A DNA stretch of 64,000 bases. Origin: Promethearchaeota archaeon (GTDB lineage Archaea > Asgardarchaeota > Thorarchaeia > Thorarchaeales > Thorarchaeaceae). Each line of letters begins with the position of its first letter. The first letter of the stretch is position 1. The notes below the pieces were generated by a model. That model was not told the DNA's origin. It worked only from the letters and a program-made list of their open reading frames with translations, and did no database searches. Positions 1 to 64,000 of this stretch are shown here, one piece after another. The position numbers were made by a program, and so were the translations under genes. Where the stretch lies: contig WJMJ01000071.1 of assembly GCA_014728035.1 (NCBI GenBank), forward strand, positions 32,001 to 96,000, written 5' to 3'.

Positions 1-980
1 TTCTAGGCACAACAAAACCCACATGCTTTGTTCAAAAGACGATGGATATGGGGAATCTTAGGGAGCATCACGACGAGAGTATTCTCCTCTTCGTTGACTT
101 ATTAGGTCATCCTGATTTCAACGGTAGGCTTGCTGCACGGACTTTCGCAGAATTCCAGAGGTATGAGGATAAACCAGTCAAGAAAGTATCAAGCTGTTCA
201 ATAACAATTGCTCCTTTTGGCAAACCTTACAATATTTCATCTGTGGAGATTGCCCGCCATCTTGATCATTCAGGACTACCTAGTGAGGCTCTCTCTGAGC
301 TGAGAACGAATATTGAAAATACAGGTGCAACACATGTGGCTCTACCTCCTGTTATGGGAATTGAGTATGCTACTACTGTTTTACAGGAAATAGCGGACCT
401 TGGCGTGCATCCATTTGAAGTCCTTTCTTTTCCACCATCAGTACCTGGTATGAGACTTCAACAATCACTGGACGATATGTATCTTGAATCTGGAGGGCAG
501 ATGCATATTGGTACTGAAGTTGTGGGATTTGATTCTGCAGATGATAGAGTAAGTCGGATTATTGCGAAGAGTCCGCATAGACAGCTGGAAATTTCTGCTA
601 CCGCAACAATACTTGCATCTGGGAAATTCATAGGTGGGGGAATTAGAGGAGCCGAGAGTGGCTTCAGAGAATCTATCTTTAATCTGGATACTGTAGATTT
701 GAACTACAATCCAACAGATGATTTGAGACCTCAGAAGTTAACAGATCGCATTAATGTGAGTTACGAAGGTCACGCTGCTTTCAGTGTGGGTGTTCCCGTT
801 GACCGATACTTCAGGCCTATAAATTATGATTCTCAAGTGGTATATGAGAATCTTTTCGCTGCTGGCTCTATTCTAGCTGGATACAATTATCCTGTTGAAA
901 AGAGTGGTTTGGGTGTAGGTCTCACTACTGGTTATACTGCGGGATTGAACGCTATGAGATATATCAAGGAGGAACTCTAA
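1..980 (+). CDS. glpB: anaerobic glycerol-3-phosphate dehydrogenase subunit B (5'-partial)
   Basis: The frame is open from the window start (LGTTKPT...). GlpB motifs: PPSVPGMRL, ILASGKFIGGG, NLFAAGSILAG, SGLGVGLTTG. Confidence 0.85.
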   Translation, partial: LGTTKPTCFVQKTMDMGNLREHHDESILLFVDLLGHPDFNGRLAARTFAEFQRYEDKPVKKVSSCSITIAPFGKPYNISSVEIARHLDHSGLPSEALSELRTNIENTGATHVALPPVMGIEYATTVLQEIADLGVHPFEVLSFPPSVPGMRLQQSLDDMYLESGGQMHIGTEVVGFDSADDRVSRIIAKSPHRQLEISATATILASGKFIGGGIRGAESGFRESIFNLDTVDLNYNPTDDLRPQKLTDRINVSYEGHAAFSVGVPVDRYFRPINYDSQVVYENLFAAGSILAGYNYPVEKSGLGVGLTTGYTAGLNAMRYIKEEL

Positions 981-2210
981 ATGAATGAAGAAGAAGCCTA
1001 TGAATTTGTTAGGGGGACCTTGAAAGAAGAAAGAATTATCCCTTACAAAGAGGACGAATTGAAAATAATCAAATCTATTGAACAATGCATCAATTGTGGG
1101 ATTTGTATAAATCATTGTCCAGTTGTGGCCGGGGTAGGGGTTGACCAGTTTAGCGGCCCTCGTAGCATCGCAGTTGAGCTGAGCCGTTCCCCTCCTGAAT
1201 TCTGGACCACCGGCGACAAGGTATATCTCTGTACTGGCTGCGGCACCTGTAGAGAGGTGTGCCCAAAATCTGTCAACATTCCTGAGATCGTCAATATGAT
1301 TCGAGCAAGAATATTCGAACACCGTCCAGACCTTGTTCCAAAAGAATTGCACAAAGTACTAGAAACTATCCATGAACATAAGAAGGCATTTGCGCCATGG
1401 GATGACCCTGAAGATAAGATTGACAGTCGTGATATGAGACTGGATCGATTGGGTCTACCTCTAGTTGGTATTGAGCACAAAGAAAGTGTTGATGTTTTAT
1501 TCTACCCTGGTTGCCAAGCAGAAGAAATGGCTCAGGAAGTTAAGGAAGCCGCAAAAGTACTTCTAAAACGATTTGATGTGAACTTTGCAGTACTTGATGA
1601 ATTTAGCTGCTGTGGACTACCCGCTCGCTTGATTGGTGATGATAAGACCGCAAGAGAGCTGAATAAATCTCTGAAGGATAAGATAAACTCTCTCGGAGTA
1701 AAAATGTTGGTTACAACTTGTGCAGGTTGTACTTCCAATATTAGTGATATAGCAGAGCGTGACAACTGGGATATTCCCATCTATCATCTGATTGAATACC
1801 TTGCTGAACACATCGGTATCGACAAACTTCAAGCAGAAATGGCACCAGACAAATCGAAAACAAAAATCACTGTACATGAACCCTGTCATCTTATCAGACA
1901 CACCTCCCGACAAATATTGGATTATGCCATAGAAATTCTACAGACTATTCCGAATGTTGAGGTTATTTCCTCCTCTGCTCGAGATTCTTGTTGTGGTGGC
2001 GGTGGAATGGTTGCACATCATGCACCAGGTGTTGCAAAATCGGTCGTTAGGATTAATCTTGCAGCCATAGATGCTACATCTGCATCACGAGTTGTAACCC
2101 CCTGCCCGTTATGTACTGCAACGTTGGAAGATAATCTCTATCGAAGTGGCAGTTCTGTCGATGTTGATGATCTGACCGTATTTATCGCAACCCATCTTTC
2201 TAAGGAGTGA
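981..2210 (+). CDS. glpC: GlpC/HdrD-like Fe-S oxidoreductase (2x[4Fe-4S] + two CCG domains)
   Basis: CINCGICINHCP and CTGCGTCREVCP ferredoxin motifs; YPGC, CCG, CAGC, HEPC, CCGGGG, CPLC. Directly abuts glpB. Confidence 0.75.
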   Translation: MNEEEAYEFVRGTLKEERIIPYKEDELKIIKSIEQCINCGICINHCPVVAGVGVDQFSGPRSIAVELSRSPPEFWTTGDKVYLCTGCGTCREVCPKSVNIPEIVNMIRARIFEHRPDLVPKELHKVLETIHEHKKAFAPWDDPEDKIDSRDMRLDRLGLPLVGIEHKESVDVLFYPGCQAEEMAQEVKEAAKVLLKRFDVNFAVLDEFSCCGLPARLIGDDKTARELNKSLKDKINSLGVKMLVTTCAGCTSNISDIAERDNWDIPIYHLIEYLAEHIGIDKLQAEMAPDKSKTKITVHEPCHLIRHTSRQILDYAIEILQTIPNVEVISSSARDSCCGGGGMVAHHAPGVAKSVVRINLAAIDATSASRVVTPCPLCTATLEDNLYRSGSSVDVDDLTVFIATHLSKE

Positions 2211-2216
2211 AACGCT

Positions 2217-3644
2217 ATGATTGATACTGATACACTTGAAGAGTTAACAGATAGATTACAATCTCTACTTGGACCTGATTATGTCACTGTGCAACAGACC
2301 GATAAAGTTCTCAATGCACATGATGCTTGGCCTCTTAGTGAGGCAAAAATCAGAGCGGGAGAGATGTTACCTCTTGCTGATATCATTGTATTTCCTTCAA
2401 CTACCAGAGAGGTTTCTGAAATTCTAAAAATTGCCAACCAATTCAAAGTTCCCGTGATTCCTGTAGGGGGTGGTGCTGGAACATGTGGTGGCACTCTTGC
2501 TATTTATGGTGGAATCCAACTAGACATGAAACGATTTGATAAAATTCTAGACCTTGATGAGACCTCTATGCTGGTCCATGTGGAGGCCGGGGTAGTAGGA
2601 GTAGACTTGGAGGAATATCTGAATCGTCATGGGTATACATCAGGTCATACCCCCACCTCTGTTAGATCGTCAAATGTTGGTGGTTTTATCGCAACACGAT
2701 CTGGCGGATCTATGTCATCACTATATGGAAAAATCGAAGACCTTACCTTGGGGCTGGAGTTTGTTTTACCTAATGGTGAAGTGATTTCTTGTAAATCTAT
2801 TCCTCGCCATTCTGTTGGTCCAGATTTGAAACAATTATTCATCGGATCAGAGGGAACATTGGGTGTTATTACTGAAGCTACTTTGAAGATATTTCCACTA
2901 CCAGAAGAAAGACGATTTCGAAGTGTTTCTGTTCCAGATGTTTCAACTGGGTTAACTGTTATTCGTAGGATATTTCGTGCAGGAATTACTCCATCAATAA
3001 TACGACTCTACGATCCCGAGGACACTGCATTCAGCGTAAGCACTCATTTCAGTGTTGATGAGGGTGATTGCATGTTAATGTTAGCTTTTGATGGAACCCC
3101 TGCTCAGAATGACCTTGATGAGGAATCTGTCATGCAAATCAGTTTAGCTGATGGTGCTAAAGATTATGGAGCGGAACCTGCCAAAAGATGGTGGGATCAC
3201 CGTTATGATATGTATTATCCTAGTCCATTCACTACCTCAGGATATGCAATTGGTGACACAATAGATGTTGTTGCGACATATGATAAATTGGAACAGGTCT
3301 ATCACGCAATGAAATCAGCTATGGAAGCACATGAAGCAGTGGTATTATCTCATTTCTCGCATATGTATCCAACAGGAGGGAGCATCTATATGATATTCTT
3401 TACAGCTCAACCTGATGCTGATACTGCTTGGGCCACTTACAGGAAAATCTGGGATGATGGTGTAGCTGCCTGTCTCAGAGAAGGTGGAACCATGTCGCAT
3501 CAACATGGAGTAGGACTCTCAAGAAGCACTTACACGGAGAACGAATTGGGTTCTAGCTTTTCAGTTTTGAAGCGTATCAAACAAATTCTTGATCCTAATG
3601 AGATTATGAATCCAGGAAAACTTGGTCTGGGGGTTCGTAAATAA
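2217..3644 (+). CDS. FAD-binding oxidoreductase, VAO/GlcD family, alkyl-dihydroxyacetonephosphate synthase-like
   Basis: PVGGG, GGFIATRSGG, YGKIED, GPDLKQLFIGSEGTLGVITEA, HFSHMYPTGGSIY, GGTMSHQHGVG, DPNEIMNPGKL. Confidence 0.8.
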   Translation: MIDTDTLEELTDRLQSLLGPDYVTVQQTDKVLNAHDAWPLSEAKIRAGEMLPLADIIVFPSTTREVSEILKIANQFKVPVIPVGGGAGTCGGTLAIYGGIQLDMKRFDKILDLDETSMLVHVEAGVVGVDLEEYLNRHGYTSGHTPTSVRSSNVGGFIATRSGGSMSSLYGKIEDLTLGLEFVLPNGEVISCKSIPRHSVGPDLKQLFIGSEGTLGVITEATLKIFPLPEERRFRSVSVPDVSTGLTVIRRIFRAGITPSIIRLYDPEDTAFSVSTHFSVDEGDCMLMLAFDGTPAQNDLDEESVMQISLADGAKDYGAEPAKRWWDHRYDMYYPSPFTTSGYAIGDTIDVVATYDKLEQVYHAMKSAMEAHEAVVLSHFSHMYPTGGSIYMIFFTAQPDADTAWATYRKIWDDGVAACLREGGTMSHQHGVGLSRSTYTENELGSSFSVLKRIKQILDPNEIMNPGKLGLGVRK

Positions 3645-4750
3645 TGAGTGATGAAATTCTCTCTCAAGTGCGAATGTGTGCTGCATGCCCCAAAATGTGT
3701 AGACATGTGTGTCCTACATTTTTCGCATGGCGGTCTGATTCTCCTACTCCCCATGGACGTGCTTTATTAATTCATTTTGAAGGAAAGGGTATTCGCGATC
3801 TTGACGAACGCGCAATTGATGTTCTATACCAATGTCTTGAATGTAGTCACTGTTTAACTTGGTGTAAGCCTGAAATTGACATAGCATCAATTGTTGAAAC
3901 CAAAAGAAGAGAGATTGTTAGAAAATCCTGCGAACCTAAAGAAATCAGGGTCCTCTCAGAATGGGTGTTGAAAAATCACAATCCATTTAACGAACCTCAT
4001 AAAAATAGATTATCAAAACTGAATATTGAGGTTACTGATAACCCCGATATTCTCTATTTTGTTGGGTGTACATCATCCTATCGAGAAAGTGAAATAGCCA
4101 ATTCTACTATTAGTGTTTTGAATAATCTTGGATACGATGTAGCAGTTTTGGAAGATGAATGGTGCTGTGGTTCGCCGTTATTTAGAACTGGTTCAAACAC
4201 GAATGCTCTAACACAAGCTGAAAATAATGTAGAGCATTTGAACGAACATAAAGCAAAACAAATTATCGTTTCCTGTCCTGGATGCTTTAGGGCTTTAACT
4301 AAGGATTATCCTGAGCATGGTTTCGAGTTGAATAAACCCATCTTTCATATCAGTCAATTTCTTGATATGCATAGGGATCAGCTTCCTTCGTTCGATATTT
4401 CTTATCCTATTACCTACCATGATCCTTGTCATCTTGGTCGTCATTGTGGTGTATATGAAGAACCTCGAAAGGTGATAGAACATATTTCTGGAAAAGCACT
4501 TCATGAAATGGAAAGAACTCGTGATAATGCAATGTGTTGTGGAAATGGTGCTGGTTTAAGATTGATGTATCCTGAAAAAGCCAAAAAGATTGGCCATGAA
4601 AGAGTTAAACAGGCAAAGCAGACTGATTCTGACCTGCTTCTTAGTTCTTGTCCGTTTTGTAAAAATATGTTGAAACAACAAGCTGGAGAATCCATTGAGG
4701 TTCTTGATCTAGTTGAATTCGTACACAAACATCAGGAAGACGATAACTGA
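3644..4750 (+). CDS. (Fe-S)-binding CCG-domain oxidoreductase (HdrD/GlcF-like)
   Basis: CAACPKMCRHVCP, CLECSHCLTWC, YFVGC, WCCG, CPGC, YHDPCHLGRH, CCGNGAG, CPFC. The start overlaps the upstream stop (TAATG). Confidence 0.85.
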   Translation: MSDEILSQVRMCAACPKMCRHVCPTFFAWRSDSPTPHGRALLIHFEGKGIRDLDERAIDVLYQCLECSHCLTWCKPEIDIASIVETKRREIVRKSCEPKEIRVLSEWVLKNHNPFNEPHKNRLSKLNIEVTDNPDILYFVGCTSSYRESEIANSTISVLNNLGYDVAVLEDEWCCGSPLFRTGSNTNALTQAENNVEHLNEHKAKQIIVSCPGCFRALTKDYPEHGFELNKPIFHISQFLDMHRDQLPSFDISYPITYHDPCHLGRHCGVYEEPRKVIEHISGKALHEMERTRDNAMCCGNGAGLRLMYPEKAKKIGHERVKQAKQTDSDLLLSSCPFCKNMLKQQAGESIEVLDLVEFVHKHQEDDN

Positions 4751-4766
4751 AAGCAATTAAGGCCTA

Positions 4767-5906
4767 ATGAGGAAGTATGGTGGGATTGGAATGAATACGG
4801 AAGAGATACTCAGACTCAAAGTTAGATTGCTTACAGAGGGAGCATCAATTTCAGATTCGGAATTTCAAGGTAGGAAAGGAGGTGCTGGTCCAGTTGGAGG
4901 AAGATACTTTCTACTGCCAAATGGCCGTCCTGTTGGAATCCCAATCCGAAGTGGTGAGATGGCTGAGAAATTCAAATCTGCTCAACTAGAACCAACAGAA
5001 GACCCTATGATTTGGTTATATGATAGGTCGATAGAACTAGAACTCGTTCCAAAGCCTTCTTTTTACGATTTGAAAACAGATGACGGTATTCCCTACAACA
5101 AGATTGCTTTACTTCATGGCCGTGAAACTCTTGCTACTACATTGTATCAGAATTGTCGCTACTGGTTAACTGGTCAACAATGCAAATTCTGTACCATTCC
5201 TCATTCATATCAATCTAAAGACGCTCTTCTTGAAAAAACTCCTGAACAGTTCGTAGAAGTGTTACAGGCTGCTCTAAATGAAGGAGTAGTAAAAGACATT
5301 CTCATGACCACTGGAACCCCCGATGCTGATGATGTCGGAATTGAAAGAATATTATCTGTTGTCAGGGCTATTCGCGAAATCTCCGATATTCCGGTAGGAG
5401 TGCAATTTGAACCCCCTATAGATGCTGAAAAAATTCATGAAGTCTATAAGGTGGGAGTTAATGCGGTTGGGATTCATATTGAGAGTATAGATCCAGATAT
5501 TCGAGCAAAATACTGTCCCGGAAAAACCGAATATGGCTCTTATGAGTTATATATGAAGAGCTGGAAACTTGCTCTCGATCTTTTTGGAAAAGGAAATGTA
5601 AGCACATTCATTTTGTATGGTCTTGGAGAAGACCTATCTCTCACTTTATCGAAGCTGAATGAGATAGCTTCTACTGGAGTGCTTCCAGTAATCACTCCTA
5701 TTCGTCCGGCTCCAAATAGTCAACTTGGGAATTTCATTCCTTCATATTTGAAAAAACCAAAATTGTATTTCGAATTTGTAAAAGATGTTGGTAGAATTCT
5801 TTTCCGTGAAAAAATAAATCCGAAAGAAACTACTGCTGGGTGTCACCGGTGCGGCGGATGCACCCCAATTCAAGAAGCTTATGATTTTGCCCAGTCTGTT
5901 TTATGA
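4767..5906 (+). CDS. radical SAM protein, MSMEG_0568-like (start may be ATG 4794)
   Basis: GRKGGAGP, IALLHG, extended CRYWLTGQQCKFC cluster motif, C-terminal GCHRCGGC. Confidence 0.75.
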   Translation: MRKYGGIGMNTEEILRLKVRLLTEGASISDSEFQGRKGGAGPVGGRYFLLPNGRPVGIPIRSGEMAEKFKSAQLEPTEDPMIWLYDRSIELELVPKPSFYDLKTDDGIPYNKIALLHGRETLATTLYQNCRYWLTGQQCKFCTIPHSYQSKDALLEKTPEQFVEVLQAALNEGVVKDILMTTGTPDADDVGIERILSVVRAIREISDIPVGVQFEPPIDAEKIHEVYKVGVNAVGIHIESIDPDIRAKYCPGKTEYGSYELYMKSWKLALDLFGKGNVSTFILYGLGEDLSLTLSKLNEIASTGVLPVITPIRPAPNSQLGNFIPSYLKKPKLYFEFVKDVGRILFREKINPKETTAGCHRCGGCTPIQEAYDFAQSVL

Positions 5907-5950
5907 GCTACACCTATCCTTATGTAGCGGAAACTCCACAATAGGTATGA

Positions 5951-6445
5951 GTGACAATGAGCGAGATGCCTGCTGAAGAAATTCGTATCATTGAATTCAC
6001 AAAAGAAGATGCTGAAGAAATTTCAGACTTGTTCAAACAGGTATGGCCGTTGTGTGTCCAATATCCTGAAGAATGGCGAAAACACAGAATGTACACTCCA
6101 GAAGAAATCATCCACGAGATGGAAGAAGGATATCATTACTTTGGAGCACGTCTGGAGGGGCAAATTGTTGGAGTCTATAAAGCAATAATTACCGATAAAG
6201 GTCTCTATGGAGAACATCAAACCGTTTCTCCTCAATGTGGAAGGTCTGGCCTTGCATCTGCCATGTATATCCAATTTGCAGAATACGGAAAAGCCCATGG
6301 ATGTAAAAGGAACTATTGTAATGTATTGGTTGGCCAAGAAGCAGTTGAACGACTGATGAAAAAATTTGGATTTCGTCCTTGGGGTGAACCTTATGAGCAA
6401 GCAGAAGGTATGCTTGTTCAATGTTATGAACGTCTATTAGATTAA
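5951..6445 (+). CDS. GNAT family N-acetyltransferase
   Basis: VSPQCGRSGLAS acetyl-CoA motif A and LMKKFGF. Confidence 0.7.
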   Translation: MTMSEMPAEEIRIIEFTKEDAEEISDLFKQVWPLCVQYPEEWRKHRMYTPEEIIHEMEEGYHYFGARLEGQIVGVYKAIITDKGLYGEHQTVSPQCGRSGLASAMYIQFAEYGKAHGCKRNYCNVLVGQEAVERLMKKFGFRPWGEPYEQAEGMLVQCYERLLD

Positions 6446-6539
6446 GAGTGTATAACTACTCTTAAAATCAGTTCTTTCCCGAAAGACTATATACCATTTT
6501 GAAATCAATCATTTTCACATTCCACCTGAGGTTTTTACA

Positions 6540-8207
6540 ATGGATGTACATCCTATACTTGTTGATGGAGAAGAAATAGACACTGGGAAGTACACTTTCT
6601 TTCCTGACATGGATAAGGTAATACTAGATCCAGGTTTGGCAATTGCGTTACAGATGCGAGCAGCATCAAAAAGCCAACGCTTTGTTTTTTCTCGAATGCC
6701 TGGGCTCATTCCTTCAAAAACTGCGGAGATGCGATATCTTCGAGATTATCGAAAAGCACATGGTGTTCCAAAGTATAGCAAAGATGAACTTGATGACATT
6801 CTCTACGCTAAAATTGCTTTATCCCGTGATTCTGATATCAATAATGCGATTGCAGCAGGCGTCCGGGACCATCATGCATTATTCAATCCTTTCAGACGTC
6901 CCAGTATGGGCGTAACTCTTGATGATCGTGTTGACGCATTATACAATGCTGGATTGGCTGTAAAACAAGAATTTGAAACCGTACGGGAGATTTCAGTAAA
7001 AGAAGGTGTTCCGATAAAGACATTCGAATGGACTTGGAAAATGTTTACTGATTACCTTGAGAGAGAAACATTCGAACTGTGGGGAGAAGCACTAGATATT
7101 CGTGAAGACCCTGGACGTGATGGTGGTAAAAATTATCGATTTAGAGAACCTTATGGTGTATCCTGTCTATTTACACCCTATAACTCTCCATTGGCACTCG
7201 GAATTCTTAGCATTACCTCTTCAATACTCGCTGGAAACTCGACTATTTTGAAACCTCCAAGCAAAGTTCCACTAAGTACTATTCTGCTTGGCCGGATTTT
7301 CATGAAGAAGTTTTTAGAGCTAGGTCTCCCTCCTGGAATACTACAATTGCTCACAGGAGGTGGGAAACGGATGATGAATCGTTTTATGTCTGATTCCAAT
7401 GTGGGTGCAGTAGTTTGGTATGGAGATAGTGATACTGGACTTATGTTGTGGTCCGAAGCAGTTAGTAAAAGGATTCAGATGGCTCCAGAGCTAGCTGGAA
7501 GTGATGCAAGTTTGGTGTGGGGATCTGATGTTGACCTTGAGTTTGCAGCTAAAATGATTGTGAAAGGCAGATACCTTGGCAGTGGTCAGGCATGTATGGC
7601 TGTCAAGCGTCTTCTTGTACAAGAATCGCTTCATGATGACTTACTGGAGCTTATCATCGAAGAAGCTGAAAAATTGCAAGTTGGACGTCCATCCGATCCA
7701 AAAGTTGGGTTACCACCAGTTGGCTTGACAGCATTGTACATACTTGTAGATCAAATAGAAGACGCTCTTGCAAAAGGTGCGAGAATTGAAACTGGTGGGT
7801 ATCGTTGTAATTATCTTGCAGAAAAGGACCCTGCAGGTTTATTCTATAAACCAACTGTTCTAACAAATGTGACACCAGATATGAGATTATTAAGAGAGGA
7901 AGTATTCGCTCCTGCTTTACCTGTTATGAAAGTAACCAGTGTTGATGAGGCCATTTCAATTGCTAACTCATCCCGTTTTGGTCTGAGATCTTCTATTTTC
8001 ACTGATGATATCGAAGTTCGTAATAAATGGGCAAAAGAAATACAGGCAGCAGGGGTAAATGTTGGGCAAGATCATCTCTATTTTGATCCCTATATGCCGC
8101 ATCTTGGGGGCTATAAGGACTCGGGGATAATTGGAGGCAAATACTTCCCAGAGATGTTAACTCGGATGAAATATGTCCATGTAGGTCCAGAAGTAGACTT
8201 TGTATGA
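6540..8207 (+). CDS. aldehyde dehydrogenase family protein (divergent)
   Basis: REPYGV, PYNSP, AGNSTILKPP, catalytic GQAC, EEVFAP, GGYKDSG. Confidence 0.85.
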   Translation: MDVHPILVDGEEIDTGKYTFFPDMDKVILDPGLAIALQMRAASKSQRFVFSRMPGLIPSKTAEMRYLRDYRKAHGVPKYSKDELDDILYAKIALSRDSDINNAIAAGVRDHHALFNPFRRPSMGVTLDDRVDALYNAGLAVKQEFETVREISVKEGVPIKTFEWTWKMFTDYLERETFELWGEALDIREDPGRDGGKNYRFREPYGVSCLFTPYNSPLALGILSITSSILAGNSTILKPPSKVPLSTILLGRIFMKKFLELGLPPGILQLLTGGGKRMMNRFMSDSNVGAVVWYGDSDTGLMLWSEAVSKRIQMAPELAGSDASLVWGSDVDLEFAAKMIVKGRYLGSGQACMAVKRLLVQESLHDDLLELIIEEAEKLQVGRPSDPKVGLPPVGLTALYILVDQIEDALAKGARIETGGYRCNYLAEKDPAGLFYKPTVLTNVTPDMRLLREEVFAPALPVMKVTSVDEAISIANSSRFGLRSSIFTDDIEVRNKWAKEIQAAGVNVGQDHLYFDPYMPHLGGYKDSGIIGGKYFPEMLTRMKYVHVGPEVDFV

Positions 8208-8219
8208 TTGTGAGTAAAT

Positions 8220-9551
8220 ATGATTGATACAGGTGAAAGAGACCGAATATTACGCACCCATACAATCAAAGTCTTGGTTAACTATGAGAGGTCTTCTCAA
8301 TCACTGAAATCTTTACTTAGAGAAAGATACGATTCTTTTAGCGAATTGAAACAACATCGTAATCTTGTTGATTCACTCTCTTATGGCACCATTACTTATC
8401 TTAATACGATTGATTGGTTAATCTCACATTCTGGTCCCAAATCGGCTAAACAGTTACCAATCCTTGAGAGAACTATTGCTCGTTTAGCTGTTTATGAGGG
8501 TAGATGGTTAAACACAAAGATGCGTCAATTGATAGAATATTACTTACATAAAATTCCTGAAATGATATCTCCTATTCGTAATGCAATCAATACTGATTTG
8601 GAAGAGAAATTATCTTCGTATCCACTCATTAATCGTCTAAGCATTGAATTATCTCATCCAACCTTTCTTGTTGAAACCTTGTTAGATAATCTATCACATA
8701 AACAGGCAATTGAATTGATGCGGACAAATAATGGACAAAGAAGCTACTTCATGAGAATAAATAAGCTACTCCAATCACAGGAGTCAGTTTTGGAAGATAT
8801 TCGAGAGCTTGGTATTGATTTTATTGAAGATTCAGACATATCTGGTTTGTATCTTATCCGTGATGGAATTACCCAGTTAGTTCAATCTGAATCTTTCAAG
8901 AAAGGATATGTTCTAATCCAAGACAAGGCTAGTGTTCAAACCGTCAAGCTTCTCAATCCTAAATCTGACGAGGTGATTTGGGATGCGTGTGCTGCTCCTG
9001 GAATGAAGACTCAATTGATATCTGAATACACCTCTTATCAAGGTACAATTTTCGCAACTGAAAGTTCTAATGAGAGAATAAGTATTGCGAAGAAAAGGGC
9101 GAATGATCTGGGGTATTCTTCAGTTAAATGGATTCTAGCTGATGCTTCTTCTGTTCCTATTAGAAACGCTGATAAAATTTTGATTGATGCTCCTTGTTCA
9201 TCCACTGGTATCTTGTGGAGTTATCCCTCTTTCAAATGGACTCTGAATAAGGATTCATTAATGGCGTTAATGGTTGTGCAAAATAAAATTCTTGATGCTA
9301 TCATTGAAGCATATGAGCATAAAATCGGGACCGAGTTAGTCTATGCAACATGTTCGATTTTACCTCATGAAGGTGAGTCTCAAATCGATTCTGTACTTGC
9401 TCGATATCCTTTCATTGAACTGATTAATCCTGATGGTACTGGATCCATGGGGTATCCAGCTTTCGATTGTGCATCTAGGATTCAGCGATTCTTTCCTCAT
9501 ATACACAATACAAGTGGATTCTTCATATCGCATTTCAAAATTACTGGCTGA
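8220..9551 (+). CDS. RsmB/NOP2-family RNA m5C methyltransferase with NusB-like N-terminus
   Basis: IQDKAS, DACAAPGMKT, ILIDAPCSSTG, VYATCSILPHEGE, GFFI. Confidence 0.85.
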   Translation: MIDTGERDRILRTHTIKVLVNYERSSQSLKSLLRERYDSFSELKQHRNLVDSLSYGTITYLNTIDWLISHSGPKSAKQLPILERTIARLAVYEGRWLNTKMRQLIEYYLHKIPEMISPIRNAINTDLEEKLSSYPLINRLSIELSHPTFLVETLLDNLSHKQAIELMRTNNGQRSYFMRINKLLQSQESVLEDIRELGIDFIEDSDISGLYLIRDGITQLVQSESFKKGYVLIQDKASVQTVKLLNPKSDEVIWDACAAPGMKTQLISEYTSYQGTIFATESSNERISIAKKRANDLGYSSVKWILADASSVPIRNADKILIDAPCSSTGILWSYPSFKWTLNKDSLMALMVVQNKILDAIIEAYEHKIGTELVYATCSILPHEGESQIDSVLARYPFIELINPDGTGSMGYPAFDCASRIQRFFPHIHNTSGFFISHFKITG

Positions 9552-10518
9552 CTCGTCTTTGAACCGAGTCCATGACTCTCTCTGCAAATTGCTTGTCATC
9601 TTTGAAAGCCCAAGGTAGCTGGAAAAAGAGTTTTTGCGCATCGTTCATCGGCTCCTCCTCTCGGGTTACGAAAGCTTTGAAGATTAATTTGGTCCATTTG
9701 AACATCTTAGATTTATGCCATTTTTCCTTTTGTTCTGAAGAATTAGCTGTCTTAGTTAGATACACGAGACCCTCCTTTGGCCTACCAAGCATCAACTCCG
9801 CAAGAGCTGCCATACATGCAAAAGTGACTGCGTTTTGCATTATTCCGGACTTGATGTAATTCTCAGCCCCTTCTTTGTACTCCTTGAGTTTCTTTGCATA
9901 TAGTGCACGTCCATGATAAATCACCAAATCTTTTGTATCATCTATCTCTGCTTTTTTCAGACTGACTCCTTCGAGCAAACTTGCTTTCAATTCCGCCTGC
10001 ACATCTGAAACTGCAGCTGATGTTAGCTGTTGTTTAACAGCTGAAATAATGCCGTTTCCTGCATCGATGAGTGTTCGTTTTGGGCCTGGTTGCATGACAG
10101 TAGGGTCTCCTTCCTGTAAGGCATTTTCTAGCATCATCCGCGCATAAACAAAAAATTCGTATGCTTTATCGGGCATATTCATTTTTGTAGCAAAAGTAAT
10201 TGCCTTAGATATTGCTATGATTGCATTATCAGTTTCTTTCAGGTTTTCAAAATGAGTTGCAGAATCGACTAACCAGGGAAATGCATCGGTACTCTTTTGT
10301 TTAATTGCATCTTGACCTCTAGAAAGTGATGTATAGGCATCAATACAAATGACTGATAGATCCGAACGTTTGCATTTAGCTTTAACCTCCCCATTGGATA
10401 AAACCACATTTCGCAATTTACAGGAAGGACCTCTTGATGAAGCTTCCAAGAATTTACAATCATCAGTCATAATTTCAGCTCCGGTTATTGAATCTATCAG
10501 GTTGTCTATAGAATTCAT
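9541..10518 (-). CDS. hypothetical protein: Cys-containing N-terminus + TPR/alpha-solenoid-like repeats
   Basis: 325-aa ORF filling the gap, helical Ala/Tyr patterning, four Cys near the N-terminus. Confidence 0.6.
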   Translation of the reverse strand: MNSIDNLIDSITGAEIMTDDCKFLEASSRGPSCKLRNVVLSNGEVKAKCKRSDLSVICIDAYTSLSRGQDAIKQKSTDAFPWLVDSATHFENLKETDNAIIAISKAITFATKMNMPDKAYEFFVYARMMLENALQEGDPTVMQPGPKRTLIDAGNGIISAVKQQLTSAAVSDVQAELKASLLEGVSLKKAEIDDTKDLVIYHGRALYAKKLKEYKEGAENYIKSGIMQNAVTFACMAALAELMLGRPKEGLVYLTKTANSSEQKEKWHKSKMFKWTKLIFKAFVTREEEPMNDAQKLFFQLPWAFKDDKQFAERVMDSVQRRVSQ

Positions 10519-10603
10519 TGTATCATGTACTAAAAAACCAATTCTCGTTGTATCGGTAAGCTTAACAACTATTTACAGTGGTCTGGTGACGAGGTTCTCT
10601 TAA

Positions 10604-10996
10604 TTGACTGACGATGACTCAGAATTGGCTATGATTCGTAAAAAGAAGATGGCCAAACTGATGGCCAAAGAGAAGGCACTCAAAGAAAAGCGTGAACATG
10701 CAGAGAAAGTTCAAAATGAACGAGACCGTCTTCTTAAACGATTTACAGCTCCTGATGCACTTCAATATCTAGAAGGATTATCTAAAACTGAACCAGCTGT
10801 AGCGAAAAGAATTGAAGAGATTCTTCTCTATCTCATAGTTTATCGTGGATTCAGACAGACTATTAGACAACTGGATATTCGTTACATTGAACGACAAATT
10901 AAAGGTGAAGAACCCAAAATCCGTATCCAACGAGATGGCGAAACATCAGATTTTGGATCCTATGTGAGAGAGGCAATAAAGAAAGGAGAAGAATAG
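10604..10996 (+). CDS. PDCD5/TFAR19-like dsDNA-binding protein
   Basis: DSELAMIRKKKMAKL N-terminus, LLKRFTAPDALQYL, PAVAKRIEEILL, KIRIQR. Confidence 0.7.
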   Translation: MTDDDSELAMIRKKKMAKLMAKEKALKEKREHAEKVQNERDRLLKRFTAPDALQYLEGLSKTEPAVAKRIEEILLYLIVYRGFRQTIRQLDIRYIERQIKGEEPKIRIQRDGETSDFGSYVREAIKKGEE

Positions 10997-10999
10997 ATT

Positions 11000-11899
11000 C
11001 TAAGCGAGCGCTTCAGCTCGACCTTTCCACTCTCTTATAGTGTATTTCAATTCTTCCCGATCGCCCTCTTTCTTTCTCCATGCTCCAGCTGTCCTTCTCA
11101 TCTGAAATATTAAAGCACCCCCACGGGCCATTTTTGTTTCTAGGATGTCCACTGCAGTTTCTAGAGCTTTCACTATGTTTTCTGTTCCCTCTGCTTTTTC
11201 TACAATATCTTCTAAATTATCGAAAATATCTGACGGTTCCCAAGTCTTCCATTCCTCCGCTGGAATCTTGACTTCTCTGTATTTCTTTCCGGGAATTGCT
11301 GTTGTACCCTCTCGTAGTTCAACCTCTCCTGCTGACTGAAGTTCATCCAATATTCTCAACGCTTCAGATACATCAATTACCAATGTTGAGGCAATTTCAT
11401 CAATTCTGACAGAACGTCGATTCAATACTATATTTAATATCTTGAATTTCGGATCTCCTACCGCAAGCACCGCATCTCTTAGCGAATCAATAGCTCCGGG
11501 TTCCTGATTTAGCACATCCGTTGCTGCCTCACTCAGAAGTTTCATATCGTCCTTCATTGCAGCTACTCTTCGTTCAGCGGTTTCCAATTTTTCCTTCATA
11601 GAATATTCTGCACCGCCAGGACGTTGCTTTGACATACTAGCAACTTGCTCTGCTTTCATACCTCTAATTTCTGCACCTACTGTATCTAAGGCTCCCTTTG
11701 TTTTTTCCAGCTCTGACCGTAGCATTCTAATTTCAGAATCTTTCTCAGCAATAGTTCGTTCAAGTGTTTGAACAGATTCATTTAGCTTGTGTGCTCTCCT
11801 GTGAGCTCCACTCAGCTGCGCTTCTAGAGAACCTACTTTTTGCTGGAGTGCAGTGATTTGACGGGTCTTATCACGTAATCTCTCTTGTGGGTCGCTCAT
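11000..11899 (-). CDS. coiled-coil + winged-helix + helical-bundle protein
   Basis: ~130-aa heptad region, then KFKILNIVLNRRSVRIDEIASTL...EALRILDELQSAGEVEL (wHTH). Confidence 0.65.
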   Translation of the reverse strand: MSDPQERLRDKTRQITALQQKVGSLEAQLSGAHRRAHKLNESVQTLERTIAEKDSEIRMLRSELEKTKGALDTVGAEIRGMKAEQVASMSKQRPGGAEYSMKEKLETAERRVAAMKDDMKLLSEAATDVLNQEPGAIDSLRDAVLAVGDPKFKILNIVLNRRSVRIDEIASTLVIDVSEALRILDELQSAGEVELREGTTAIPGKKYREVKIPAEEWKTWEPSDIFDNLEDIVEKAEGTENIVKALETAVDILETKMARGGALIFQMRRTAGAWRKKEGDREELKYTIREWKGRAEALA

Positions 11900-11963
11900 T
11901 GCTCATCCCGTTTATACTCCTTCCTCGAAGATTAAAAGGAAATCTAGTGCAGCATCAGTTAAC

Positions 11964-12731
11964 ATGGAGTTATCCTCTTTGAAGCTATTCGATGCTCATA
12001 CTCACATTGATATGAAACATTACAAAAATGATCGCGAAATGGTCATTCAACGCGCGAAAGATACGGGAGTTGTTGGTATGGTCACCTCTTCGATAAATCC
12101 CGGTTCTTTCAGGCGAACCCTCGGTATTGTCCAAAAACATGATACGTATATTTACCATACAGCTGGATGTCAACCATCCCTTCTAAAACCGGCCGAAGCT
12201 GAAAAAATACTTCATCTTATTGACAAGTATGCTGATGACATCGTTGCAATTGGAGAAGCTGGTTTGGACTATCACTGGGTAAAAGACTCTAAGAAAAGAA
12301 AAGCCCAAGAACCGCTCTTTGAAAAATTCATTACTAAAGCACAAGATCTTGGTCTTCCCATCGTTGTGCATGCAAGAAAGGCAGAGGGTAGAGCTGCTGA
12401 TATTCTTGAAGAATACAATATGGAAAATGTGCTGATGCATTGCTATGATGGCCCATCAGAAGTTACACAACGAATTGTCAAAAACAAGTGGTATGTCACC
12501 TTACCTGCGAATTTTGGTAGATATAGAAATCGTGTTCAGGCTGCAGAAATGATCCCATTAGAGTTGATAATGTTAGAAACTGATGGCCCCTATTTATCTC
12601 CAGTTGAAGGAAGGAATGAATCTGCAAATATTATTCATGGTGCAAAATCACTTGCAGAAATTAAGGATATTCCAATAGAAGAAGCAGCCAAAATAACAAC
12701 TGAAAACGCTATTTCTTTCTACGGACTCTGA
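11964..12731 (+). CDS. tatD: TatD family DNase
   Basis: DAHTHID, AIGEAGLDY, LPIVVHAR, MHCY, LETDGPYL. Confidence 0.9.
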   Translation: MELSSLKLFDAHTHIDMKHYKNDREMVIQRAKDTGVVGMVTSSINPGSFRRTLGIVQKHDTYIYHTAGCQPSLLKPAEAEKILHLIDKYADDIVAIGEAGLDYHWVKDSKKRKAQEPLFEKFITKAQDLGLPIVVHARKAEGRAADILEEYNMENVLMHCYDGPSEVTQRIVKNKWYVTLPANFGRYRNRVQAAEMIPLELIMLETDGPYLSPVEGRNESANIIHGAKSLAEIKDIPIEEAAKITTENAISFYGL

Positions 12732-12783
12732 AATCGATGCTCCTAAATGGAATTATGTACAGATTGAAATGGAATGAAATGAA

Positions 12784-13575
12784 ATGTATTCAAGGCGCTA
12801 TATGGACATAGCTTCTGACTCTCTCAAAAATCCGGTTGTTGTATTAGGCATGCCTGGTATCGCAAACGTTGGGACTATCGCAGTTAGGACATTGGTCAAA
12901 ATCCTAGATGCGAAACCCGTACTAGATTTTTTCAGTGAAGATTTCCCTCCAAGAATTATTGTAAGAAAAGGTATCACGCACTTTCCAAAGTCCACTATCC
13001 ATCTCTATCGAGCCGCACCAGATGAACCCCATGATATCCTTGTAGTAACTGCAGATTTTCAACCCTCTTCTGCAGCTGGTGTCTTTGAATATGCTGAATT
13101 CTTAGCACAAGAATTTTCTGCATTGAATGTTTCTTCTCTTTATGCTCTTGCTGCCTATGAGGTTAGTTACGAGAGTTTCTTCGATGCATATCCTTCTCCT
13201 CCTAGAGTCTATGTGTCTGCTGGCTCAGAAAAAACCCTCAGACAATTAGAAATGATCAGTGGAACCATCGTGTCTGAAGAATCTGTGATTAATGGAGCAA
13301 ATGGATTCATTCCAGCATGGGTTTCATCTATGTATGATATGGAAGGTGCTTGTTTATTGGGTGAAACTATGAGTGTCATAAAGAGGGACTTTCGAGCATC
13401 AAAGAAACTCCTTGAAATATTTGCTGAATTAGTGAAAGTCAAACTCGATCTCGAATTGCTTGAAGCTGATGTTCAAAAAGTGAAAGAATTCATTGAATGG
13501 GCTAAAAGTGAGATTTCTGAACGAATACCTCAAAAAGAAAGCGATGAAAGTCCACCAGATCGATATATTGGATAA
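12784..13575 (+). CDS. PAC2 family proteasome assembly chaperone
   Basis: GMPGIANVG, DFPP, ADFQP, CLLGET, terminal HbYX-like RYIG. Confidence 0.85.
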   Translation: MYSRRYMDIASDSLKNPVVVLGMPGIANVGTIAVRTLVKILDAKPVLDFFSEDFPPRIIVRKGITHFPKSTIHLYRAAPDEPHDILVVTADFQPSSAAGVFEYAEFLAQEFSALNVSSLYALAAYEVSYESFFDAYPSPPRVYVSAGSEKTLRQLEMISGTIVSEESVINGANGFIPAWVSSMYDMEGACLLGETMSVIKRDFRASKKLLEIFAELVKVKLDLELLEADVQKVKEFIEWAKSEISERIPQKESDESPPDRYIG

Positions 13576-13584
13576 ATGGACAAT

Positions 13585-13776
13585 CTACTCAACCAAGTTC
13601 GGATGTAGAATATCTGTAACCCACGCATTGCTGTCCAAATTGATGTAGAAATAGTGATCTTTGTGTTTGACACGTATAGTGAATGGAAATCTTTTTGCGC
13701 CTTCAACAATATGTGGTGGAACATCAAGAACAGTTCTTACTCCACATACTGGACATTTTGCGTATCTTTTCATCAT
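13585..13776 (-). CDS. small putative Zn-binding protein (CPxCG...HxDH)
   Basis: CPVCG and HKDH, with a GGGAG SD-like sequence just upstream. Confidence 0.6.
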   Translation of the reverse strand: MMKRYAKCPVCGVRTVLDVPPHIVEGAKRFPFTIRVKHKDHYFYINLDSNAWVTDILHPNLVE

Positions 13777-13823
13777 TTACTCCCTCAAGAGCATATTGTA
13801 TTGATTGGACCTTGGTTTTTAAG

Positions 13824-14228
13824 TTATTCAGCACGGACTTTGCTTTCCGAACTTACTATAATCATTGAATTTACTGGTTCAGCCAGAGAGTCTGTCACAA
13901 GCTTGATGATCTCCTCCGGTGTTTTTGACACGATCTCTGTATCGTCAGTTGCAACAATTCTCAAGTTCTCATATACCCCTGATTCCACAAGAATTCTGAA
14001 ATCTCTATCTGATATTTTTCCTTTGAGGATAAAGAATTTATCAAAATCTTTGAATTCATCTTTTGGCCCTCTAAGAGTAGCTTTTATTTTTTCAATTCTT
14101 GAATTCTCTATGATTGGTTTGAGCAAATAAGCACGAATAATTCTATTTCCAACTTTTCTTCTGATATCTGTAAAAGTTTCTATTGTTCCGTCTTCTAATT
14201 TTAGTTTCCAAGATATCTTTGAACTCAA
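13824..14228 (-). CDS. hypothetical protein
   Basis: 134-aa ORF, TTG start preceded by GGTG, co-oriented with the Zn-binding gene. Confidence 0.55.
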   Translation of the reverse strand: MSSKISWKLKLEDGTIETFTDIRRKVGNRIIRAYLLKPIIENSRIEKIKATLRGPKDEFKDFDKFFILKGKISDRDFRILVESGVYENLRIVATDDTEIVSKTPEEIIKLVTDSLAEPVNSMIIVSSESKVRAE

Positions 14229-14384
14229 TTCAGCACCTTGAGTTTTTTGTTACTATTTTGTAATATAGAGCTATGCTTGTTGTACTGAGAATAGATAGAT
14301 ATTTGACCCGCGGAATATCTTTATTTGGTAGGAAGTAGTCTGTTTCATAGGTATATAGCAAAAGCTTCATGGAGTACAACTATT

Positions 14385-15107
14385 ATGCTACAACCAGTAG
14401 ATTTGGCAATTAGAGAGGTACATATTGGGCTCTGGTTCTTAGTTGTTGGATATTATTTCTACGTCTTCACGTTTCTTCTTATGTTTAGATGGAGAGAATC
14501 AAGAAATCCATTTCAACTAGCTATGGCATTATTCTTTCTATTGTTAGCAATAGGTAGATGTTTCTACTTCGTGGGTGACTTTTATGCTGACCCCAGTTCA
14601 TTGTATAATGATTTGACAAGCGTTTTCGGAATGACACCTTTACTTCCTGATGTGAATCCGTGGTTGGCGGCTGGAGCGTTGTTTCAATGGATGGCTTTAG
14701 CGACTCTTTCTGCTACAGCTGGATTTATGATATTCGGTAAGCGCTGGGCTGAAATCGCTTTTGCAATCCCTGCAATATTAATCGGAATTATTCTTGCAGT
14801 TGTTCCAATGGAACCTCTCGTTAAGGGTATTCTCTCAGGTGGAGCAGGTGCAATTTATGCACTCTTTATCCCGTTGTTGTTTTGGTATCTTGCTTATCAA
14901 TCTGGAGGCATTCTACGAAGATCTAATTTCCTTCTTGGATTAGGGTTTATGGTATTATTTGCTGGTCGCGTTATCCATGCACTTCGACATGCTCTTGCTG
15001 ATGTGATTTTTGGAACATACACAATACCAGGAGTTCTAGCTCCAGGTCTTATTGTAATAGGCCTAATTCTAATTGCTACTGGAAATGAATGGGGCCAAGC
15101 TCAATAG
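14385..15107 (+). CDS. multi-pass (6-7 TM) membrane protein
   Basis: About seven hydrophobic segments. ATG at 14385 with GGAG at 14371. Confidence 0.65.
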   Translation: MLQPVDLAIREVHIGLWFLVVGYYFYVFTFLLMFRWRESRNPFQLAMALFFLLLAIGRCFYFVGDFYADPSSLYNDLTSVFGMTPLLPDVNPWLAAGALFQWMALATLSATAGFMIFGKRWAEIAFAIPAILIGIILAVVPMEPLVKGILSGGAGAIYALFIPLLFWYLAYQSGGILRRSNFLLGLGFMVLFAGRVIHALRHALADVIFGTYTIPGVLAPGLIVIGLILIATGNEWGQAQ

Positions 15108-15129
15108 TCAAAAATATAATTATTAACAA

Positions 15130-15150
15130 GCTCGGGCGAATCGCCTGAGC
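15130..15150. terminator. GC hairpin between convergent genes
   Basis: gctcgggcg-aat-cgcctgagc. Confidence 0.5.
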
Positions 15151-15181
15151 CTGTGAATTTCTTGAATGCAGTATTAGAATT

Positions 15182-15796
15182 TTAGTTTCCTATCTCTTTC
15201 CATTCAAGCATTTCCATGTCTTCTAGTGTATTCAATGCTCGTTGTACGTCTTTTACCTCAACACCTAATTGATCTGCAATTGACCTCGTAGTAAGTTTCC
15301 CTTCGCACATCTTTGCGACATCATAGACTTTCTGAGTCATTTGTCCTAATCGAACTAACATTGGCGATACTTTTCCTTTTAACACTGGAACAATTGTTCT
15401 CAGCTCAGATGCTTTACCATGCTTGGTAATCTCGTCTATCCTTGAAACGAAGTCTTCAAACGGTTCCAAGTTGCCATCCCAATCATCCAGAAGATGTCTG
15501 TACATGTCGATAAATGCGTTGTTAACATCGGCTAGAACCGCCATTGCTGCATTCCCATCATCTACTTTATCTACCGTGGCTGCAACAATAACATTTTCTT
15601 TGAGAGATAGACAAATGTCGAAAGCTCCAAAATCAATAACATGTACTCGATTTCCTTCTGCTAATTCTCGTCCAAATTGAATCAGAGCTGTTAGAAATCC
15701 AGCAATAAGATTTGGATCCATGTCTGCTTTTCCATATTTGCGGTCAACTACGCATAGACCGCTTTCTGCTATCAGGATGTAGACCGCTTGAATCAA
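15182..15796 (-). CDS. longin-domain protein with C-terminal winged helix
   Basis: IQAVYILIAESGLCV, DPNLIAGFLTALIQFGREL, VNNAFIDMY (longin signature). C-terminal TTRSIADQLGV...VQRALNTLEDMEML. Confidence 0.75.
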   Translation of the reverse strand: MIQAVYILIAESGLCVVDRKYGKADMDPNLIAGFLTALIQFGRELAEGNRVHVIDFGAFDICLSLKENVIVAATVDKVDDGNAAMAVLADVNNAFIDMYRHLLDDWDGNLEPFEDFVSRIDEITKHGKASELRTIVPVLKGKVSPMLVRLGQMTQKVYDVAKMCEGKLTTRSIADQLGVEVKDVQRALNTLEDMEMLEWKEIGN

Positions 15797-15964
15797 GGGA
15801 TATCTCTCCTAGTAATGACCTGTTGAGTATTACACACTTGGATATATATCAGTTCTCTATGTTAATCATAAAAGGATATTTCGGTGGTAAAATATCAACA
15901 TCCAAATGATAACAATGAAATGTTTTAGTCTTTCTCATTGATAATGGTTTTAACTTGAAGAAAG

Positions 15965-16687
15965 ATGAAAACAGAATTGGTGGTGAATATGGATACTGCA
16001 AAAGATGCAAGAATACTTGTATTGGAAGATGCATTACGACGATTGAATGAGATAGTTGGTAATCGTAAGCTGAAGTTACATATTGAATATAGTAAATTAA
16101 ATAATGAGCTTAAGAATGCTGGTTCTAGACTATATGAAATCAAGTATGCATATACAGACGCTGAAACCTTGGCTGAATCCGAAGCAACAAAAAGCCTTAT
16201 CGAGTCTATCAAAAATTTCTCAGAAATTGTAAAAAGCTCTATTGCTTCTTCTGGATTCAATCCTTCGACTACCAAGGATCAATTGGTCTATGCTGACTTA
16301 CTATATTGTTTTAGAATTGTAGAAGGTTTTCAAACACGACTTCTAGATTTCGATGAAGATCCAGCTTTTGCAGTTGATATTCTTGCAGTGGAGGTCAGTC
16401 AGATGCAAGATGTATCTGGTTCTGATAACCTCTCAGTGTGTAGATGTACGGATGGTAAACGTATCTGGCGCATAGTAACAAATATTCAAAACATCCAGTT
16501 AGAATCCAAACTTGCTTGCGCCGTTCTTCCACCTGTGGATATGTTGGGAGTTGTTAGTGAAGCAATGTTTTTAGGTGCAACACAACTTGATTCTGAAATT
16601 CCATTAGGGCTATTGAAGGATTGCCCCTCACATGCTTTAGATCAAGCTCGAGCTCAGGTTCTAAAGATAACAAAGAGGATGTCTTAA
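15965..16687 (+). CDS. archaeal tRNA-binding (C-terminal EMAP/OB-fold) protein
   Basis: MDTAKDARIL N-terminus; AVDILAVEV, IVTN, AVLPP, GVVSEAMFLG. Confidence 0.75.
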   Translation: MKTELVVNMDTAKDARILVLEDALRRLNEIVGNRKLKLHIEYSKLNNELKNAGSRLYEIKYAYTDAETLAESEATKSLIESIKNFSEIVKSSIASSGFNPSTTKDQLVYADLLYCFRIVEGFQTRLLDFDEDPAFAVDILAVEVSQMQDVSGSDNLSVCRCTDGKRIWRIVTNIQNIQLESKLACAVLPPVDMLGVVSEAMFLGATQLDSEIPLGLLKDCPSHALDQARAQVLKITKRMS

Positions 16688-17026
16688 TTGCATATTAGAG
16701 AGATTCAAGAAATAAAGCGTCAATTTGAAAAAGAACGAAAATGGGATAAGTTTGCAGCTTCTCAAATCTTCGTTCATCTGATAGAAGAGTTGGGTGAAAT
16801 TTCCCGTCATATCAGCTTTGAAGAAGGATATAAAGAAGTGGGACTTGGGCATGAAGCACCAAATCATTCTGAATTAACTCGTGAATTTGCTCAAGCCTTC
16901 TTTTTGTTCATGCAACTGGTCAATCATTTCAATGTTGATTTGGAATCTAGTATAATATCCGAACTAGAAATCATGAAAGAAAGATTTCCAGCAGAAGAAT
17001 GGGCAAAATATATGGATGGACGTTAA
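16688..17026 (+). CDS. MazG-like nucleotide pyrophosphohydrolase
   Basis: LIEELGEISR, ELTREFAQ, FNVDLE, ERFP. Confidence 0.75.
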   Translation: MHIREIQEIKRQFEKERKWDKFAASQIFVHLIEELGEISRHISFEEGYKEVGLGHEAPNHSELTREFAQAFFLFMQLVNHFNVDLESSIISELEIMKERFPAEEWAKYMDGR

Positions 17027-17271
17027 TCCACAGATTTTACAGATTCAATAGCAAATGTAACTACAGCTCTAATTACTCCCTCCATTGAACGAACCGTGGA
17101 ATTTACAAATTCATTGACCTCTTCCGTGTCTTCTCCTTTCAATATCAACAGAATGTCAAATTCTCCAGTAGTCAACCATCCTTCATCTACAATGTTGTAT
17201 TTTGCAAGGTCTTTCAATATTTCCTCATCTGAGCTTGGGGCAACTGACATACTAACAAAAGCAGTTATCAA
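17023..17271 (-). CDS. stand-alone Lrp/AsnC ligand-binding domain
   Basis: TTGEFDILL and VRSMEGV; no HTH. Confidence 0.75.
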   Translation of the reverse strand: MITAFVSMSVAPSSDEEILKDLAKYNIVDEGWLTTGEFDILLILKGEDTEEVNEFVNSTVRSMEGVIRAVVTFAIESVKSVD

Positions 17272-17426
17272 ATACTTTCCTCCTTACTGTGCGTAAGCTA
17301 CCAATTATGGACTTAACTTTATGGTGTTTTTGAAAGCGGATACACCATCTTATAGTAACTATACGAATGTGTGGAATTTTAAATGTAATCAAATATGCGG
17401 ATAAATATGAGAAATGAAGGAAATGA

Positions 17427-17870
17427 CTAATCCTTCATTTTTCTCCGTTGTTCAAGTGCTTTTTTCGCCATTTCTTCAAGGTCTTTTGTAGCAGCGAGTA
17501 GACCTAGTGCTTTATTCTGAACGACTTTAATCTGTTTTTCTTGAGCCCATTGTGCCAATCCTGTTACCAGTGGTCCCAGAGCTGTTTTTGCTGCTTCAAC
17601 AGTCCCTACCGCCTTCCCCAACAGTTCCACTCCATGCTTCTTGTCCTTTCCAGCTTCAGCAATCCTTAGCCACACTAGGGCATGAATCATGTATAGTGCA
17701 TCTAGCATGAGTGTAGGTGATTTGGGATTGTCCTGTACTTTTTTCAAAAGTCTTTCCTGTCTTTTCTCAAAAACATCTTTGAATAATGAAAAGGCCTTTT
17801 TGTCGTTACCCTTTTCTAATTCCATAATGCCTTTCTGTAGTTTTTCATCGCTTTCGGACAAAACATTCAC
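17427..17870 (-). CDS. hypothetical helical protein
   Basis: 147-aa ORF, all-alpha pattern. Confidence 0.55.
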   Translation of the reverse strand: MNVLSESDEKLQKGIMELEKGNDKKAFSLFKDVFEKRQERLLKKVQDNPKSPTLMLDALYMIHALVWLRIAEAGKDKKHGVELLGKAVGTVEAAKTALGPLVTGLAQWAQEKQIKVVQNKALGLLAATKDLEEMAKKALEQRRKMKD

Positions 17871-18027
17871 CTTCTAATCGAAATTATATTGTCAGTCGAA
17901 TTTGAAACGGATTCCCTGCTATTATGGCTTTCTGCTCTATCGTGAAAAAAGATGCTATCTCGCAATATTTATTATGAGCATATTCCTTTTGCTGATAAAT
18001 CCTATTGCATAACTAGAGGTTGTCCAA

Positions 18028-19620
18028 TTGACCAAGACCACTTTCTCTTTTAAGGAATTGAAACGCACTAATTATCGCGAAATAAAGGAAATGCAAGATA
18101 GAAAGTTCAGAGCTTTCATTAGGTATCAAGTGTGGCCAAATCATCCATATTACCGTAGACTGTTCAAAGAAAATGATATAGACCCCTACAATATTACCTG
18201 CATTGAAGATTGGGCCAAATATCAAATTCCTCTTGTCAAGAAACACGAATACAAGGATAATCTTACCCAATTTGTCTTGAATCCCTCGCAGGTTGAAGGA
18301 GAAGATCGCGAGCCTGCAAAAATAATTTCAAATCTGATGACTTACTCGAAACAATCTGGCAAGTCTTCTGAACATAAGTTCATTCGTAATAATGGCGTTA
18401 GAGTCAAACTACATCTTGGTGCAGATGGTGCGATGAAAAAGCTAAAGGACCATCTTACTTATCGCTATGCTCCTCTTCAATTCTGGTTGAGTTCAGGAAG
18501 AGCATCAGGTCTTCCATCTCCAGTATTTCTAACTCGGTACGATAATGAAATGCTATTCAAGAATTGTGTAAAAGTAGGTCAGATGGCAGTAGATCCTTGG
18601 GCTGAATCTGGTTGGGAATTATCGAGTATGAATCTCTTTCCTTATGCTCCTCATCTTGGATGGCATGCTGTAAATCTTGGTCTCAAACAAATGTCTAAAT
18701 TCTATATTGCTACTAGTGCTGGCGGAGCAATTCCAAGTGAGAAACTTGTTGAGATTGCTAAGTCCTTCAAAGCTAATGGTTTTGCTGGAATGCCTAGTTA
18801 TCTTCGAAATCGCTTTTTCCGAGCAATGAAGGAATCTGATTATGAGGCACCTGAAAAAGTAGTTGTTCTTCTTGCTGGTGAAAAAATCTACGACCCTGTA
18901 GCACAGGACATAACACAAACGCTTCAGGAGAAGGGTGCAAAAGATGTCAGAATCATTGGAGGTTATGCATCATCTGAAAGTAAGATTTCCTTTGCTGTGC
19001 AGTGTGCATATGATGGTCCCTATCATAATGTTTCACCTCTTATGCTCTCCTTCGAGTTCATTGCAATGAATGATGATGGAACATATGATTTTGTAGATGA
19101 GGATGAGTCGGGTCATGTCACTCTATTTCATCTGGACGGTTCTGGTACCATCTTTGAAGGTTTTCTGCTTGGTGATGTTGCTTCCCGTCATGAGAATGGT
19201 CCATGCCCAATATGTGGTATTGATGGTCCCTTCTTTTGGGATATTGGTCGTCAGAATGATGCTGAAGCACAAATTGACATTATGGGTCTCAGCGAGAAAA
19301 AGATCAAAGGCGCTACTGTAAATCTTACAGCTCTTCGAGAGGATCTACTTGGACTTGGTGAAGTTGAGGAAATTCAAGTTGAGGTTGCAAAGGAGAATAT
19401 GTCTGACCCTTATAGTATGGATGTTCTAAATCTCTATGTTGCACCTAAAGGTCCTGTCACAGCAAACTATGACTCATTGATTCTAGAAATCAAACGGATA
19501 ACAAAGAACTCTACCGAAGTCACTCCTAACGTGTTCATCATTTCTTTCGAGGAACTACTTGAGAAAGCGGGTGGAATGAAATTCATGGAGATTTGTGATG
19601 TGCGTCCAAAACCTGCCTAA
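18028..19620 (+). CDS. phenylacetate-CoA ligase-like adenylate-forming enzyme (ANL family)
   Basis: PYYRRLF, IPLVKK, SSGRASGLP loop, GMPSY, AGEK, YASSE, GDVA, IKGATV. Confidence 0.7.
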   Translation: MTKTTFSFKELKRTNYREIKEMQDRKFRAFIRYQVWPNHPYYRRLFKENDIDPYNITCIEDWAKYQIPLVKKHEYKDNLTQFVLNPSQVEGEDREPAKIISNLMTYSKQSGKSSEHKFIRNNGVRVKLHLGADGAMKKLKDHLTYRYAPLQFWLSSGRASGLPSPVFLTRYDNEMLFKNCVKVGQMAVDPWAESGWELSSMNLFPYAPHLGWHAVNLGLKQMSKFYIATSAGGAIPSEKLVEIAKSFKANGFAGMPSYLRNRFFRAMKESDYEAPEKVVVLLAGEKIYDPVAQDITQTLQEKGAKDVRIIGGYASSESKISFAVQCAYDGPYHNVSPLMLSFEFIAMNDDGTYDFVDEDESGHVTLFHLDGSGTIFEGFLLGDVASRHENGPCPICGIDGPFFWDIGRQNDAEAQIDIMGLSEKKIKGATVNLTALREDLLGLGEVEEIQVEVAKENMSDPYSMDVLNLYVAPKGPVTANYDSLILEIKRITKNSTEVTPNVFIISFEELLEKAGGMKFMEICDVRPKPA

Positions 19621-19691
19621 AGTATCCAAATTATCCTGTTCAATGACGTTATAAGCACGTCTTCTCAAGAAATCTCTGAGGAGGAACCTTA

Positions 19692-20660
19692 ATGGAAATT
19701 GACTCAGGACCTGATCCATTTGCTCCCGATGACGCTCAAGCTAATGCGTATAAGGTTGGAGCAATAGAATCAGTTTCAAGAACATTCAATCTATTCTTCA
19801 GGAAATTTGGAACATACGCACTAGTTGGTCTTGCCTCTGCAATATATGCACTAATTGTAGTCATGACTCTATTAGCAATTCTACCACCCCTCGATTTCGA
19901 GACCCTTAGTGCAATTATCAACGCTCAGGGTGACTTAGTTGCAATATTTACATTACTATGGGAATATCAGGCATCAACGTTAGCTACGTTCTTGCTGATA
20001 CTAGCCATCCTTGCTTTAATTGGTACAATTTATTATACCATAATAGGAGGAGCAGCAACTCAAATTGCTCTTGATAACTATGGTGCACCAAATCGTGGTG
20101 ACTTTCCTTCGTCTATATCTAAGGCAATTGGTCGAGCTCCAGCTCTAATATTGTATCAGCTTTTCATTGTCATCCTAACAGTAGTTTTGCTTCTGCCAGG
20201 GTCTATTGCCATCGCACCCTTATTCGAGTTGGACCCATATAACATTGACATGGCTGCTCTAGAAGCTGCTATGACTGGAGCTCTACTCCTGCTTGTTGGC
20301 ACAGTCATTCTCTTCTATATCACAATTCGATTGATTCCAACAATTGCAGTGATTATGGCTGAAGATGTATCAATTGTAGAAGCATTAAAACGATCATTCA
20401 ATCTGACAAGTGGCAATTTCCTTCATCTACTTGGTGCTAGAATCGTATTAGCTATTACTATAGTTGTATTTAGTTTAGTCATCGAGTTTGCGCTATTCTT
20501 CATTCCAACTGGAATAGTATACGCGATTACGGCACTGATGCTTTCAGCAATTCTTCTCACATCATTTGATTACATCTTCACAGCGGTTATTTACAAGGAT
20601 CTTAAGGCCCGTAAGACTGTTGTTGAAACGAGCGAAGGCTCAAATCAGGAATGGTGGTAA
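19692..20660 (+). CDS. multi-pass membrane protein (GDPD-membrane-domain-like)
   Basis: Several TM helices; EALKRSFNLTSGN and VIYKDLKAR motifs; GGAGG SD. Confidence 0.6.
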   Translation: MEIDSGPDPFAPDDAQANAYKVGAIESVSRTFNLFFRKFGTYALVGLASAIYALIVVMTLLAILPPLDFETLSAIINAQGDLVAIFTLLWEYQASTLATFLLILAILALIGTIYYTIIGGAATQIALDNYGAPNRGDFPSSISKAIGRAPALILYQLFIVILTVVLLLPGSIAIAPLFELDPYNIDMAALEAAMTGALLLLVGTVILFYITIRLIPTIAVIMAEDVSIVEALKRSFNLTSGNFLHLLGARIVLAITIVVFSLVIEFALFFIPTGIVYAITALMLSAILLTSFDYIFTAVIYKDLKARKTVVETSEGSNQEWW

Positions 20661-20666
20661 AATGAA

Positions 20667-20738
20667 AGGAGGCCATTGCCTCCTCTACTTTCTTTATAAT
20701 ACAAAAATAGTAGGACCCCGAGAGAGTTATTCTCTCTC
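20667..20738. terminator. two hairpins between convergent genes
   Basis: aggaggc-catt-gcctcct followed by a T-rich tract, and gagagag-ttatt-ctctctc. Confidence 0.5.
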
Positions 20739-20751
20739 AGGTATGTTTTGA

Positions 20752-22083
20752 TTATTTGAGTTTGTGTTTTTCTATAAACTCCGCAAGAACATCTTCCAGG
20801 TCTGGTTTTCCTATTTCTTGAAGGTTATACTTTACTCGCACACTTGGAGTTTTTATTTTGATAAGTTTAGCAAGATCTATTGGAGTACCAATCACAATAG
20901 CGTCTACATCTGCTTCATTGATAGTATTCTCAAGATCTTTCATCTGTTCCTTTCCATAACCCATTGCAGGTAGAACATCTTCTAGGTGATCGTATTTCTG
21001 GAAAGTTTCAATAATGCTGCCTTTTGCATAAGGCCGTGGGTCTACGATAATTGCTCCAGCTTTTCTAGCAGCTATATACCCAGCTCCATAAGGCATATCC
21101 CCATGAGTTACTGTTGGACCATCTTCAACCACAATTACTCTTTTACCTTTGATTTTAGAAATGTCCTCTATGACCAAAGGTGATGCTGCATCAATAATGA
21201 TTGCTTCCGGATTAACCTCCATGACATTTTCGCGAACTTCTTCCACATTCTCGTAATCTGCAGTTTCGACTTTATTGATGATTACAACATCCGCCATACG
21301 TAGATTTGTTTCTCCAGGATAATATGATATTTCATGACCTGGTCTGTGTGGATCTACAAGCACAATAAGAAGATCGGGTTTGTAGAATGGAAAGTCATTG
21401 TTTCCACCATCCCACGTAATGACATCTGCTTCTTCTTCTGCTTGTTCCAGTATCTTTCCATAGTCGACTCCCGCATAAAGGATTACTCCCATGTTTATCA
21501 TGGGTTCATACTCTTCTCGTTCTTCAATGGTACAATTGTATCTGTCCATGTCCTCTAGTTTTTCATATCTTTGAGCTATCTGTGTTGTAAGGTCAGGATC
21601 GTAGGGCATTGGATGTCTGATATTTACTGGCTTGACTCCCATATCCACCAAAATTTGATTTACTCGTCGAGAAGTCTGACTTTTTCCACAACCCGTTCTG
21701 ACAGCACAAACTGCAACAACTGGTTTCTTGCTTTCGATCATAGTGGTTTTGGTTCCCATTAATCTTATGTCAGCACCCAGTGAGTTAACCCATGCAATCT
21801 TTTCTCCAACTGTATCATACGGTAAGTCTGAATACGCCAGAATGCATTGTTCAACTTCGAATTTCTCAATTAGTTCTGGAAGATTTTCTTCTGGATAGAT
21901 CTTTATTCCCTCCGGATAGAGCTTACCTGAAAGCTCAGGAGGATACATTCTATCTTCTATTCCAGGAATCTGCTCAGCGGTGAACGCAACCACTTCATAA
22001 TCTTCATTGTCCCTGAAGAAAACATTGAAGTTGTGAAAGTCACGTCCGGCTGCACCCATTATGATTACTTTTTTCCTGCTCAT
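20752..22083 (-). CDS. cyclic 2,3-diphosphoglycerate synthetase-like P-loop NTPase; probable arginine synthetase (ArcE-type)
   Basis: MGAAGRDFHNFN, AVRTGCGKSQT, RHPMPY, TIEEREEYE, WDGGNNDFPF, VEDGPTVTHG. ATG at 22083. Confidence 0.75.
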   Translation of the reverse strand: MSRKKVIIMGAAGRDFHNFNVFFRDNEDYEVVAFTAEQIPGIEDRMYPPELSGKLYPEGIKIYPEENLPELIEKFEVEQCILAYSDLPYDTVGEKIAWVNSLGADIRLMGTKTTMIESKKPVVAVCAVRTGCGKSQTSRRVNQILVDMGVKPVNIRHPMPYDPDLTTQIAQRYEKLEDMDRYNCTIEEREEYEPMINMGVILYAGVDYGKILEQAEEEADVITWDGGNNDFPFYKPDLLIVLVDPHRPGHEISYYPGETNLRMADVVIINKVETADYENVEEVRENVMEVNPEAIIIDAASPLVIEDISKIKGKRVIVVEDGPTVTHGDMPYGAGYIAARKAGAIIVDPRPYAKGSIIETFQKYDHLEDVLPAMGYGKEQMKDLENTINEADVDAIVIGTPIDLAKLIKIKTPSVRVKYNLQEIGKPDLEDVLAEFIEKHKLK

Positions 22084-22361
22084 TCTTAGCGCCGCCTTCG
22101 AACAAGTATGAGTCTTGCCCCTCGTGGGTACGTTATGAAATTGTCGGTCACACCAATTACGCAATTTCCCTGATTTTGCCTTCGAAACTCAAAATTTAAC
22201 TCCAAAAAATCGATAATCATTCCGATTAATCTTATTTTGGATAAATTTTAAGAATGTTCGAAAAATCGCAGTTACAATACAAACACTCATATAGCTCCGG
22301 TGAGTGTTTAACTGGAAAGGTGCATTGTGGAATACCTCTTGCACAAATCCGGGGTGCAATA

Positions 22362-22913
22362 GTGAAATTAGTTGATTTAGCAGCTGAAGCAGTTAAAGTC
22401 TTGAAAGAATATGGAGAAGAAGGTATCAGAAGTGATATTCTTGCAGAACAACTTCGGACTCCGAAACGACGAGTATATGATGTTCTTGCTGTGCTGCGAG
22501 CTTTGAAATTAGTAAAGACAAATCGTAGATTTAATGGTACTACCGTTACGTGGGTAGATCCTATCAAAGATTTTGTACAACGCAATGAATATGAAGATAT
22601 CAAATCACAATTAGATGAAGAACGCCAATCCCGGAAAGATTTGCAGGTTCAAGTTGCCGAGCTGAAGGAGCAAATCCGAATCACAAAAAGCAAACTTCGT
22701 CGTGATACACCCTCCATTGAGGTATCTGAAAAAACAGAATTCAATACGACTCAACTAAGAATTCGGTCTCTTTCATCAAGTGGATTTGCTAGTGTGAAAG
22801 ATTCTGGGATGGAGGTCTACATTGAAACGCATGAACCAGGAATGGTTGTAGACCCAACTGTTAGTAAGAAAGATGAACACGAAGCTTTACTTCGGAGTCT
22901 TCAAAGAATATAA
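22362..22913 (+). CDS. E2F/DP-like winged-helix transcription factor with coiled coil
   Basis: LAEQLRTPKRRVYDVLAVLRALKLV...VTW resembles the E2F/DP RRxYD signature and is followed by heptads. GTG at 22362 with GGGGTG at 22351. Confidence 0.65.
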   Translation: MKLVDLAAEAVKVLKEYGEEGIRSDILAEQLRTPKRRVYDVLAVLRALKLVKTNRRFNGTTVTWVDPIKDFVQRNEYEDIKSQLDEERQSRKDLQVQVAELKEQIRITKSKLRRDTPSIEVSEKTEFNTTQLRIRSLSSSGFASVKDSGMEVYIETHEPGMVVDPTVSKKDEHEALLRSLQRI

Positions 22914-22921
22914 AAATAGAA

Positions 22922-23314
22922 TCACACCGTTTTCTTTATTGTGATTCTACTTCCTCTTTTAATGGATTTTATTTCTTCCAAGAGTGATTCTTCCGATGTA
23001 ATTCGACCCAAAATATTCACAGGACTAAAAGTTTTCATATCTTTTAGGTAAATACATAGAGAATCTCCTAGAGGCATATATGCGATATCTCCTTTCTTAA
23101 CTTCTTTAACAGGTTTGATGTTTCCCTTTGATATTCCCAAAGTAATCTTTAGTTCACCTCGCATAACAGCACCTCTCCCAGTGAGTGGCAACCTTACCTT
23201 GATTTCTTCTACAATAAGGGGTGCTAGAACCCGGTCCAGTGTTCCTTCAAGTGATAAACCATTTTCAAATTCAAATACTATTTTTAAGTCACTCTCGCTC
23301 ATGATACTCACCAT
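22922..23314 (-). CDS. cyclophilin-like fold protein (DUF369/TM1367-like)
   Basis: APLIVE, LPL, GDIAYMPLGDSLCIYL, SPVNILGRI. Confidence 0.75.
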   Translation of the reverse strand: MVSIMSESDLKIVFEFENGLSLEGTLDRVLAPLIVEEIKVRLPLTGRGAVMRGELKITLGISKGNIKPVKEVKKGDIAYMPLGDSLCIYLKDMKTFSPVNILGRITSEESLLEEIKSIKRGSRITIKKTV

Positions 23315-23320
23315 CTAGTA

Positions 23321-24532
23321 GTGTGTTCATCCCTAAAACCTTCTGCTTTCATCAGCAAAGGCTTAATTGGAAACACATCCATTTTTCAATTGGAGTGGAT
23401 CGGGCTGGTTAAGACTCGTTTGGATGTTGCTTTCGTCGTAGATACGACAGGTTCAATGAAAGATGATATTAGCGCTGTAAAGGATAGTTTGTTTGATATC
23501 GTTGACAAAATCGTGAGAAAAACGGAAGATTTGGAATTTCGTTTTGGAATTGTTTCATATAGAGACCATCCACCACAAGACAGGTCTTATGTTACAAAAG
23601 TCTTCGATTTCACAGATGACATCAAAGAAGTTCACAAGAAAATATCAAAGCTAAAACCTTCTGAGGGCGGGGACACACCAGAGGCAGTTGCAGATGGTAT
23701 ACATGATGCTAGAACCAAATTAAGTTGGGGCGTCGATGCGTATAAGGTTCTTCTCTTGGTTGGAGATGCTCCTCCTCACGGAAGTAGATATAATTCACTG
23801 GGTGACGACTATTTTTCTCGTGGATGTCCTGAAGGGTATGATCCCTGCGATGAAGTTATCCAATTGAAAAAGGAATATGGTTCAACAGTCTTTATTTTCG
23901 TAGTTGGATGCAATCCATTGGTAGAAGAATCTTTCAGAACCATCGCAGATTCTGTCGAAGATGGCAAGTATTTTTCACTACATGAAGCAGATGAGCTTCC
24001 GGTGGCAATACTGGAAATTCTTGAAGGTGTTAGTGATCTAATTGAAGCTGACCGTAGAGTATTGACATATTATGAATCCCATGATGGTGTTTTTGACTTA
24101 CCTGAAGCAGCATCAAATATTGGAATGACTTTACGTGAATTAAAGACCTCTCTCTCGCGGCTGATTGAACTAGAACGAATTCCTCGTTGGCCAAAGGGCA
24201 GACCGTTATCTCCCAGTCAAATGGGAATAAAGGTAGACCTTGGAACAGTTCCAGATGCGATAGTTGGAGGAAAACCGTTTAAGTACTCCCTCCGTGTTAT
24301 GAACCCAAGTGCGACGATACTGAGTATTCGGGTTATTGTGTCTCTTGTCACATCAGAAGGTGTATCAGAAGTGACAAATGAACGTCACGATATTAGTCCT
24401 AGATCAGATAACCAGCTTGATCTGAAGCTAATTCCAATGTCTTTCGATGTAGGAAAGGCGAATATCAAAGTTGAAGTTCTCTACGGTTCTAAATCTATTG
24501 CAAGTCAAATCTATTCTACAAGATTGCATTAG
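23321..24532 (+). CDS. vWA domain + winged-helix + Ig-like domain protein (true start probably further downstream)
   Basis: MIDAS DTTGS, YRDHPPQD, GGDTPEAV, VGDAPPHG; then an HTH-like segment and a beta-rich C-terminus. Confidence 0.8.
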   Translation: MCSSLKPSAFISKGLIGNTSIFQLEWIGLVKTRLDVAFVVDTTGSMKDDISAVKDSLFDIVDKIVRKTEDLEFRFGIVSYRDHPPQDRSYVTKVFDFTDDIKEVHKKISKLKPSEGGDTPEAVADGIHDARTKLSWGVDAYKVLLLVGDAPPHGSRYNSLGDDYFSRGCPEGYDPCDEVIQLKKEYGSTVFIFVVGCNPLVEESFRTIADSVEDGKYFSLHEADELPVAILEILEGVSDLIEADRRVLTYYESHDGVFDLPEAASNIGMTLRELKTSLSRLIELERIPRWPKGRPLSPSQMGIKVDLGTVPDAIVGGKPFKYSLRVMNPSATILSIRVIVSLVTSEGVSEVTNERHDISPRSDNQLDLKLIPMSFDVGKANIKVEVLYGSKSIASQIYSTRLH

Positions 24533-24538
24533 TTACTG

Positions 24539-25681
24539 GTGTGTACAATGAATCTGCAAGCTATTATGGGTAGAAATCAACAAGGAATATGCTTTGTTTC
24601 AAAGTCAGTTAGTTTTTCTGATTACGTGACTATATCATCAAAACATCAAATTGTAATATCAGAAATTCGAAAATCAGAAAAAGTTCCTGAAGGGTCAATT
24701 GTGATTGATTCTAGGTTGTGGTTTTCTCTTGATATATCCCAGGATAAACTTGTTTCAGTTAAGAATCACGAAGCTGTACCTAAAATTCATACATTGACAT
24801 TAATAGCTACATCTGTAAATCCTGAAATTCCGCATCATGAAGTCGTTGAAGAGATGCGAAATAGAATTGATGATTTCAAAGATGATCTACATGGGCTTGT
24901 TGTAAGAGTTGGGCAAAAGATTCCTGTTCCACGTGTTGATGTTGAAATTACTATTTCAGAGATTGCACCTATTTCATCTGATGGATACGCACAGATAGAC
25001 TGGGATAATGTGTTCAAATTCGTTATCTCTCCAGGTTCAGTTTGTCCTCCATTTAACTTATCTTGCGTAATAGATTGTGGGGCATCATCACATAAGAAAG
25101 ATATTTTTCAAGTAATCGATGGAGTATCTAATTTGGTCAGTCGATTTGATGCTGTCACTACACTTATTGTCAACCTATTAGAAACCATTCTCATTCAAAA
25201 AGACAGTCATCTTCTTTCTATGATTTGCTTTTCATCTCACCTTGATATAATGCATACGTTTGATTCCATTACAGGAGCTGAAACAGCTGTATCTAGTATT
25301 GAATCTCCCGATATCATTGAAATTGTTAAAGAGTGGTTTTATGAGAAATTGGAAGTACATAGAACTGAGCCATCAAATCCATGTATTGGTCTCGAAAAAG
25401 GGATTGATTTAGCAAAAATTCAACACAAAATGAATAATCATCCCACAATTGTTCTATTCTTTTCTAGTGGGTCTTATTCTGAAGGTCGAAATCCGGTTTT
25501 TTGTTCACAAACAAATCATAATAGAATTTCTGTTTGCACTATTGGAATTGGTGAACATGCTGACCAAGAGTTATTACAGGGAATTGCTGAATCTGGAAAA
25601 GGGGTTCATCAAGATTATGTGAATCTTGAACAAATACCCAAAATAATTTCGAAAATTAAAGAGTTCATTTCAGGTATATAG
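24539..25681 (+). CDS. Cdc48-N-like + degenerate vWA protein
   Basis: Paralogous to 31522-32799 (EIRKS, PFN..IDCGAS, VSR, PTIVLFFSSG, IGIGE..DQELL). Confidence 0.65.
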   Translation: MCTMNLQAIMGRNQQGICFVSKSVSFSDYVTISSKHQIVISEIRKSEKVPEGSIVIDSRLWFSLDISQDKLVSVKNHEAVPKIHTLTLIATSVNPEIPHHEVVEEMRNRIDDFKDDLHGLVVRVGQKIPVPRVDVEITISEIAPISSDGYAQIDWDNVFKFVISPGSVCPPFNLSCVIDCGASSHKKDIFQVIDGVSNLVSRFDAVTTLIVNLLETILIQKDSHLLSMICFSSHLDIMHTFDSITGAETAVSSIESPDIIEIVKEWFYEKLEVHRTEPSNPCIGLEKGIDLAKIQHKMNNHPTIVLFFSSGSYSEGRNPVFCSQTNHNRISVCTIGIGEHADQELLQGIAESGKGVHQDYVNLEQIPKIISKIKEFISGI

Positions 25682-25686
25682 GAGAT

Positions 25687-26916
25687 GTGACGATGACTGA
25701 GGAATTAATGACCCGCTTACATGCGTTGTATCTGAGTGAAGAAATATCTGGGTACATATGCTCAAAACTCTCTGATTCATCAGTGAATCCAGGGTGGGTT
25801 GAGAGTGGCCTCATTTTGAAGGGCTTTGAGGGTCTCCTAAAAGATGAATCTATTCAGCAAGAATATGTCATTCCCACTGAACAAAGTATCAATCTTATGA
25901 TAGATCGAGGTATGGACTTGGTAAACAAGACCGGTCTTATTATCGTAGGAAGTCAAGGAATAATCTCAGAAAAACTTGCTATTTTGTTTACCGACGACAA
26001 GAAGAAACCAAATAGAAAACTGGCAATTGCATTTCGCTTGGAAGGATATACTCCTCAGGATATAGGCCGACTTATTTCCAAATATGAATTGGAAATCCCT
26101 CTGATGAGTGAATTTCACGAGCCCAATATTGATTATATTGAACAATTGAAAATAGATGTTGGCAATGGGTATGTAACTGATGCATTTGCTCTATCTATGC
26201 CTCGAGGAAAAATCAATCCTACAAAATGGATTCAAGAGTCTCTGGAAGAAAAATCAGATGATGTTATCTTCAGAACTAATAAATTAGAAATGTCTCCAAT
26301 CTTTGCATTACTTTTCAGTTCATGGATACTAGATTTTAAGGCGTATCAAGAGCTGAAGAAGGGTATTATCGCAGCTGTATTTATGCAAGAATCACATAAC
26401 GAAATGATCATTTGGGACTCTTCTCGGAAATATGCAATATTTGCAGTGATTAATGATATATCTCTGGAAGAAATCACTCATAGATACTTACTTTCATCAT
26501 GGCTTAGCACAAAAGAAAAAATGAAACCTCCCTCAAAAACCAAAGAGGTAGTCTTAGAAACAGAGACAGTAGATACACCAACGCGTCCAATCGTATCAGC
26601 TAAGAGAGATAAAACGAGTACAAAGGAGCATGTGATCCAAGAGAGGATTGATGCGATATCAACAAAGATTGAAAAATTGGAAGCTGCTGAGATGAGTAGA
26701 CGGCTTGGTATTATTGAAAAGAATTTAGAAGAATTGAAAGCATCTGAAGAATCTCATGATGCAATTTCTCTCAGTCCTGATATCACTACCATGATTGATG
26801 TATTTAGAAAGCGAATTGATTCCGTTGTTATGAGATTAGAACGGTTAGTTGAACGTTTGGATGACACTGAAAGAAGACTCGGTTCAAAAATAGGGGGTCA
26901 AATAGATGACAAATAA
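25687..26916 (+). CDS. hypothetical protein with C-terminal coiled coil
   Basis: 409-aa ORF in the operon, GGAG SD, heptad-rich C-terminus. Confidence 0.6.
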   Translation: MTMTEELMTRLHALYLSEEISGYICSKLSDSSVNPGWVESGLILKGFEGLLKDESIQQEYVIPTEQSINLMIDRGMDLVNKTGLIIVGSQGIISEKLAILFTDDKKKPNRKLAIAFRLEGYTPQDIGRLISKYELEIPLMSEFHEPNIDYIEQLKIDVGNGYVTDAFALSMPRGKINPTKWIQESLEEKSDDVIFRTNKLEMSPIFALLFSSWILDFKAYQELKKGIIAAVFMQESHNEMIIWDSSRKYAIFAVINDISLEEITHRYLLSSWLSTKEKMKPPSKTKEVVLETETVDTPTRPIVSAKRDKTSTKEHVIQERIDAISTKIEKLEAAEMSRRLGIIEKNLEELKASEESHDAISLSPDITTMIDVFRKRIDSVVMRLERLVERLDDTERRLGSKIGGQIDDK

Positions 26917-27175
26917 TCATAATCGTTTGGAAATATTATTTAGAAGATTGAAAAATCTTCAGTCCATCCTGAGCCGTATTACGAATGCTGAGAACCTTCT
27001 AAATGCATTTATGCAATCAGAATCCGGTGAATCATTGCACTCGGATGATTCAGCTGAAAGAATGAAGGGGATTCTTATTACTTTGGAAGAACTAGATGAA
27101 ATAATATATCGCGCAGAGGTAGAAGTAGATATCATGGAGGATCGGATAACTGCTCTCCAGGAAGTTGAAAGTTAG
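26906..27175 (+). CDS. small coiled-coil protein
   Basis: 89 aa, overlaps the upstream gene by 11 nt, helical hairpin pattern. Confidence 0.55.
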   Translation: MTNNHNRLEILFRRLKNLQSILSRITNAENLLNAFMQSESGESLHSDDSAERMKGILITLEELDEIIYRAEVEVDIMEDRITALQEVES

Positions 27176-29820
27176 ACTGATTTTCTTCTATTCACAAGAT
27201 CATAGACTGAAGAAACCAAATAGCCTGTAAAGCTATGAATTGAAAACTGTCGTATTGGAATTATTGAAGCATTAAGAGTTGTAAAGTAATCTTCTACTTT
27301 ACTTTGGTCAAAATCACTCCCAACTCCAAAATATTCAATATGGTATTGTTGAGTTTTTGATATTGCACGTAAAAAGGGACTTGGGTCGGTATCTCCAATA
27401 TCTAAATCATTGCCAATCATGCATACAAGAGTTGGTCTTTCGTTTCCAATATCTTCCATCATTTCCGCCACCGAACGGAATGCTAATGTGAAGTTATCTT
27501 CTCCTATCGGCTCTTTGTATGCATCGAGAATTGTGTAAATTAAAGCGGTTAGAACTTCTTCAGATTGCATATCATTAGAAAACGTGACGAATTCTTGAAC
27601 TATCTCTCCTCTTTGAATTGAGAATTTATCTACATTATCAGTCACAATACAAAGACCCAGCTTACCTTCACTTTGGTTGTCAATGAAAGCTTCAATTATC
27701 TGTAGAGCTATAAGACATGAAAGTTCCGCTCTAGAGATTTCACTTCCTAATCCTTCTAGAAATGATTTCAATTCTGGTACGAGGTCTACCAATCTATTAA
27801 ATCCGTTCCTAACAGAGTAAACTGTCTTTAATGGAATATCTTTGATATTCATTCCTTCATCTAAAACAATGCAAATTATTACATTGAGGTTATTGGTGGT
27901 CTGTAAAGGAGTAAATTCAATCTCTTGATATGGCACACGACCTAATTGTCCGATATCCAGGGGCGGTTCAGTTTTTTGAAGTGTTAGATATATTGGAGTT
28001 GGTTTGGTTTCAAACCATATCTTGTTTCCTTTTCCGTGAAGCCGGTTCGCTAATACTTCTTTGATTGCTTTCTCATGTAAATGTACGTAGGAAATCATTT
28101 CAGCATCTGATAGATTTCCAGGGGATTCATATGCAAACACTGCCTTTTGGATGTCATATACAAAACCATCGTATTTCACTAAATCAACCCTGGAATCTTT
28201 CTTCAAACGCATCAGGGTTGCATCATCATTTGATATCAGAACTTTCCTACTAGGACAATCTCCTTGGATTCCTACTTTACTTGGCCACCACTGACCAGAA
28301 ACGGTCTCAAGTATTAGTACTAGTTCATCTTCTTTGAGACCTAGGTCATTCAAATCTTTACTGCACAAGAATATGGTTCCATGATTCTGATGGGTTCTTT
28401 CAATTTCAAATTGAAGTGCAGGTAAAACCTCATGAGGGTTCTTTACACCAAGGATATCTAGTAATACTGGATTGAGATTACTCAACTTCGTTGGAGAATC
28501 AAAGAGGACAGCTCTTTGTTTTGCTTGTCCTATTATGGTACTGTAAAATATATCAAAATCTCGTGTTCGCATATCCATTCCTGTTTCTCTGTCCCATCCA
28601 GATATTATAGTAGAACCATCCTTCTCGAGAATCAACGCAAAACTCGATGCTGTTTTAGATGCTGGATCTTTTGCTGTAACAGCAACTTGATCCAGATTTA
28701 TTGTGCCTCCCATATCTCGAAGAGTGTGATCGACCGAAATAATTCCTTGAATTTGTTTAGCAGCTAAAACTTGTGAGATTCTTGATATCTCGGATATGAC
28801 TGACTTTCCTAACTTGGATTGTGCAATAAGACTTGTTCGACTCTCATTATATTGTAAATAGGGTGGTCTCATCGGGAGCAAAGATAGCAAATTTCCAGCA
28901 AGAATTCGTTGTATTTCCTTCGGAGCAGCATCTAAACTTTTGCTTAGAATGAAGCTTAATATTTCTGCAATACCGTCGCCTTTCTTTGTTTCAGGATAGG
29001 AACTAGAAAAGATGATTCTTGATGACCAATCAATCTTAGACTTTTTCTTTAGATGTTTGATGAGCATGTTTAATGAGCCAATAGTCGCTCCTGAAGTTGT
29101 AATTCTAACATGGGGGATATCCAGTAACCTTAGTATGTCCTTTCCCCATATCTTATGATCTCTTATACTCAAAACAAGTTTTGGAAATTTCAGCCCTGCA
29201 TCCTTGATAAAGATAATCCACTTTAATAATTTATCAAGGTCTTGAGGTGTGTTGATAAGTACAAATATTGGCAGCCCTGACCGAATATACTCTAATAGAT
29301 ACGACCTATTTGGTCCTTTGATTACATTATCCAATTCTTTAGCATCAATTCTACATGACCATCCTGGTGGATTCCGAAGCTCAAAACTCATCTCCTGCAT
29401 ATAATAGAATCTTGGACTATATGGTGGTTCCATTGATATTCTGTAGATATATTCCGTATTCGCAATTTGTTGATTTCGTGGTAGTGGAGAGTCTACGATT
29501 TTTAACAATGGATTAATGAAGAATAAGTCTATCAGCCAGTTATGTTCTTCTCTCTTCATTACATTTTTATATAGTTCACTTAGGATAGGTGGTCTTGTAA
29601 GATAACCATAAGCTTTTCTTGGTGTATAACGAAAAGCAGTTGGATACTTGTTTGCAAAATCAAAGAGCTGATTTTCGACTAATTTGAAATACGAAAACAT
29701 CCTCTTAGGAGTAAATTCCCTTTTTTCCTTTCCAATTTTCACATATCCTAATTCAATGTGTGCATCAGCAACAAGGAATCTACGAATTTCGCCTACCTCA
29801 TTATCTTCTACCACAATCAT
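27172..29820 (-). CDS. fusion of degenerate amidohydrolase + Cdc48-N-like + degenerate vWA domains
   Basis: The N-half aligns by eye to 29956-31446 and the C-half to 31522-32799; metal and MIDAS ligands are substituted. Confidence 0.7.
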   Translation of the reverse strand: MIVVEDNEVGEIRRFLVADAHIELGYVKIGKEKREFTPKRMFSYFKLVENQLFDFANKYPTAFRYTPRKAYGYLTRPPILSELYKNVMKREEHNWLIDLFFINPLLKIVDSPLPRNQQIANTEYIYRISMEPPYSPRFYYMQEMSFELRNPPGWSCRIDAKELDNVIKGPNRSYLLEYIRSGLPIFVLINTPQDLDKLLKWIIFIKDAGLKFPKLVLSIRDHKIWGKDILRLLDIPHVRITTSGATIGSLNMLIKHLKKKSKIDWSSRIIFSSSYPETKKGDGIAEILSFILSKSLDAAPKEIQRILAGNLLSLLPMRPPYLQYNESRTSLIAQSKLGKSVISEISRISQVLAAKQIQGIISVDHTLRDMGGTINLDQVAVTAKDPASKTASSFALILEKDGSTIISGWDRETGMDMRTRDFDIFYSTIIGQAKQRAVLFDSPTKLSNLNPVLLDILGVKNPHEVLPALQFEIERTHQNHGTIFLCSKDLNDLGLKEDELVLILETVSGQWWPSKVGIQGDCPSRKVLISNDDATLMRLKKDSRVDLVKYDGFVYDIQKAVFAYESPGNLSDAEMISYVHLHEKAIKEVLANRLHGKGNKIWFETKPTPIYLTLQKTEPPLDIGQLGRVPYQEIEFTPLQTTNNLNVIICIVLDEGMNIKDIPLKTVYSVRNGFNRLVDLVPELKSFLEGLGSEISRAELSCLIALQIIEAFIDNQSEGKLGLCIVTDNVDKFSIQRGEIVQEFVTFSNDMQSEEVLTALIYTILDAYKEPIGEDNFTLAFRSVAEMMEDIGNERPTLVCMIGNDLDIGDTDPSPFLRAISKTQQYHIEYFGVGSDFDQSKVEDYFTTLNASIIPIRQFSIHSFTGYLVSSVYDLVNRRKSV

Positions 29821-29955
29821 TGAGTTTTCACATCGGATTATATTATTTGATTATGCTCTTGAAACGATATATGCCTACTGGGAAAAGGCGACATATTTTG
29901 TGTTTACACAATACTTTATCATCATTTTGTATCATAGACTCTTGAGGTTAGCTAT

Positions 29956-31446
29956 GTGCTACATATCAGAGCGACTCGTGATATTCCTAGACAAAATATT
30001 AGGAAAGGTGATGAATTTCACCTCTATATAGTTGATTTTCACCATCATATGGGGCGCGAAAAAAGTCATCAAAACACACCGTCTGGAGCATATGAATTCT
30101 ATACCTTACTTTGGTTTGAAATGCAGAAAATTTCTAAAGATATGAGCGAGTCCGATAGTTTTCTTTTCGAGCCTTTAGGGGTGGTGCCTACTCCTATGGT
30201 TTCAGACTTATTTGAAGCAAAAAAGAGTTGGAATCGATTGAATCATGGATGGCTTATTGATAGAAGCGTCGTTTTTCCATATACTGATGACTATTCAATG
30301 AGTGGTTATCCCGACAAACCCTCCTTTCATACCTCAAATGAGAAAATCGCAGGATGGACAACCCGCCCGCCAAATTCAGCTCGTCTTATTGGTTTTTGTA
30401 GGGTGGATCCACTCGATGGATCTAAGATTTCTAAGGAATCAGCTGTAAAAGAGTTAGATTATGCAATTGGAACTTTAGGTCTACGAGGACTAAAATTACA
30501 TCCGTTGGCTCAATTATTTGTTGATGCGATAGAAGATGATTTGACTGCACGCGTAATGAAGCGAGCTGCGGAATGGTGTATTCCTGTAATTTTTGATACT
30601 CGCAACATAAATACTGCAATAAAGATTCAGAACCTTGTTTCTCAGGTACGAGAAGATAATCCTTCGTTATCTAATGATTTGAAGGTCGTATTAGCTCATT
30701 GTGGAATGAATCCAGGAGACTCTCGTCTTTATAGAATTCTTAGAGACCCCGCCATCTATGGTGAAACTTCCAGTCTACATGGGAAGGACATTCCCGTTCT
30801 TTTCGAAATGGCACAAGAGCGTATACGTATCATGGGTGAGAGCTGGTCTAACAAAATCCTATTTGGTACTGATTACAGTTTCTTATCTGTACAAGCAATT
30901 GACCTCATTCTTTTTTTACTCACTCACGAGTTTCCTGGCACTTTAGCTGATGCTCAAAAAATATTAGCAGGTAATGCTCTCACACTGATAAATAGACCAT
31001 TTTTCTCAAAATCCAAAACCATTACAAAATCTCAACAATATTCATTCTCTTATGATAGAGCTGAACCGATCAAGGAGTTTCTGATCAAGCTATTCCTGAA
31101 AAAAGATATTGATTTGGCTTCTTTAGACGTGATGATTCCTCCGTCTTCTACCTGGCCTGATTTGGAGCCATTGCAAAATGGTGGTTATAATGGAATTCAT
31201 TTCGACTCACTTATAGCTTCACTTAGAAAACGTGATGGGTCTAAAGAATTACATCTATGGCTAAGAGAAAATCTTGGATTAGTAAGACTATCCCTGTTAC
31301 AAAGTCATGGTGATAAATCTTTGAAAAAACTAGAATTAACGTCTGATTCTATACCTCAATCTCTTTATGAAGAATTGGAATCAACCAACGTTCAGACCGA
31401 TTCATTTGGTGAGATTCTAAGTCACGTTTCAGAGATATTTTCATAG
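29956..31446 (+). CDS. amidohydrolase family protein (Amidohydro_2)
   Basis: IVDFHHH, GFCRVDP, GLRGLKLHP, VVLAHCG, KILFGTDY, KILAGNA. Confidence 0.85.
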   Translation: MLHIRATRDIPRQNIRKGDEFHLYIVDFHHHMGREKSHQNTPSGAYEFYTLLWFEMQKISKDMSESDSFLFEPLGVVPTPMVSDLFEAKKSWNRLNHGWLIDRSVVFPYTDDYSMSGYPDKPSFHTSNEKIAGWTTRPPNSARLIGFCRVDPLDGSKISKESAVKELDYAIGTLGLRGLKLHPLAQLFVDAIEDDLTARVMKRAAEWCIPVIFDTRNINTAIKIQNLVSQVREDNPSLSNDLKVVLAHCGMNPGDSRLYRILRDPAIYGETSSLHGKDIPVLFEMAQERIRIMGESWSNKILFGTDYSFLSVQAIDLILFLLTHEFPGTLADAQKILAGNALTLINRPFFSKSKTITKSQQYSFSYDRAEPIKEFLIKLFLKKDIDLASLDVMIPPSSTWPDLEPLQNGGYNGIHFDSLIASLRKRDGSKELHLWLRENLGLVRLSLLQSHGDKSLKKLELTSDSIPQSLYEELESTNVQTDSFGEILSHVSEIFS

Positions 31447-31521
31447 TCCACCTCAGATTTTATAACACAAATTAGAGATAGCATATCATCAGATAAGGAG
31501 GCTACTACGATTACAAAATCA

Positions 31522-32799
31522 GTGAAATTGGAAATCATTGATGGTGGAGACCTTAGAGGTTACGCCAATTTGCATCCCGCTACAGCAAAAAGATTGAATT
31601 CAGATATTGGGTCGATTGTTATTTTTGAAGACCCCCATAGCAGTTTTTGGGGCGCAGCGGAGATTCGGAAAAGCAAGGATATTGATGAGAACCAGATAGT
31701 AGTAGACTCGCTAGTACTTGAGGCATCACTTCTTATGGAAGGTGATGAGGTAGAAGTAGTTCTTTATGATGAAGATATGATTGCTTTAGAGTATGTTGAA
31801 TTTGGATTAAAACCCCTCACAGAAGATGCGAATACTGATGATTTGGTTAGTAGAGCAGCTGAATCATTTGATACTCTTGAAAAATTAATTGGGGGTCGGT
31901 TGGTATATCCTGGTATGTCCTTTAATTGGCCAGAGTTGGATGTTAAAGTTGAAATCTTGACAACACGACCTTCTCTTTCAGGAAAAAGTTTTGCGAAGCT
32001 TGCTTTTGAGGCACTGAAGGAACGTACTGGATATCAGTTCAAAACTATCGGGATTGCAACTCCCTTTAATGCCATTTTATGCATTGATACAAGTGGGTCT
32101 ATGAAAACAACAGATGTTCCAGTACAAGATATTGCTCACGCACGAGAGGGACTCAAGGATCTTGCTGGAGACAATCCTGAAGTCCAAGCTTTCTTAGACC
32201 GATTTGAAGAAGGATCAAAAGTTAGTAGAGCTGAAGCTGCTGCTATGGCGGTCTTACTATATCTAGCTGAAAAAGTAGGACGCGGATATGGTGAAAAAGT
32301 TGCCGTAATCACTTTTGAGAAATCTGTGAGTGAAATGACATTTCTTGATTCTGAAACTGGTGAAGTACAGCCTTTTGTTGAATGTACTGGTCGTGAAAAA
32401 GCATTAGGTTTACAGATTATTAGCACCCATGTTGTTGATAAGGTCGAAGAAGGAGGTACTCTTACCGCAATGGGTTCATCGCTTCAAACAGCTGCTGATA
32501 TTTTGGATGCATTCGGAGAGAAAACCAAACCTACAATGCTTATCATGTTGACAGATGGAATGACAACTTTCGGACCTCCCCCTCTCAAAGTTTTGAAGGA
32601 GCAATTTCCAGATCGGTCTCGTCTAGTTATTTATTGCATTGGACTCGGTGAAAGAAGTGAGATTGATGAAGAATTGATGCTTGCAATGGCACAATATGGC
32701 AATGGCACCTATCGTCATGTGGATAATATGCGTGATTTGCTTGAGTGGTATGGACGACTAGCTACCGAATTTGCAGTTGTTGTTCGTGGTGAAGACTAA
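31522..32799 (+). CDS. Cdc48/VAT-N-like domain + vWA domain protein
   Basis: The N-terminus resembles the double-psi barrel (GYANLHPATAKRL...IGSIVIF...IVVD...EGDEVEV). Intact MIDAS: DTSGS, GTLT, LTDG. Confidence 0.8.
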   Translation: MKLEIIDGGDLRGYANLHPATAKRLNSDIGSIVIFEDPHSSFWGAAEIRKSKDIDENQIVVDSLVLEASLLMEGDEVEVVLYDEDMIALEYVEFGLKPLTEDANTDDLVSRAAESFDTLEKLIGGRLVYPGMSFNWPELDVKVEILTTRPSLSGKSFAKLAFEALKERTGYQFKTIGIATPFNAILCIDTSGSMKTTDVPVQDIAHAREGLKDLAGDNPEVQAFLDRFEEGSKVSRAEAAAMAVLLYLAEKVGRGYGEKVAVITFEKSVSEMTFLDSETGEVQPFVECTGREKALGLQIISTHVVDKVEEGGTLTAMGSSLQTAADILDAFGEKTKPTMLIMLTDGMTTFGPPPLKVLKEQFPDRSRLVIYCIGLGERSEIDEELMLAMAQYGNGTYRHVDNMRDLLEWYGRLATEFAVVVRGED

Positions 32800-34406
32800 G
32801 AGTGTTCGAATGCTTGGGACAGTGATTTCAGAGTCGGTATATCCATTTCTCTAATTTGGTCTTCTGGGATACTAGCTAGCATATCTTCTGGGATTTGAGC
32901 TAGAATCTCCGCTTTCTCTCTCCCGTACTTTTCGATCAAAGAATCAATCTTCTTGTCTCCAGTCAGCTCCAAAATTTCAGGTTCTGATTTTTCTATTTCC
33001 ATTTCTCCCATTGAAGAAATCAGCATTTCTATCTCGTCTTCAGTCATCGCTTCTATTGCTTCTTTACCCATTGACTCTTTTACTTCGTCAGGTAACTTAC
33101 TCAATAGGTCGTCTTTTTTGGACTTGGATTTCTCTTTTTTCGTTTTGGAGGGTGTCAGTTTCTTTGCTTCTTCGATTATTTTTATTGCTGTGGCATTACC
33201 GATTCCATCAACCTCCTCTGCTAGCTTATCGGGATTCGCCTTAGCCACATCAAGAACTGACTCATATCCAGCTGCTTTAAGGCTTTCAACGGTCGATGGA
33301 CCTATTCCGCTGATATCCTCAAGTGTTAGTTTCTTCTTTTTCTTTCTTCTAACTCTTCTAACTACCTTCTTCTTTTTCTTCTTAGGGGATTTCTTTTCAG
33401 GAACTATCGCTTCTTCTACCTTTGCAGTGACATCTTCAGATTCAGCTGTCATATTAAGGAGTGCTTCAAGCTCTTCAATACTAATATTCTCTAGTACATC
33501 TGAAGGCATACTATCCTTAACCTCGTCAGGAAGTCTGGCTAGCATTTCCTCTCTTGCTGTTTCCGTTTTTACTCTTTGAACTCTTCTTACTTTCCTGACT
33601 TTACCTCTATCTGTCTTTGGTTTCTTCTTTTCTTTTTCAATTGACTTCTCTTTTGATGCGAATGATTCCATCAACGAGTTAACCAATTCTCGTGCGGTTT
33701 TGGGTGTGAGTCTACTGAGGTCTTCAGGTGGAAGAGTTGCTAGTATTTCATCAGGGAGCTCTGATAATATTTCTGAAATCTCATCAGCGGTTGTTTTTGG
33801 CTCTATTCTTTCGATTTTCGATTTTTCAAAAACGATTGGTTTTCCAGTTAACTCTTCCTCTAAAATTGAGTAGTCTATCTCAATATCAAAGTCCTTATTT
33901 TTCCATTTCAGAAGAGAATCTATTGCCTCCGGATCCATCTGAATTTCTCTTAGATACAGTCGGATATCCTCTTCGACCATCCCTGGGAAATCAGCTATGA
34001 TCTTGTCAATTTCTTCCTCTGGCAATCTAGCCCATAATGGACCATGAATCAATTTTGAGAGCCCATTTGCACAATGGGATCTAACCCAAGAATTGGAATC
34101 TTTTAACCCCTCTAGTAATATCGGAATTGTCTTTGGCTGGTGGTAATATGCCAAAGCTTGTGCAGCTGCTATTCTTACATCATCTTCATCATCATTCATT
34201 GCTTTTGCAATATCATCTACTATATTGGGATTCGAGTATTCTATTGATGCAAGTAGAGCTCTTTCCCTCACAACGTCTGAAGAATCAGACATTGCTTGAA
34301 CCAAGTCCTTTCTCACTTCTGAATTTTCCCTTGCCAGTTTTCCAACTTGTTCGGTTTCAAATTCTAACAATAGACGTCTCGTTTTTGACAAAGGAATTCT
34401 CTCCAA
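32796..34406 (-). CDS. HEAT-repeat + helix-hairpin-helix protein with repeated LPD/E helical modules
   Basis: HEAT-type D..VR motifs; LEDISGIGPSTVESLKAAGY...VDGIGNATAIKI (HhH); four LPDE/IPED repeats; poly-Lys/Arg linkers. Confidence 0.75.
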   Translation of the reverse strand: MERIPLSKTRRLLLEFETEQVGKLARENSEVRKDLVQAMSDSSDVVRERALLASIEYSNPNIVDDIAKAMNDDEDDVRIAAAQALAYYHQPKTIPILLEGLKDSNSWVRSHCANGLSKLIHGPLWARLPEEEIDKIIADFPGMVEEDIRLYLREIQMDPEAIDSLLKWKNKDFDIEIDYSILEEELTGKPIVFEKSKIERIEPKTTADEISEILSELPDEILATLPPEDLSRLTPKTARELVNSLMESFASKEKSIEKEKKKPKTDRGKVRKVRRVQRVKTETAREEMLARLPDEVKDSMPSDVLENISIEELEALLNMTAESEDVTAKVEEAIVPEKKSPKKKKKKVVRRVRRKKKKKLTLEDISGIGPSTVESLKAAGYESVLDVAKANPDKLAEEVDGIGNATAIKIIEEAKKLTPSKTKKEKSKSKKDDLLSKLPDEVKESMGKEAIEAMTEDEIEMLISSMGEMEIEKSEPEILELTGDKKIDSLIEKYGREKAEILAQIPEDMLASIPEDQIREMDIPTLKSLSQAFEHS

Positions 34407-34626
34407 TTTTATATGTTATTTTCCTATTATTAGAGGATATATTGACTTCACTAGATTATAGTACTTAAATCAGTTGTCACCAAACCTTGAAGTATAATCT
34501 CTATTGTATTAATATTCAGAATACCATAAGAACATTTACGGGATAATCCCTCAGAAAAGAAAGATGATTTTTACAAAACCATATAGATTATAGGTTGTTT
34601 CCTGGTAAACGCTATTCGTGTAAATA

Positions 34627-35445
34627 ATGAAAAGTAAAGAAACACTTAAACCCAATATCTATCGAGTAATCCTGTTTTCTCTGCTCATGTTTATTATTGT
34701 GTTATTACCTGTATCTGCTAGTTTCATTTTCACCGGTGAATCCTACAATCTAATTGTCACATTACTATTCTTCGGAAGTTTCATTTTAATGTATATTCTC
34801 CCACTATATTTTGTACGGTGGGAGGGTGGAAATTCTATAGAAGAGCTTGGTGTAGGTATGGATGATAATACCGTACGAGACCTGTTTATTGGTGGACTTA
34901 CTGGCATTATTGCATCTGGTTTTGTGGTAATCTTCGCATATCTTGGTGGCACTCTCAGACCCGTAAGTCAAATAACTACAGATCTCATCATTTCTCAAAT
35001 CATCATTACTACACCAGTTGCGTTTTTCGAAGAATTATGTTACAGAGGTTATATGATGACTCGAATGGCTCGATTAGGTGGTCCTATTTTTGGCATATTA
35101 CTTAGTTCAATTCTTTTCTCCTTGTTTCATTTCAGTTGGTGGATTCCACTTGGTACTGTCCCACCTCATATGATCCTATTGTTTACAACAAATCTTCTAC
35201 TTGGTGGAATTGTCCTAGGTTTATCGTACTATTTGTCCGGTGAGAAATTGTGGGCAGCTATTGGGTTCCATTTCATGTGGAATATGATTGCTTACATTAT
35301 GTTTCCCATATATCCTCGTGAGTTTGCATATCTTCCTGAAATCTTCCAAATAGAGTGGGGGATTATTTCAATACTGGGATTTCTACTTGGAGCTGTTATC
35401 ATATGGTTCGTATACTCATCACTAATCCAAAAAGAATCTGAGTAA
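34627..35445 (+). CDS. CPBP/Abi (type II CAAX) intramembrane metalloprotease
   Basis: EELCYRG, FSLFH, AAIGFHFMWN. Confidence 0.85.
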   Translation: MKSKETLKPNIYRVILFSLLMFIIVLLPVSASFIFTGESYNLIVTLLFFGSFILMYILPLYFVRWEGGNSIEELGVGMDDNTVRDLFIGGLTGIIASGFVVIFAYLGGTLRPVSQITTDLIISQIIITTPVAFFEELCYRGYMMTRMARLGGPIFGILLSSILFSLFHFSWWIPLGTVPPHMILLFTTNLLLGGIVLGLSYYLSGEKLWAAIGFHFMWNMIAYIMFPIYPREFAYLPEIFQIEWGIISILGFLLGAVIIWFVYSSLIQKESE

Positions 35446-35463
35446 AACGGATAAAAAGAGAAC

Positions 35464-35489
35464 AATGGGTCCGCAAAATGCGTCCCATT
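35464..35489. terminator. hairpin between convergent genes
   Basis: aatggg..cgca-aaa-tgcg..cccatt, flanked by A- and T-tracts. Confidence 0.45.
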
Positions 35490-35507
35490 TCCTTATTTTT
35501 TTATTTT

Positions 35508-36203
35508 CTATGATGAAGAGTCATATCTACCATCATCTTTGATTACTAGCATTGTTAAGCCATTTAGACCAATAATAGTAACTTTCTCTCCAGCTTGGAT
35601 TGGAGGTCCAGTTGTTTTTGCCCACCAAATTTCAGAACCAATCTTAATCTTTCCACGAGGATTAATGTCGGTGAGAGCCTCAATATTCTGTGTTGTTCCA
35701 TATTGATGTTGAGGCCAATCATCATAATTTCTTAGAAAGATGAAGTAAAGAATCATCAGACATCCAATTGTTCCAACCATTATATAGACGGTCAGTCTAT
35801 TGGTGGGATCGATAATCGTTGCTGCGATAATTGCAACTGCATATAGTGGAAAGAGTTTCATAGAAACTTTCGCATCAATAAAAGCTCCCTCTACAAAGCT
35901 GCCACCACCTGTAAATATGGTGAACATTATATACAAAACAGCGGCGACGACTACTAACATCCACCATTCAAATTCAAAAGATGGTGTAAGCATCGTTTGA
36001 AATGCAAACAGGATGATTATTAGGGGCACTGTTATCTGTGCCATTGCTTTTCCAGTTGCTGGTTCTACAGTTAGGACTAGTAATGTTAGGATAACTCCTA
36101 GCAGTATAAGCCCTATGAATGGGTCAAAGATGATGTAACCAACAATCATACTTAATGCTGAAAGAAGCACAAGTACAACAAATACCTTGATCCATGCGTC
36201 CAT
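35508..36203 (-). CDS. NfeD-family membrane protein
   Basis: TM helices plus a C-terminal OB domain (ALTDINPRGKIKIGSEIWWAK...GEKVTI). Located downstream of stomatin. Confidence 0.8.
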   Translation of the reverse strand: MDAWIKVFVVLVLLSALSMIVGYIIFDPFIGLILLGVILTLLVLTVEPATGKAMAQITVPLIIILFAFQTMLTPSFEFEWWMLVVVAAVLYIMFTIFTGGGSFVEGAFIDAKVSMKLFPLYAVAIIAATIIDPTNRLTVYIMVGTIGCLMILYFIFLRNYDDWPQHQYGTTQNIEALTDINPRGKIKIGSEIWWAKTTGPPIQAGEKVTIIGLNGLTMLVIKDDGRYDSSS

Positions 36204-36216
36204 TTTTTCACCTACT

Positions 36217-37041
36217 TTATTGAACGCTTCCCTTATCTTTTGGAACTTTTAGACCGCCTGTGCCTGCAGCTAAAGCTACGGATGCCGCTGCTGAAGCACC
36301 AACTTCAGGTATGTTGGTTGGTAACATGATTATGAGATTTGCATTCTTGCTAATTTCCTGCATGATGTTCCATGTTCTGAGCACAAAACCAACTTGTGAC
36401 TCCTCATAGATTTTTGCAGCCTTCAGCATCGTTTCTGATGCTTCGAGTTCAGCTGTAGCTAGAGTGATTCTAGCTCGGCGTTCTCGTTCTGCTTGTGCTT
36501 CTCGACTCATTGCATCTTGTAATTGAGTTGGGATAACAACATCACGAATCTCTACTGCTGTGACTTTGACGCCCCAGTGTTCAGTCTTTTCATCAATAAG
36601 TTCCTGCAAATGTTGGGCGATTTTATCTCTCTCTGATAGCACTTCATCCAGAGTAACTTTTCCTGTTGTTTCACGAAGTGTTGTCTGGGCTGCTAGTTCT
36701 ACTGCAATTGTATACCTTTCCACACTTAATATCGCTTTTTCAACATTGATTACTCTGAAATACATGACCGCATCTACGACAACAGGAACGTTATCCTTTG
36801 TCAGAGAACGTTCAGTTTTGAATGCATAAGTCTGTAATCTCAATGATACTTTCATTGCAACCTTGTCAAGCATTGGAGTAATCCAGATTATTCCAGGACC
36901 TCGTATGTGCTTAAACTTACCAAGCCGTAGCACAGCTACTCTTTCCCATTCTTTCAGAACTCTGATTCCACTCGCGATAAAGACCAAAATAAGAAACGCG
37001 ACAATAACGATTGCGAAGATTATTAATTCATTAAACTGCAA
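36217..37041 (-). CDS. SPFH/stomatin (slipin) family protein
   Basis: EWERVAVLRLG, GPG, LTKDNVPV, AQTTLRE, WGVKVTAVEI, AQAERERRA. TTG start with GGAG upstream. Confidence 0.9.
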   Translation of the reverse strand: MQFNELIIFAIVIVAFLILVFIASGIRVLKEWERVAVLRLGKFKHIRGPGIIWITPMLDKVAMKVSLRLQTYAFKTERSLTKDNVPVVVDAVMYFRVINVEKAILSVERYTIAVELAAQTTLRETTGKVTLDEVLSERDKIAQHLQELIDEKTEHWGVKVTAVEIRDVVIPTQLQDAMSREAQAERERRARITLATAELEASETMLKAAKIYEESQVGFVLRTWNIMQEISKNANLIIMLPTNIPEVGASAAASVALAAGTGGLKVPKDKGSVQ

Positions 37042-37171
37042 ATTTGTTTTCTCCTGTCCACACCGACGTGTAAACAAGAACAGTGTTTAACCGTTCTATG
37101 AGCTTTTATTGCACGAAACCATATGAAGTTTGGTACTGAATCAATGTAATTTTTTTCTTTCAAGAAGGCTT

Positions 37172-37984
37172 TTACAAGTTAGATTCCTCTTGTCCTAATT
37201 CGGAGATTCTATCAACATATGGAATTGTAGGAAGGATGAGGTTTTCATTCTTAATAGCTTTTGAGACCAAGATACAGATTGGTGCTACGATAAATGTAGC
37301 AATTATCCGCTCAATGGGATAAAGAAAAGCTACAGACACATAGAATGGTGCGATAACTTCTGCTGGTACTAACTGGATATAGATGAAGTAGTAAACTCCA
37401 ATAACGGAACCAATCAATTGATCTGTCATCACAGCTATGAATGCCATAATTAGGAAAGGAAGAATTCTGAAGGTGAAATTGCTTTCTGTTGTTGGTGTCA
37501 CTCCTTCATACAATAATCTCCCAACTTGTGGAATAATGAAGATCATGCTAATGATTAAAGCTATGATATGTAACCAGAGAAATATTCCAGCTTGAAGGAA
37601 AATAGGCCCAATAACAAAAAGAACTGTTCCAGATAGATAGATTAAGAATGATATTTGTGGTCTTCCCATTCTGATTGCCCCTGCAACAAGTGCAGCAGAT
37701 GCAGGTGCAAGAGGTGTAAATGGTCCAAGTATGGTGCCTATTGCAGGATTTGCAAACATTCCAAGAGTAGTACCAATAATTACTGCTAGGGTTCCATATA
37801 ATGGTCCTAGTAAGAAACCAATTATTGGTGCAGAAATCAAACCAAATGAAATTACACCTTCAATACCAACTGAGATACTAAATGGAATTATAGTTATGAT
37901 AAAATGAATTGCTGCAAATACTCCTGTTAATGCCCAAGGATAAGCACTTGATTTTTGAATCTGCGACATATATTTCTTCACCAA
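37172..37984 (-). CDS. ECF transporter S-component-like membrane protein
   Basis: APIIGFLLGPLYG and YPIERII; multiple TM segments. Confidence 0.65.
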   Translation of the reverse strand: MVKKYMSQIQKSSAYPWALTGVFAAIHFIITIIPFSISVGIEGVISFGLISAPIIGFLLGPLYGTLAVIIGTTLGMFANPAIGTILGPFTPLAPASAALVAGAIRMGRPQISFLIYLSGTVLFVIGPIFLQAGIFLWLHIIALIISMIFIIPQVGRLLYEGVTPTTESNFTFRILPFLIMAFIAVMTDQLIGSVIGVYYFIYIQLVPAEVIAPFYVSVAFLYPIERIIATFIVAPICILVSKAIKNENLILPTIPYVDRISELGQEESNL

Positions 37985-38077
37985 AAATACAATGGAATCT
38001 TTGTGTTTGAAAATTAATCATCTATATGAATGTACTCAATAATAATGAGATATCGGAGAATTTTCTCCGACATATCT

Positions 38078-38995
38078 TTAGTTACTAGATGAAGCTAGAA
38101 TCCAGAAGAATAACCCGCCTAGAATCCATACAAAAAGGCCAGCTCCAAGCACAATGCCAAAAGCTGCTCCAGCTCCGGATGAACCAAAGTTCACATGCAT
38201 ATTTGTGAATCTCTTGAAACCTCCGATATATTTGGTTTCGTAACTACAATGGAAGTGTTTGTCTGTAACTGCTCCACATATCTCACATACAAACTTGTTT
38301 TGAAAAGCAGCACCTAGTAGACTATCCATATTGCACCCAATGAATGCTGTTAGTATTGATAATGGAATAACAAGAAGAAGTTGTGCATTATTTGTTATAG
38401 GTGTAAGTTCAGGTGCGAGTACACCAAAAATAACAACGATAACTCCAATGAATAGTCCAGCAGCAGCTGCAATTCCCTCCCCCAGTAGAGAAACTGCACC
38501 AATAGTTCCACGTGGTACTTTTCTTCTAAGGTTTGTTATGAGCCTTGGCTTTCCTTTACTGAATATTCCCACTTCACTGGCTAGGGTGTCTGCAGATGTT
38601 GTTGCTACAGCACCGATAAACCCACCAAACATGTAGAATGCCATATTTGGATCAGAGCTGAATAATGGTGAGAGGTACATTGCAATGGAAAACATCATAG
38701 GAATAAGACCACTACCAAAAACGTTCTTCCATGATCTTTTTCCTTTCTGCTCTTGGGCAAATCCTTGTTTAGCTTTTGCTTTGTATTTGAATTTTGTAGC
38801 AATGCCAGACGTTATGAAAAAGAAGAGTAATAGGCTGAACGCCACGGGACCCCCAGTATACCATACTGTGAATCCAACGATGAAAGCACTGATTAATCCT
38901 GATACGTCTACGAAACGAAGACGATACGTTAAAGCTCCAATTATGGCCATCAATATCAGGCCTGAAACAACTGGGTGGGCCAATAGCTGTTGCAT
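38078..38995 (-). CDS. DUF92/TMEM19 family membrane protein with a C-terminal Zn-knuckle insert
   Basis: GKRSWKNV, ADTLASEVG, GAVSLLG, DSLLGA, CEICG...HFHC, NMHVN. Confidence 0.85.
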   Translation of the reverse strand: MQQLLAHPVVSGLILMAIIGALTYRLRFVDVSGLISAFIVGFTVWYTGGPVAFSLLLFFFITSGIATKFKYKAKAKQGFAQEQKGKRSWKNVFGSGLIPMMFSIAMYLSPLFSSDPNMAFYMFGGFIGAVATTSADTLASEVGIFSKGKPRLITNLRRKVPRGTIGAVSLLGEGIAAAAGLFIGVIVVIFGVLAPELTPITNNAQLLLVIPLSILTAFIGCNMDSLLGAAFQNKFVCEICGAVTDKHFHCSYETKYIGGFKRFTNMHVNFGSSGAGAAFGIVLGAGLFVWILGGLFFWILASSSN

Positions 38996-39213
38996 TTCTC
39001 TTCACATCCGAGATTCTTGTTATCCTTGTTGTCCTTTAGGTGTTCGACGTCCTATCTAGCGAACCTCTATTATATGAGCATATATTATATGCTATTGTTT
39101 TTCTCCCTTATTAGTAAAACATCCCGTTTCGTACCATTTATACCTTTGGTAATCTCCTCAACAACTGTCGAAGTATAAATCGACTAATGACTGAATTAAT
39201 GTGTAATAACTGC

Positions 39214-42200
39214 TCAATAGACAGTGAATTGTTTTCTTGGTTGTTTGATTGCTCTCTTAGGAAGAATCTTTCCTTTCTGCATTATGATTAGTTCAAGGTA
39301 ATATGCTGTAACCATAACATCAGGTGTGATCCAATCTACTGATGCTGTATACTGATCTTGGTCGGAGTCAGGAATTTCTATCTCAAACTCCTTGATGATT
39401 TCTCGTCTTGAAAGAATGCGCAATATTGCTTGGAGATTGTTAAACTCTCCTTTAAGCGATTTCATGTCAATCTTAATAGTGACCGGAGTTACTCTTTGGA
39501 CTAAACTGGGAATTTCATCACCAGATTGATTTCGGATTGTGAAATCTACCCTAAATATTGGCTCTTCGATAGCTTTCACTTTCAGTCTAAGCCGTCCTTC
39601 AAATACACGTTTTTCACACTGCAAGTTAACCTTGAGCTGAGCTGTACTCATTTCAGCCGTTAGGGGAATTGAAAACTGTGTTGGAATTAGTTTTGTTGTA
39701 TTTTTCTCTATTAGTACTTGTTTCGAAATTATTTGATTGGTTCCAGCAACCGATTCCAGAAATACCGTTAGAGTACAATTCAATAACATTGAAGATATAT
39801 TGGTCAGATGTAGTGTCCCAGATACAGTTTCATCTGGTGAAACAAATTTTGGAATTCCACTAAATGTTATTTTAGCTATTTCTTCTAAAATGTCAGATCC
39901 CAAATTGATGTTCTGTGTTTTCTGGTCCAATACGATTCCACCGTAAGACAGTCGTGCTATAAGCACAACATGTGATGGGCTGGTATCTGTCTTAGGTTTC
40001 GGTATTTCCAGTGGTCCAAATGCAAATGAAAGATTCCTGCTTTGTTTCACAGATTGTCTAAGTACTAAATGTTCTTCACCGTCAGGAAATTGAAATAACA
40101 TTTCTACAGCAGCTGGTTCCCCTAGTTCTGTGTTCCTCCTAATTCTCAGCCAACCTGAAATGCGCTTTCCAATCTGTGACTTATTTGGAGCTCTTAATGA
40201 GTCAATACTAACTCTAACTCCCAGATGTGCAATTCGCATTCTATCTGATTCAGTGACACTCAATTGAGAACCATTAAATTCTATCCAGGCTTTGATTATT
40301 CCCGTGCGAGCTTCTGGTGCTTCATTTGATATTGTTGGAACACGCCATCGGAATGCTAAAGCCTCAGAAGTTAAGTCTGATATTTTCATACTTGCTATGT
40401 CATATACTTCTCCAGTATCAGTATGATATGCGACATGAAGTGATGCGTGTTTTGGAATTTGTTTTCCTCTCGCTTTAATTGCAACCTCTCCATGAATCAA
40501 TTCGCCAGGAGAATGCGCTTCTTTAGCATCTGTTCGTAAAAGTACCTGAGGTCCCTTTTTCACGAATCCTGCATAAAACGGCTTAGATGTTACAGTGGTA
40601 ATCTCTTCTTCGTCTTCTAGTAAACTAACTCTTAAGACACATCTTTGGACACCCTCACCTGCATCTTCCGGAATTATCAACGGGGGAAAGTCCTCATGGT
40701 CTACTACTCTTAGTTCACCTTTCTCAATCTTCAGTGGTGTACTAACGGATGCAAATATTTTTTCTCTCGAAGGAGCGATTACTTCAACTCTGCAATCCAT
40801 CATTGTGTTGAATGGATAGTTTGTGTCTATTTCTCCAGAAAATCGAACTGGCGTCTTGCCATCAACAAATTGGGTGGTTGTCCCTGGTCTTGCAGAAACG
40901 CGCATCCAGTAAGTACTAATTGTACCAGTTACTGGGATCTCTCTCCCTGCGATACCTATTTCTGAAAATACATTGTAAGCTGAAACTCCCCGTTTAGTTT
41001 GAAAACTCAAGTTTTCAATATGGATTTGACCTGATTGTATTTTGGATATCGGGATGATGTTACTTTCAACAATATTTCTATCCGAGTCTTCTATTGTGTA
41101 CTTGATGGTAAGATTGGTGATATCTCTATCCAATGTATTCTTTATGGTTATCATAAAATGGGCTTCTTGACCTGAAAATACTTTGTCTGAATCGATAACT
41201 AGTTCTGGTTCAATTCCTTTCCACCAACATAGCCATGTCGGTAGGTTAGGAGTGCCATCTAACGGGTCATATAACCAGTTTGTACAACACTCTCGTGTAA
41301 TTTCCGCTAATCGTTTCAAAAGAACTACCATGTTGAAGTCCGATTTTGCAAATACATCAAGTTGGAAATCTGCACCTGTTGTTCGAGCTTCTACTGTTTC
41401 GCTTCCAAAAATGGATATCAACAATGCTTGGAAAAAGGGATTATCAATAGCATTTAGCTCTTCTAATTCATCACGAATTATATAGAGCATTGAAATAACA
41501 GCGTCTCCCATGAACCTGTTTCTCTTTCTGGATGATACTGACCCATCATCTTGGATTTGAAAATTATACATTTTCAAAAAATCAGAAATCTGCGCACTTT
41601 TACCAGGTCTAAAAGGGGCCCATAGACCTGCTGCTATTGCTGCTTCTCTGTTGGCTGCTAAAGTATTAGCACTTACATCCGGGACGAATTTTCCTTTTTC
41701 AACCATTCGTTTTGCCTTGAGTGCCAACGCTTGAAGTAGTAGAGCGATTCCTATCCTTCTGGGTACAGATAACTGAGTATCTGTGACTCGTATTTCTATG
41801 GTACCATAATCTGTGAAGGGAAACATATCCACCATTCTTGGGGGACTTCTATTGACATGACGAGCGAAGGCGTCTTCATCTGCAGATTTCAAATGTGGTA
41901 TGTATTCGAATTCATTACTAGGTCCCATCTGAGTTGTGTTTTTCCATAGACGAATCGATCGCTTGCATCTTGGTGCGCGAGTACGATTTTTCTCGTCCAC
42001 AAAAATTTCATCTGATGCCATTTTATTTTCAAAAGGTGAGTTGACCGAGAGAGCGATTAATTGTGGGATAAAATTTCGTATCATGTTGTATACTGCTATT
42101 TTTACACTATTGTCAACATTTGGTCCAAGAATGTGATGATGTTCTCCAAATGACAGATTTTTGAGGTATTCTTGTGTCGGATTCAATCCAGTTGAAATGA

Positions 42201-42645
42201 GTACTACTCTTGATTCTCTGGGTATTGAATCATATGAGACCGCTATCAGTGTTTGAACCCACCAAGCGAGTTCTTCCAGTGTTGTACATGGAGGTGTTGC
42301 AATTTCTAAGATCCATGTTAATGAAGTTACATTTGGATCATGGCCAAGCAAGGTGTATTCTCGAGCAACACCTTGTGGGTCTTGATAACTTGCTACTATC
42401 CTTGAACCTCTTTCTCCCTCTTCAGTTTGAGCGGAGTGATTATAGTTTTGCTTAACCGTTTCTACACTGGTATTCTTTATCTTCCTGTCCAATAGTATTT
42501 TTGCACTCGATACAATTCTATCAAAAATATCTAGTATCTCATCGCCACGAATCCAGCTTCCATCTCGATTTACAACCTGCAATTCGACTTCGATGCCATG
42601 GGGAAATGGTAGTTGAGTTTCTTTTTCTCCCCTATCTTTCCTCAT
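39214..42645 (-). CDS. GCS2/YbdK-type glutamate-cysteine (carboxylate-amine) ligase fused to multiple beta-sandwich domains
   Basis: HGIEVELQ, LEIATPPC, FGEHHHI, LIALSVNSPF, GTIEIRVTD, then ~650 aa of beta-rich modules. ATG at 42645 with GGTGGTG upstream. Confidence 0.8.
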   Translation of the reverse strand: MRKDRGEKETQLPFPHGIEVELQVVNRDGSWIRGDEILDIFDRIVSSAKILLDRKIKNTSVETVKQNYNHSAQTEEGERGSRIVASYQDPQGVAREYTLLGHDPNVTSLTWILEIATPPCTTLEELAWWVQTLIAVSYDSIPRESRVVLISTGLNPTQEYLKNLSFGEHHHILGPNVDNSVKIAVYNMIRNFIPQLIALSVNSPFENKMASDEIFVDEKNRTRAPRCKRSIRLWKNTTQMGPSNEFEYIPHLKSADEDAFARHVNRSPPRMVDMFPFTDYGTIEIRVTDTQLSVPRRIGIALLLQALALKAKRMVEKGKFVPDVSANTLAANREAAIAAGLWAPFRPGKSAQISDFLKMYNFQIQDDGSVSSRKRNRFMGDAVISMLYIIRDELEELNAIDNPFFQALLISIFGSETVEARTTGADFQLDVFAKSDFNMVVLLKRLAEITRECCTNWLYDPLDGTPNLPTWLCWWKGIEPELVIDSDKVFSGQEAHFMITIKNTLDRDITNLTIKYTIEDSDRNIVESNIIPISKIQSGQIHIENLSFQTKRGVSAYNVFSEIGIAGREIPVTGTISTYWMRVSARPGTTTQFVDGKTPVRFSGEIDTNYPFNTMMDCRVEVIAPSREKIFASVSTPLKIEKGELRVVDHEDFPPLIIPEDAGEGVQRCVLRVSLLEDEEEITTVTSKPFYAGFVKKGPQVLLRTDAKEAHSPGELIHGEVAIKARGKQIPKHASLHVAYHTDTGEVYDIASMKISDLTSEALAFRWRVPTISNEAPEARTGIIKAWIEFNGSQLSVTESDRMRIAHLGVRVSIDSLRAPNKSQIGKRISGWLRIRRNTELGEPAAVEMLFQFPDGEEHLVLRQSVKQSRNLSFAFGPLEIPKPKTDTSPSHVVLIARLSYGGIVLDQKTQNINLGSDILEEIAKITFSGIPKFVSPDETVSGTLHLTNISSMLLNCTLTVFLESVAGTNQIISKQVLIEKNTTKLIPTQFSIPLTAEMSTAQLKVNLQCEKRVFEGRLRLKVKAIEEPIFRVDFTIRNQSGDEIPSLVQRVTPVTIKIDMKSLKGEFNNLQAILRILSRREIIKEFEIEIPDSDQDQYTASVDWITPDVMVTAYYLELIIMQKGKILPKRAIKQPRKQFTVY

Positions 42646-42646
42646 T

Positions 42647-43315
42647 TTATGACACCACCAATGTGAATAATTTGAACAATTCAGCAAGCTTCTCGATATC
42701 ATGTGCAAGTGAACTTGATATTGTTAGCTCAATTGCCATGGTGTCTTGATAGTTTTTGATAGATTCGATAACCGAAAAGATTAGCTTTCCTCCTCCAAAC
42801 TCAGATTTATCCTCCACAATGTTGAATGTCGAATCTCTTATTTTTTGGATAAAACTAGTTGCTCGCAGTGCGAATCTCTTGCCTATTACTATTGTTTTTT
42901 CTATCTCAAGAATTTCAGGTAATTTATGAATTTTGAGTGAGATAAACATCAGGTTATTTCCATATTTACGAAGATGTCCTAATAGACGATTTACTATTTC
43001 ACTATAGGATTTCTTGTTCCCTGTTGGGCTGGATTGAACCATAAATGACGGCAGTTTAACTCCCTTTTCTCTCACATCTTTAAGAAAATTGATAACCATT
43101 CTGTCTTCTGGAGAATTATCTTGAAGACATATCATTACTCTTGGGATTCCTATGATATAGTCACCATCTGATACCGATTTGGAAATCCGTCTATCTTGCG
43201 TCATTATATGGATTGTTTCAGATATTGACGATACCTTGTCAGTAATTTGCTTAATTAGATCTTTAGCTCTCTCAAGGCTTTGTTGGATGTCTTCAATAGA
43301 TGTGGGTCTATCCAT
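42647..43315 (-). CDS. degenerate N-formylglutamate amidohydrolase-like protein
   Basis: Motif order FISLKIH / IVIG / EFGGGKLI / AIELTISSSL mirrors FGase (liDcHS / dlG / PyaGG / aiQiEi..L). Confidence 0.45.
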   Translation of the reverse strand: MDRPTSIEDIQQSLERAKDLIKQITDKVSSISETIHIMTQDRRISKSVSDGDYIIGIPRVMICLQDNSPEDRMVINFLKDVREKGVKLPSFMVQSSPTGNKKSYSEIVNRLLGHLRKYGNNLMFISLKIHKLPEILEIEKTIVIGKRFALRATSFIQKIRDSTFNIVEDKSEFGGGKLIFSVIESIKNYQDTMAIELTISSSLAHDIEKLAELFKLFTLVVS

Positions 43316-43383
43316 ACTTTAACCTCAAGGGACCGTGATGATATTTCACTATCCCTAACGGTTATTATCTTTACTAGAACTAT

Positions 43384-43821
43384 TTAGTTTTCAGCAACAA
43401 GTTTGTAAACTCTCTTCAGTTTCTGTGACAGCTCTCGTAGCTTATACCAGACGGTCTCGCGTCCCTTTTGTTCAGCAAGCTTGTCGATTAACATCTGGTG
43501 GTCGAACTCTCCAATATCTTTCAAAAGAATAAGTGCTTCTTCATCTGTAAAATGTGACTTGTTGACACGTCCATCCTTAAAACGTTTGATTAAAGGTAGT
43601 AATGCTTTTTCTGCAGAATCCACCTTGATTAATGCTTCTCGGTAAGAATCTTTTGGGTCTTTCATGGCAAACCCACCAATTAGGGGGGTCATTCCTACTC
43701 CCATGGATCCTTCACCAAGACTATCAAGGATATCCATTGCATCTTGGTAGTACTCGTATGTATCTGTTAGACATTTTTTTATCGCGCGTATAATTCTTGG
43801 ACGGTCGGACACTTCAGCCAT
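43384..43821 (-). CDS. hypothetical helical protein
   Basis: 145-aa ORF with a GAGG SD. Confidence 0.6.
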   Translation of the reverse strand: MAEVSDRPRIIRAIKKCLTDTYEYYQDAMDILDSLGEGSMGVGMTPLIGGFAMKDPKDSYREALIKVDSAEKALLPLIKRFKDGRVNKSHFTDEEALILLKDIGEFDHQMLIDKLAEQKGRETVWYKLRELSQKLKRVYKLVAEN

Positions 43822-43896
43822 TTTTAGACCTCTTGATTATTGAAAAACAGGAAATAAGGACCCGATTGGGTCCTTAATCTATCAAATTTGATTTTT

Positions 43897-44958
43897 TTAA
43901 AATTGAGCTTCATCAGGAAGCTCGCCAGCAAAGTGACATGCAACGAAGTGACCATCACCCATATCACGGTCTTCAGGTATCTCTTCGACACATCTCTTCT
44001 GAGCGTATGGGCATCTTGGATGGAATCTGCATCCGGATGGTACATTGATGGGACTTGGTGGTTCTCCTTTCAGTGACTCTACACGTCGTTTCACAGTTGG
44101 GTCTCCAGAAGGTACTGCTGAAATGAGAGCTCGTGTATATGGATGCAATGGATTGAATGCGACCTCATGAGCTGGTCCCAGTTCCATAATCTTCCCAAGA
44201 TACATGATACCAATTCTGTCTGCAATATATGTTGCAACTGCAAGGTCGTGTGTAATGAATAGGTATGTAAGACCCAATTCGTCCTTGAGCTGGAGCAGGA
44301 GGTTCAGAATTTCAGCACGAATTGATACATCTAACATAGAAACTGGCTCGTCTGCTACCATGAATTCAGGATGCAGAATTAAAGCACGTGCAATAGAAAT
44401 TCTCTGCCTCTGACCACCTGACAGTTCGTGAGGATATCTGTCAATATAGTCTTCTGCAGGTGTTAGTGCAACACTCTCCAATGCTTCTAGAACTCGCTTT
44501 CGGCGTTGGCTGGGTGTTAGTGGAATCTTGTGAACGGTTAATGGCTCAGATACGATTCCAAAAATACTCTGTTTTGGATTAAGGGACTCGTACGGGTCTT
44601 GGAATGTGATTTGCATTCTCTTCCTGAGTTCCTTCATCTCATTCCTATCAAGAGTTCCTAAGTCCTGATCCAAGTAGTATACTGTTCCATCTGTTGGTTC
44701 TTCAAGATATAACACACATCTTCCAGTTGTAGTCTTTCCACAACCAGATTCTCCTGCCAGAACAAGTACTTCTCCTTTCTTGATATCAAAGGTTACGCCG
44801 TCAACGGCTTTCACATAAAGTTCTTGTTTGTAAAGAAGTGAGGAGAGAAATCCGGTGTTTACCTCGAACCATTTTCGCATATTTCTGACTCTAATGATGG
44901 TCTCTCCTTCAGATAAATCTGAGGCTCCTTTTAGTTCAATACTTTCTTCGTATGTCAT
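43897..44958 (-). CDS. oppF: oligopeptide/dipeptide ABC transporter ATPase
   Basis: [35 protein letters not shown]. Confidence 0.9.
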   Translation of the reverse strand: MTYEESIELKGASDLSEGETIIRVRNMRKWFEVNTGFLSSLLYKQELYVKAVDGVTFDIKKGEVLVLAGESGCGKTTTGRCVLYLEEPTDGTVYYLDQDLGTLDRNEMKELRKRMQITFQDPYESLNPKQSIFGIVSEPLTVHKIPLTPSQRRKRVLEALESVALTPAEDYIDRYPHELSGGQRQRISIARALILHPEFMVADEPVSMLDVSIRAEILNLLLQLKDELGLTYLFITHDLAVATYIADRIGIMYLGKIMELGPAHEVAFNPLHPYTRALISAVPSGDPTVKRRVESLKGEPPSPINVPSGCRFHPRCPYAQKRCVEEIPEDRDMGDGHFVACHFAGELPDEAQF

Positions 44959-44972
44959 TGTTTTGGACCTCC

Positions 44973-45962
44973 TCAATCTAAGTCTACTGTGAGTTCTCCC
45001 TTTAGCTGTTCTGCAAAGTGACAGGACACGAATCGACCAGGATCAATCTCGTCAAAACTTGGTTCCTCACGTGTACAGATTTCTTTTGCATATGGACATC
45101 TTGGATGGAATCTGCATCCTCTTGGAGGGTCTATAAGATTTGGTGGCGACCCAGGAATAGATGTCAGCTTCTTCTTTTCTGCTTTAATCATGCTTGGAAT
45201 TGCACCAACCAGGCCCGTTGCGTATGGGTGAATTGGTTCCTTGAATACCGAAACCACATCTGCTAGCTCTGCAATCCGTCCCGCATACATAATAGCTGTC
45301 TTATCACAAGTTTCTGCAATAACACTCAAGTCGTGAGTGATCAAAATCAATGAAAGACCCAAGTCTTTCTGAAGCTTCTGCATGAGTTTGAGTATCTGTG
45401 CTTGAATGGTAACATCCAGCGCTGTTGTTGGCTCGTCTGCAATTACCAAGTCCGGGTTGCATGCTAGAGCCATTGCAATCATGGCCCTTTGTCGCATTCC
45501 ACCAGAGAACTCGTGTGGATAATTGTGAATACGACCAGGATCAAGACCAACCATCTCAAATAGCTTGGCACACCGGTCAAGTGCTTCTTCTTCTGTAACA
45601 TTCTCGTGCATAAGAATGGCCTCAGCAATCTGTTCACCAATCTCAAATACAGGATTCAAAGCATTCATAGCACCTTGAAAGACTATTGCGACATTCTTCC
45701 ATCTGATGTCACGCATCTCTCTCGCTGTCTTTCTCAGAAGGTCGTCTCCCTTGAAGAAAATATTACCTCCCACAATATTAGCCGCTGGTGGCAGCAACTG
45801 CATAATTGAATATGCCAAGCTACTCTTTCCACAACCAGATTCGCCTGCCAGGCCAATTGATTCACCAGAGTCAAGCTGTAGGGTAACATTATCGACGGCC
45901 TTCACTAACCCCTGCTGTGTTTGATAGTACATGCGTAGGTTTTTAATATCAAGGAGGTTCAT
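44973..45962 (-). CDS. oppD: oligopeptide/dipeptide ABC transporter ATPase
   Basis: [35 protein letters not shown]. Confidence 0.9.
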
Positions 45963-46698
45963 ATAGTTATAGCACTCTCCGTCGGAGCAATAGCACGTCC
46001 GTAACTAATTTTGTCCTCGGTTAGGTTCTTAAATACCTAACGGCACAAGCACGGTGGGTGCGATTGCTGATTAATAATGGGTCGGAGACCTCTTCCTAGA
46101 TAACCCTTGGGATTCAGTCAACTTTTTTGTTTGAACTTGAGGGATTTAAATCAAAGAGGGAGTTGCGGGTGTTTAGCTAGGATAACTGACACATCCGGAT
46201 TGAAATACTATAGCGAGGTCGGATAGTTAGTATGAATGAGCCAATTAGACTATGAACCACAATTGAATCATGTGTATTCAATGCGTTCTGAATATAGTTT
46301 CTCTAGAGTACTATAGATCCATCTACTGGAATCAATTCTCTCCAAGTACGCCATGCTGGGCAACATCCAATGCTATTAGTCCAACAGAATGCACACGGTA
46401 GTAGGTATGAGAAAGGCCAAGTCCACATTAAGAGAAACCTCCCAAAACACACAAAAAAACCAAAAAGACTCAGCTAATACTAATGCATCATATTACTGGG
46501 GATGGTTAGTGCAGTAAGAGTTTCCCCTTTGATTTTGTTAGAAAAAGAACAGAGTTGTTAGGGATGAAGGTATGTTGTTGTTCAATCGAAACTTAGTATT
46601 CCTATACGAAAAGTTGGATCTTCAAACTTGGTTTTTCATAAAGAACGCCGAGTACGAAAACCGTAAAAGGGTGTGATTATTGCTAAGTAACGATACCA

Positions 46699-47019
46699 AT
46701 GAGCCCTCGAGTGAAAGCTTTTCCCGAGACCCGTGAAGAACCAAGGAAGAAGATATTGTTAATCCCCCCTGTGTTGATACTTGGAGGATGGGGCCTCACC
46801 ATTCTTCACGAGAGTCTTAGATTTATTGGGTCCCTGATTGCGTTTACAGGAGTTCTTACAGTGTTTTTAGTAGGTATGATTTTTGCGGACCTTTGGGTTG
46901 CATCTCGTCGCACTAAGGATATAATTAAGGCCCGTGAGAGAAGAATGCGTGAGAGCGGAGGAGAGGCAGATGACCCCGACGACCCATTTATAGACACATT
47001 AGAAGAGTCTGCAGACTGA
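46699..47019 (+). CDS. small 2-TM protein with acidic tail
   Basis: Two hydrophobic segments and a D/E-rich C-terminus. Confidence 0.5.
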   Translation: MSPRVKAFPETREEPRKKILLIPPVLILGGWGLTILHESLRFIGSLIAFTGVLTVFLVGMIFADLWVASRRTKDIIKARERRMRESGGEADDPDDPFIDTLEESAD

Positions 47020-47096
47020 ATTATCCACTTTCAGTGTATACCTAGATAGACACTTTTATTTATGTAAAATCACCATTTACTAAGTAGTAGTACATA

Positions 47097-47160
47097 GGGA
47101 CAGTAGGTATTTGCCCGCACAAAGCGGTGCGTTCTTAAGGGCCTTTGCCTGCTCACTCCC
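47097..47160 (+). promoter_or_regulatory. candidate structured 5' leader of oppC
   Basis: Nested stems ggga/tccc, agtaggta/tgcctgct (two G-U), gccc/gggc, gcac/gtgc, directly before the SD GGAGGT. Confidence 0.35.
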
Positions 47161-47178
47161 AACACTGGAGGTAAGAAA

Positions 47179-48762
47179 TTGTCCGAATCAAAAAAATCCA
47201 GTTGGAAAGATAGCAACTGGTACATGAGCCTCACTGGTTTTTGGAAGGAATACCGTAGACATAAGATCGGTATTCTTGGTATTATCGTGCTTTTATTTTA
47301 TGTTGGAATGGCCGTTGGAGCTCCATGGCTAGCAACTCACGATCCCTCTCCAAACAACACAGTTGCACCAGAATTTCTTGCTCCTGGGTGGATGTCAGTA
47401 TTTGATCCTACAGGTGTAATTACCGATCAGTATATGCCCGATCGTGAATTAACCGAAGCGCCTGAATTTGAACTCATTGGCGACTCTACTGATTTCTCCT
47501 ACGAGCATTATGTACCGGATGGAGGGAACGGTCGAGTTAATTTAACGTGGGAACATACAGCTGGTACTGAAATTACACTGCAAGATCCATATGATACTGG
47601 ACCTCAGCTATTAGATCCTATCGCTGATTCCTTTATTGTCTTTAAACAAGAAGTCGAATGGCCATTTGAAGGTCTTCCTGAGGATGTCAATATCTCACTA
47701 ACATATGCTACCACTCTTACAGGTGATTTCCTCACTGAAGAGCGTGGTGGTCTGATGTTCAGAGCTTATATCTGGTTTATTGATGATTCAGGAAACTGGA
47801 TGCGAGTATTTGAATCAAATCCTCCATATGCTGATTATTTTCAGACTCGAATCAAACATCTTAGCTTCTTCGACATCAGAGACACCTTTGGTGGAATGGT
47901 TGTAGACGAAAACAATGTGCAGGAAGATGAACGAGATGTATTCACTGTAGCTTTTGGTCTTGTTCCTTCAGAAACGTTCTTCGAAGATTCTGTTGGCGAT
48001 TATGAACATCCATATCTTAACTACACTGGTGGCGTGGAAATAACTGTCGAGGAACTTGGAGTTATTGCACATGGAGGCTATTTTGGTGTACTTGGAACCA
48101 CCGATAAAGGTGGGGATGCTTGGAGTCAGTTAGTGTTTGGGTCTCGCATCTCACTTACCATTGGTATCCTTGCTACTGCTCTGTCAACTGCGGTTGGTGT
48201 GATTGTAGGTCTTACTGCTGGATACTTCGGTGGAAAAACTGATGAGATTTTAATGCGTGTTGTAGACTTCTTACTAGTCATTCCCGGATTGCCATTGATG
48301 ATGGTCTTGGCGGCCTTCTTAGGGCCGACTATAGAGAACATCATCGTTGTAATTTCAATTCTGGGTTGGACTGGCACCTCGCGACTTATACGATCGCAAG
48401 TAATGGCTGAGAAGAACAAAGCATATGTTGAATCTGCAAGAGCTATTGGAGCATCTGATACTTACATCATCTTTAGGCACATTCTACCCAATGTAACCCC
48501 AATTCTCTTTGCAAATATCACCTTGGGTGTTGTCGGTGCTATTCTATCAGAATCCGGTCTTGCATTTTTGGGTCTAACTGATCCTAACGAACCTAGCTGG
48601 GGTCGGATGATTGCAGACGCACAAGGCACAGGTGGATTCAGCCAAGGTGCTTGGTGGGTTGTGGTATTTCCAGGGTTGATGATCACAATACTTTCATTGG
48701 CCTTTACCTTTGTAGGTCATACTCTAGACCAGGTTCTTAATCCAAGGCTCAGAGAAAGATAA
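47179..48762 (+). CDS. oppC: oligopeptide ABC permease with large extracytoplasmic insert
   Basis: LGTTDKGGD, GSRISL, YVESARAIGAS, RHILPNV, SWGRMI, LNPRLR. Confidence 0.9.
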   Translation: MSESKKSSWKDSNWYMSLTGFWKEYRRHKIGILGIIVLLFYVGMAVGAPWLATHDPSPNNTVAPEFLAPGWMSVFDPTGVITDQYMPDRELTEAPEFELIGDSTDFSYEHYVPDGGNGRVNLTWEHTAGTEITLQDPYDTGPQLLDPIADSFIVFKQEVEWPFEGLPEDVNISLTYATTLTGDFLTEERGGLMFRAYIWFIDDSGNWMRVFESNPPYADYFQTRIKHLSFFDIRDTFGGMVVDENNVQEDERDVFTVAFGLVPSETFFEDSVGDYEHPYLNYTGGVEITVEELGVIAHGGYFGVLGTTDKGGDAWSQLVFGSRISLTIGILATALSTAVGVIVGLTAGYFGGKTDEILMRVVDFLLVIPGLPLMMVLAAFLGPTIENIIVVISILGWTGTSRLIRSQVMAEKNKAYVESARAIGASDTYIIFRHILPNVTPILFANITLGVVGAILSESGLAFLGLTDPNEPSWGRMIADAQGTGGFSQGAWWVVVFPGLMITILSLAFTFVGHTLDQVLNPRLRER

Positions 48763-48777
48763 TACGATGTTAGAACT

Positions 48778-48817
48778 GAAAGGCCCATTCTGTGGGTCTT
48801 TCTCCTTTTCCTTTTTT
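48778..48817 (+). terminator. hairpin + oligo-T after oppC
   Basis: gaaaggccca-ttctg-tgggtctttc followed by tccttttcctttttt. Confidence 0.65.
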
Positions 48818-48929
48818 CCGCAATCTCACATCACCGAGAACATCAACCTTATATGGGTGATAGGAGTATACTATCTTGTTATACAGTACTTAGTCGTACT
48901 AGGTATAAACTAAAATGGAGTGTCTGAGA

Positions 48930-49979
48930 ATGGGACTACGTGAATATGTCATCAGAAGGAGCATTTACATGTTTCTTCTTGTTGTGGCGGTAGTATGTTT
49001 CAACTTCTTTCTCTTTAGACTTCCAACTCTTGTATTAGATGTCAGTCCTGTTGACCTGATGATTAGCGAAGAACTGAGAAGAAACCTTACACGTCAGGCT
49101 TTAGCCGAACTGTATCAGCGTTTCGGATTGGTTCCTGATCCTGACATTTTTGACTGGATCTACATGTTTTGGCGATACCTCGTCAACATGTTCACAGGCA
49201 ATTTCGGTCTATCCTTCTGGAATCAGCAACCAGTTATGGATGAGATTATGGAACGCCTTCCAAATACTCTCTTATTGATGGGAACATCATCTATTGTTTC
49301 TATTATTTTGGGTATCTGGACTGGTGTAAAGGTCGCAGCTGACCCCGGTTCTCGAAAAGATGTCAGTGCTGTTACATTAGCTCTCTTCATTTACTCATTA
49401 CCTATCTTTTGGTTAGGTATGATGTTGTTGATGATTTTCGCTTTCTACGTACCTGAATTGACTGGTGGGTTGATAGGATTCCCCTTAGGGAAGACAATTA
49501 CCCAACCACTTTGGGGTGTAGCAAAAGCGAGTCCTCTTGGTGGGTTATGGTTGGCAGCTGATATTCTTCATCACCTTTTCCTCCCAATGATTGCATTGGG
49601 TGTAGGTGGTTATGGTGGTTACTTCCTCTATATGCGTAACAATCTCATTGATGTTATGACTGAGGATTACATCTTGACTGCTCGTGCAAAAGGTCTTGAT
49701 GAGAATCAAGTTCTATACAAACATGGTCTAAAGAATGCTATGTTACCAATGGTTACGATTATTGCTATGACCTTCGGGTTCTTGATAAATGGAGCGACGC
49801 TTACCGAAACGGTGTTCAACTGGAACGGGTTAGGTCGCTATATTTTTGATAGCCTGTTCCGGTTAGACTATCCAGTAGTCCAAGCAATCTTTATGATCAT
49901 TGCAATCACCGCTATTCTAGCTAACTTCGTAGCTGACCTACTATATGGTGTATTAGATCCTCGGATTAAGTACGGATAG
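48930..49979 (+). CDS. oppB: oligopeptide ABC permease
   Basis: GNFGLSF, RLPNTLLL, SLPIFWLG, DYILTARAKGL, ETVFNWNGLG, LDPRI. Confidence 0.9.
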   Translation: MGLREYVIRRSIYMFLLVVAVVCFNFFLFRLPTLVLDVSPVDLMISEELRRNLTRQALAELYQRFGLVPDPDIFDWIYMFWRYLVNMFTGNFGLSFWNQQPVMDEIMERLPNTLLLMGTSSIVSIILGIWTGVKVAADPGSRKDVSAVTLALFIYSLPIFWLGMMLLMIFAFYVPELTGGLIGFPLGKTITQPLWGVAKASPLGGLWLAADILHHLFLPMIALGVGGYGGYFLYMRNNLIDVMTEDYILTARAKGLDENQVLYKHGLKNAMLPMVTIIAMTFGFLINGATLTETVFNWNGLGRYIFDSLFRLDYPVVQAIFMIIAITAILANFVADLLYGVLDPRIKYG

Positions 49980-49999
49980 TTGTTTCAGCTATTAGGAAT

Positions 50000-50033
50000 C
50001 GGCCCTACTGGGCCGCATTTCTTTTTCTTTTTT
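50000..50033 (+). terminator. hairpin + oligo-T after oppB
   Basis: cggccc-tact-gggccg followed by catttctttttctttttt. Confidence 0.65.
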
Positions 50034-50240
50034 AAGATTCTACCAAAAATATCTGATGATATTGGTACTACTACTCAATACATTTAATCGCGAGTAGTGG
50101 AATATGTCTACACTTAATCTGCCTACTATCATTATTGTCAGCTATTTCAATGTGTACTGAAATGAACAATAACGCTTTTATTACCCTCTATCTTATTTGA
50201 TGTATCCGATTTCGACTCGGAAAAGGAGATAGAGAGAATT

Positions 50241-52076
50241 ATGGCTAGCACACGTGTGAAAAGATTTGTTGCTTTGTCACTCGTTACTGCTTTTATGTTG
50301 ATGGCTGTTTCTCCAGCTCTTGTCGTTGCACAGGATGGACTTCCTGGTCATGCAAAGTCAGGGCCTTATATTGACAAACTGGTCTTCAACGTAATCACAG
50401 GTGACGACGCACAAGTCCTCGCACTGAAAAACGATGAAATCGATCTTATCGGTGACATGGTTGACCCAGGTTTCCTCCCTGAATTAGAAGAGGATGATAA
50501 TATCGAGGTCGCTAATGTACTCCGAAATGGATATGGATACGTTACAATAAATTGTGACAAATACCCACTTAACTATACAGCCTTCCGTCGAGCTCTTGCT
50601 TTTGCATTAGATAAAAACGCAATCTCAGACCAAGTTTGGGACAGTCTATCGGTACCACAGGACTCCTGTGTGCCACAGGTGAACCCATTCTCAATTGAAG
50701 GTGACCTACCATACACTTACTACGCAGCCAACGTACAGAAGGGTAAGAATCTACTTGCTCAGGCTGGGTTTGCAAACGTAGACGATGATGACTTCTTAGA
50801 GGCACCTAATGGTGAAGACTTTGACATCCTCGTAGAATGTGCACAATCTTCTGAGATTGCTGTTGAAGTAGGTCAGAAAGTTGCAGAAGCTCTACAGGCA
50901 TTAGATATTGATGCTACTTCAATCGCAACAGACTTCTATGAATATCTTAACCGTCTTTACTTCCACTTAGATTATGATATCGTCTTCCTTGGTTCAAGTT
51001 TCAGCACATTTGATGTTGACTGGCTCGCTTATGAGTACTGGTCAGATTATGCAGATGAACCATACTGGAACTTCCCTAACTTCAGAAACGATTCATATGA
51101 TGATTGGAGAGATGAGCTCCTCTATGGTACCACTTTTGAAGAGGTATATGAGGCAGCTATTGAGATGCAGAAGATCTGGGTATTTGAGTGTCCAATGATC
51201 ATCTGTTACGAAAACGTTCTTCTTTCCGCCTACCGAACTGACAAGTTCGAGGGATTTGTCAACGATGTTAGTGATGGTGTACCTGGATGGTGGACCAACT
51301 ATAAGGTTCACAGAAAGGCCGCTGGTCAAGAGATTGGTGGAACTTTCCGCTGGAGCAACCCTCTAGACATCGACACCTTCAACTTCATGACAAGCTCCTC
51401 TGCTTATGCAGCTAATATCAATAACCAGCTTTGGGATAGTCTTATCACCCAGGACTCACAGGGTAATGACGTCAACTGGCTCTGTGAAGACTTCACAACT
51501 GAGACCCATGACGACAACCCAGCAGTACCTGATGGTCACACTAGGTTTACCTTCAATATGATCCAGAACGCAACCTGGACCGATGGTACTCCTATTACTG
51601 CAGAGGATGTTGCCTACTCGTTGAACTTCTTCAAGACTTCAGCTGGCAACCCCTATGGTGCAGACCTGACAGACCTCGCAGCAGCTTATGCCCAGACTCC
51701 TTACACACTCGTTGTAGAGTTTGATACGGAATCATATTGGCACCTGCACACGGTCTCATACAAACCTATCCTACCTAAGCACATCTTCACCGACCCAAGC
51801 TTCCCAACTTGGAACGAGTGGGATCCTGACCCAACTGACCCTGACGAAGAATTCTTTGTCACCTCTGGTCCATTTACCGTATCTGAGTCCGTTGACGGTG
51901 AGTTCACAGAACTCGAATACAACCCCAACTACTTCTACGGTATTGAGCACCCAGATGTCACTGATACAACTGATGCTCCTGTAGCACCAGATGTTTTGAT
52001 GGCAGTTGTAGCTGGCGCTGTTGGCGCTGCAGTGGTCATCCTCGTTGGTGGATATGTCCTGATGAGGCAAAAGTAG
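50241..52076 (+). CDS. oppA: peptide ABC transporter substrate-binding protein (family 5), signal peptide + C-terminal TM anchor
   Basis: FRRALAFALDK, WTDGTPITAEDV, SGPF, YNPNYF; N-terminal signal and C-terminal TM segment. Confidence 0.85.
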   Translation: MASTRVKRFVALSLVTAFMLMAVSPALVVAQDGLPGHAKSGPYIDKLVFNVITGDDAQVLALKNDEIDLIGDMVDPGFLPELEEDDNIEVANVLRNGYGYVTINCDKYPLNYTAFRRALAFALDKNAISDQVWDSLSVPQDSCVPQVNPFSIEGDLPYTYYAANVQKGKNLLAQAGFANVDDDDFLEAPNGEDFDILVECAQSSEIAVEVGQKVAEALQALDIDATSIATDFYEYLNRLYFHLDYDIVFLGSSFSTFDVDWLAYEYWSDYADEPYWNFPNFRNDSYDDWRDELLYGTTFEEVYEAAIEMQKIWVFECPMIICYENVLLSAYRTDKFEGFVNDVSDGVPGWWTNYKVHRKAAGQEIGGTFRWSNPLDIDTFNFMTSSSAYAANINNQLWDSLITQDSQGNDVNWLCEDFTTETHDDNPAVPDGHTRFTFNMIQNATWTDGTPITAEDVAYSLNFFKTSAGNPYGADLTDLAAAYAQTPYTLVVEFDTESYWHLHTVSYKPILPKHIFTDPSFPTWNEWDPDPTDPDEEFFVTSGPFTVSESVDGEFTELEYNPNYFYGIEHPDVTDTTDAPVAPDVLMAVVAGAVGAAVVILVGGYVLMRQK

Positions 52077-52093
52077 AACCATTTTTAGTATAC

Positions 52094-52125
52094 AGGGGAC
52101 TCTGTCCCCTATTCCTTTCTTTTTT
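52094..52125 (+). terminator. hairpin + oligo-T after oppA
   Basis: aggggac-tct-gtcccct followed by attcctttctttttt. Confidence 0.65.
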
Positions 52126-52222
52126 CCATTAATTTCTTTAGTTACATTTTATCGTTTATTACCAAGATAGATGACCTCATTAGTGATTTAGTAGACGTAT
52201 TTGTTGAAGAATGTAGAAATTT

Positions 52223-53110
52223 ATGCAAAGGTGTTTGTTCTTGAAAATTAATAGATCGCGAATCATACTTATCCTTCTATCGATATTTCCATTAGTTATT
52301 GGGTCTGCTATCGGAATCTCCGTACTTGGTAGTGGTCTTATTGGGCGAATAATATCAGAATCTTACAATTATAGTGTGTCCGATATAATCATACAAGCAA
52401 TAGTATCGACAGGGTTGGGTGCACTTGTAGTTTTAGCTTTATTCACAGTAATGAAGAGAGGTGGACGTGGTACAAGGAAAATTGTTGTCGCATTTGTTGT
52501 ATCGCCCATTCTCTATTTTGTTTCTTTGTTTGTAAGTCAGGTTTTCCTGCTTATACTACTAAAGGGATCTGAAGATGTATGGTTTGGACTTTTATCTCTT
52601 TTTTCTCTGGCTGTTGCAATGGTATCTTTAGCTCTTTTGGTAATTGATGCAATTCCACCAACAGTCCGCAATCTGTTTGTAATATTTTATGGAAGTGTTT
52701 TTGGTGTATTCATGGGATTAACCTTAATCACTTCTACGATGTTTGTGATGATATTAACACTAATAGTCGAAGACTATTTCCTTACAAGACATTCTCCAGC
52801 AATTGATGATATACAGATGGATGACCGTTTAGGATCTGATCCATTTGATTATACCCGCATAAAGACAGAGAGTGTTTCTATTGGTGCTGGCGATTATGTT
52901 ACATTCTCTTTGATTTCATCCCATACTGTTGCCTTCTTTCCTTGGTATGTCTGGGTTATGTCCATGGCACTTGCCTCTGTGGGTATTATCATAAATATCA
53001 CTATTTTGGCTAAAGAGGATGATATACTCCCAGCTATTCCTCTCCCTGCTGGTTTAGCTTTACTACCATGGATTCTTCACATTGCATCTCTTTTTATCCT
53101 TGGAGCTTGA
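52223..53110 (+). CDS. presenilin/SPP-like (A22) intramembrane aspartyl protease
   Basis: About nine TM segments; TM Asp (VEDYF), GAGD, LPAIP (PAL-like). Confidence 0.65.
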   Translation: MQRCLFLKINRSRIILILLSIFPLVIGSAIGISVLGSGLIGRIISESYNYSVSDIIIQAIVSTGLGALVVLALFTVMKRGGRGTRKIVVAFVVSPILYFVSLFVSQVFLLILLKGSEDVWFGLLSLFSLAVAMVSLALLVIDAIPPTVRNLFVIFYGSVFGVFMGLTLITSTMFVMILTLIVEDYFLTRHSPAIDDIQMDDRLGSDPFDYTRIKTESVSIGAGDYVTFSLISSHTVAFFPWYVWVMSMALASVGIIINITILAKEDDILPAIPLPAGLALLPWILHIASLFILGA

Positions 53111-53203
53111 TAGGGAAAGAATAAAAGTCGATATTGGTCGAGTACAACTGCGTAAAGCAAAAGGGGTATATTTAGCTCGAATTATTATCACTGGTGAAGA
53201 GAA

Positions 53204-53737
53204 ATGATATCTGGTGAGAAGACTCAAAATGCGATTGTCATATCAGTCATGCTAATCGCTATTATTAGTGGTGCATCACTTTATTCATCCGCCCAGTATT
53301 TCAGTGGTGCCAATATAATCACAAACTTTCTTGAGATTGATTTGGTTGGACTAGAAATAACTAATTTGGATCCAATAAATAGGACAAATCCCCGCCTTTC
53401 GGTATCATTTCGATTTCAAGCTCCTCAAGTTCCTGCAGGTTCAATACGTCTTAGTGCTCTTGATTGTGATGTTAGCATTAATGGGTCGGCACTAAGTGGA
53501 AAGGATATTGGACTAATTGTTCCTCCTGAATACAGGACAGTAGGATCAGAATATGATGAAACCTTAAACATGTCGATTAATATCGAATTTGAATCGGATA
53601 AAAATACTGTTTACAATGCATCTAGTTCTGGCGAATGGAATTTCATCATCGAATTGACAGTAGGATATTCTACTTTTCAATCTAGAAGCACAAATATCAT
53701 AATACAAGTTTGGGCATCAGATGGTTTCATTGTCTGA
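53204..53737 (+). CDS. membrane-anchored beta-sandwich (LEA_2-like) protein
   Basis: One N-terminal TM segment, then a beta-rich domain with several NxS/T sequons. Confidence 0.55.
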   Translation: MISGEKTQNAIVISVMLIAIISGASLYSSAQYFSGANIITNFLEIDLVGLEITNLDPINRTNPRLSVSFRFQAPQVPAGSIRLSALDCDVSINGSALSGKDIGLIVPPEYRTVGSEYDETLNMSINIEFESDKNTVYNASSSGEWNFIIELTVGYSTFQSRSTNIIIQVWASDGFIV

Positions 53738-54751
53738 TGCCAAGCGTTTCTTGAGTATTTGTATCCTGTCCACATTGATTGGATCCACACCAATAATGTT
53801 GGCAAGGTTGACTGATACTCTATCAAGATAATGTGTTATAGCCAAAGTTTCCTCCAGTTTTGATTGACTTCTCAATTTGATACTAACTGGTTCACACCCG
53901 TAGTCTTTGTATATATCATGGGTAATATCAAATCTCTGGCTTATCCTTCGAGTTTCGTGTACACTCCTAAGGAAAATTGGTACAAGCTTTTTTTCTGTGA
54001 ATGTTAGAACCGACTCTATCTCATTGTGATTTACTTCAGGTAGCTCTGAATAGAATGCTGCAGCTTTTGCATTTTCGTTTATTTGACATTTAGCTCGATA
54101 TGCTACTGGAAACAGGTGAGACCATCCGGTGAAAATTGGAATTTTTCCTACAAGAAATTGAGCAAAGTCTTCTGGCTTTCTAATCTCAGTACCCCATTGT
54201 TTCTGGGTTTTTTTCAGTTGTGCTGCAATCAATTTCAAATCAATATGCTCTTTTCCTAGCAGTAACTCGATTGTCGGAAAAACAGCTGAGAATATTAGTG
54301 GAAGGGCTGCACGTGGTTGAAAGCCTTTTGGAAGCACATGAGTACGATTTGATGGAACTTCTGTCCTCATTTTCCCTCCACTTGTGATTGCAAAACATGT
54401 AGAGCCCTTTTTTTTGGCTTCTCGAAGTGATAAGAGAGTTTCTTCTGTGTTACCTGAATAGCTAACTGCGATTATAATCCATGATTGCTTTACAAATTTC
54501 GGAATTGAATAGTTCCGGACTGAAATGATTGGCACATCTGAGTGTATTACTCCTTTTGTAAGCAATCCTGAAATAGCACTTCCACCCATTCCAAGTAGAC
54601 AAATTCCTTCAATATTATCTTTTTTTGCGAGCTGGATACTTTGTCGAAATTCTTGCGTTAATGTTGTAATTTGGAGCATTTCAGGGAATGCATCAACCAT
54701 CGATTGCATATCTGTTCTATCTATTTCTCCCAGGAGATTCATTTCAATCAA
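53717..54751 (-). CDS. bifunctional phosphoglucose/phosphomannose isomerase
   Basis: GMGGSAI, SYSGNTEET, ITSGG, QPRAA, QINENAK, PEVNHNEI. Confidence 0.9.
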   Translation of the reverse strand: MIEMNLLGEIDRTDMQSMVDAFPEMLQITTLTQEFRQSIQLAKKDNIEGICLLGMGGSAISGLLTKGVIHSDVPIISVRNYSIPKFVKQSWIIIAVSYSGNTEETLLSLREAKKKGSTCFAITSGGKMRTEVPSNRTHVLPKGFQPRAALPLIFSAVFPTIELLLGKEHIDLKLIAAQLKKTQKQWGTEIRKPEDFAQFLVGKIPIFTGWSHLFPVAYRAKCQINENAKAAAFYSELPEVNHNEIESVLTFTEKKLVPIFLRSVHETRRISQRFDITHDIYKDYGCEPVSIKLRSQSKLEETLAITHYLDRVSVNLANIIGVDPINVDRIQILKKRLASDNETI

Positions 54752-54853
54752 GAAGATTTCATCAGTTTTATATATATCCTGATTGGTGATTTTTGGTTTA
54801 GATGATAAGACTAAAAACGAGCTTCTTAATGCAATACAGTATCCCCTATCTTT

Positions 54854-55375
54854 TTGGAGGATATTGAAATGGGAATTATGCGGACTGCTGCAGTGAAAGG
54901 GATAATCCCTGCTGGAAACAAAGTGACTGAACTACGAAGTAACCTTACTCGTTTGATGAATGAATGTGCAATTGTCTTGGAAGAACGATTCGGACAGGAG
55001 GGCTTAGATGCCTTAACTGAAGTTTTCAGCCGTCTAGGGTCACAAGATGCCAAATCGATGAAGGAACGGTTAAGATTAGATAATGGATTGGAAGATGCAT
55101 CAGATGCTTGGAAAGTAATAGGCCATATGTTTGGAGCAAAAATGAATGATACTTGGAAATCAGAAGAGTATGTTGAGTTCGATCATCCGTTCTGCCCTCA
55201 ACATTCTGAATTTCAAAAACATAATGCATTATACTGCGATACTGTTTGTTTGCCCTATGTAAAAGCAGTAGCTGAAGGTATTGCTCCTGGTATATCTGTC
55301 GGTGTTGTAAGAAAAGCAACAAAAGATAGTACTTGTATAAAATCGCTCGAATTGGAGAAACCGAGAAGTGAGTAG
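54854..55375 (+). CDS. V4R/ATC-hydrolase-like Cys-containing protein
   Basis: CP...C...C...C pattern (FCPQH, YCDTVC, TC). Confidence 0.55.
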   Translation: MEDIEMGIMRTAAVKGIIPAGNKVTELRSNLTRLMNECAIVLEERFGQEGLDALTEVFSRLGSQDAKSMKERLRLDNGLEDASDAWKVIGHMFGAKMNDTWKSEEYVEFDHPFCPQHSEFQKHNALYCDTVCLPYVKAVAEGIAPGISVGVVRKATKDSTCIKSLELEKPRSE

Positions 55376-56021
55376 TTTTTCAAGCACTTTAATAGAATTT
55401 AGAGTAGGGAGTAATCTTCTATCAGGCATATTGGAATCGAAAACTAATGAACATCTTTTTGTTATGTTCTTATTGCATCCTCATCCTCTTTTTGGTGGAG
55501 ATATGCATAATGAGGTAATTAGAGAAATTGCTCTACATCTCCAACACATAGGAGTTGATACTTTCAGATTTAATTTCAGAGGTAGTGGAGATAGCAAATC
55601 CGACTATGCTGGTGTCGATGGGGCTGTTGCTGATTTGCGTAATGCGGTTGATAAAGTACAATCAGTAACTGGAATATCAAAATACAGTTTCTTAGGCTAT
55701 TCCTTTGGTGCTTCTATCGCATTAATATCGACTGGAATAATGGATCCAAATTATGTTATCGCTCTAAGCCCATCATATAGTCTTATCCAAGAAACCTCAA
55801 ATCATGATGATATCTTACAGAATATTTCCTGTCCAACGCTTCTTATTCACGGATCTAGAGATATGACTGTTCCAATAAAGAATTCAATCATTATCGCCAA
55901 AAAAATCGAAGATTCATTACTCACGAAAATCATATTGAATGAAGGACATTTTTATCTCAATAAACTTCCTCACACATGCGAAATTATAAAGGACTATATC
56001 ACAAGCCAGAAACCTCAATAA
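55368..56021 (+). CDS. alpha/beta hydrolase
   Basis: HPHPLFGG, RFNFRG, GYSFG, HGSRD, GHF. Confidence 0.85.
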   Translation: MSSFSSTLIEFRVGSNLLSGILESKTNEHLFVMFLLHPHPLFGGDMHNEVIREIALHLQHIGVDTFRFNFRGSGDSKSDYAGVDGAVADLRNAVDKVQSVTGISKYSFLGYSFGASIALISTGIMDPNYVIALSPSYSLIQETSNHDDILQNISCPTLLIHGSRDMTVPIKNSIIIAKKIEDSLLTKIILNEGHFYLNKLPHTCEIIKDYITSQKPQ

Positions 56022-56083
56022 CAGTATATTGAGTATGAAACATATCATTAGGTTTCAAAACATAGAACGCGAGGACCAGAGAA

Positions 56084-56770
56084 TTGCTGAAAGCAGTACT
56101 CTTTGACATGGATGGAACAATAACTGAATTGACATTGCCCTTGGAGGCAATGCGTAGTGACACAAAGAAATTCTTTCTAGAACGAGGTCTACCTTCTAGT
56201 CTTCTGACTATAGATGATGGAATTTCTAGTACTAAATACAAAGCTAAAACCTACTTCTCAGATAATGGTATTTCGGAAGAAGATTGGAAGCAGATGGAAC
56301 TTGATCTTGATGTGGTTCTGAATTCCCATGAGGGTGATGCTGCTAAAAACACCTTGATTATTCCAGGTACTTTAGAATCAGTACAGCAGATTAGAACCCT
56401 TGGCTTGAAGACTGCAGTTCTAACTAACAATGGTCGTCATGCGGTGGATATAATATTACAAACTCATCCTTTCCATGAATATTTTGACATTATTCAGACC
56501 AGAAATGAATCCCCTAACCCCAAACCATATCCTGACGGTCTCCTAAAATTAGTGCGTTATTTGAACCTTAAGGTTGATGAGGTAGTATATGTTGGGGATG
56601 CTCGTATAGATGCGGCTGCTGCACAAGCTGCAGGTATCGAGTTTTGGGGTGTTTCTACTGGTGAAACTTCAAAACAAGTTTTGGTAAGTGTTGGTTCGGA
56701 TTTGGTATTTTCTTCTCTGAATGAGGTTGCTAAAGAAGTTAAGAATCGGATAGACAATGAACTTGACTAG
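56084..56770 (+). CDS. HAD-superfamily hydrolase (phosphoglycolate phosphatase-like)
   Basis: FDMDGT, LTNN, KPYPDG, VGDARID. Confidence 0.85.
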   Translation: MLKAVLFDMDGTITELTLPLEAMRSDTKKFFLERGLPSSLLTIDDGISSTKYKAKTYFSDNGISEEDWKQMELDLDVVLNSHEGDAAKNTLIIPGTLESVQQIRTLGLKTAVLTNNGRHAVDIILQTHPFHEYFDIIQTRNESPNPKPYPDGLLKLVRYLNLKVDEVVYVGDARIDAAAAQAAGIEFWGVSTGETSKQVLVSVGSDLVFSSLNEVAKEVKNRIDNELD

Positions 56771-57038
56771 ACCTCTCTGACCAAATGTTAAGTCAGTATT
56801 TTATAGGTAGTCTGTTTTATCTTGGAAAACGTACTCCCTCTGATATTTTGATAATTTGGTCTTCTTTGAAAGAAACACCGCTTTTTTCCCCATCTATTTA
56901 CATTCTCCTTAAGCTTTAGGTTTCTTAGGAAACTTTTCACTGTTCGTTCGTGTTATATGGCTTTGAGATATAGTTGTTAGCAAGGCATACACCTCAATGT
57001 GATAACAACTACAACCACCATGGAGATTATTCGATACA

Positions 57039-57446
57039 ATGAAACTAGACGAGGGTACTTATGTGATATTACAGTCTGCTCAAGGAGCATATGCATGTAG
57101 AACGTTACCAATTCCAAAACATTGGAATCCTATAAGCAGACCTCATGTAGCCTTGCTAATTCCGGATAATGGGAAAGTATTCAAACTATATCTTTCTGAA
57201 CCAAATTTGGAATGCACTCTAGAAGGCAATCCCATTTTGGTTTCTGATTTTGATACTATTCCTGATAGAGCAATTATTGAAATAAGATATACATGTCTCA
57301 ACTATTGCTTCTACAGACGTGATCGTGATATCTGGATCAAGGTTGCAGAAGCAGATTCCCCGTTCATAATCGAAGTTTTTTCTTATGGTTATGATTCAAT
57401 CATTGTAGAAACATCTCCTTTTCCACAGGTATTTGATTTCTGTTAG
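57039..57446 (+). CDS. hypothetical protein
   Basis: 135-aa ORF with GGAG upstream. Confidence 0.5.
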   Translation: MKLDEGTYVILQSAQGAYACRTLPIPKHWNPISRPHVALLIPDNGKVFKLYLSEPNLECTLEGNPILVSDFDTIPDRAIIEIRYTCLNYCFYRRDRDIWIKVAEADSPFIIEVFSYGYDSIIVETSPFPQVFDFC

Positions 57447-57465
57447 AGGTGTAGAATAACTAAGT

Positions 57466-57499
57466 AAAAGACAGAATGGGGGGGAGACCTCCCTCATTC
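57466..57499. terminator. hairpin terminator, possibly bidirectional
   Basis: gaatggg...ga-gacc-tccctcattc. On the minus strand it is followed by tgtctttt. Confidence 0.55.
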
Positions 57500-57526
57500 A
57501 AAATAATAATTTTTGCATCATAAACA

Positions 57527-57720
57527 AATTGAAGGTGCGAGGTGCGCCAGGAAAAATAGTACGCTTGGTTGCTTGAGGAGGTTAATCGCGACTTTTTCAG
57601 TGCGATTGGAGGAGAGGATGTGTGCACCTTTTGTGCAATCAGGATTTTTCAGGAGGGAGCATCACTATTGATGACATTCGTCAAATGTGATGTTTGGCGC
57701 TCCTCGACACGCATTCAATT
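57527..57720 (-). ncRNA. candidate structured small RNA 1 (multibranch, CCUCC linkers; strand uncertain)
   Basis: Long closing stem (aattgaa..cgagg.gcgcca / tggcgc.cctcg..ttcaatt) and three internal hairpins. TTTTAAAT lies ~20 nt upstream on the minus strand, with a terminator downstream. Confidence 0.5.
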
Positions 57721-57858
57721 GTATGTACCACAATAATACATTTAAAACTTGTGATAATCTCTATTAATTATTCTATTTATTGCGATTTTCACAATATTTG
57801 GCGGGGATTAGGTTCGTCCAAGAATTGATTATATAGTTTTGAACATATTATATTATTA

Positions 57859-57941
57859 GGAACGACCTGAGGACTATTCTTGTTATGATCATTCCGTAAC
57901 ATTCTCTCTCCTCCTCCAGCGTTAATTTCTCAGGTCGCTCT
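57859..57941 (+). ncRNA. candidate small RNA 2 (closing stem, CUCUCUCCUCCUCC loop)
   Basis: Stem cgacctgag/ctcaggtcg and internal hairpin tgttatg/cgtaaca. TTATATAG at 57829-57836 and a pyrimidine tail. Confidence 0.4.
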
Positions 57942-58009
57942 TCTTCTTCTATTAATATCATCAACTTATCATCACAATAATAAAACACCCATGTTGACAT
58001 TACATACAC

Positions 58010-58040
58010 TTATATTATAATATATTATATTATAATATAA
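58010..58040. repeat. tandem duplication of an AT-only palindrome
   Basis: ttatattataatata + ttatattataatataa; the 16-mer is its own reverse complement. Confidence 0.7.
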
Positions 58041-58201
58041 CGGGGGCCACAATCATCCGCTACACACACCCTCTCTCTCAGATTTGACGTCCAATTCCAC
58101 AAGCGCTGCGGATTCGATTCCTCCTATTTTTGGCCCCCAGACCTTCTGCTATCCAGCAAGTTTTAAAGGACTTCTACATTGCACTCGAATGGAGAAGAAC
58201 A

Positions 58202-58573
58202 ATGTCATCAATTGCGAAAAAAGCAGTCGACAGTACGGTGAAACGGATTTTACTTCATATGGCAGAGATAATTGCATCAATTGGTATATTGATCTTGATA
58301 TGTTTACCACTTCTCTTTGCTATTCCTCAATGGTTCCAGCTTGTATTGTTCTATTCGCCATCCCTTGATTTGCTTGTAAATCCTGTTGCATGGTTAAATG
58401 CCAGTGGTGCCATTATGGCCATTGTTGCACTTGCTTTTGTAGGGCTAATATTCGTGTATCCAATAATCACGAAGATAGCTTCGTCAGGTCTTGAAACTGA
58501 TGATGATTACATCGACGAGGACGAAGATGAAGAATACTTTGATGAAGAAATTGAATCAGAAGAGACTGAGTAA
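58202..58573 (+). CDS. small 2-TM protein with acidic tail
   Basis: ATG at 58202 with GGAG upstream; two TM segments; tail DDDYIDEDEDEEYFDEE. Confidence 0.6.
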   Translation: MSSIAKKAVDSTVKRILLHMAEIIASIGILILICLPLLFAIPQWFQLVLFYSPSLDLLVNPVAWLNASGAIMAIVALAFVGLIFVYPIITKIASSGLETDDDYIDEDEDEEYFDEEIESEETE

Positions 58574-58596
58574 TATCTCAGTCTATCTGTTCATCT

Positions 58597-59403
58597 TTAT
58601 ACTAACTTAATTCTCTCAGCAAGTGTTTTCACAATAGCATTGAAATCTTGCGAAACCTTGGAGTCTGGTTCTTGGATTACAAATGGAGTACCTTCATCAC
58701 TTAATTTTGTAACTCTTGGGTCTAATGGAAGAGTTCCCAAATGATCAATGCCAAAGTCTTCTGATGCTTTTTGTGCAGCGCCTTTTCCAAATATTTTGTA
58801 TGCCTTTCCACATTCTGGGCAAATGAACTCGGTCATATTTTCTATAATTCCAAGAACCGGTACATTCATTTTTGATACCAATTGGATAGCACGCCTAGCA
58901 TCAAGCACAGCTACCTCTTGGGGTGTTGTTACTATAATCACCCCATCAATGTCTGGTATTGATTGTAGGATGCTCAGAATCTCATCACCTGTACCTGGCG
59001 GCAAGTCTACGACAAGTACATCCAAATCTCCCCATAGGACATTTCCAAGAAACTGGTTTATTGCTCGTGCTACTAGGGGGCCTCTCCATGCCACAGCGTC
59101 ATCGCTTTTTCTTAGCAATAAACCCATACTCATAACCTTCACACCTTCAGGTCCCATTACTGGATGAATCATGTTTCCTTCTGCTGCTGGATGTTTGCCT
59201 TCTAGTCCCAATAATTTCGGCACATTAGGTCCATAGATATCAACATCAAGAATTCCGGCAGAATGGGATTTTGAAAAAGCCATTGCAAGATTTGCTGCAA
59301 CAGTGGTCTTTCCTACCCCTCCTTTGCCTGATAGAACTACAATCTTGTGCTTTATTCCTTTCATGGCTTTTGCTACTTCTTCTGGAACTGTTGGTTTTGA
59401 CAA
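58597..59403 (-). CDS. mrp: Mrp/ApbC/Nbp35 Fe-S cluster carrier ATPase
   Basis: SGKGGVGKTT, DVDIYGPN, WRGP, DLPPGTGD, ENM..FICPECG. Confidence 0.9.
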   Translation of the reverse strand: MSKPTVPEEVAKAMKGIKHKIVVLSGKGGVGKTTVAANLAMAFSKSHSAGILDVDIYGPNVPKLLGLEGKHPAAEGNMIHPVMGPEGVKVMSMGLLLRKSDDAVAWRGPLVARAINQFLGNVLWGDLDVLVVDLPPGTGDEILSILQSIPDIDGVIIVTTPQEVAVLDARRAIQLVSKMNVPVLGIIENMTEFICPECGKAYKIFGKGAAQKASEDFGIDHLGTLPLDPRVTKLSDEGTPFVIQEPDSKVSQDFNAIVKTLAERIKLV

Positions 59404-59475
59404 GGAATCAACTCCAATTTAGCTGAATCTAACAATGATATAAACAATAAGTTAGCTACTAGCTGACTTTTGCTT

Positions 59476-60288
59476 TCATTTTGAAACATATAGTCGATGA
59501 ATAGATTGGGCTAGAGATTCGTCTGAGGCAGCGATAAAATTCATCATATACTGTGAATCTAATGACATGACAAATCGATCTCCCCCCTCTCCCAGGATGT
59601 ACCCTCCAGCTTCGGATACCATATGTGTTCCACTTACGTGGATGATTGGGAGCATATCACGGAGGTCTACCATGGCATCAAGTTTGCCAGCTGCAACCCA
59701 ACAGAGGTCTAACAAATTACTTGCTGTTCTTCTCACATCTTTTACACCGTCCACTATCCTCTGTGAAGCAGACGAAAAATAGGAATCCCCCTTCTTCTTT
59801 GAGTCGTAGGAAATAATTGCTTCCTCGATTGGAATTGGTTGTGCAACAGAAACTGGTTTTCCGTTACATGTCACACCTTGCCCTTTCCGCGCAACATACG
59901 TTTCCTTCGTAAAGTATGAATCAACAATACTGATTTCGATTTCGTCAGTGGTTAGATTGGGCTTAAATGATGAAGCAGAAATTCCGATTGTACATAATGG
60001 GATATTTCTTTCCAAGTTTGCTGATCCGTCAATAGGATCTATTATTACAAGATACTCAGTTTTTCCTTCTGAATTAATGATGCCTTGTTCTTCCGTAACA
60101 ATCTTCATCTGATATCCAGAGGTCTGCAATACCTCGATAGCTGCGTTTTCCGCTTCTTGGTCAAGGAGGAGTGTCTTATCGCCAAATGGGTTTTCAAAAC
60201 CAGTTTTTTCAGCTGCTTGGTCTAAATTATTTACCACAACTTTTTTCGCTGCTATAATTGCATCAAATAAGACTCCTTCAAGGGTCAT
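59476..60288 (-). CDS. suhB: inositol monophosphatase / FBPase family
   Basis: VTEE, IIDPIDGSAN, LDLCWVAAGKLD, EAGG. Confidence 0.8.
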   Translation of the reverse strand: MTLEGVLFDAIIAAKKVVVNNLDQAAEKTGFENPFGDKTLLLDQEAENAAIEVLQTSGYQMKIVTEEQGIINSEGKTEYLVIIDPIDGSANLERNIPLCTIGISASSFKPNLTTDEIEISIVDSYFTKETYVARKGQGVTCNGKPVSVAQPIPIEEAIISYDSKKKGDSYFSSASQRIVDGVKDVRRTASNLLDLCWVAAGKLDAMVDLRDMLPIIHVSGTHMVSEAGGYILGEGGDRFVMSLDSQYMMNFIAASDESLAQSIHRLYVSK

Positions 60289-60409
60289 ACTATCACATCT
60301 ACACTGCATTCTATTTTGGATAATAATTTACCTCAAGCAGACCAATGCCAAATGGTTAAATGTTCTGAGTACTTCTTTGTAGTGTAACCCGAAATATGGT
60401 GGACAATTA

Positions 60410-61078
60410 ATGGGTTTTCTGAGTGGTAAGAAAAAAGTCGATTCCGAACGTGGAATTCTTGAAATAAAAGGTACTATGAATGCTCTAACATTACGTATCA
60501 GACGACTTGATACACGAATGGCGGAAGAACGTAAATCCGCAAAGGACGCTATGAAACGTGGCGATAGATCTAGTGCAAAAGCACATCTAACTCATGTAAT
60601 GGACCTAGAGGGACGTAAAAGTCGCTATCGTCAGCAGGTTACTACTCTTGAAACAGCTCTTATGAATCTCGAAGAAGCTCAGGACCAAGCTGAGGTGTTG
60701 AGTGCATTCAAAATTGCAAATGCTGCTTTGGCCCAAGCTCGTGAGCTACTTAGTCCTACTGAAATTCAGATGCAACTTGACCGTCTATCTCAGTCTTTCG
60801 AGCATATCTCTATTGCTGGTGAACTTCTCTCTGAAGATCTTTCAAGTGGTGCAACAACTCTTGAGGCAGAAGAGAGAATTGATAGAGAATTAGATGCCAT
60901 TGAAGCTGAAGTTCTATTAGAGAAAGAAGGAGTACTTCCTCCACTCGAAGACGAAAGGGAAGCGGAAGCAGTTACTTCTGCAGATTCAGGTTCTAGTAAA
61001 GAAGAACGTATAGATGCAATGTTAGCAGACTTAGAACGTGAGGCTAGAGAGGAACGAGAAAAAGAAGCACAGAGCTAA
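60410..61078 (+). CDS. ESCRT-III / Snf7-family protein (Vps20/32/60-like)
   Basis: MGFLSGKKK, basic helical hairpin (AKDAMKRGDRSSAKAHL), LEEAQ..AEVL, acidic half with IDRELDAIEAE and LPPL. Confidence 0.8.
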   Translation: MGFLSGKKKVDSERGILEIKGTMNALTLRIRRLDTRMAEERKSAKDAMKRGDRSSAKAHLTHVMDLEGRKSRYRQQVTTLETALMNLEEAQDQAEVLSAFKIANAALAQARELLSPTEIQMQLDRLSQSFEHISIAGELLSEDLSSGATTLEAEERIDRELDAIEAEVLLEKEGVLPPLEDEREAEAVTSADSGSSKEERIDAMLADLEREAREEREKEAQS

Positions 61079-61101
61079 TTATGAGAAAGATTCCTGTTTA
61101 G

Positions 61102-61746
61102 GTGTTTTTGGTTATGGCGATACAACTTGTCGTTTTTGATGTTGACGGAACACTAACCTGTCACTCAAGTATTTGGTGGCGATTGCACGAACATTTTGGC
61201 ACGGAAGAAGAAGGACGATTCTATTTTGACCAGTATTTTTCTGGTGCTATTACCTATAACGAATGGGCAGCTTTTGATGCAGGGTTATGGAAAGGACGAA
61301 AACTCACCGAGATTCATCCGGTTGTTGAAAGCACAAAACTTGTCCCTGGAGCAAAGCAAACGATTCATAGACTAAAAGAACATGGCGTAAAAGTTGCCAT
61401 ATTGTCTGGTGGACTTGATGTCCTCGCTTATGATGTTGCAAGAAAGGTTGGTATTGAATATGTTCTGACAAACAGATTACTTCATGAGGATGGAATTCTA
61501 TCTGGTTCGGTTGAGGTCAATGTTGGTTGGGCAGGAAAAGTCATCGAGATAAAACGGATTGCAGACCATTTCGGTGTGGACTTGAAAGAAGTTGCTTATG
61601 TTGGAGATGGAAGGAATGATATTTCTGTGTTCAATACTGTAGGTCTCTCAATAGCTTTTCGAGCAGAAGACAAAGAAGTAGCCGAGGCCGCCATGATAAA
61701 GGTTCAAGGTGACGACCTTACTGACATACTTCAACATATCATATAG
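61102..61746 (+). CDS. serB: HAD-IB phosphoserine phosphatase-like
   Basis: FDVDGTL, ILSGG, YVGDGRND. Confidence 0.75.
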   Translation: MFLVMAIQLVVFDVDGTLTCHSSIWWRLHEHFGTEEEGRFYFDQYFSGAITYNEWAAFDAGLWKGRKLTEIHPVVESTKLVPGAKQTIHRLKEHGVKVAILSGGLDVLAYDVARKVGIEYVLTNRLLHEDGILSGSVEVNVGWAGKVIEIKRIADHFGVDLKEVAYVGDGRNDISVFNTVGLSIAFRAEDKEVAEAAMIKVQGDDLTDILQHII

Positions 61747-62917
61747 GAGTTCCCCAAATGAGGAGTGCAAAGACATATGCTTGTAGTAAAATTATCATTG
61801 CTCCCTCAAATAAATCCAAATGATGATCATCTGTGATTGCCCGTTTAAGGAACCATAGACTTCCAGCTATCACTATTAATTGGAATAAGACATATCTATT
61901 CATTGGAATTGGTACAAAAATTCCTATTCCTCCACTAACTAATAGGATAATCTGCAAAACACCTCCTATTAGATTACCTACAGCAAGTCCAATCTTTCCT
62001 TTTGCAGCTGCAATTAATGCGATTCCATGTTCTGGAATAGCTCCAGCTGCACCCAAAATTACTGCTGCAATTGTGACAGGATTTGCAAAGTCCGAAATAA
62101 TATGATTATACTCATGAAGAAGTATCTCTACAGAAGAGGTTAGTATTTCCCCTGCAAGGAAAATTCCAATGAAGCCTATTACTGCAAGGATTGCAGCTGT
62201 TCTTCTCGAATGATGTGCTTCAGCTATTTCGGTATCTTCAGTTTTATCTTCTGTTACTAACGAGTATGCATAAATAATATATGAAAAGAAGAGAATGAAT
62301 GATGCTTCCCATGGAATGAAGAACTGTGCGTTTGCACTCTCCGCAAATGCTACATCAACAATTCCCAGTGCGAATATAGAAATCAATGCGACAATGGTCC
62401 ATCTTAGTAATACCGAGTCTTTCTTGATAGCTTCTTCTGGAACTGGCATGTCATCTTTTCCTTTTGTGGATATAATAATGGTAAGTCCAAGAAGAATCAT
62501 GTTGAATCCTGCTGCTATCAATACAGAAAGAACAGCTATGGTCTTTAGCTCTGGTTGATTAGTTATCTCTCCACTGTAAGCTGCTATTCCACTTATTGCT
62601 GCCTCTGGCATGTTGCTTGCCAAGCTTGAAAACATTCCTGCAACATAAGCAGTCAATCCGAGGTGTCCAGCACCACTTTCAATTCCCTCGACTGCCCACT
62701 CTGAAGGCCTAAATGCTAACCATGTTCCACATAACAAGCCCAACACTATTACAAGTGTCGCTTCAATCCCCGAAAATCTCAGATAAAAGTACAGAATTAT
62801 TAGCATTAGAAAGAATATCATTTCCTTTTTACTTGCAGCTAAAGAATCGGATATTTTCTTGTATCCATGTTCTTGATGCTCGGAATTAGGAGTTTCAGTC
62901 AATTCAATTCCTCCCAA
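61739..62917 (-). CDS. Ca2+/cation antiporter (CaCA/CAX family)
   Basis: Alpha-repeats ASNMPE and GAIPEH, GNLIGG, FEGA. Confidence 0.8.
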   Translation of the reverse strand: MGGIELTETPNSEHQEHGYKKISDSLAASKKEMIFFLMLIILYFYLRFSGIEATLVIVLGLLCGTWLAFRPSEWAVEGIESGAGHLGLTAYVAGMFSSLASNMPEAAISGIAAYSGEITNQPELKTIAVLSVLIAAGFNMILLGLTIIISTKGKDDMPVPEEAIKKDSVLLRWTIVALISIFALGIVDVAFAESANAQFFIPWEASFILFFSYIIYAYSLVTEDKTEDTEIAEAHHSRRTAAILAVIGFIGIFLAGEILTSSVEILLHEYNHIISDFANPVTIAAVILGAAGAIPEHGIALIAAAKGKIGLAVGNLIGGVLQIILLVSGGIGIFVPIPMNRYVLFQLIVIAGSLWFLKRAITDDHHLDLFEGAMIILLQAYVFALLIWGTPI

Positions 62918-63020
62918 CTTTACGATGCAATAGATAATCTGACCTATAACATTGCTGGGTATTGGTCTGCTGACAGAGAGCTACTCGGACTTTTTGAGAG
63001 ATAGTATTTTTGATGGTTAT

Positions 63021-64000
63021 TTATCCTGGATGATGATATGGATATCTGGAACCCGATCCAGTATTTAGAAGTACAACATCCTCATCATAATCAATATCAC
63101 CCGATTCAACAAGATGTCTGATTCCAGCTAGACCAACAGCTGCTTCAGGACAAAAATCAATTCCTTCCATTCTTGCAGCGATACTTCTGGCTGCGCGGAT
63201 TTCTTGTTCTATTACAGCTACTGCACCACCTCCTGACCCTCGTAGTGCACCTAAAATAAGACGGTCTGCAAATGGACTTGGTACTCGAAGACCATACGCC
63301 TCAGTTTCTCCATTGTCCCAAGGTTCTATTGTAAGGGCATTTTTCTCCATTGCTCTAACAACAGGTGCACATCCTGCACTCTGAGCAGCATATAACCTTG
63401 GCTTCTTATAATCAAGTAATCCAATAGCTTCGAGTTCTTCTACAGCTTTCCATATTCCAATAAGAGCTGTGCCACCTCCAGTTGGACAGATAATTGCATC
63501 TGGCATACTCCACCCCATTTGTTCAGCTATCTCAAACCCTAACGTCTTTTTACCCTCTACTCTATATGGCTCTTTTGTAGTTGAAAGGTCTGTCCATCCC
63601 CCATCATATTCTTTCATCACTCTTCCTGCGTCAGTAATTGTACCAGATACCTTCTCGATATCTGCACCGTACATTTGACAGGTACGGAAAAACGGTTCTG
63701 GCGTGTCTTCTGGCATGAATATCTTAGCCAGGACTCCAGCAGCAGCTGAGTATGCACTAGTAGATACTCCTGCATTACCCGCTGAAGGCAGAGCAAAAGA
63801 TTTTGCTCCTAGCTCTAGATGTTTGGAAATCGCAACACAGAGACCTCTATCTTTGAAACTTTGAGTTGGATTCATCGCTTCGTTTTTTATCCTCAGAAGT
63901 TTCAATCCTACATGTTTTCCTAATTGCCTCGTAGTTAGAAGGGGCGTCCATCCTTCTCCTAATCTAACAACGAATGATGGTGATTTTACAGGGAGCAGTT
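63021..64000 (-). CDS. thrC: threonine synthase (5'-partial; frame open to the window end)
   Basis: LGEGWTPL upstream of the listed start; NPTQSFKDRG, SAGNA, EGKKT, PTGGG, NTGSG. Confidence 0.85.
   Translation of the reverse strand, partial: LLPVKSPSFVVRLGEGWTPLLTTRQLGKHVGLKLLRIKNEAMNPTQSFKDRGLCVAISKHLELGAKSFALPSAGNAGVSTSAYSAAAGVLAKIFMPEDTPEPFFRTCQMYGADIEKVSGTITDAGRVMKEYDGGWTDLSTTKEPYRVEGKKTLGFEIAEQMGWSMPDAIICPTGGGTALIGIWKAVEELEAIGLLDYKKPRLYAAQSAGCAPVVRAMEKNALTIEPWDNGETEAYGLRVPSPFADRLILGALRGSGGGAVAVIEQEIRAARSIAARMEGIDFCPEAAVGLAGIRHLVESGDIDYDEDVVLLNTGSGSRYPYHHPG

Follow-up and report, generated by a model that had tools for sequence, protein, structure and literature searches.

A fused, apparently inactivated copy of an amidohydrolase and Cdc48N-vWA operon in Asgard archaea

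The 882-aa protein encoded on the minus strand at 27172..29820 descends from a duplicated operon, in which an amidohydrolase gene is followed by a gene for a Cdc48N-vWA protein, and the two copies were joined into one reading frame. The gene was delimited by its open reading frame, its full-length orthologues (33-72% identity) and an AlphaFold2 model, and it lies in a window of 64,000 nt from a Promethearchaeota archaeon (GCA_014728035.1, contig WJMJ01000071.1, positions 32,001-96,000 of the forward strand), to which all coordinates refer. The best overall explanation, with a probability of roughly 60%, is a single ancient, dead operon fusion that would be a replica of a heterodimer and an autonomous binder, alongside a ligase/hydrolase/adaptor module.

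Results

The fusion reproduces, in order, the 496-aa amidohydrolase and then the 425-aa Cdc48N-vWA protein, as an earlier note on the sequence had proposed. By BLASTP, residues 229-315 of the fusion matched residues 258-345 of the 496-aa protein (E=2e-4), and residues 628-806 matched residues 168-347 of the 425-aa protein (E=1e-9). Profile-profile alignment was significant for both halves: the N-half aligned with the amidohydrolase family over 380 columns (8-434 against 16-465, E=7.8e-12) and the C-half with the Cdc48N-vWA family over 357 columns, with the N-domain within the alignment (E=4.6e-23). Every pair of unrelated cluster families used as a control gave E>0.1. All motif pairs of the earlier note fall in aligned columns. 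When the fusion profile was searched against 1.84 billion (1.84e9) proteins, the 120 matches comprised only the fusion family and the two neighbour families, and all named members checked were from Asgard archaea.

All three folds have been kept by the fusion, which was modelled by AlphaFold2 with a pLDDT of 89.7 and a pTM of 0.75. The N-half (residues 1-460; 28441..29820, minus strand) has the (beta/alpha)8 barrel of amidohydrolases, a TIM barrel of the Amidohydro_2 type, followed by a C-terminal extension that is also present in the free enzyme. The Cdc48-N-type domain (residues ~470-640; 27901..28413, minus strand) was placed by alignment to its counterpart in the free Cdc48N-vWA protein, and its assignment is supported by homology to the free family and by Foldseek matches both to p97/NSF N-D1 structures and to DEPDC5. 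The C-terminus (residues ~643-878; 27187..27894, minus strand) has the alpha/beta fold of a vWA domain with a degenerate MIDAS. A Pfam search of the fusion gave no match, and its N-half did not reach the curated threshold of Amidohydro_2 (PF04909).

The 21 free amidohydrolases that were examined share conserved D-x-H-x-H, KLHP, beta-6 His and GTD, and D27, H29, H31, K180, H182, H248 and D306 are invariant in the family. The full set of metal ligands, consisting of HxH (beta-1), His (beta-5), His (beta-6) and Asp (beta-8), was not found in the N-half of the fusion; the beta-5 His and the beta-8 Asp are missing in 18 out of 18 fusions examined, and HxH is kept in only one of these (P0053). Nearly every one of the 22 free vWA proteins that were examined keeps the motifs DxSxS, T and TDG, which are degenerate in the fusions. 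The MIDAS is lost in Thorarchaeial fusions, partial relics occur in deep forms, and the complete MIDAS (DxSxS...T...D) is missing in nearly all fusions, with DxSxS retained in one deep form (P0117). Because the metal ligands and the complete MIDAS have been lost, the fusion, judged from these alignments, can be neither a metal hydrolase nor a canonical MIDAS binder. The description of the fusion as a doubly inactivated paralogue of the adjoining two-gene unit, with loss of both the metal ligands and the MIDAS, is therefore upheld. Members of Amidohydro_2 (PF04909) are metal-dependent TIM-barrel hydrolases and decarboxylases, with solved structures 3cjp, 3ij6 and 3nur, from which the fusion differs in lacking the beta-5 His, the beta-8 Asp and nearly always HxH. 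Both the fusion and the free enzyme also differ from them in an extra C-terminal extension of ~120-150 residues and in belonging to an Asgard-only subfamily.

The live pair is encoded on the plus strand. The putatively active 496-aa Amidohydro_2 enzyme (29956..31446; PF04909, E=7.6e-13) is followed by an in-frame spacer of 75 nt (31447..31521) and by the very highly conserved 425-aa Cdc48N-vWA protein with its intact MIDAS (31522..32799). Translation of 31402-31560 showed that a TAG stop alone divides both ORFs; as the ORFs of today's operon share one frame with this single TAG between them, fusion would have been eased. The fusion and the amidohydrolase lie head-to-head across a divergent intergenic region (29821..29955), and the ORF positions gave exactly 135 bp between the divergent starts, in agreement with the layout first described.

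The Cdc48N assignment was supported by matches of 16 out of 34 family members to Pfam CDC48_N (best 1.7e-6) and by a match of the family profile to the Cdc48 N domain in the PDB (1.2e-4), where designed DPBB proteins were also matched. With p97 N-domain chains superposing on the model of the free protein at a TMt of 0.68-0.74, the free family has the double-psi beta-barrel and beta-clam of the Cdc48/p97/NSF N domain by both profile and fold. Unlike in Cdc48, p97 and NSF, the domain is joined here to a vWA domain, without AAA+ ATPase domains. The existing annotations of all members go no further than 'hypothetical', 'amidohydrolase family' or 'vWA domain'.

Further genes of the cluster surround these two units. 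Upstream on the plus strand are a 403-aa integrin-beta-like vWA protein (23321..24532; Pfam VWA_4 6.9e-14, VWA 3e-11), which by synteny is a conserved cluster member in Thorarchaeia, and a 380-aa third Cdc48N-vWA paralogue with a degenerate MIDAS (24539..25681), identified by its motifs and by hhalign (E=1.2e-16 against the free vWA family, E=4.8e-8 against the fusion C-half) and forming a separate clade in the tree. Between this vWA operon and the fusion, a 409-aa protein with a coiled-coil tail and an overlapping 89-aa ORF (25687..27175, plus strand) is conserved in five loci (L002-L004, L006, L022), and no relative of the 409-aa protein was found by Pfam or PDB profile search. On the minus strand, a 536-aa HEAT and helix-hairpin-helix protein (32796..34406; Pfam HEAT_2 2.4e-14, HHH_5 1.5e-13) is convergent with the vWA gene with a 4-nt overlap, and it still adjoins the fusion in a genome that has lost the active pair (G315). 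A Band_7/SPFH protein (36217..37077, minus strand; Pfam 1.1e-36) has orthologues of 40-42% identity adjoining the fusion in two loci (L012, L017), and in Jordarchaeia it is directly divergent from the fusion. The upstream third Cdc48N-vWA paralogue and a GCS2-type ligase linked to the free pair across the phylum, described below, belong to a wider system that was not part of the earlier note.

Discussion

On the Rosetta-stone principle, a physical interaction between the free amidohydrolase and the free Cdc48N-vWA protein was originally proposed. The parts do exist as separate proteins, and at the level of a model the binding is supported: a complex of the two was predicted with an ipSAE of 0.68 (runs 0.67-0.69), with at least 75% of contacts in agreement between runs and a partner pLDDT of at least 79, against a best ipSAE of 0.00 for three controls. 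Of 80 solved complexes, 58 reached the ipSAE mark, as did 2 of 110 mismatched pairs, counts which hold only roughly because own alignments were used. In the model, the interface on the amidohydrolase consists of residues 33-58, 90-94, 113-134 and 307-313, flanking H29/H31 and D306, and that on the partner of residues 7-179 of the Cdc48N-type domain. The domain would thus be placed on the active-site face of the barrel, unlike the Cdc48/p97/NSF N domain, which docks UBX-type or ubiquitin-like adaptors. In neither family did the positions of the predicted interface, which lie at the surface, exceed the remaining positions in conservation, in a comparison with a set that included the buried core. 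The model suggests that the free pair forms a heterodimer, and homology together with the pTM of 0.75 suggests that the fusion may be a covalently locked, inert replica of it.

The fusion could serve its live neighbours or act alone. A dedicated scaffold or regulator that works only with the active pair, perhaps in hetero-oligomers formed by the same interfaces, would fit with the divergent adjacency across a shared 135-bp control region, which is seen in the whole Thorarchaeial order, and with genus g15, in which three genomes (96-99% complete) have lost both the fusion and the pair. Paralogous interfaces might also cross-pair in principle, and the free pair is predicted to bind. However, the fusion is intact and the active pair missing in four Thorarchaeial genomes, three of them 95-98% complete (G315, G321, G323) and one closed (G368), with the caveat that gene absence from a draft MAG is never certain. 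Two of the four were checked at the syntenic locus: the operon is cleanly gone in G315, and only a 73-residue amidohydrolase remnant is left in G368. In addition, the fusion does not adjoin the pair in Jordarchaeia and 'Asgardarchaeia'. These genomes weaken the original claim that the fusion serves the active pair as scaffold or regulator, and we consider such a role unlikely. As intact fusions persist after the loss of the active pair, we infer that the fusion acts on its own and is not an obligate regulator of its neighbours. It could be a stand-alone, non-catalytic binding or adaptor protein, acting on the same ligand or partner as a reader, decoy or scaffold.

The free pair is linked phylum-wide to a GCS2-type amide ligase. 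In the window, this is a 1164-aa carboxylate-amine ligase (39214..42708, minus strand), assigned by synteny of its orthologues and by a weak Pfam GCS2 match (E=0.004), with orthologues passing the cut-off. Its orthologues (28-37% identity over 640-1,100 aligned aa) adjoin the operon in three loci (L013, L015, L016) and are found near the fusion in another (L017); in families without the fusion, shorter forms are encoded in one operon with the amidohydrolase. The tie of the fusion itself to the ligase is loose, since no orthologue of the giant ligase was detected with a single-protein query in two of the genomes lacking the pair (G321, G323). A GCS2-type ATP-dependent amide ligase, an Amidohydro_2 hydrolase and a Cdc48N-vWA adaptor could plausibly constitute a module by which an amide-linked modification is made and then removed. 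PafA and Dop, which are related to the GCS2 type within the carboxylate-amine ligase superfamily (PMC7947786), offer an analogy: as in this writer-eraser pair of pupylation, a ligase of the superfamily is here linked in the genome with a hydrolase of amide bonds, which hints that an amide linkage is formed and removed. Unlike Dop, the hydrolase here is an unrelated TIM-barrel metalloenzyme and not a ligase paralogue, and no tag protein was identified. No paper describing the module was found in the literature, and it is apparently Asgard-specific and undescribed.

Another reading of the Cdc48N-vWA proteins comes from their structural matches. The top full-length Foldseek matches were DEPDC5 and Iml1 (free protein, E=1.2e-14; fusion, E=8e-11; ~420-490 columns). 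The NTD of DEPDC5 is NSF-N-like and its SABA domain Sec23-trunk-like (PMC8534245). As in the N-terminal half of DEPDC5/Iml1 (Sea1) of GATOR1/SEACIT, a Cdc48/NSF-N-type domain is immediately followed by a vWA/Sec23-trunk-type domain without an AAA motor, and NPRL2-like proteins were reported in most Thor MAGs (bioRxiv 10.1101/2020.10.19.343400). The free protein, the fusion C-half and the 380-aa paralogue could then be homologues of DEPDC5/Iml1 NTD-SABA in a GATOR1-like, GTPase-regulating complex, instead of parts of a ligase/hydrolase module. This is improbable. Both archaeal proteins stop after the vWA domain, without SHEN, DEP and CTD domains, the free protein has an apparently intact MIDAS unlike DEPDC5/Iml1, and a hydrolase and a ligase take the place of NPRL2/3 as predicted partners. 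Pfam IML1 was matched at E<=1 by 0 of 34 Cdc48N-vWA family members and not by the fusion, and Pfam and PDB profile searches of the conserved neighbours gave no longin signal of the NPRL2/NPRL3 type. The archaeal and eukaryotic proteins resemble each other in modelled architecture, and a claim of homology would go beyond the data. It is quite unlikely that the Asgard Cdc48N-vWA family, including the fusion C-half, was the archaeal source of the NTD-SABA half of DEPDC5/Iml1. If so, a TOR-pathway scaffold would trace back to the docking subunit of an amide ligase/hydrolase module of archaea, and the fusion would show that Asgard archaea had already begun to turn such adaptors into large non-catalytic scaffolds.

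The duplication and fusion are old, as initially suggested. In unrooted trees of the C-half (18 fusion rows) and the N-half (19 fusion rows), the fusions fall on one side of a branch with SH-aLRT support of 97 and 100, respectively, and both trees contain three identical internal subclades whose members were named Thor, Jord and 'Asgardarchaeia'. Because both half-trees give one fusion clade across these groups, there was a single fusion event that predates the divergence of Thorarchaeia, Jordarchaeia and 'Asgardarchaeia'. An inverted duplication, which was also proposed, is not inferable, because the layouts differ: the head-to-head arrangement across 135 bp is conserved only in the Thorarchaeial order (L001-L006, L014), while in Jordarchaeia ~12 kb separate the fusion and the operon, both on one strand, and on an 'Asgardarchaeia' contig a ligase operon stands between the fusion and the amidohydrolase/vWA operon. 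Detection of the fusion was confined to families f1 (79/85), f2 and f16, with ~90 of 400 Asgard genomes, against 262 of 400 for the free amidohydrolase, a distribution which suggests that the fused form is derived. The reverse, in which the ancestor was a single fused active enzyme that split to give the operon, the surviving fused copies dying later, would be consistent with the unrooted trees, which leave the direction of change unset, and with the relics HxH and DxSxS in the deep fusions P0053 and P0117. It is highly improbable, as none of the full-length fused forms that were examined has a complete active site, the split form is far commoner, and its occurrence with the ligase in varied gene orders is more easily explained if separate genes are ancestral.

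The fusion is under purifying selection. Compared with its closest relative, dN was 0.19 with dS saturated, and the dead N-half evolves no faster than the live enzyme (dN 0.17 against 0.22). The rate of the C-half is ~6-fold that of the free vWA protein (dN 0.21 against 0.03), therefore part of the constraint on the fusion is relaxed. A functionless relic drifting towards a pseudogene, to which this faster rate, the loss of all catalytic residues and the internal stops and split frame of the fusion in one genome (G334) could point, is barely credible given these dN values, the confident and compact model, the intact ORFs (~850-900 aa) in over 80 genomes from several Asgard classes, and the alignment of 21 orthologues, in which 61 columns are invariant and ~100 near-invariant.

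Pseudoenzymes and gene fusions are each well known. Like pseudoenzyme paralogues, the dead copy was retained beside its live counterpart, and like Rosetta-stone fusions, its parts exist as separate proteins that are predicted to interact. Unlike the usual cases, both members of an operon were copied and inactivated, fused once and kept across Asgard classes beside the live pair, which the fusion outlasts in some genomes. An operon-wide, doubly dead fusion that is older than the split of the Asgard classes and outlives its live template is unusual. As it has been kept intact for very long, even after the working pair was lost, the fusion probably has a job of its own.

As the parts are small, soluble-looking and confidently modelled, binding and activity can be tested directly by heterologous expression. 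The domain layout of the Cdc48N-vWA adaptor is that of the front half of DEPDC5, a eukaryotic nutrient-signalling scaffold. The fusion points to a predicted heterodimer within an apparently undescribed, Asgard-specific ligase/hydrolase/Cdc48N-vWA module, and it may represent a clean natural case of an enzyme-adaptor complex turned into a pure binding protein.

Locus organisation and relationship of the fusion to its neighbours

An 882-aa ORF on the minus strand (27172-29820), to which no Pfam family was matched, is separated by a divergent spacer of 135 bp from two plus-strand genes encoding a 496-aa amidohydrolase (29956-31446; Pfam Amidohydro_2, E=7.6e-13) and a 425-aa protein with a vWA domain (31522-32799; the Cdc48N-vWA protein), and an ORF check returned the positions and strands of all three as first reported. 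The names of orthologues place the window in a Thorarchaeota-type Asgard archaeon. The earlier note had proposed that the long protein (hereafter the fusion) reproduces the amidohydrolase followed by the Cdc48N-vWA protein, and had suggested aligning each half with its neighbour. In pairwise BLASTP, the amidohydrolase part was matched at E=2e-4 and the vWA part at E=1e-9. With family profiles, the N-half (residues 1-460) aligned significantly with the free amidohydrolase family (E=7.8e-12, 380 columns) and the C-half with the free Cdc48N-vWA family (E=4.6e-23, 357 columns, N-terminal domain included), and the 20-odd unrelated pairings of cluster families used as an internal control all gave E>0.1. 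When 1.84 billion representative proteins were searched exhaustively with the profile, only 120 matches were obtained, each of which was classed as fusion or neighbour family, with no generic amidohydrolases or vWA proteins among them. Taken together, the BLASTP and profile scores, the controls and the specificity of the 120 matches show that the halves are specific paralogues of the two neighbours, with the operon order kept.

The loss of metal ligands and MIDAS residues, first noticed in the window, was also seen across the families. The D-x-H-x-H motif, the beta-5 His (KLHP), the beta-6 His and the beta-8 Asp (GTD) are conserved in the free amidohydrolases examined, and their metal-ligand columns are invariant in an alignment of 22. 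In the fusions, the beta-5 His and beta-8 Asp are missing from 18/18 examined and HxH from nearly all, with relics in deep-branching forms (HxH in protein P0053; GT- in P0048, P0053 and P0059). The MIDAS residues (DxSxS, T and TDG) are kept by nearly all free vWA proteins examined and are lost in the fusions, of which the deep forms retain partial relics.

Origin and distribution

The fusion was found in 79 of the 85 genomes of the window's family and in its sister family (G311), and it occurs as divergent ~890-aa proteins in the distant family f16, which includes the closed genome G117. Deep forms carry the names Jordarchaeia/'Freyarchaeota' and 'Asgardarchaeia', the taxonomic range being drawn from source names and the Asgard genome panel. 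An assembly or annotation artefact is ruled out, because the same long ORF recurs in more than 80 genomes. A single broken copy was noticed among approximately 80 genomes, a match in the Thorarchaeial genome G334 (G334:C3:785286-787932) with two TGA and two TAG stops that is split into 114- and 781-aa frames and could reflect either pseudogenisation or misassembly.

In a quick maximum-likelihood tree of the C-half, the fusions (18 rows), the free vWA proteins (46) and a third paralogue (4) each fell on one side of a branch, with SH-aLRT supports of 97, 97 and 100, respectively. In the N-half tree, a branch with support of 100 parted the fusions (19 rows) from the free enzymes (26 rows), and the same three internal subclades were present in the trees of both halves. 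The fusion thus arose once, ahead of the split of these classes, and both halves have co-evolved since. As both trees are unrooted, the direction (fusion or fission) was taken from the distribution. The free amidohydrolase is present in 262 of the 400 Asgard genomes, including large families without any fusion, and no fused form was seen with its sites intact.

The earlier note had also envisaged an old inverted duplication followed by fusion. The age of the event is supported by the single clade spanning classes, but the head-to-head arrangement was not the original one: the fusion of G117 is on the operon's own strand at a distance of ~12 kb, and on an 'Asgardarchaeia' contig a ligase operon sits between the fusion and the amidohydrolase-vWA operon.

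The window's present operon itself illustrates the ease of fusion, as its two ORFs share a frame, with one TAG stop and a spacer of 25 sense codons in between (31444-31524). The spacer is also divisible by three in loci L002 (75 nt), L005 (78 nt) and L016 (141 nt), and not in L006 or L013. The in-frame spacer could be a coincidence, or a route to occasional read-through giving a live fused form.

Constraint and role of the fusion

A dN/dS comparison had been proposed as a further check. Since dS was saturated even against the closest available relative, only dN was compared. It was 0.19 for the fusion (N-half 0.17; C-half 0.21); the live amidohydrolase had 0.22 and the live vWA protein 0.03. 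Protein identities to orthologues were 73/40/33% for the fusion, 71/46/50% for the amidohydrolase and 97/80/81% for the free Cdc48N-vWA protein. The fusion is under constraint, its dead barrel as tightly so as the live enzyme, and its C-half is much less constrained than the free adaptor. Conservation of the latter, on a par with housekeeping-like genes, suggests many constrained surfaces.

It was initially suggested that the dead fusion acts as a scaffold or regulator of the active pair. In three genomes that are 95-98% complete (G315, G321 and G323), the amidohydrolase and vWA profiles match just the two halves of an intact fusion, and at the syntenic site in G315 the operon is cleanly gone between a HEAT gene and the fusion. 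The closed genome G368 has, beside an intact 889-aa fusion, a 153-aa ORF that preserves the first 73 amidohydrolase residues only. The three genomes of genus g15 (96-99% complete) have neither fusion nor pair. These fusion-only genomes imply an independent role for the fusion and weaken the scaffold or regulator reading; the fusion is probably not obligatorily in service of the active pair.

Predicted binding of the free pair

The physical interaction that the earlier note had derived from the Rosetta-stone fusion is supported by complex prediction, in which the free amidohydrolase and free Cdc48N-vWA protein, each supplied with its own family alignment, gave an ipSAE of 0.68 (runs 0.67-0.69) with 0.00 for the best control. 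The runs share at least 75% of contacts, with a partner pLDDT of 79 or more. In the calibration of the tool, 58 of 80 solved complexes reached this ipSAE mark, as did 2 of 110 mismatched pairs, counts that are only a rough guide here because own alignments were used. We know of no similar complex, so a score that reproduces a known structure seems unlikely. In the model, the Cdc48N-type domain (residues 7-179) sits on amidohydrolase residues 33-58, 90-94, 113-134 and 307-313, which flank H29/H31 and D306 where the active site opens. Positions equivalent to the interface were no more conserved than others in the fusion or free families and so lent the model no support, in a test that is weak because surface was set against core.

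In Foldseek, the free Cdc48N-vWA model was best matched over its full length by DEPDC5 and Iml1 of GATOR1/SEACIT (E 1.2e-14 to 1.6e-11, ~420-490 columns), which also topped the list for the fusion (8e-11). In DEPDC5, an NSF-N-like NTD precedes a Sec23-trunk-like SABA domain (PMC8534245). For Thor MAGs, NPRL2-like proteins have been reported but no counterpart of DEPDC5 (bioRxiv 10.1101/2020.10.19.343400). A 204-aa ORF (15182-15796, minus strand) was considered as an NPRL2-like, GATOR1-type lead and dropped, as it showed only weak HU-like/wHTH Pfam matches and no PDB relative, and its sequence lends no support to a longin-like identity. This protein is 75-81% identical across Thorarchaeota. The Jordarchaeial genome G117 encodes a homologue (L012:4088-4519; 27.5% identity, E=5e-10) at a distance of 2 kb from its fusion.

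The wider gene cluster

The third Cdc48N-vWA paralogue (24539-25681), with a degenerate MIDAS, matches the free family at E=1.2e-16. The Thorarchaeial cluster also contains an integrin-beta-like vWA protein, an 89-aa ORF, a convergent HEAT and helix-hairpin-helix protein, and a 409-aa protein of no known family, for which a PDB profile search gave no relative, just coiled-coil noise. At every Thorarchaeial locus examined, the cluster is accompanied in synteny by an E2F/DP-type winged-helix protein (22254-22913, plus strand; Pfam E2F_TDP, 4.6e-8). It is always adjoined by a 443-470-aa protein (20752-22164, minus strand) with a weak CobW/HypB/UreG-type GTPase match and 79-90% identity across Thorarchaeia.

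The most robust cross-class partner is a GCS2-type carboxylate-amine ligase (39214-42708, 1164 aa). Its orthologues (28-37% identity over 640-1,100 aligned aa) lie immediately beside the amidohydrolase-vWA operon, in convergent orientation, in Jordarchaeia, a 'Lokiarchaeia'-labelled MAG and 'Asgardarchaeia', and one lies near the fusion at a second Jordarchaeial locus. In fusion-less families, a shorter ligase is found within the amidohydrolase operon (f22, 4-nt gap; f19, vWA-361-ligase-amidohydrolase; f13, amidohydrolase-ligase). In two Jordarchaeial lineages, a Band_7 gene and the fusion are immediate divergent neighbours; in the window, they are 6.4 kb apart.

Other genes were observed around these loci. 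In Jordarchaeia, a 177-aa coiled-coil ORF lies directly ahead of the amidohydrolase-vWA operon, and in G117 a 293-aa ORF with a weak gelsolin-repeat match (L013:2543-3424; E=0.004) is ~400 bp further upstream. Jordarchaeial genomes encode a second full-length free-amidohydrolase paralogue (E ~1e-143) at another site, as seen in G117 (G117:C1:2917694-2919130) and in f15/f16 genomes. The 'Asgardarchaeia' fusion cluster (L015, ena:ERZ27227322 k141_731218, 6841-21893) is flanked by a 1804-aa protein with a Ribophorin-II-like match, two Arf-family small GTPases and, in the ligase operon, a protein of 791 aa that combines CarboxypepD_reg/PEGA domains with an EAP30/Vps36-like match at its C-terminus.

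To summarise, the original observation was confirmed and its interpretation partly supported. Public annotations of family members read 'hypothetical protein', and no description of the family or gene combination in Asgard archaea was found in the literature searched. From its sequence, the fusion can be regarded as a pseudoenzyme paralogue and a Rosetta-stone fusion, both known kinds, inside an undescribed Asgard module; what is new is the single origin, seen in the trees of each half, together with the fusion-only genomes. The joint presence of amide ligase, amide hydrolase and MIDAS adaptor suggests a putative system for making and removing an amide-linked modification.

Follow-up and report, generated by a model that had tools for sequence, protein, structure and literature searches.

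The 1143-aa protein encoded in the window (the whole stretch of 64,000 nucleotides analysed here) may act as catalytic "writer" in a cytoplasmic ligase/hydrolase module that spans the Asgards and marks a protein or peptide through an amide bond. We give this reading a probability of about 0.45. The protein is the local form of an Asgard-wide enzyme set of which we found no description in the literature. Its ligase domain would activate a carboxylate group by phosphorylation and then couple it to an amine. The likeliest such group is the gamma-carboxylate of glutamate, whether this is the free amino acid or stands at the end of a protein or peptide. A C-terminal beta-sandwich array, a dead-hydrolase partner and a vWA protein would tether the ligase to a macromolecular target or assembly and, since the enzyme would be held on such a target, it would leave an amide mark on that protein or peptide, which an amidohydrolase could strip.

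The longest open frame at the locus covers 39214..42708 (-), and the ATG at 42645, where the alignments of relatives also begin, gives 1143 aa, in line with the ~1140 aa of the earlier note. The product agrees with database record P0004 in length and sequence and has 141 full-length relatives at 49-80% identity. The upstream 222-aa gene ends in TAA, and a single base separates it from the ligase ATG, as had been read before; the two genes are placed for translational coupling. No sequencing runs were listed for the 4.6-kb stretch. Kyte-Doolittle analysis revealed no signal peptide or transmembrane segment in the ligase, the 222-aa or the 145-aa protein (highest 19-residue mean 1.36, N-termini hydrophilic), which bears out the earlier claim that the large protein lacks a signal peptide. 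Public records name the ligase gene "glutamate-cysteine ligase family protein" or "hypothetical protein", labels that probably misstate its role.

Table 1. Features of the ligase locus and of its conserved partners, in window coordinates.
Feature	Position	Strand	Remarks
Ligase gene, 1143 aa	39214..42645 (stop codon included)	-	P0004 identical; relatives share start
Ligase domain, residues 1-475	41221..42645	-	GhExE (G17-E21), E114, H169/H171, E284/R286
Tail module 1, residues ~474-580	40906..41226	-	Beta-sandwich, pLDDT ~90
Tail module 2, residues ~581-697	40555..40905	-	Beta-sandwich
Tail module 3, residues ~698-808	40222..40554	-	Beta-sandwich; homologous to modules 4 and 5
Tail module 4, residues ~809-919	39889..40221	-	Beta-sandwich
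Tail module 5, residues ~920-1026	39568..39888	-	Beta-sandwich
Tail module 6, residues ~1027-1143	39217..39567	-	Beta-sandwich
222-aa partner gene	42647..43315	-	FGase / gamma-PGA-hydrolase / PAC2-like alpha/beta domain
p145 gene, 145 aa	43384..43821	-	Conserved Thorarchaeota-only orphan
Amidohydro_2-like hydrolase	29956..31446	+	Conserved ligase partner across Asgards; 7.8 kb off here
Cdc48N-vWA protein	31522..32799	+	Conserved partner; fused to ligase domain in P0299/P0401

By profile and motif, residues 1-475 are assigned to the GCS2/YbdK superfamily as a divergent carboxylate-amine ligase. The family profile matches the YbdK structure 1r8g (E 3e-10) over the GhExE, HxH and ExR active-site blocks: G17-I18-E19-V20-E21 aligns with YbdK GIELE, FGEHHHI pairs with FGQHVHV, and GTIEIRVTD with GTVEVRVMD. 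G17, E19 and E21 do not vary among 49 members of the ligase's own family, and these three residues, H169/H171 and E284/R286 are all invariant in an alignment of 15 sequences from eight Asgard families. GhExE is a signature of carboxylate-amine ligases including PafA, where it binds Mg/ATP in the first core strand (PMC2588565). The earlier statement that the GCS2/YbdK motifs are intact is therefore upheld. As all motifs for Mg-ATP binding and acyl-phosphate chemistry are kept, the domain is apparently active, and the two-step ATP-dependent amide-bond chemistry of YbdK is predicted for it too.

The resemblance to YbdK has limits. NCBIfam TIGR02050 (YbdK family) recognizes the ligase with E 4e-16, yet at 59.1 bits against a curated cut-off of 176.4; Pfam GCS2 (PF04107) gives E 0.004 and 17 bits against 21, and equivalog models give 23-45 bits against 332-427. 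A precomputed PF04107 match is present in most relatives. Falling below the curated cut-offs, the ligase is to be classed, on its scores, as a superfamily member and not as a YbdK/GshA equivalog. Its catalytic domain is ~100 aa longer than YbdK (475 vs 372 aa) and it bears a 670-aa six-sandwich tail. The family, unlike YbdK, is also largely restricted to Asgard lineages, with one member carrying a Thermoplasmatota label. The ligase domain occurs in 105 clusters (50% identity) of proteins from 141 to 3804 aa, the shortest being partial matches and the full stand-alone forms ~466 aa. Stand-alone ligases of ~466-500 aa are found in Loki-type families and end at about residue 470 of the 1143-aa protein, so the tail would be dispensable for catalysis, a point against the writer reading. 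The domain is also found within giant proteins of 2.2-3.8 kaa and in zinc-ribbon fusions.

The strongest conserved partners of the ligase are the Amidohydro_2 hydrolase and the Cdc48N-vWA protein. Outside the window's family, the ligase adjoins the Amidohydro_2 gene in 11/11 fetched loci and the vWA gene in 9/11. Across 300 genomes, ligase and amidohydrolase have almost the same distribution over families: each is present in 62/68 genomes of family f9, 5/5 of f7 and 6/6 of f19, and 19 families have neither. In one lineage the Cdc48N-vWA protein is naturally fused to the ligase (P0299/P0401). The P0299 fusion had no confirmed locus in metagenome contigs and no match in 300 Asgard genomes (E <= 1e-100). 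Domain architectures and the vWA fusion favour a macromolecular setting, in which modification of a protein or peptide by the ligase is plausible. A point against the writer reading is that these two genes do not adjoin the ligase in the window's family: they lie 7-10 kb off there, and 6.4-9 kb off in the window itself. Both partners, at 29956-32799 of the same window, had been overlooked in the earlier sequence reading.

The AlphaFold2 model of residues 470-1143 (mean pLDDT 89.6) is all-beta with ~47 strands, arranged as six modules of ~107-117 aa each that are beta-sandwiches of the macroglobulin/Ig kind; about six modules of 110-120 aa had been anticipated. Module 1 is common to the long forms of f7 and f19, whose matches reach residue ~636. 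Profile comparison by hhalign related M3 to M4 (92%), M3 to M5 (95%) and M4 to M5 (87%), and the six modules are shown to be non-catalytic and to originate partly by tandem duplication. Module 5 also had a weak profile match (prob 29%) to the N-terminal sandwich of a Loki-type upstream protein.

Foldseek of the C-terminal modules, a check proposed in the earlier note, returned alpha2-macroglobulin/complement MG arrays and ciliary ASH/Ig arrays as best matches (E 1e-19 to 1e-15), at TM of only 0.13-0.27 and 9-11% identity. The tail is, like them, a tandem of seven- to eight-stranded beta-sandwiches, and this likeness is one of generic array kind and no demonstration of homology, which also counts against the writer reading. 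In contrast to alpha2-macroglobulin and C3, the tail has no thioester (no helical thioester domain), CUB or bait region, and the Asgard protein is cytoplasmic with its array fused to an enzyme. Pfam searches with the tail, and with those of four distant paralogues, hinted at Ig, ASH and MG domains below threshold only and gave no significant MG/A2M match. The tail had been described as Ig/arrestin/TRAPP-like; arrestin kinship was not supported (the family profile meets beta-arrestin-1 at E 0.7-0.9 only) and TRAPP had no significant match to the tail.

It is a real possibility, if a tentative one, that the enzyme is instead a small-molecule ligase making gamma-Glu-Cys or another gamma-glutamyl conjugate of an amine or amino acid, with the amidohydrolase recycling or processing the metabolite and the tails and partners serving to regulate or localise. 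The closest characterised relatives (YbdK and archaeal/bacterial GshA-type GCS2) use free glutamate and cysteine, and the tail-less forms of ~470 aa fit this use. Moreover, the genome yielded no GCS2-superfamily gene other than that of the 1143-aa ligase, which could thus be no more than a gamma-glutamyl-cysteine or related small-molecule ligase. However, its scores lie far under every curated GshA/YbdK cut-off, and conserved coupling and even fusion to a vWA protein would be odd for an enzyme of thiol biosynthesis, as would a dead hydrolase-fold partner and recurrent binding-type extensions of 500-3300 aa. No YbdK enzyme is known with a dead hydrolase-fold, Amidohydro_2 or Cdc48N-vWA partner.

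The writer reading finds a parallel in PafA/Dop, where a GCS2-related protein-modifying ligase is paired with a bond-reversing enzyme (PMC2588565). The Asgard ligase is likewise GCS2-related and has a hydrolase as candidate reverser, although this reverser would be a TIM-barrel Amidohydro_2 protein and not a ligase paralogue. A PAC2-family protein is also encoded in Pup-proteasome neighbourhoods, and in Foldseek PAC2 is among several folds similar to the 222-aa partner (PbaB, E 3.5e-5). Several observations weigh against tagging of the Pup type. A Pfam scan of the ligase (E <= 0.01) matched GCS2 only and not the Pup_ligase family; across 19 loci no 30-130-aa ORF was conserved between families, barring shadows inside known genes; and no proteasome genes are among those annotated at 20.7-54.8 kb of the window. 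The lack of a conserved tag-like ORF speaks for a small-molecule product, and in other uncharacterised ligase families the absence of a Pup-like ORF was taken by Iyer et al. to indicate peptide formation rather than tagging (PMC2588565). The most elaborate form of the writer reading seems rather unlikely to us. It holds that ligase, dead-hydrolase partner, Amidohydro_2 and Cdc48N-vWA proteins would act as writer, reader/adaptor, eraser and docking factor of a new reversible protein-marking system, independent of ubiquitin and Pup, in which glutamate or a short peptide is attached via an acyl-phosphate and lineage-specific tails and giant fusions select the targets.

No known prokaryotes are more closely related to eukaryotes than Asgard archaea, whose protein regulation is mined for forerunners of eukaryotic systems. 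The ligase belongs to the chemical family from which the bacterial Pup ligase arose and is here tied to binding modules (Ig-like array, vWA, Cdc48 N-domain and dead hydrolase), with a further hydrolase as partner that could reverse its product. Should the substrate be a protein, tagging of proteins at the expense of ATP would have been invented independently for a third time, in a form that occurs mainly in Asgard archaea as far as the examined genomes and records go. Should it be a small molecule, the module would represent a novel, unusually scaffolded Asgard pathway for a metabolite or thiol.

The 222-aa protein begins with a 44-residue helix, followed by its alpha/beta domain. VIA-align scored it at Z 11.1 and 10.6 against the FGase-family structures 2odf and 2q7s, tied with an M42 aminopeptidase (11.2) and a pyroglutamyl peptidase (11.1), at 9.2 against 3a9l, and at only 8.8 against the PAC2-type 3gaa. 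Foldseek ranked PbaB first (E 3.5e-5, TM 0.49), followed by YndL (1.5e-4), PghP (7e-4) and 2odf (3e-3), and an Atlas feature search gave sub-threshold leads to FGase and Gamma_PGA_hydro. No Pfam match, to FGase (PF05013), Gamma_PGA_hydro (PF05908) or any other family, was obtained for 26 family members even at E <= 10, nor did a PDB sequence search with the 222-aa protein return a match. The partner would share the alpha/beta fold class of FGase, PghP, YndL and PbaA/PbaB but differs from them in lacking a sequence match and in its additional N-terminal helix. PghP and FGase carry conserved His/Glu zinc ligands and PbaB a C-terminal HbYX motif for docking to the proteasome, whereas the alignment of the 222-aa family has no conserved His or Glu and its C-termini (…VVS, …ASF, …TIL) no hydrophobic-Tyr-X motif. 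The family motif is D-x-G-E-F-G-G-G; G175 is the sole invariant column, while at least 90% of sequences keep P89, L127, D169, G174 and G176. The protein would be a hydrolase-like fold that is catalytically dead, in keeping with the earlier view of an FGase-like gene without clear metal ligands. With dN/dS of 0.17-0.29 the gene is fast-evolving yet under purifying selection, and is therefore real.

Because a word-based homologue search with the window protein returned only itself, the 222-aa family was gathered by position and BLAST. In the window's family (f1), an ORF of 217-237 aa lies upstream of the ligase in 23/26 fetched loci; 22 of these ORFs are detectable by BLAST with the 222-aa protein and one by clustering. 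The gene of this family, or one of like size and position, directly precedes a long-tailed ligase in f1, f2, f6, f7 and f19. In f2, f7 and f19 the upstream gene belongs to the 222-aa family itself, and its gap to the ligase is between -31 and +15 nt. In f9, f24 and f28 the upstream protein (381-642 aa) ends in a p222-like domain (hhalign E 1.6e-5). No such domain was found in f22 and f19-paralogue tails or in 25 proteins that are giant or extended at the N-terminus.

It is improbable that the 222-aa and 145-aa genes are neighbours of the ligase by colinearity of the chromosome block alone, with no functional link. The block OppD-OppF-p145-p222-ligase-DUF92-p270-SPFH-NfeD is largely colinear in 7/7 f1 genera with wider regions fetched, so within-family synteny says little, and the 222-aa gene is missing from three of these seven genera, which also counts against the writer reading. 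For the 222-aa gene, however, the incidental reading is opposed by its position directly upstream in the distant f2, f7 and f19, with gaps of 1-15 nt or overlaps, and by the p222-like domain in the upstream gene of three more families. For p145 it stands. The synteny of all three genes across Asgards, suggested earlier as a check, recurs for the 222-aa gene; p145 was not found beyond the window's family (Thorarchaeota), in which 10 genes around it are colinear, an Atlas search with it returned its own cluster only, and its C-terminus has nothing conserved except an acidic residue at position -2. The proposed tie of p145 to the ligase was thus not borne out, while its helical character was, as its Atlas model resembles helical proteins only. 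It is very improbable that the ligase domain is a pseudoenzyme, serving without catalysis as scaffold in a binding-protein assembly, a reading suggested by the dead 222-aa copy at the same locus, since its metal-, ATP- and phosphate-binding motifs are all invariant in eight families and its dN/dS of 0.05-0.07 indicates strong purifying selection.

The 1143-aa protein belongs, we conclude from its sequence, to the GCS2 superfamily and is not an equivalog of YbdK or GshA. Its first 475 residues are predicted to form an active ATP-dependent carboxylate-amine ligase. Residues 163-341 are recognized by the NCBIfam model TIGR02050 (YbdK family; E 4e-16) and Pfam GCS2 matches only at E 0.004, scores that fall well short of every curated cut-off. 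A profile built from 49 members of the family picks out the YbdK structure 1r8g (E 3e-10), and the match falls into three blocks (GIEvE; FGeHHHi…PhliALSvNSP; D…P…GTiE.RvfD). Eight residues (G17, E19, E21, E114, H169, H171, E284 and R286) are invariant among 15 domains from eight Asgard families. The GhExE motif, which helps to form the Mg/ATP site, is the hallmark of carboxylate-amine ligases (PMC2588565). With these residues and the 1r8g match, the earlier note was right to see intact GCS2/YbdK catalytic motifs in the N-terminal ~470 aa. The protein is the sole GCS2-superfamily match in its genome. In public records it goes by "glutamate-cysteine ligase family protein" or "hypothetical protein", and its close relatives carry the label Thorarchaeota. 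No description of this ligase family or its module was found in the full-text literature, and a review of archaeal thiols only mentions GshA-family hits in Asgards (PMC7278568); it is thus a GCS2-superfamily ligase with an architecture and gene set not yet described.

Features of the ligase locus and its surroundings (window positions)
Feature	Position	Strand	Remark
219-aa protein	22254-22913	plus	immediately precedes the vWA gene cluster
Amidohydro_2-like hydrolase	29956-31446		within 6.4-9 kb of the ligase
Cdc48N-vWA protein	31522-32799		within 6.4-9 kb of the ligase
HEAT+HhH protein	32796-34406		adjoins the vWA gene
Rce1-like protease homologue	34627-35445	plus
270-aa protein	37172-37984	minus
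Ligase, long frame	39214..42708	minus	co-directional with p222 and p145
p222	42647..43315	minus	222 aa
p145	43384..43821	minus	145 aa
Hairpin and T-rich run	43845-43885	minus	just past the OppF stop
Permease and binding-protein genes	47179-52076		divergent
Presenilin-like match	52223-53110	plus

Translation of the ligase frame most probably begins with the ATG at 42645, the point from which its relatives align; this start yields the 1143-aa protein, identical to database record P0004. This ATG lies, as the earlier note had it, a single base past the stop of the partner gene p222, and a GGTGGTG stretch precedes it by a few bases; spacing and stretch together fit translational coupling. No hydrophobic N-terminus or membrane-span-like segment was found in the ligase, p222 or p145, in keeping with the proposed lack of a signal peptide on the ligase.

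The remainder of the protein was modeled with AlphaFold2 (residues 470-1143, 88 sequences; mean pLDDT 89.6). The model is all beta, with ~47 strands in six modules of ~107-117 residues each, which bears out the about six beta-sandwich modules described before; its low pTM of 0.43 is expected because the domains are strung like beads. The best Foldseek matches are the MG-domain arrays of alpha2-macroglobulin, A2ML1, C3/C4/C5, CD109, TEP1 and ECAM, as well as Ig/ASH arrays of the ciliary central pair, at E 1e-19 to 1e-15 yet with TM of only 0.13-0.27 and 9-11% identity. We read these class-level matches to a predicted structure as generic array likeness, and the tail lacks the thioester domain of alpha2-macroglobulin-type proteins. 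Pfam returned nothing significant for the tail. The suggested arrestin affinity was tried and dropped, the match being not significant (E about 0.7-0.9). Modules 3, 4 and 5 are homologues of one another (hhalign 87-95%), and tandem duplication hence accounts for part of the array. At a dN/dS of 0.07-0.14, the tail's rate of evolution is roughly double that of the ligase domain, with 75% identity within the genus against 87%.

Tentatively, at a probability of about 0.45, we favor a ligase directed at macromolecules. The enzyme would activate a carboxylate as an acyl-phosphate, most likely the gamma-carboxylate of glutamate by analogy with GCS, GS and PafA, and would then couple that group to an amine. 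The binding modules would hold the enzyme on a macromolecule, and the Amidohydro_2-like hydrolase would reverse the amide bond. The tail array and p222 are non-catalytic. No small ORF near the ligase is conserved across families and no proteasome genes were found near it, which counts against a Pup-like tag; the findings remain compatible with a mark of one residue, or with a tag whose gene lies elsewhere.

A small-molecule gamma-glutamyl ligase is a possible, if somewhat less probable, account. The ligase domain also occurs in stand-alone proteins of 466-500 aa. Its profile gathers far larger forms as well among its 105 clusters (50% identity, E <= 1e-30, among 1.84 billion representatives): C-terminally tailed proteins of 870-1410 aa in total, proteins with N-terminal extensions of 250-600 aa, proteins with C-terminal double zinc ribbons, and giants of 2232-3804 aa (P0282, P0284, P0291, P0292, P0294, P0303, P0306) with the ligase domain in their C-terminal third. 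On the rest of the giants, Pfam found only one HhH domain, in P0284. P0296, P0297 and P0298 (about 1240-1250 aa) carry an N-terminal extension of 560-600 aa, and the first two end in a double zinc ribbon (DZR, E 2e-8 to 2e-9). Source names of these records include Thorarchaeota, Jordarchaeales, Heimdallarchaeota and one Thermoplasmatota-labelled MAG. The protein from the latter, P0274 (724 aa, 245-aa N-terminal extension, E 3.5e-129 to the profile), reflects either spread beyond the Asgards or a binning error.

The macromolecule-directed reading also draws on partners that recur with the ligase, whose domain was found in 175 of the 301 Asgard genomes sampled. Outside f1 (the window's own family) and f2, an Amidohydro_2-like gene (~470-520 aa) adjoins it in 11/11 fetched loci and a vWA protein lies near it in 9/11, that of L037 with a CDC48_N-like N-terminus. 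Both partners occur in the window, at 6.4-9 kb from the ligase, and a spacing of 7-10 kb recurs through f1. The family-level distributions of ligase and amidohydrolase (E <= 1e-30) are nearly equal: 66 and 65 of 76 genomes in f1, 62 and 62 of 68 in f9, 5 and 5 of 5 in f7, 6 and 6 of 6 in f19, 16 and 15 of 21 in f22, and 11 and 10 of 11 in f27. These are bare counts without a statistic, because the sampled genomes are related to one another and not independent. Families f7 and f19 have two copies of each gene, and neither gene was found in the same 19 other families. Several complete f1 genomes (genera g3, g4, g7) lack both, which suggests joint loss. Genome G055 (f1, 97% complete) has only a remnant-like 708-aa ligase match, 32% identical (C27:82052-84112), and no amidohydrolase match at E <= 1e-30. 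In one lineage the vWA partner is also naturally fused to the ligase: P0299 (962 aa) and P0401 (968 aa) begin with a full-length Cdc48N-vWA homologue (residues 1-409; BLASTP 5e-25 to the window's protein), followed by a ligase domain with LPFSHGIEMELQ at about residue 453.

That the neighbors are merely incidental is unlikely for p222, and holds for p145. In 23 of 26 fetched f1 loci the gene immediately before the ligase is an ORF of 217-237 aa, at a gap of -31 to +12 nt; 22 were detected by BLAST with the window's p222 and one (L024) was joined by clustering. It is missing in three f1 genera (L025-L027). The family holds the same place in f2, f7 and f19, and in f6 a 214-aa ORF, a candidate member by position, occupies it. 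The proposed synteny of the three genes is supported for p222 and not for p145, which was seen only in f1 and in Thorarchaeota-labelled records (55-76% identity). In each of the seven f1 genera with wider regions fetched, the block OppD-OppF-p145-(p222)-ligase-DUF92-p270-SPFH-NfeD is for the most part colinear, so the position of p145 carries no functional weight. OppD and OppF are parts of an ordinary peptide ABC transporter. Past the OppF stop, a GC-rich hairpin, aggacccaatcgggtcct, and T-rich run noticed by eye look like a terminator, and p145, p222 and ligase may thus be transcribed apart from OppDF. p145 has the conserved motifs GxGMTPLxGG and RFKDGRVN and, at its C-terminus, only an acidic residue at position -2; an Atlas search with it gave nothing informative.

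p222 diverges fast (36% identity for one pair of species in the window's genus, a pair in which the ligase keeps 80%, p145 76% and OppD 98%), and its dN/dS of 0.17-0.29 marks a real coding gene. Its model (pLDDT 89.1, pTM 0.79) opens with a helix of 44 residues and continues into an alpha/beta domain. VIA-align places M42 aminopeptidase (Z 11.2), 2odf of the FGase family (11.1), pyroglutamyl peptidase (11.1) and the N-formylglutamate amidohydrolase 2q7s (10.6) in a tie. Foldseek ranks the PAC2 proteins PbaB/PbaA (E 3.5e-5) above the poly-gamma-glutamate hydrolases YndL and PghP, and these above 2odf. An Atlas feature search with an orthologue gave sub-threshold leads to FGase and Gamma_PGA_hydro clusters; no sequence-level match to M42, FGase, pyroglutamyl peptidase, PAC2 or poly-gamma-glutamate hydrolases was found. 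The family alignment contains no conserved His or Glu, in agreement with the lack of clear metal ligands noted before; G175 is the sole invariant residue, and P89, L127, D169, G174 and G176 are nearly so (motif DxGEFGGGP). "Pseudo-FGase" is thus a fair label at the level of fold; by these class-level matches, PAC2 and other members of the fold class cannot be told apart from FGase.

In f9, f24 and f28 the ligase is stand-alone (~475 aa) and is preceded by a gene for a protein of 381-642 aa. The last 160 residues of this protein, with a DDGLFKDG motif, align with the p222 family (hhalign 79%, E 1.6e-5), and its N-terminus bears a weak likeness to tail module 5 (29%). If so, the sandwich modules would be carried by the ligase in some lineages and by its partner in others, which might point to a shared complex; this is a lead rather than a result. 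A silent scaffold is a most improbable role for the ligase domain, whose dN/dS of 0.05-0.07 (pairs with dS < 1) denotes strong purifying selection.

In f2 and f6, the p222-like gene and ligase are immediately preceded by a co-directional, tightly packed gene (L028:2889-5306(+), L029:9899-12283(-)). Its 800-aa product has an EAP30/Vps36 (ESCRT-II-type) domain at the C-terminus (Pfam E 3e-19); the homologue in the window's genome is ~62 kb away, outside the window (G000:C37:136087-138369). The 270-aa protein lies between DUF92 and SPFH in 7/7 f1 regions, is duplicated in L024, is only 64% identical within the genus and has no Pfam/NCBIfam match. The 219-aa protein carries an E2F/DP-family winged-helix domain (E 5e-8). 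The window also encodes two eukaryote-flavored membrane proteases: a CAAX prenyl protease homologue of the Rce1 type (E 7e-17) and, as a weak match (E 2e-4), a presenilin-like one.

Follow-up and report, generated by a model that had tools for sequence, protein, structure and literature searches.

A conserved, structured, single-copy RNA gene with probable exposed CU-rich blocks in a family of Thorarchaeota

Between two small open reading frames (ORFs) of a Thorarchaeota genome lies an island of about 195 nt whose ends pair with one another and enclose three hairpins. Does this locus encode an RNA and, if so, which strand is transcribed and what could the product do? An earlier note on the window, the whole 64-kb stretch of DNA analysed here, had proposed a structured, trans-acting small RNA that could mask Shine-Dalgarno (SD) sites. 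We find that the island, called element A (Table 1), is a genuine single-copy, structurally conserved non-coding RNA gene of a Thorarchaeota family; its function is something that we only infer. The RNA family is well supported, and the assignment of its strand fairly well.

The GC content of element A is 0.42, against about 0.31–0.39 in its flanks, in agreement with the GC-richer island first described. For the plus strand the minimum free energy (MFE) of the segment is −75.3 kcal/mol, with a z-score of −5.11; the minus-strand values are −56.5 kcal/mol and −4.99. None of 200 dinucleotide shuffles was as stable on either strand, placing both folds beyond chance. In the MFE folds of both strands the ends pair as predicted, forming the closing stem P1, and the three predicted hairpins are present; the three linkers, purine-rich on the plus strand and of CCUCC type on the minus strand, are unpaired in the minus-strand MFE structure. 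The two strands fold alike because the core of P1 is GAGGAGCGCC/GGCGCUCCUC on either strand. Inspection of P1 revealed no K-turn or BHB motif. No Rfam family matched at gathering score in the whole 64-kb window, nor was a relevant family found at E ≤ 10 over 57300–58200, where sub-threshold snoRNA matches fall elsewhere in the region; element A thus matches no described RNA family. A tRNA search of the window found none. On other contigs of the same genome (C51 and C151), ARAGORN proposes a candidate tRNA-Pyl and a candidate tRNA-SeC.

Homologues were gathered as partial BLAST matches in relatives, then trimmed and aligned to give a covariance model in plus-strand orientation (R1). Exactly one full-length copy per genome is found by R1 in 45 of the 86 genomes of the family, representing 13 of its 16 genera. 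The sister family, consisting of a single genome, has no match, and 113 other genomes of the phylum gave nothing convincing, with a single match at E = 0.003. In the 45-sequence model alignment, standard pairs occupy 83.2% of cells, compared with 36–52% when the partners are slid by 1–3 columns. Changes on both sides are seen in 31 of the 35 pairs of this alignment, and no shuffle attains the observed scores. Compensatory changes reach every pair of the P1 core (15/15) and double changes every pair of P4 (7/7). The homologues range in length from 96 to 196 nt, and only the closing stem P1 and the unpaired interior blocks are family-wide features. P3 and P4 are absent from homologues of about 100 nt, and the third hairpin (57584–57607) is confined to the window's genus (genomes G000 and G001). 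The proposed arrangement of three hairpins and three linkers therefore holds for the window but not for the family, in which the inner hairpins are optional. Across the family there are two conserved CU-rich blocks, a number that becomes three in the window because the extra hairpin splits one of them.

Table 1. Features of element A and its surroundings (positions in the window; for element A and its parts, the probable strand of transcription is given).
Feature	Position	Strand	Basis or remark
135-aa ORF	57039–57446	+	Strictly syntenic across genera; convergent to A
sRNA gene A	57527–57720	−	Folds, covariance model match of 90 bits, 45 covarying homologues; 194 nt from stem to stem
P1 3′ arm of the minus-strand RNA, GGCGCACCUCGCACCUUCAAUU	57527–57549	−	Pairs with 57695–57720
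U-tract UAUUUUUCC, Sm-site-like	57550–57558	−	Just 5′ of the P1 3′ arm; consensus aAAa on +
Unpaired CU block AACCUCCUCAAGCAACCA, 3′ half of invariant core	57566–57583	−	MFE and conservation
Extra hairpin splitting invariant core	57584–57607	−	Window's genus only
Unpaired CU block CACAUCCUCUCCUCC, 5′ half of invariant core	57608–57622	−	MFE and conservation
P3 hairpin, optional	57623–57637	−	MFE folds; missing in forms of about 100 nt
Unpaired CU block CUCCCUCCUGAAAAAUCCUGAU	57638–57659	−	MFE; consensus cccuccu..aauccu
P4 variable hairpin, optional	57660–57692	−	MFE folds; 7/7 pairs covary
P1 5′ arm of the minus-strand RNA	57695–57720	−	Inferred transcription start at its base
TATA box of A, TTTTAAAT on −, preceded by BRE-like CACAAG	57740–57747	−	PWM and conserved position
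Candidate operator O1, TTGYGA-N3-TCRCAA palindrome, degenerate in window	57749–57763		Offset +30–34 from stem end across genera
Candidate operator O2, TTGCGATTTTCACAA	57780–57794		Fixed offset +63–67
TATA box of B	57829–57836	+	23 nt before B stem in window; 24–30 nt in G005, G029 and G016
RNA gene B	57860–57950	+	Stem 57863–72/57929–38 around loop CAUUCUCUCUCCUCCUCCAGCGUU; fold z = −2.8
TATA box of C, ACTTATAT	58008–58015	+	Conserved about 26 nt before C stem
RNA gene C	58042–58138	+	Stem GGGGGCCA/UGGCCCCC (58042–49 with 58131–38)
123-aa ORF, two TM helices and acidic tail	58202–58573	+	ATG at 58202; strictly syntenic across genera

Read on the minus strand, the conserved parts follow one another in the order UCCUCUCCUCCUCAA, gcaacCa..gcgaacc, the block cccuccu..aauccu and the U-tract, which directly precedes the 3′ arm of P1. 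The unpaired UCCUCUCCUCCUCAA is the most conserved segment, at least 90% identical over 41 sequences, and the invariant core is a 15-nt block that stays constant over 13 genera while the stems drift. The U-tract takes the form AUUUUU(U)GG in several homologues, and a RAU4-6GR motif of Sm/Lsm type beside the stem in many of them is a putative protein site. Within P3, A-C oppositions on the plus strand correspond to G-U pairs on the minus strand in three lineages.

Element A is probably transcribed from the minus strand, to judge from its promoter geometry, from the folding of the family and from the orientation of two neighbouring elements (B and C, described below). A 14-column BRE/TATA matrix (PWM) was trained on sequences lying upstream, in transcriptional orientation, of 23 tRNA genes in this genome. 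About 20 tRNA genes of this genome are crowded on contig C26 and several more lie on C161, a context unlike that of its other tRNA genes. At 43 of the 45 loci the matrix scores the box beside element A higher in minus orientation, by 3.4 bits on average. The minus-oriented site averages 6.0 bits, compared with 0.85 for random sequence (95th percentile, 5.0), and no plus-oriented promoter is seen upstream of the element, where the PWM gives 0.93 against the random 0.85. The box previously remarked on at an archaeal TATA distance is in place, and its position is conserved across loci: in 33 of 45, the gap between the end of the TATA site and the outermost P1 pair is 20–24 nt (about 23 nt in the window), matching the 17–29 nt range of tRNA genes with a promoter-proximal site. 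Independent archaeal RNA genes have a correctly oriented BRE/TATA element about 24–31 nt upstream of their 5′ end, and by its promoter element A qualifies as one of them. Applied to one common alignment, RNAalifold gives −18.8 for the minus and −14.4 for the plus strand. The single-sequence z-scores average −4.51 and −3.17, respectively, and the minus strand has the more negative value in 36 of 41 sequences; for the copy in the window the two strands score equally. Of the two orientations that the earlier note had weighed, the minus strand with CCUCC exposed is therefore the better reading. Its remark that G-U pairs fit the plus strand slightly better fails across the family, in which the P1 duplex is more stable on the minus strand in 22 loci and on the plus strand in 17; counts of 94 G-U against 61 A-C, made on an alignment fitted to the plus strand, do not decide the matter.

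T-runs do not discriminate between the strands. At least five T residues occur within 40 nt on the minus side in 7 of 41 loci, and at least four in 20 of 41, and the plus side is similar. In one genus a run of T5-6 follows the stem on the plus strand, as in a plus-strand terminator. This run sits between the minus-strand TATA box and the start, a region that is usually AT-rich, and it could alternatively terminate the convergent 135-aa gene. The hairpin-and-U terminator proposed for the minus-strand transcript did not hold, as the hairpin concerned (57478–57496) is not conserved in homologues and could equally be the terminator of the 135-aa gene.

The surroundings of element A are strictly syntenic: a HAD hydrolase gene (+), the 135-aa ORF (+), element A, a gap of 250–830 nt, the 123-aa ORF (+) and a ParA/NUBPL ATPase gene (−). 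Neither the 135-aa nor the 123-aa ORF has a Pfam or NCBIfam match, the Atlas gave nothing beyond a weak beta-sandwich hint for these small flanking ORFs, and no RNA-binding domain was matched among the ORFs neighbouring the element. A gene of the Snf7/ESCRT-III family near the locus (60410–61078) fits an Asgard host, and such a host agrees with the archaeal promoter that the earlier note had assumed. Next to the TATA box of A are two candidate palindromic operators, O1 and O2, which lie 31 nt apart from centre to centre and keep fixed offsets in most genera; one or both can be recognised in 33 of 43 loci. Operator sites with at most one mismatch number 46 in the genome and 37 in the reversed genome, so that no clear regulon emerges. 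On contig C96 (27650–27735), three operator-like sites and a TATA-like ATAAAGG are found between two convergent ORFs, and this cluster may belong to another gene under the same regulator. Further operator-site leads in the genome are C44:92707 and C105:820.

Beyond the operators lie two more elements, B and C, giving three CU-rich, stem-closed elements within 620 nt. Conservation of B and C was judged by inspection, pattern search and weak reverse-strand matches of the A model. The plus-strand R1 matches them only on their minus strands and weakly, at 6.9 bits in the window and, in reverse orientation, at 12.7 bits for the C element of another genus (g3). Since R1 matches B and C only in reverse and their TATA boxes are on the plus strand, A would be an inverted relative, and B and C look like inverted paralogues of A. 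The conserved part of the B loop is AUUCUCUCUCCUCCUUCCAGCGUUC, and the B stems covary. The C stem encloses CCGCUAC..CCCUCUCUCUCAGAUUUGAC (CCGCUAC..CCUCUCUCUCA), with AUUUUUGG just before the 3′ arm. The B loop motif occurs in 23 of the 86 genomes, with 0 control matches, and these include two genera without a detected A. In one genus lacking A, the locus reads HAD, B, C and membrane ORF, and the 135-aa ORF is missing as well. Conversely, in five genomes, all of a single genus, A retains its TATA box and the two operators but has no adjacent B or C. It follows that the operators travel with A and that the three RNAs are separable genes.

Several other identities of the locus have to be weighed against a minus-strand RNA. 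If the plus strand were transcribed, from a weak promoter of its own or as part of the 135-aa mRNA (its 3′ UTR), the product would be a GGAGG-rich decoy for the anti-SD tail of 16S rRNA or a sponge for B and C. Such an RNA would have the lower absolute MFE (−75 against −56 kcal/mol), the upstream ORF stops 10–15 nt before the element in several genomes, the T5-6 run of one genus follows the plus-strand stem, and sequence inspection indicates that A(+) can pair with the B loop over about 12 bp. We nevertheless consider it improbable: the PWM detects no plus-oriented promoter upstream, the fixed minus-TATA spacing (mostly 20–24 nt) would have to be a coincidence, the z-scores and alifold energies point to the minus strand, and an AUG after the SD-like block is not conserved. 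The sponge in particular was rejected, as the purine block of A remains constant where the B loop changes, with no co-variation between them, and the distributions are uncoupled, A being without adjacent B or C in the five genomes and B without A in the two genera mentioned above. A role without any functional RNA product, in which a conserved structure of the DNA or RNA would separate the convergent 135-aa gene from the promoter region as a bidirectional terminator or insulator, would suit the position between convergent units and the T-runs found on either side in some genomes. It is very improbable, because a terminator does not retain invariant unpaired blocks of 15 nt, optional covarying inner hairpins, a dedicated TATA box at fixed distance and two operators. 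A mobile element (MITE) and a small coding gene are both scarcely credible, even though the ends show inverted pairing and short ORFs of 52–55 aa overlap the element. The MITE, against which the earlier note had suggested counting copies, is refuted by the one full-length match in the 4.3-Mb assembly, the single copy per genome elsewhere and the constant syntenic site. As for coding, no frame survives the whole-hairpin indels and the spread of lengths (96–196 nt), and a small ORF beginning at the ATG after the SD-like block was discarded since neither ATG nor frame is conserved. A riboswitch or cis-acting leader was likewise discarded, for the minus side faces the 3′ end of the convergent gene and the next gene on the plus side is 480 nt off, behind three TATA boxes. 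Archaeal C/D-box sRNAs are 50–70 nt long and have a C box (RUGAUGA) and a D box (CUGA) that form a K-turn. Element A was rejected as one of these; it has two conserved CUGA motifs, but the C box is absent from the minimal forms of about 100 nt.

Taken whole, the locus is best explained as encoding a regulated minus-strand sRNA that acts in trans on SD regions, an account that we favour with slightly less than even confidence. It builds on what is shown for element A: that it exists as a conserved, structured and single-copy element, with a defined promoter geometry and operators. Transcription of the minus strand would proceed from the BRE/TATA at 57740–47 and start at the base of the closing stem, which would join the 5′ and 3′ ends of the RNA. 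The loop within this stem would be largely unstructured and pyrimidine-rich, exposing the invariant UCCUCUCCUCCUCAA and a second block, CCCUCCU. Transcription is probably controlled by a factor binding the two palindromic operators beside the TATA box. The CU-rich blocks would most likely pair in trans with ribosome-binding regions of GGAGG type in mRNAs and so lower their translation, the U-tract before the 3′ arm may be used by a chaperone, and the paralogous CU-rich RNAs B and C encoded alongside probably act together with A.

The genome does use SD sites of the GGAGG type, as the earlier note had assumed. GGAGG peaks at −15 to −12 before the ATG (165 ORFs, against 19 in a background window), and a 4-mer SD precedes 747 of the 2344 long ORFs, where the background window gives 220. 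The 16S 3′ end is GAUCACCUCCU. The assembly has an estimated contamination of 8.5% and contains two different 16S 3′ ends, on contigs C14 and C92. Because SD sites are in use, an RNA with unpaired CCUCC-type blocks could pair with many start regions. The masking of SD sites was not borne out by the target scans. Over 2344 start regions, duplex energies were no better than those of the reversed query, and the genome contains no excess of 11-mers able to pair with the invariant core. The best predicted target, at position 4463 of contig C163, offers 14 contiguous bp (by estimate, about 0.006 such matches are expected) and precedes an accessory gene found in 10 of the 86 genomes; in the sister species the 14-nt site is lost, although the sRNA block there is identical. 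Nor does SD pairing explain the conserved non-CU part, CAAGCAACCAAAGCGAACC. Base pairing as the mechanism, together with its targets, is possible rather than probable.

The same minus-strand RNA could instead work by binding a protein, its CU block and U-tract being recognised by an Sm-like or other protein for titration, scaffolding or delivery. This would fit a 15-nt block that is invariant in 13 genera while the stems drift, the failure of the scans to find complementary targets, a stem-adjacent U-tract resembling an Sm site in a genome with three LSM-domain ORFs, and the two small conserved ORFs without family match that always flank the cluster. To judge by the Sm-like U-tract and by the conserved segment outside the CU blocks, a protein partner appears to matter no less than pairing. 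However, the neighbouring ORFs have no RNA-binding domain match, and base-pairing sRNAs with multiple targets typically have invariant seeds too. We therefore hold the base-pairing model as tentative, and the protein-centred model as somewhat unlikely. Under a wider reading, which is unlikely, Thorarchaeota would possess three dedicated, paralogous RNAs that mimic the anti-SD, A in inverted and B and C in direct orientation, all under the control of a transcription factor. Each would present a loop of CUCUCCUCC type clamped by a terminal stem, with an Sm-like U-tract, and together they would tune translation initiation at the SD-led third of genes or sequester a factor recognising sequences of this kind.

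Element A defines an RNA family that is supported by covariation and delimited by a promoter. It combines a single-stranded block of sharp conservation with two likely paralogues and a pair of conserved operators. Its cluster is a compact regulatory module in the lineage closest to eukaryotes, and the covariance model can serve to annotate such RNAs in further MAGs of Thorarchaeota. Were the CU blocks to act on SD regions, riboregulation of the anti-SD type would have arisen independently in archaea; were the U-tract an Sm site, the family would bear on the early history of Sm-class RNPs. Should the reading of three anti-SD mimic RNAs be true, it would amount to an Asgard-specific layer of global translational control using RNPs like those of the Sm class.

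Our literature search found no description of the element A RNA, nor any study of regulatory sRNAs in the Asgard archaea. An unpaired anti-SD motif of CCUCC type, CCUCCUCCC, is exposed in loops of the cuckoo/CcsR RNAs of Alphaproteobacteria (Rfam ar14 group), in which each CcsR consists of two hairpins with CCUCCUCCC in their loops and homologous copies lie side by side, at a conserved intergenic site by a small protein gene, with condition-dependent promoters (PMC8034643). Element A also shows unpaired CCUCC-type stretches, and the three CU-rich elements here stand side by side in the manner of homologous copies. In contrast, the cuckoo/CcsR RNAs are bacterial and element A is archaeal, with no Rfam match at gathering score or at E ≤ 10. 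The CU blocks of A are junction strands of a large loop that an 18–20 bp terminal stem encloses, with UCCUCUCCUCCUCAA as the invariant block. The cuckoo/CcsR RNAs adjoin a DUF1127 gene (the CIN1 neighbourhood), whereas the ORFs flanking A are without Pfam or NCBIfam match, and each copy here has its own archaeal TATA box where theirs arise by UTR processing.

A precedent within archaea for action in trans is sRNA162 of Methanosarcina mazei, in which a single-stranded linker masks a ribosome-binding site (PMC3510493). Element A resembles it as an archaeal sRNA with a single-stranded region, for which such masking is a proposal; sRNA162 belongs to another phylum, has no sequence or structural similarity to A and has one defined target pair. 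The C-rich seed sRNAs of Gram-positive bacteria, such as RsaE/RoxS and 6C RNA, have repeated unpaired C/U-rich motifs thought to pair with the G-rich SD sequences of many mRNAs. They differ from element A in being bacterial and in carrying these motifs in hairpin loops, and A has no Rfam match. Small RNAs of the Sm class, for example U7 snRNA, combine a CU-rich single-stranded guide with a U-rich Sm site and an adjacent stem. The U-rich Sm-like site AUUUUUGG in element C and in several A homologues recalls this arrangement, as an analogy that implies no homology, and the architecture of A differs in being closed by its terminal stem. On these comparisons, element A may be described as an sRNA with anti-SD-like motifs that stands apart from the cuckoo/CcsR group in its Rfam status, motif placement and gene neighbourhood, and that belongs to another domain of life.
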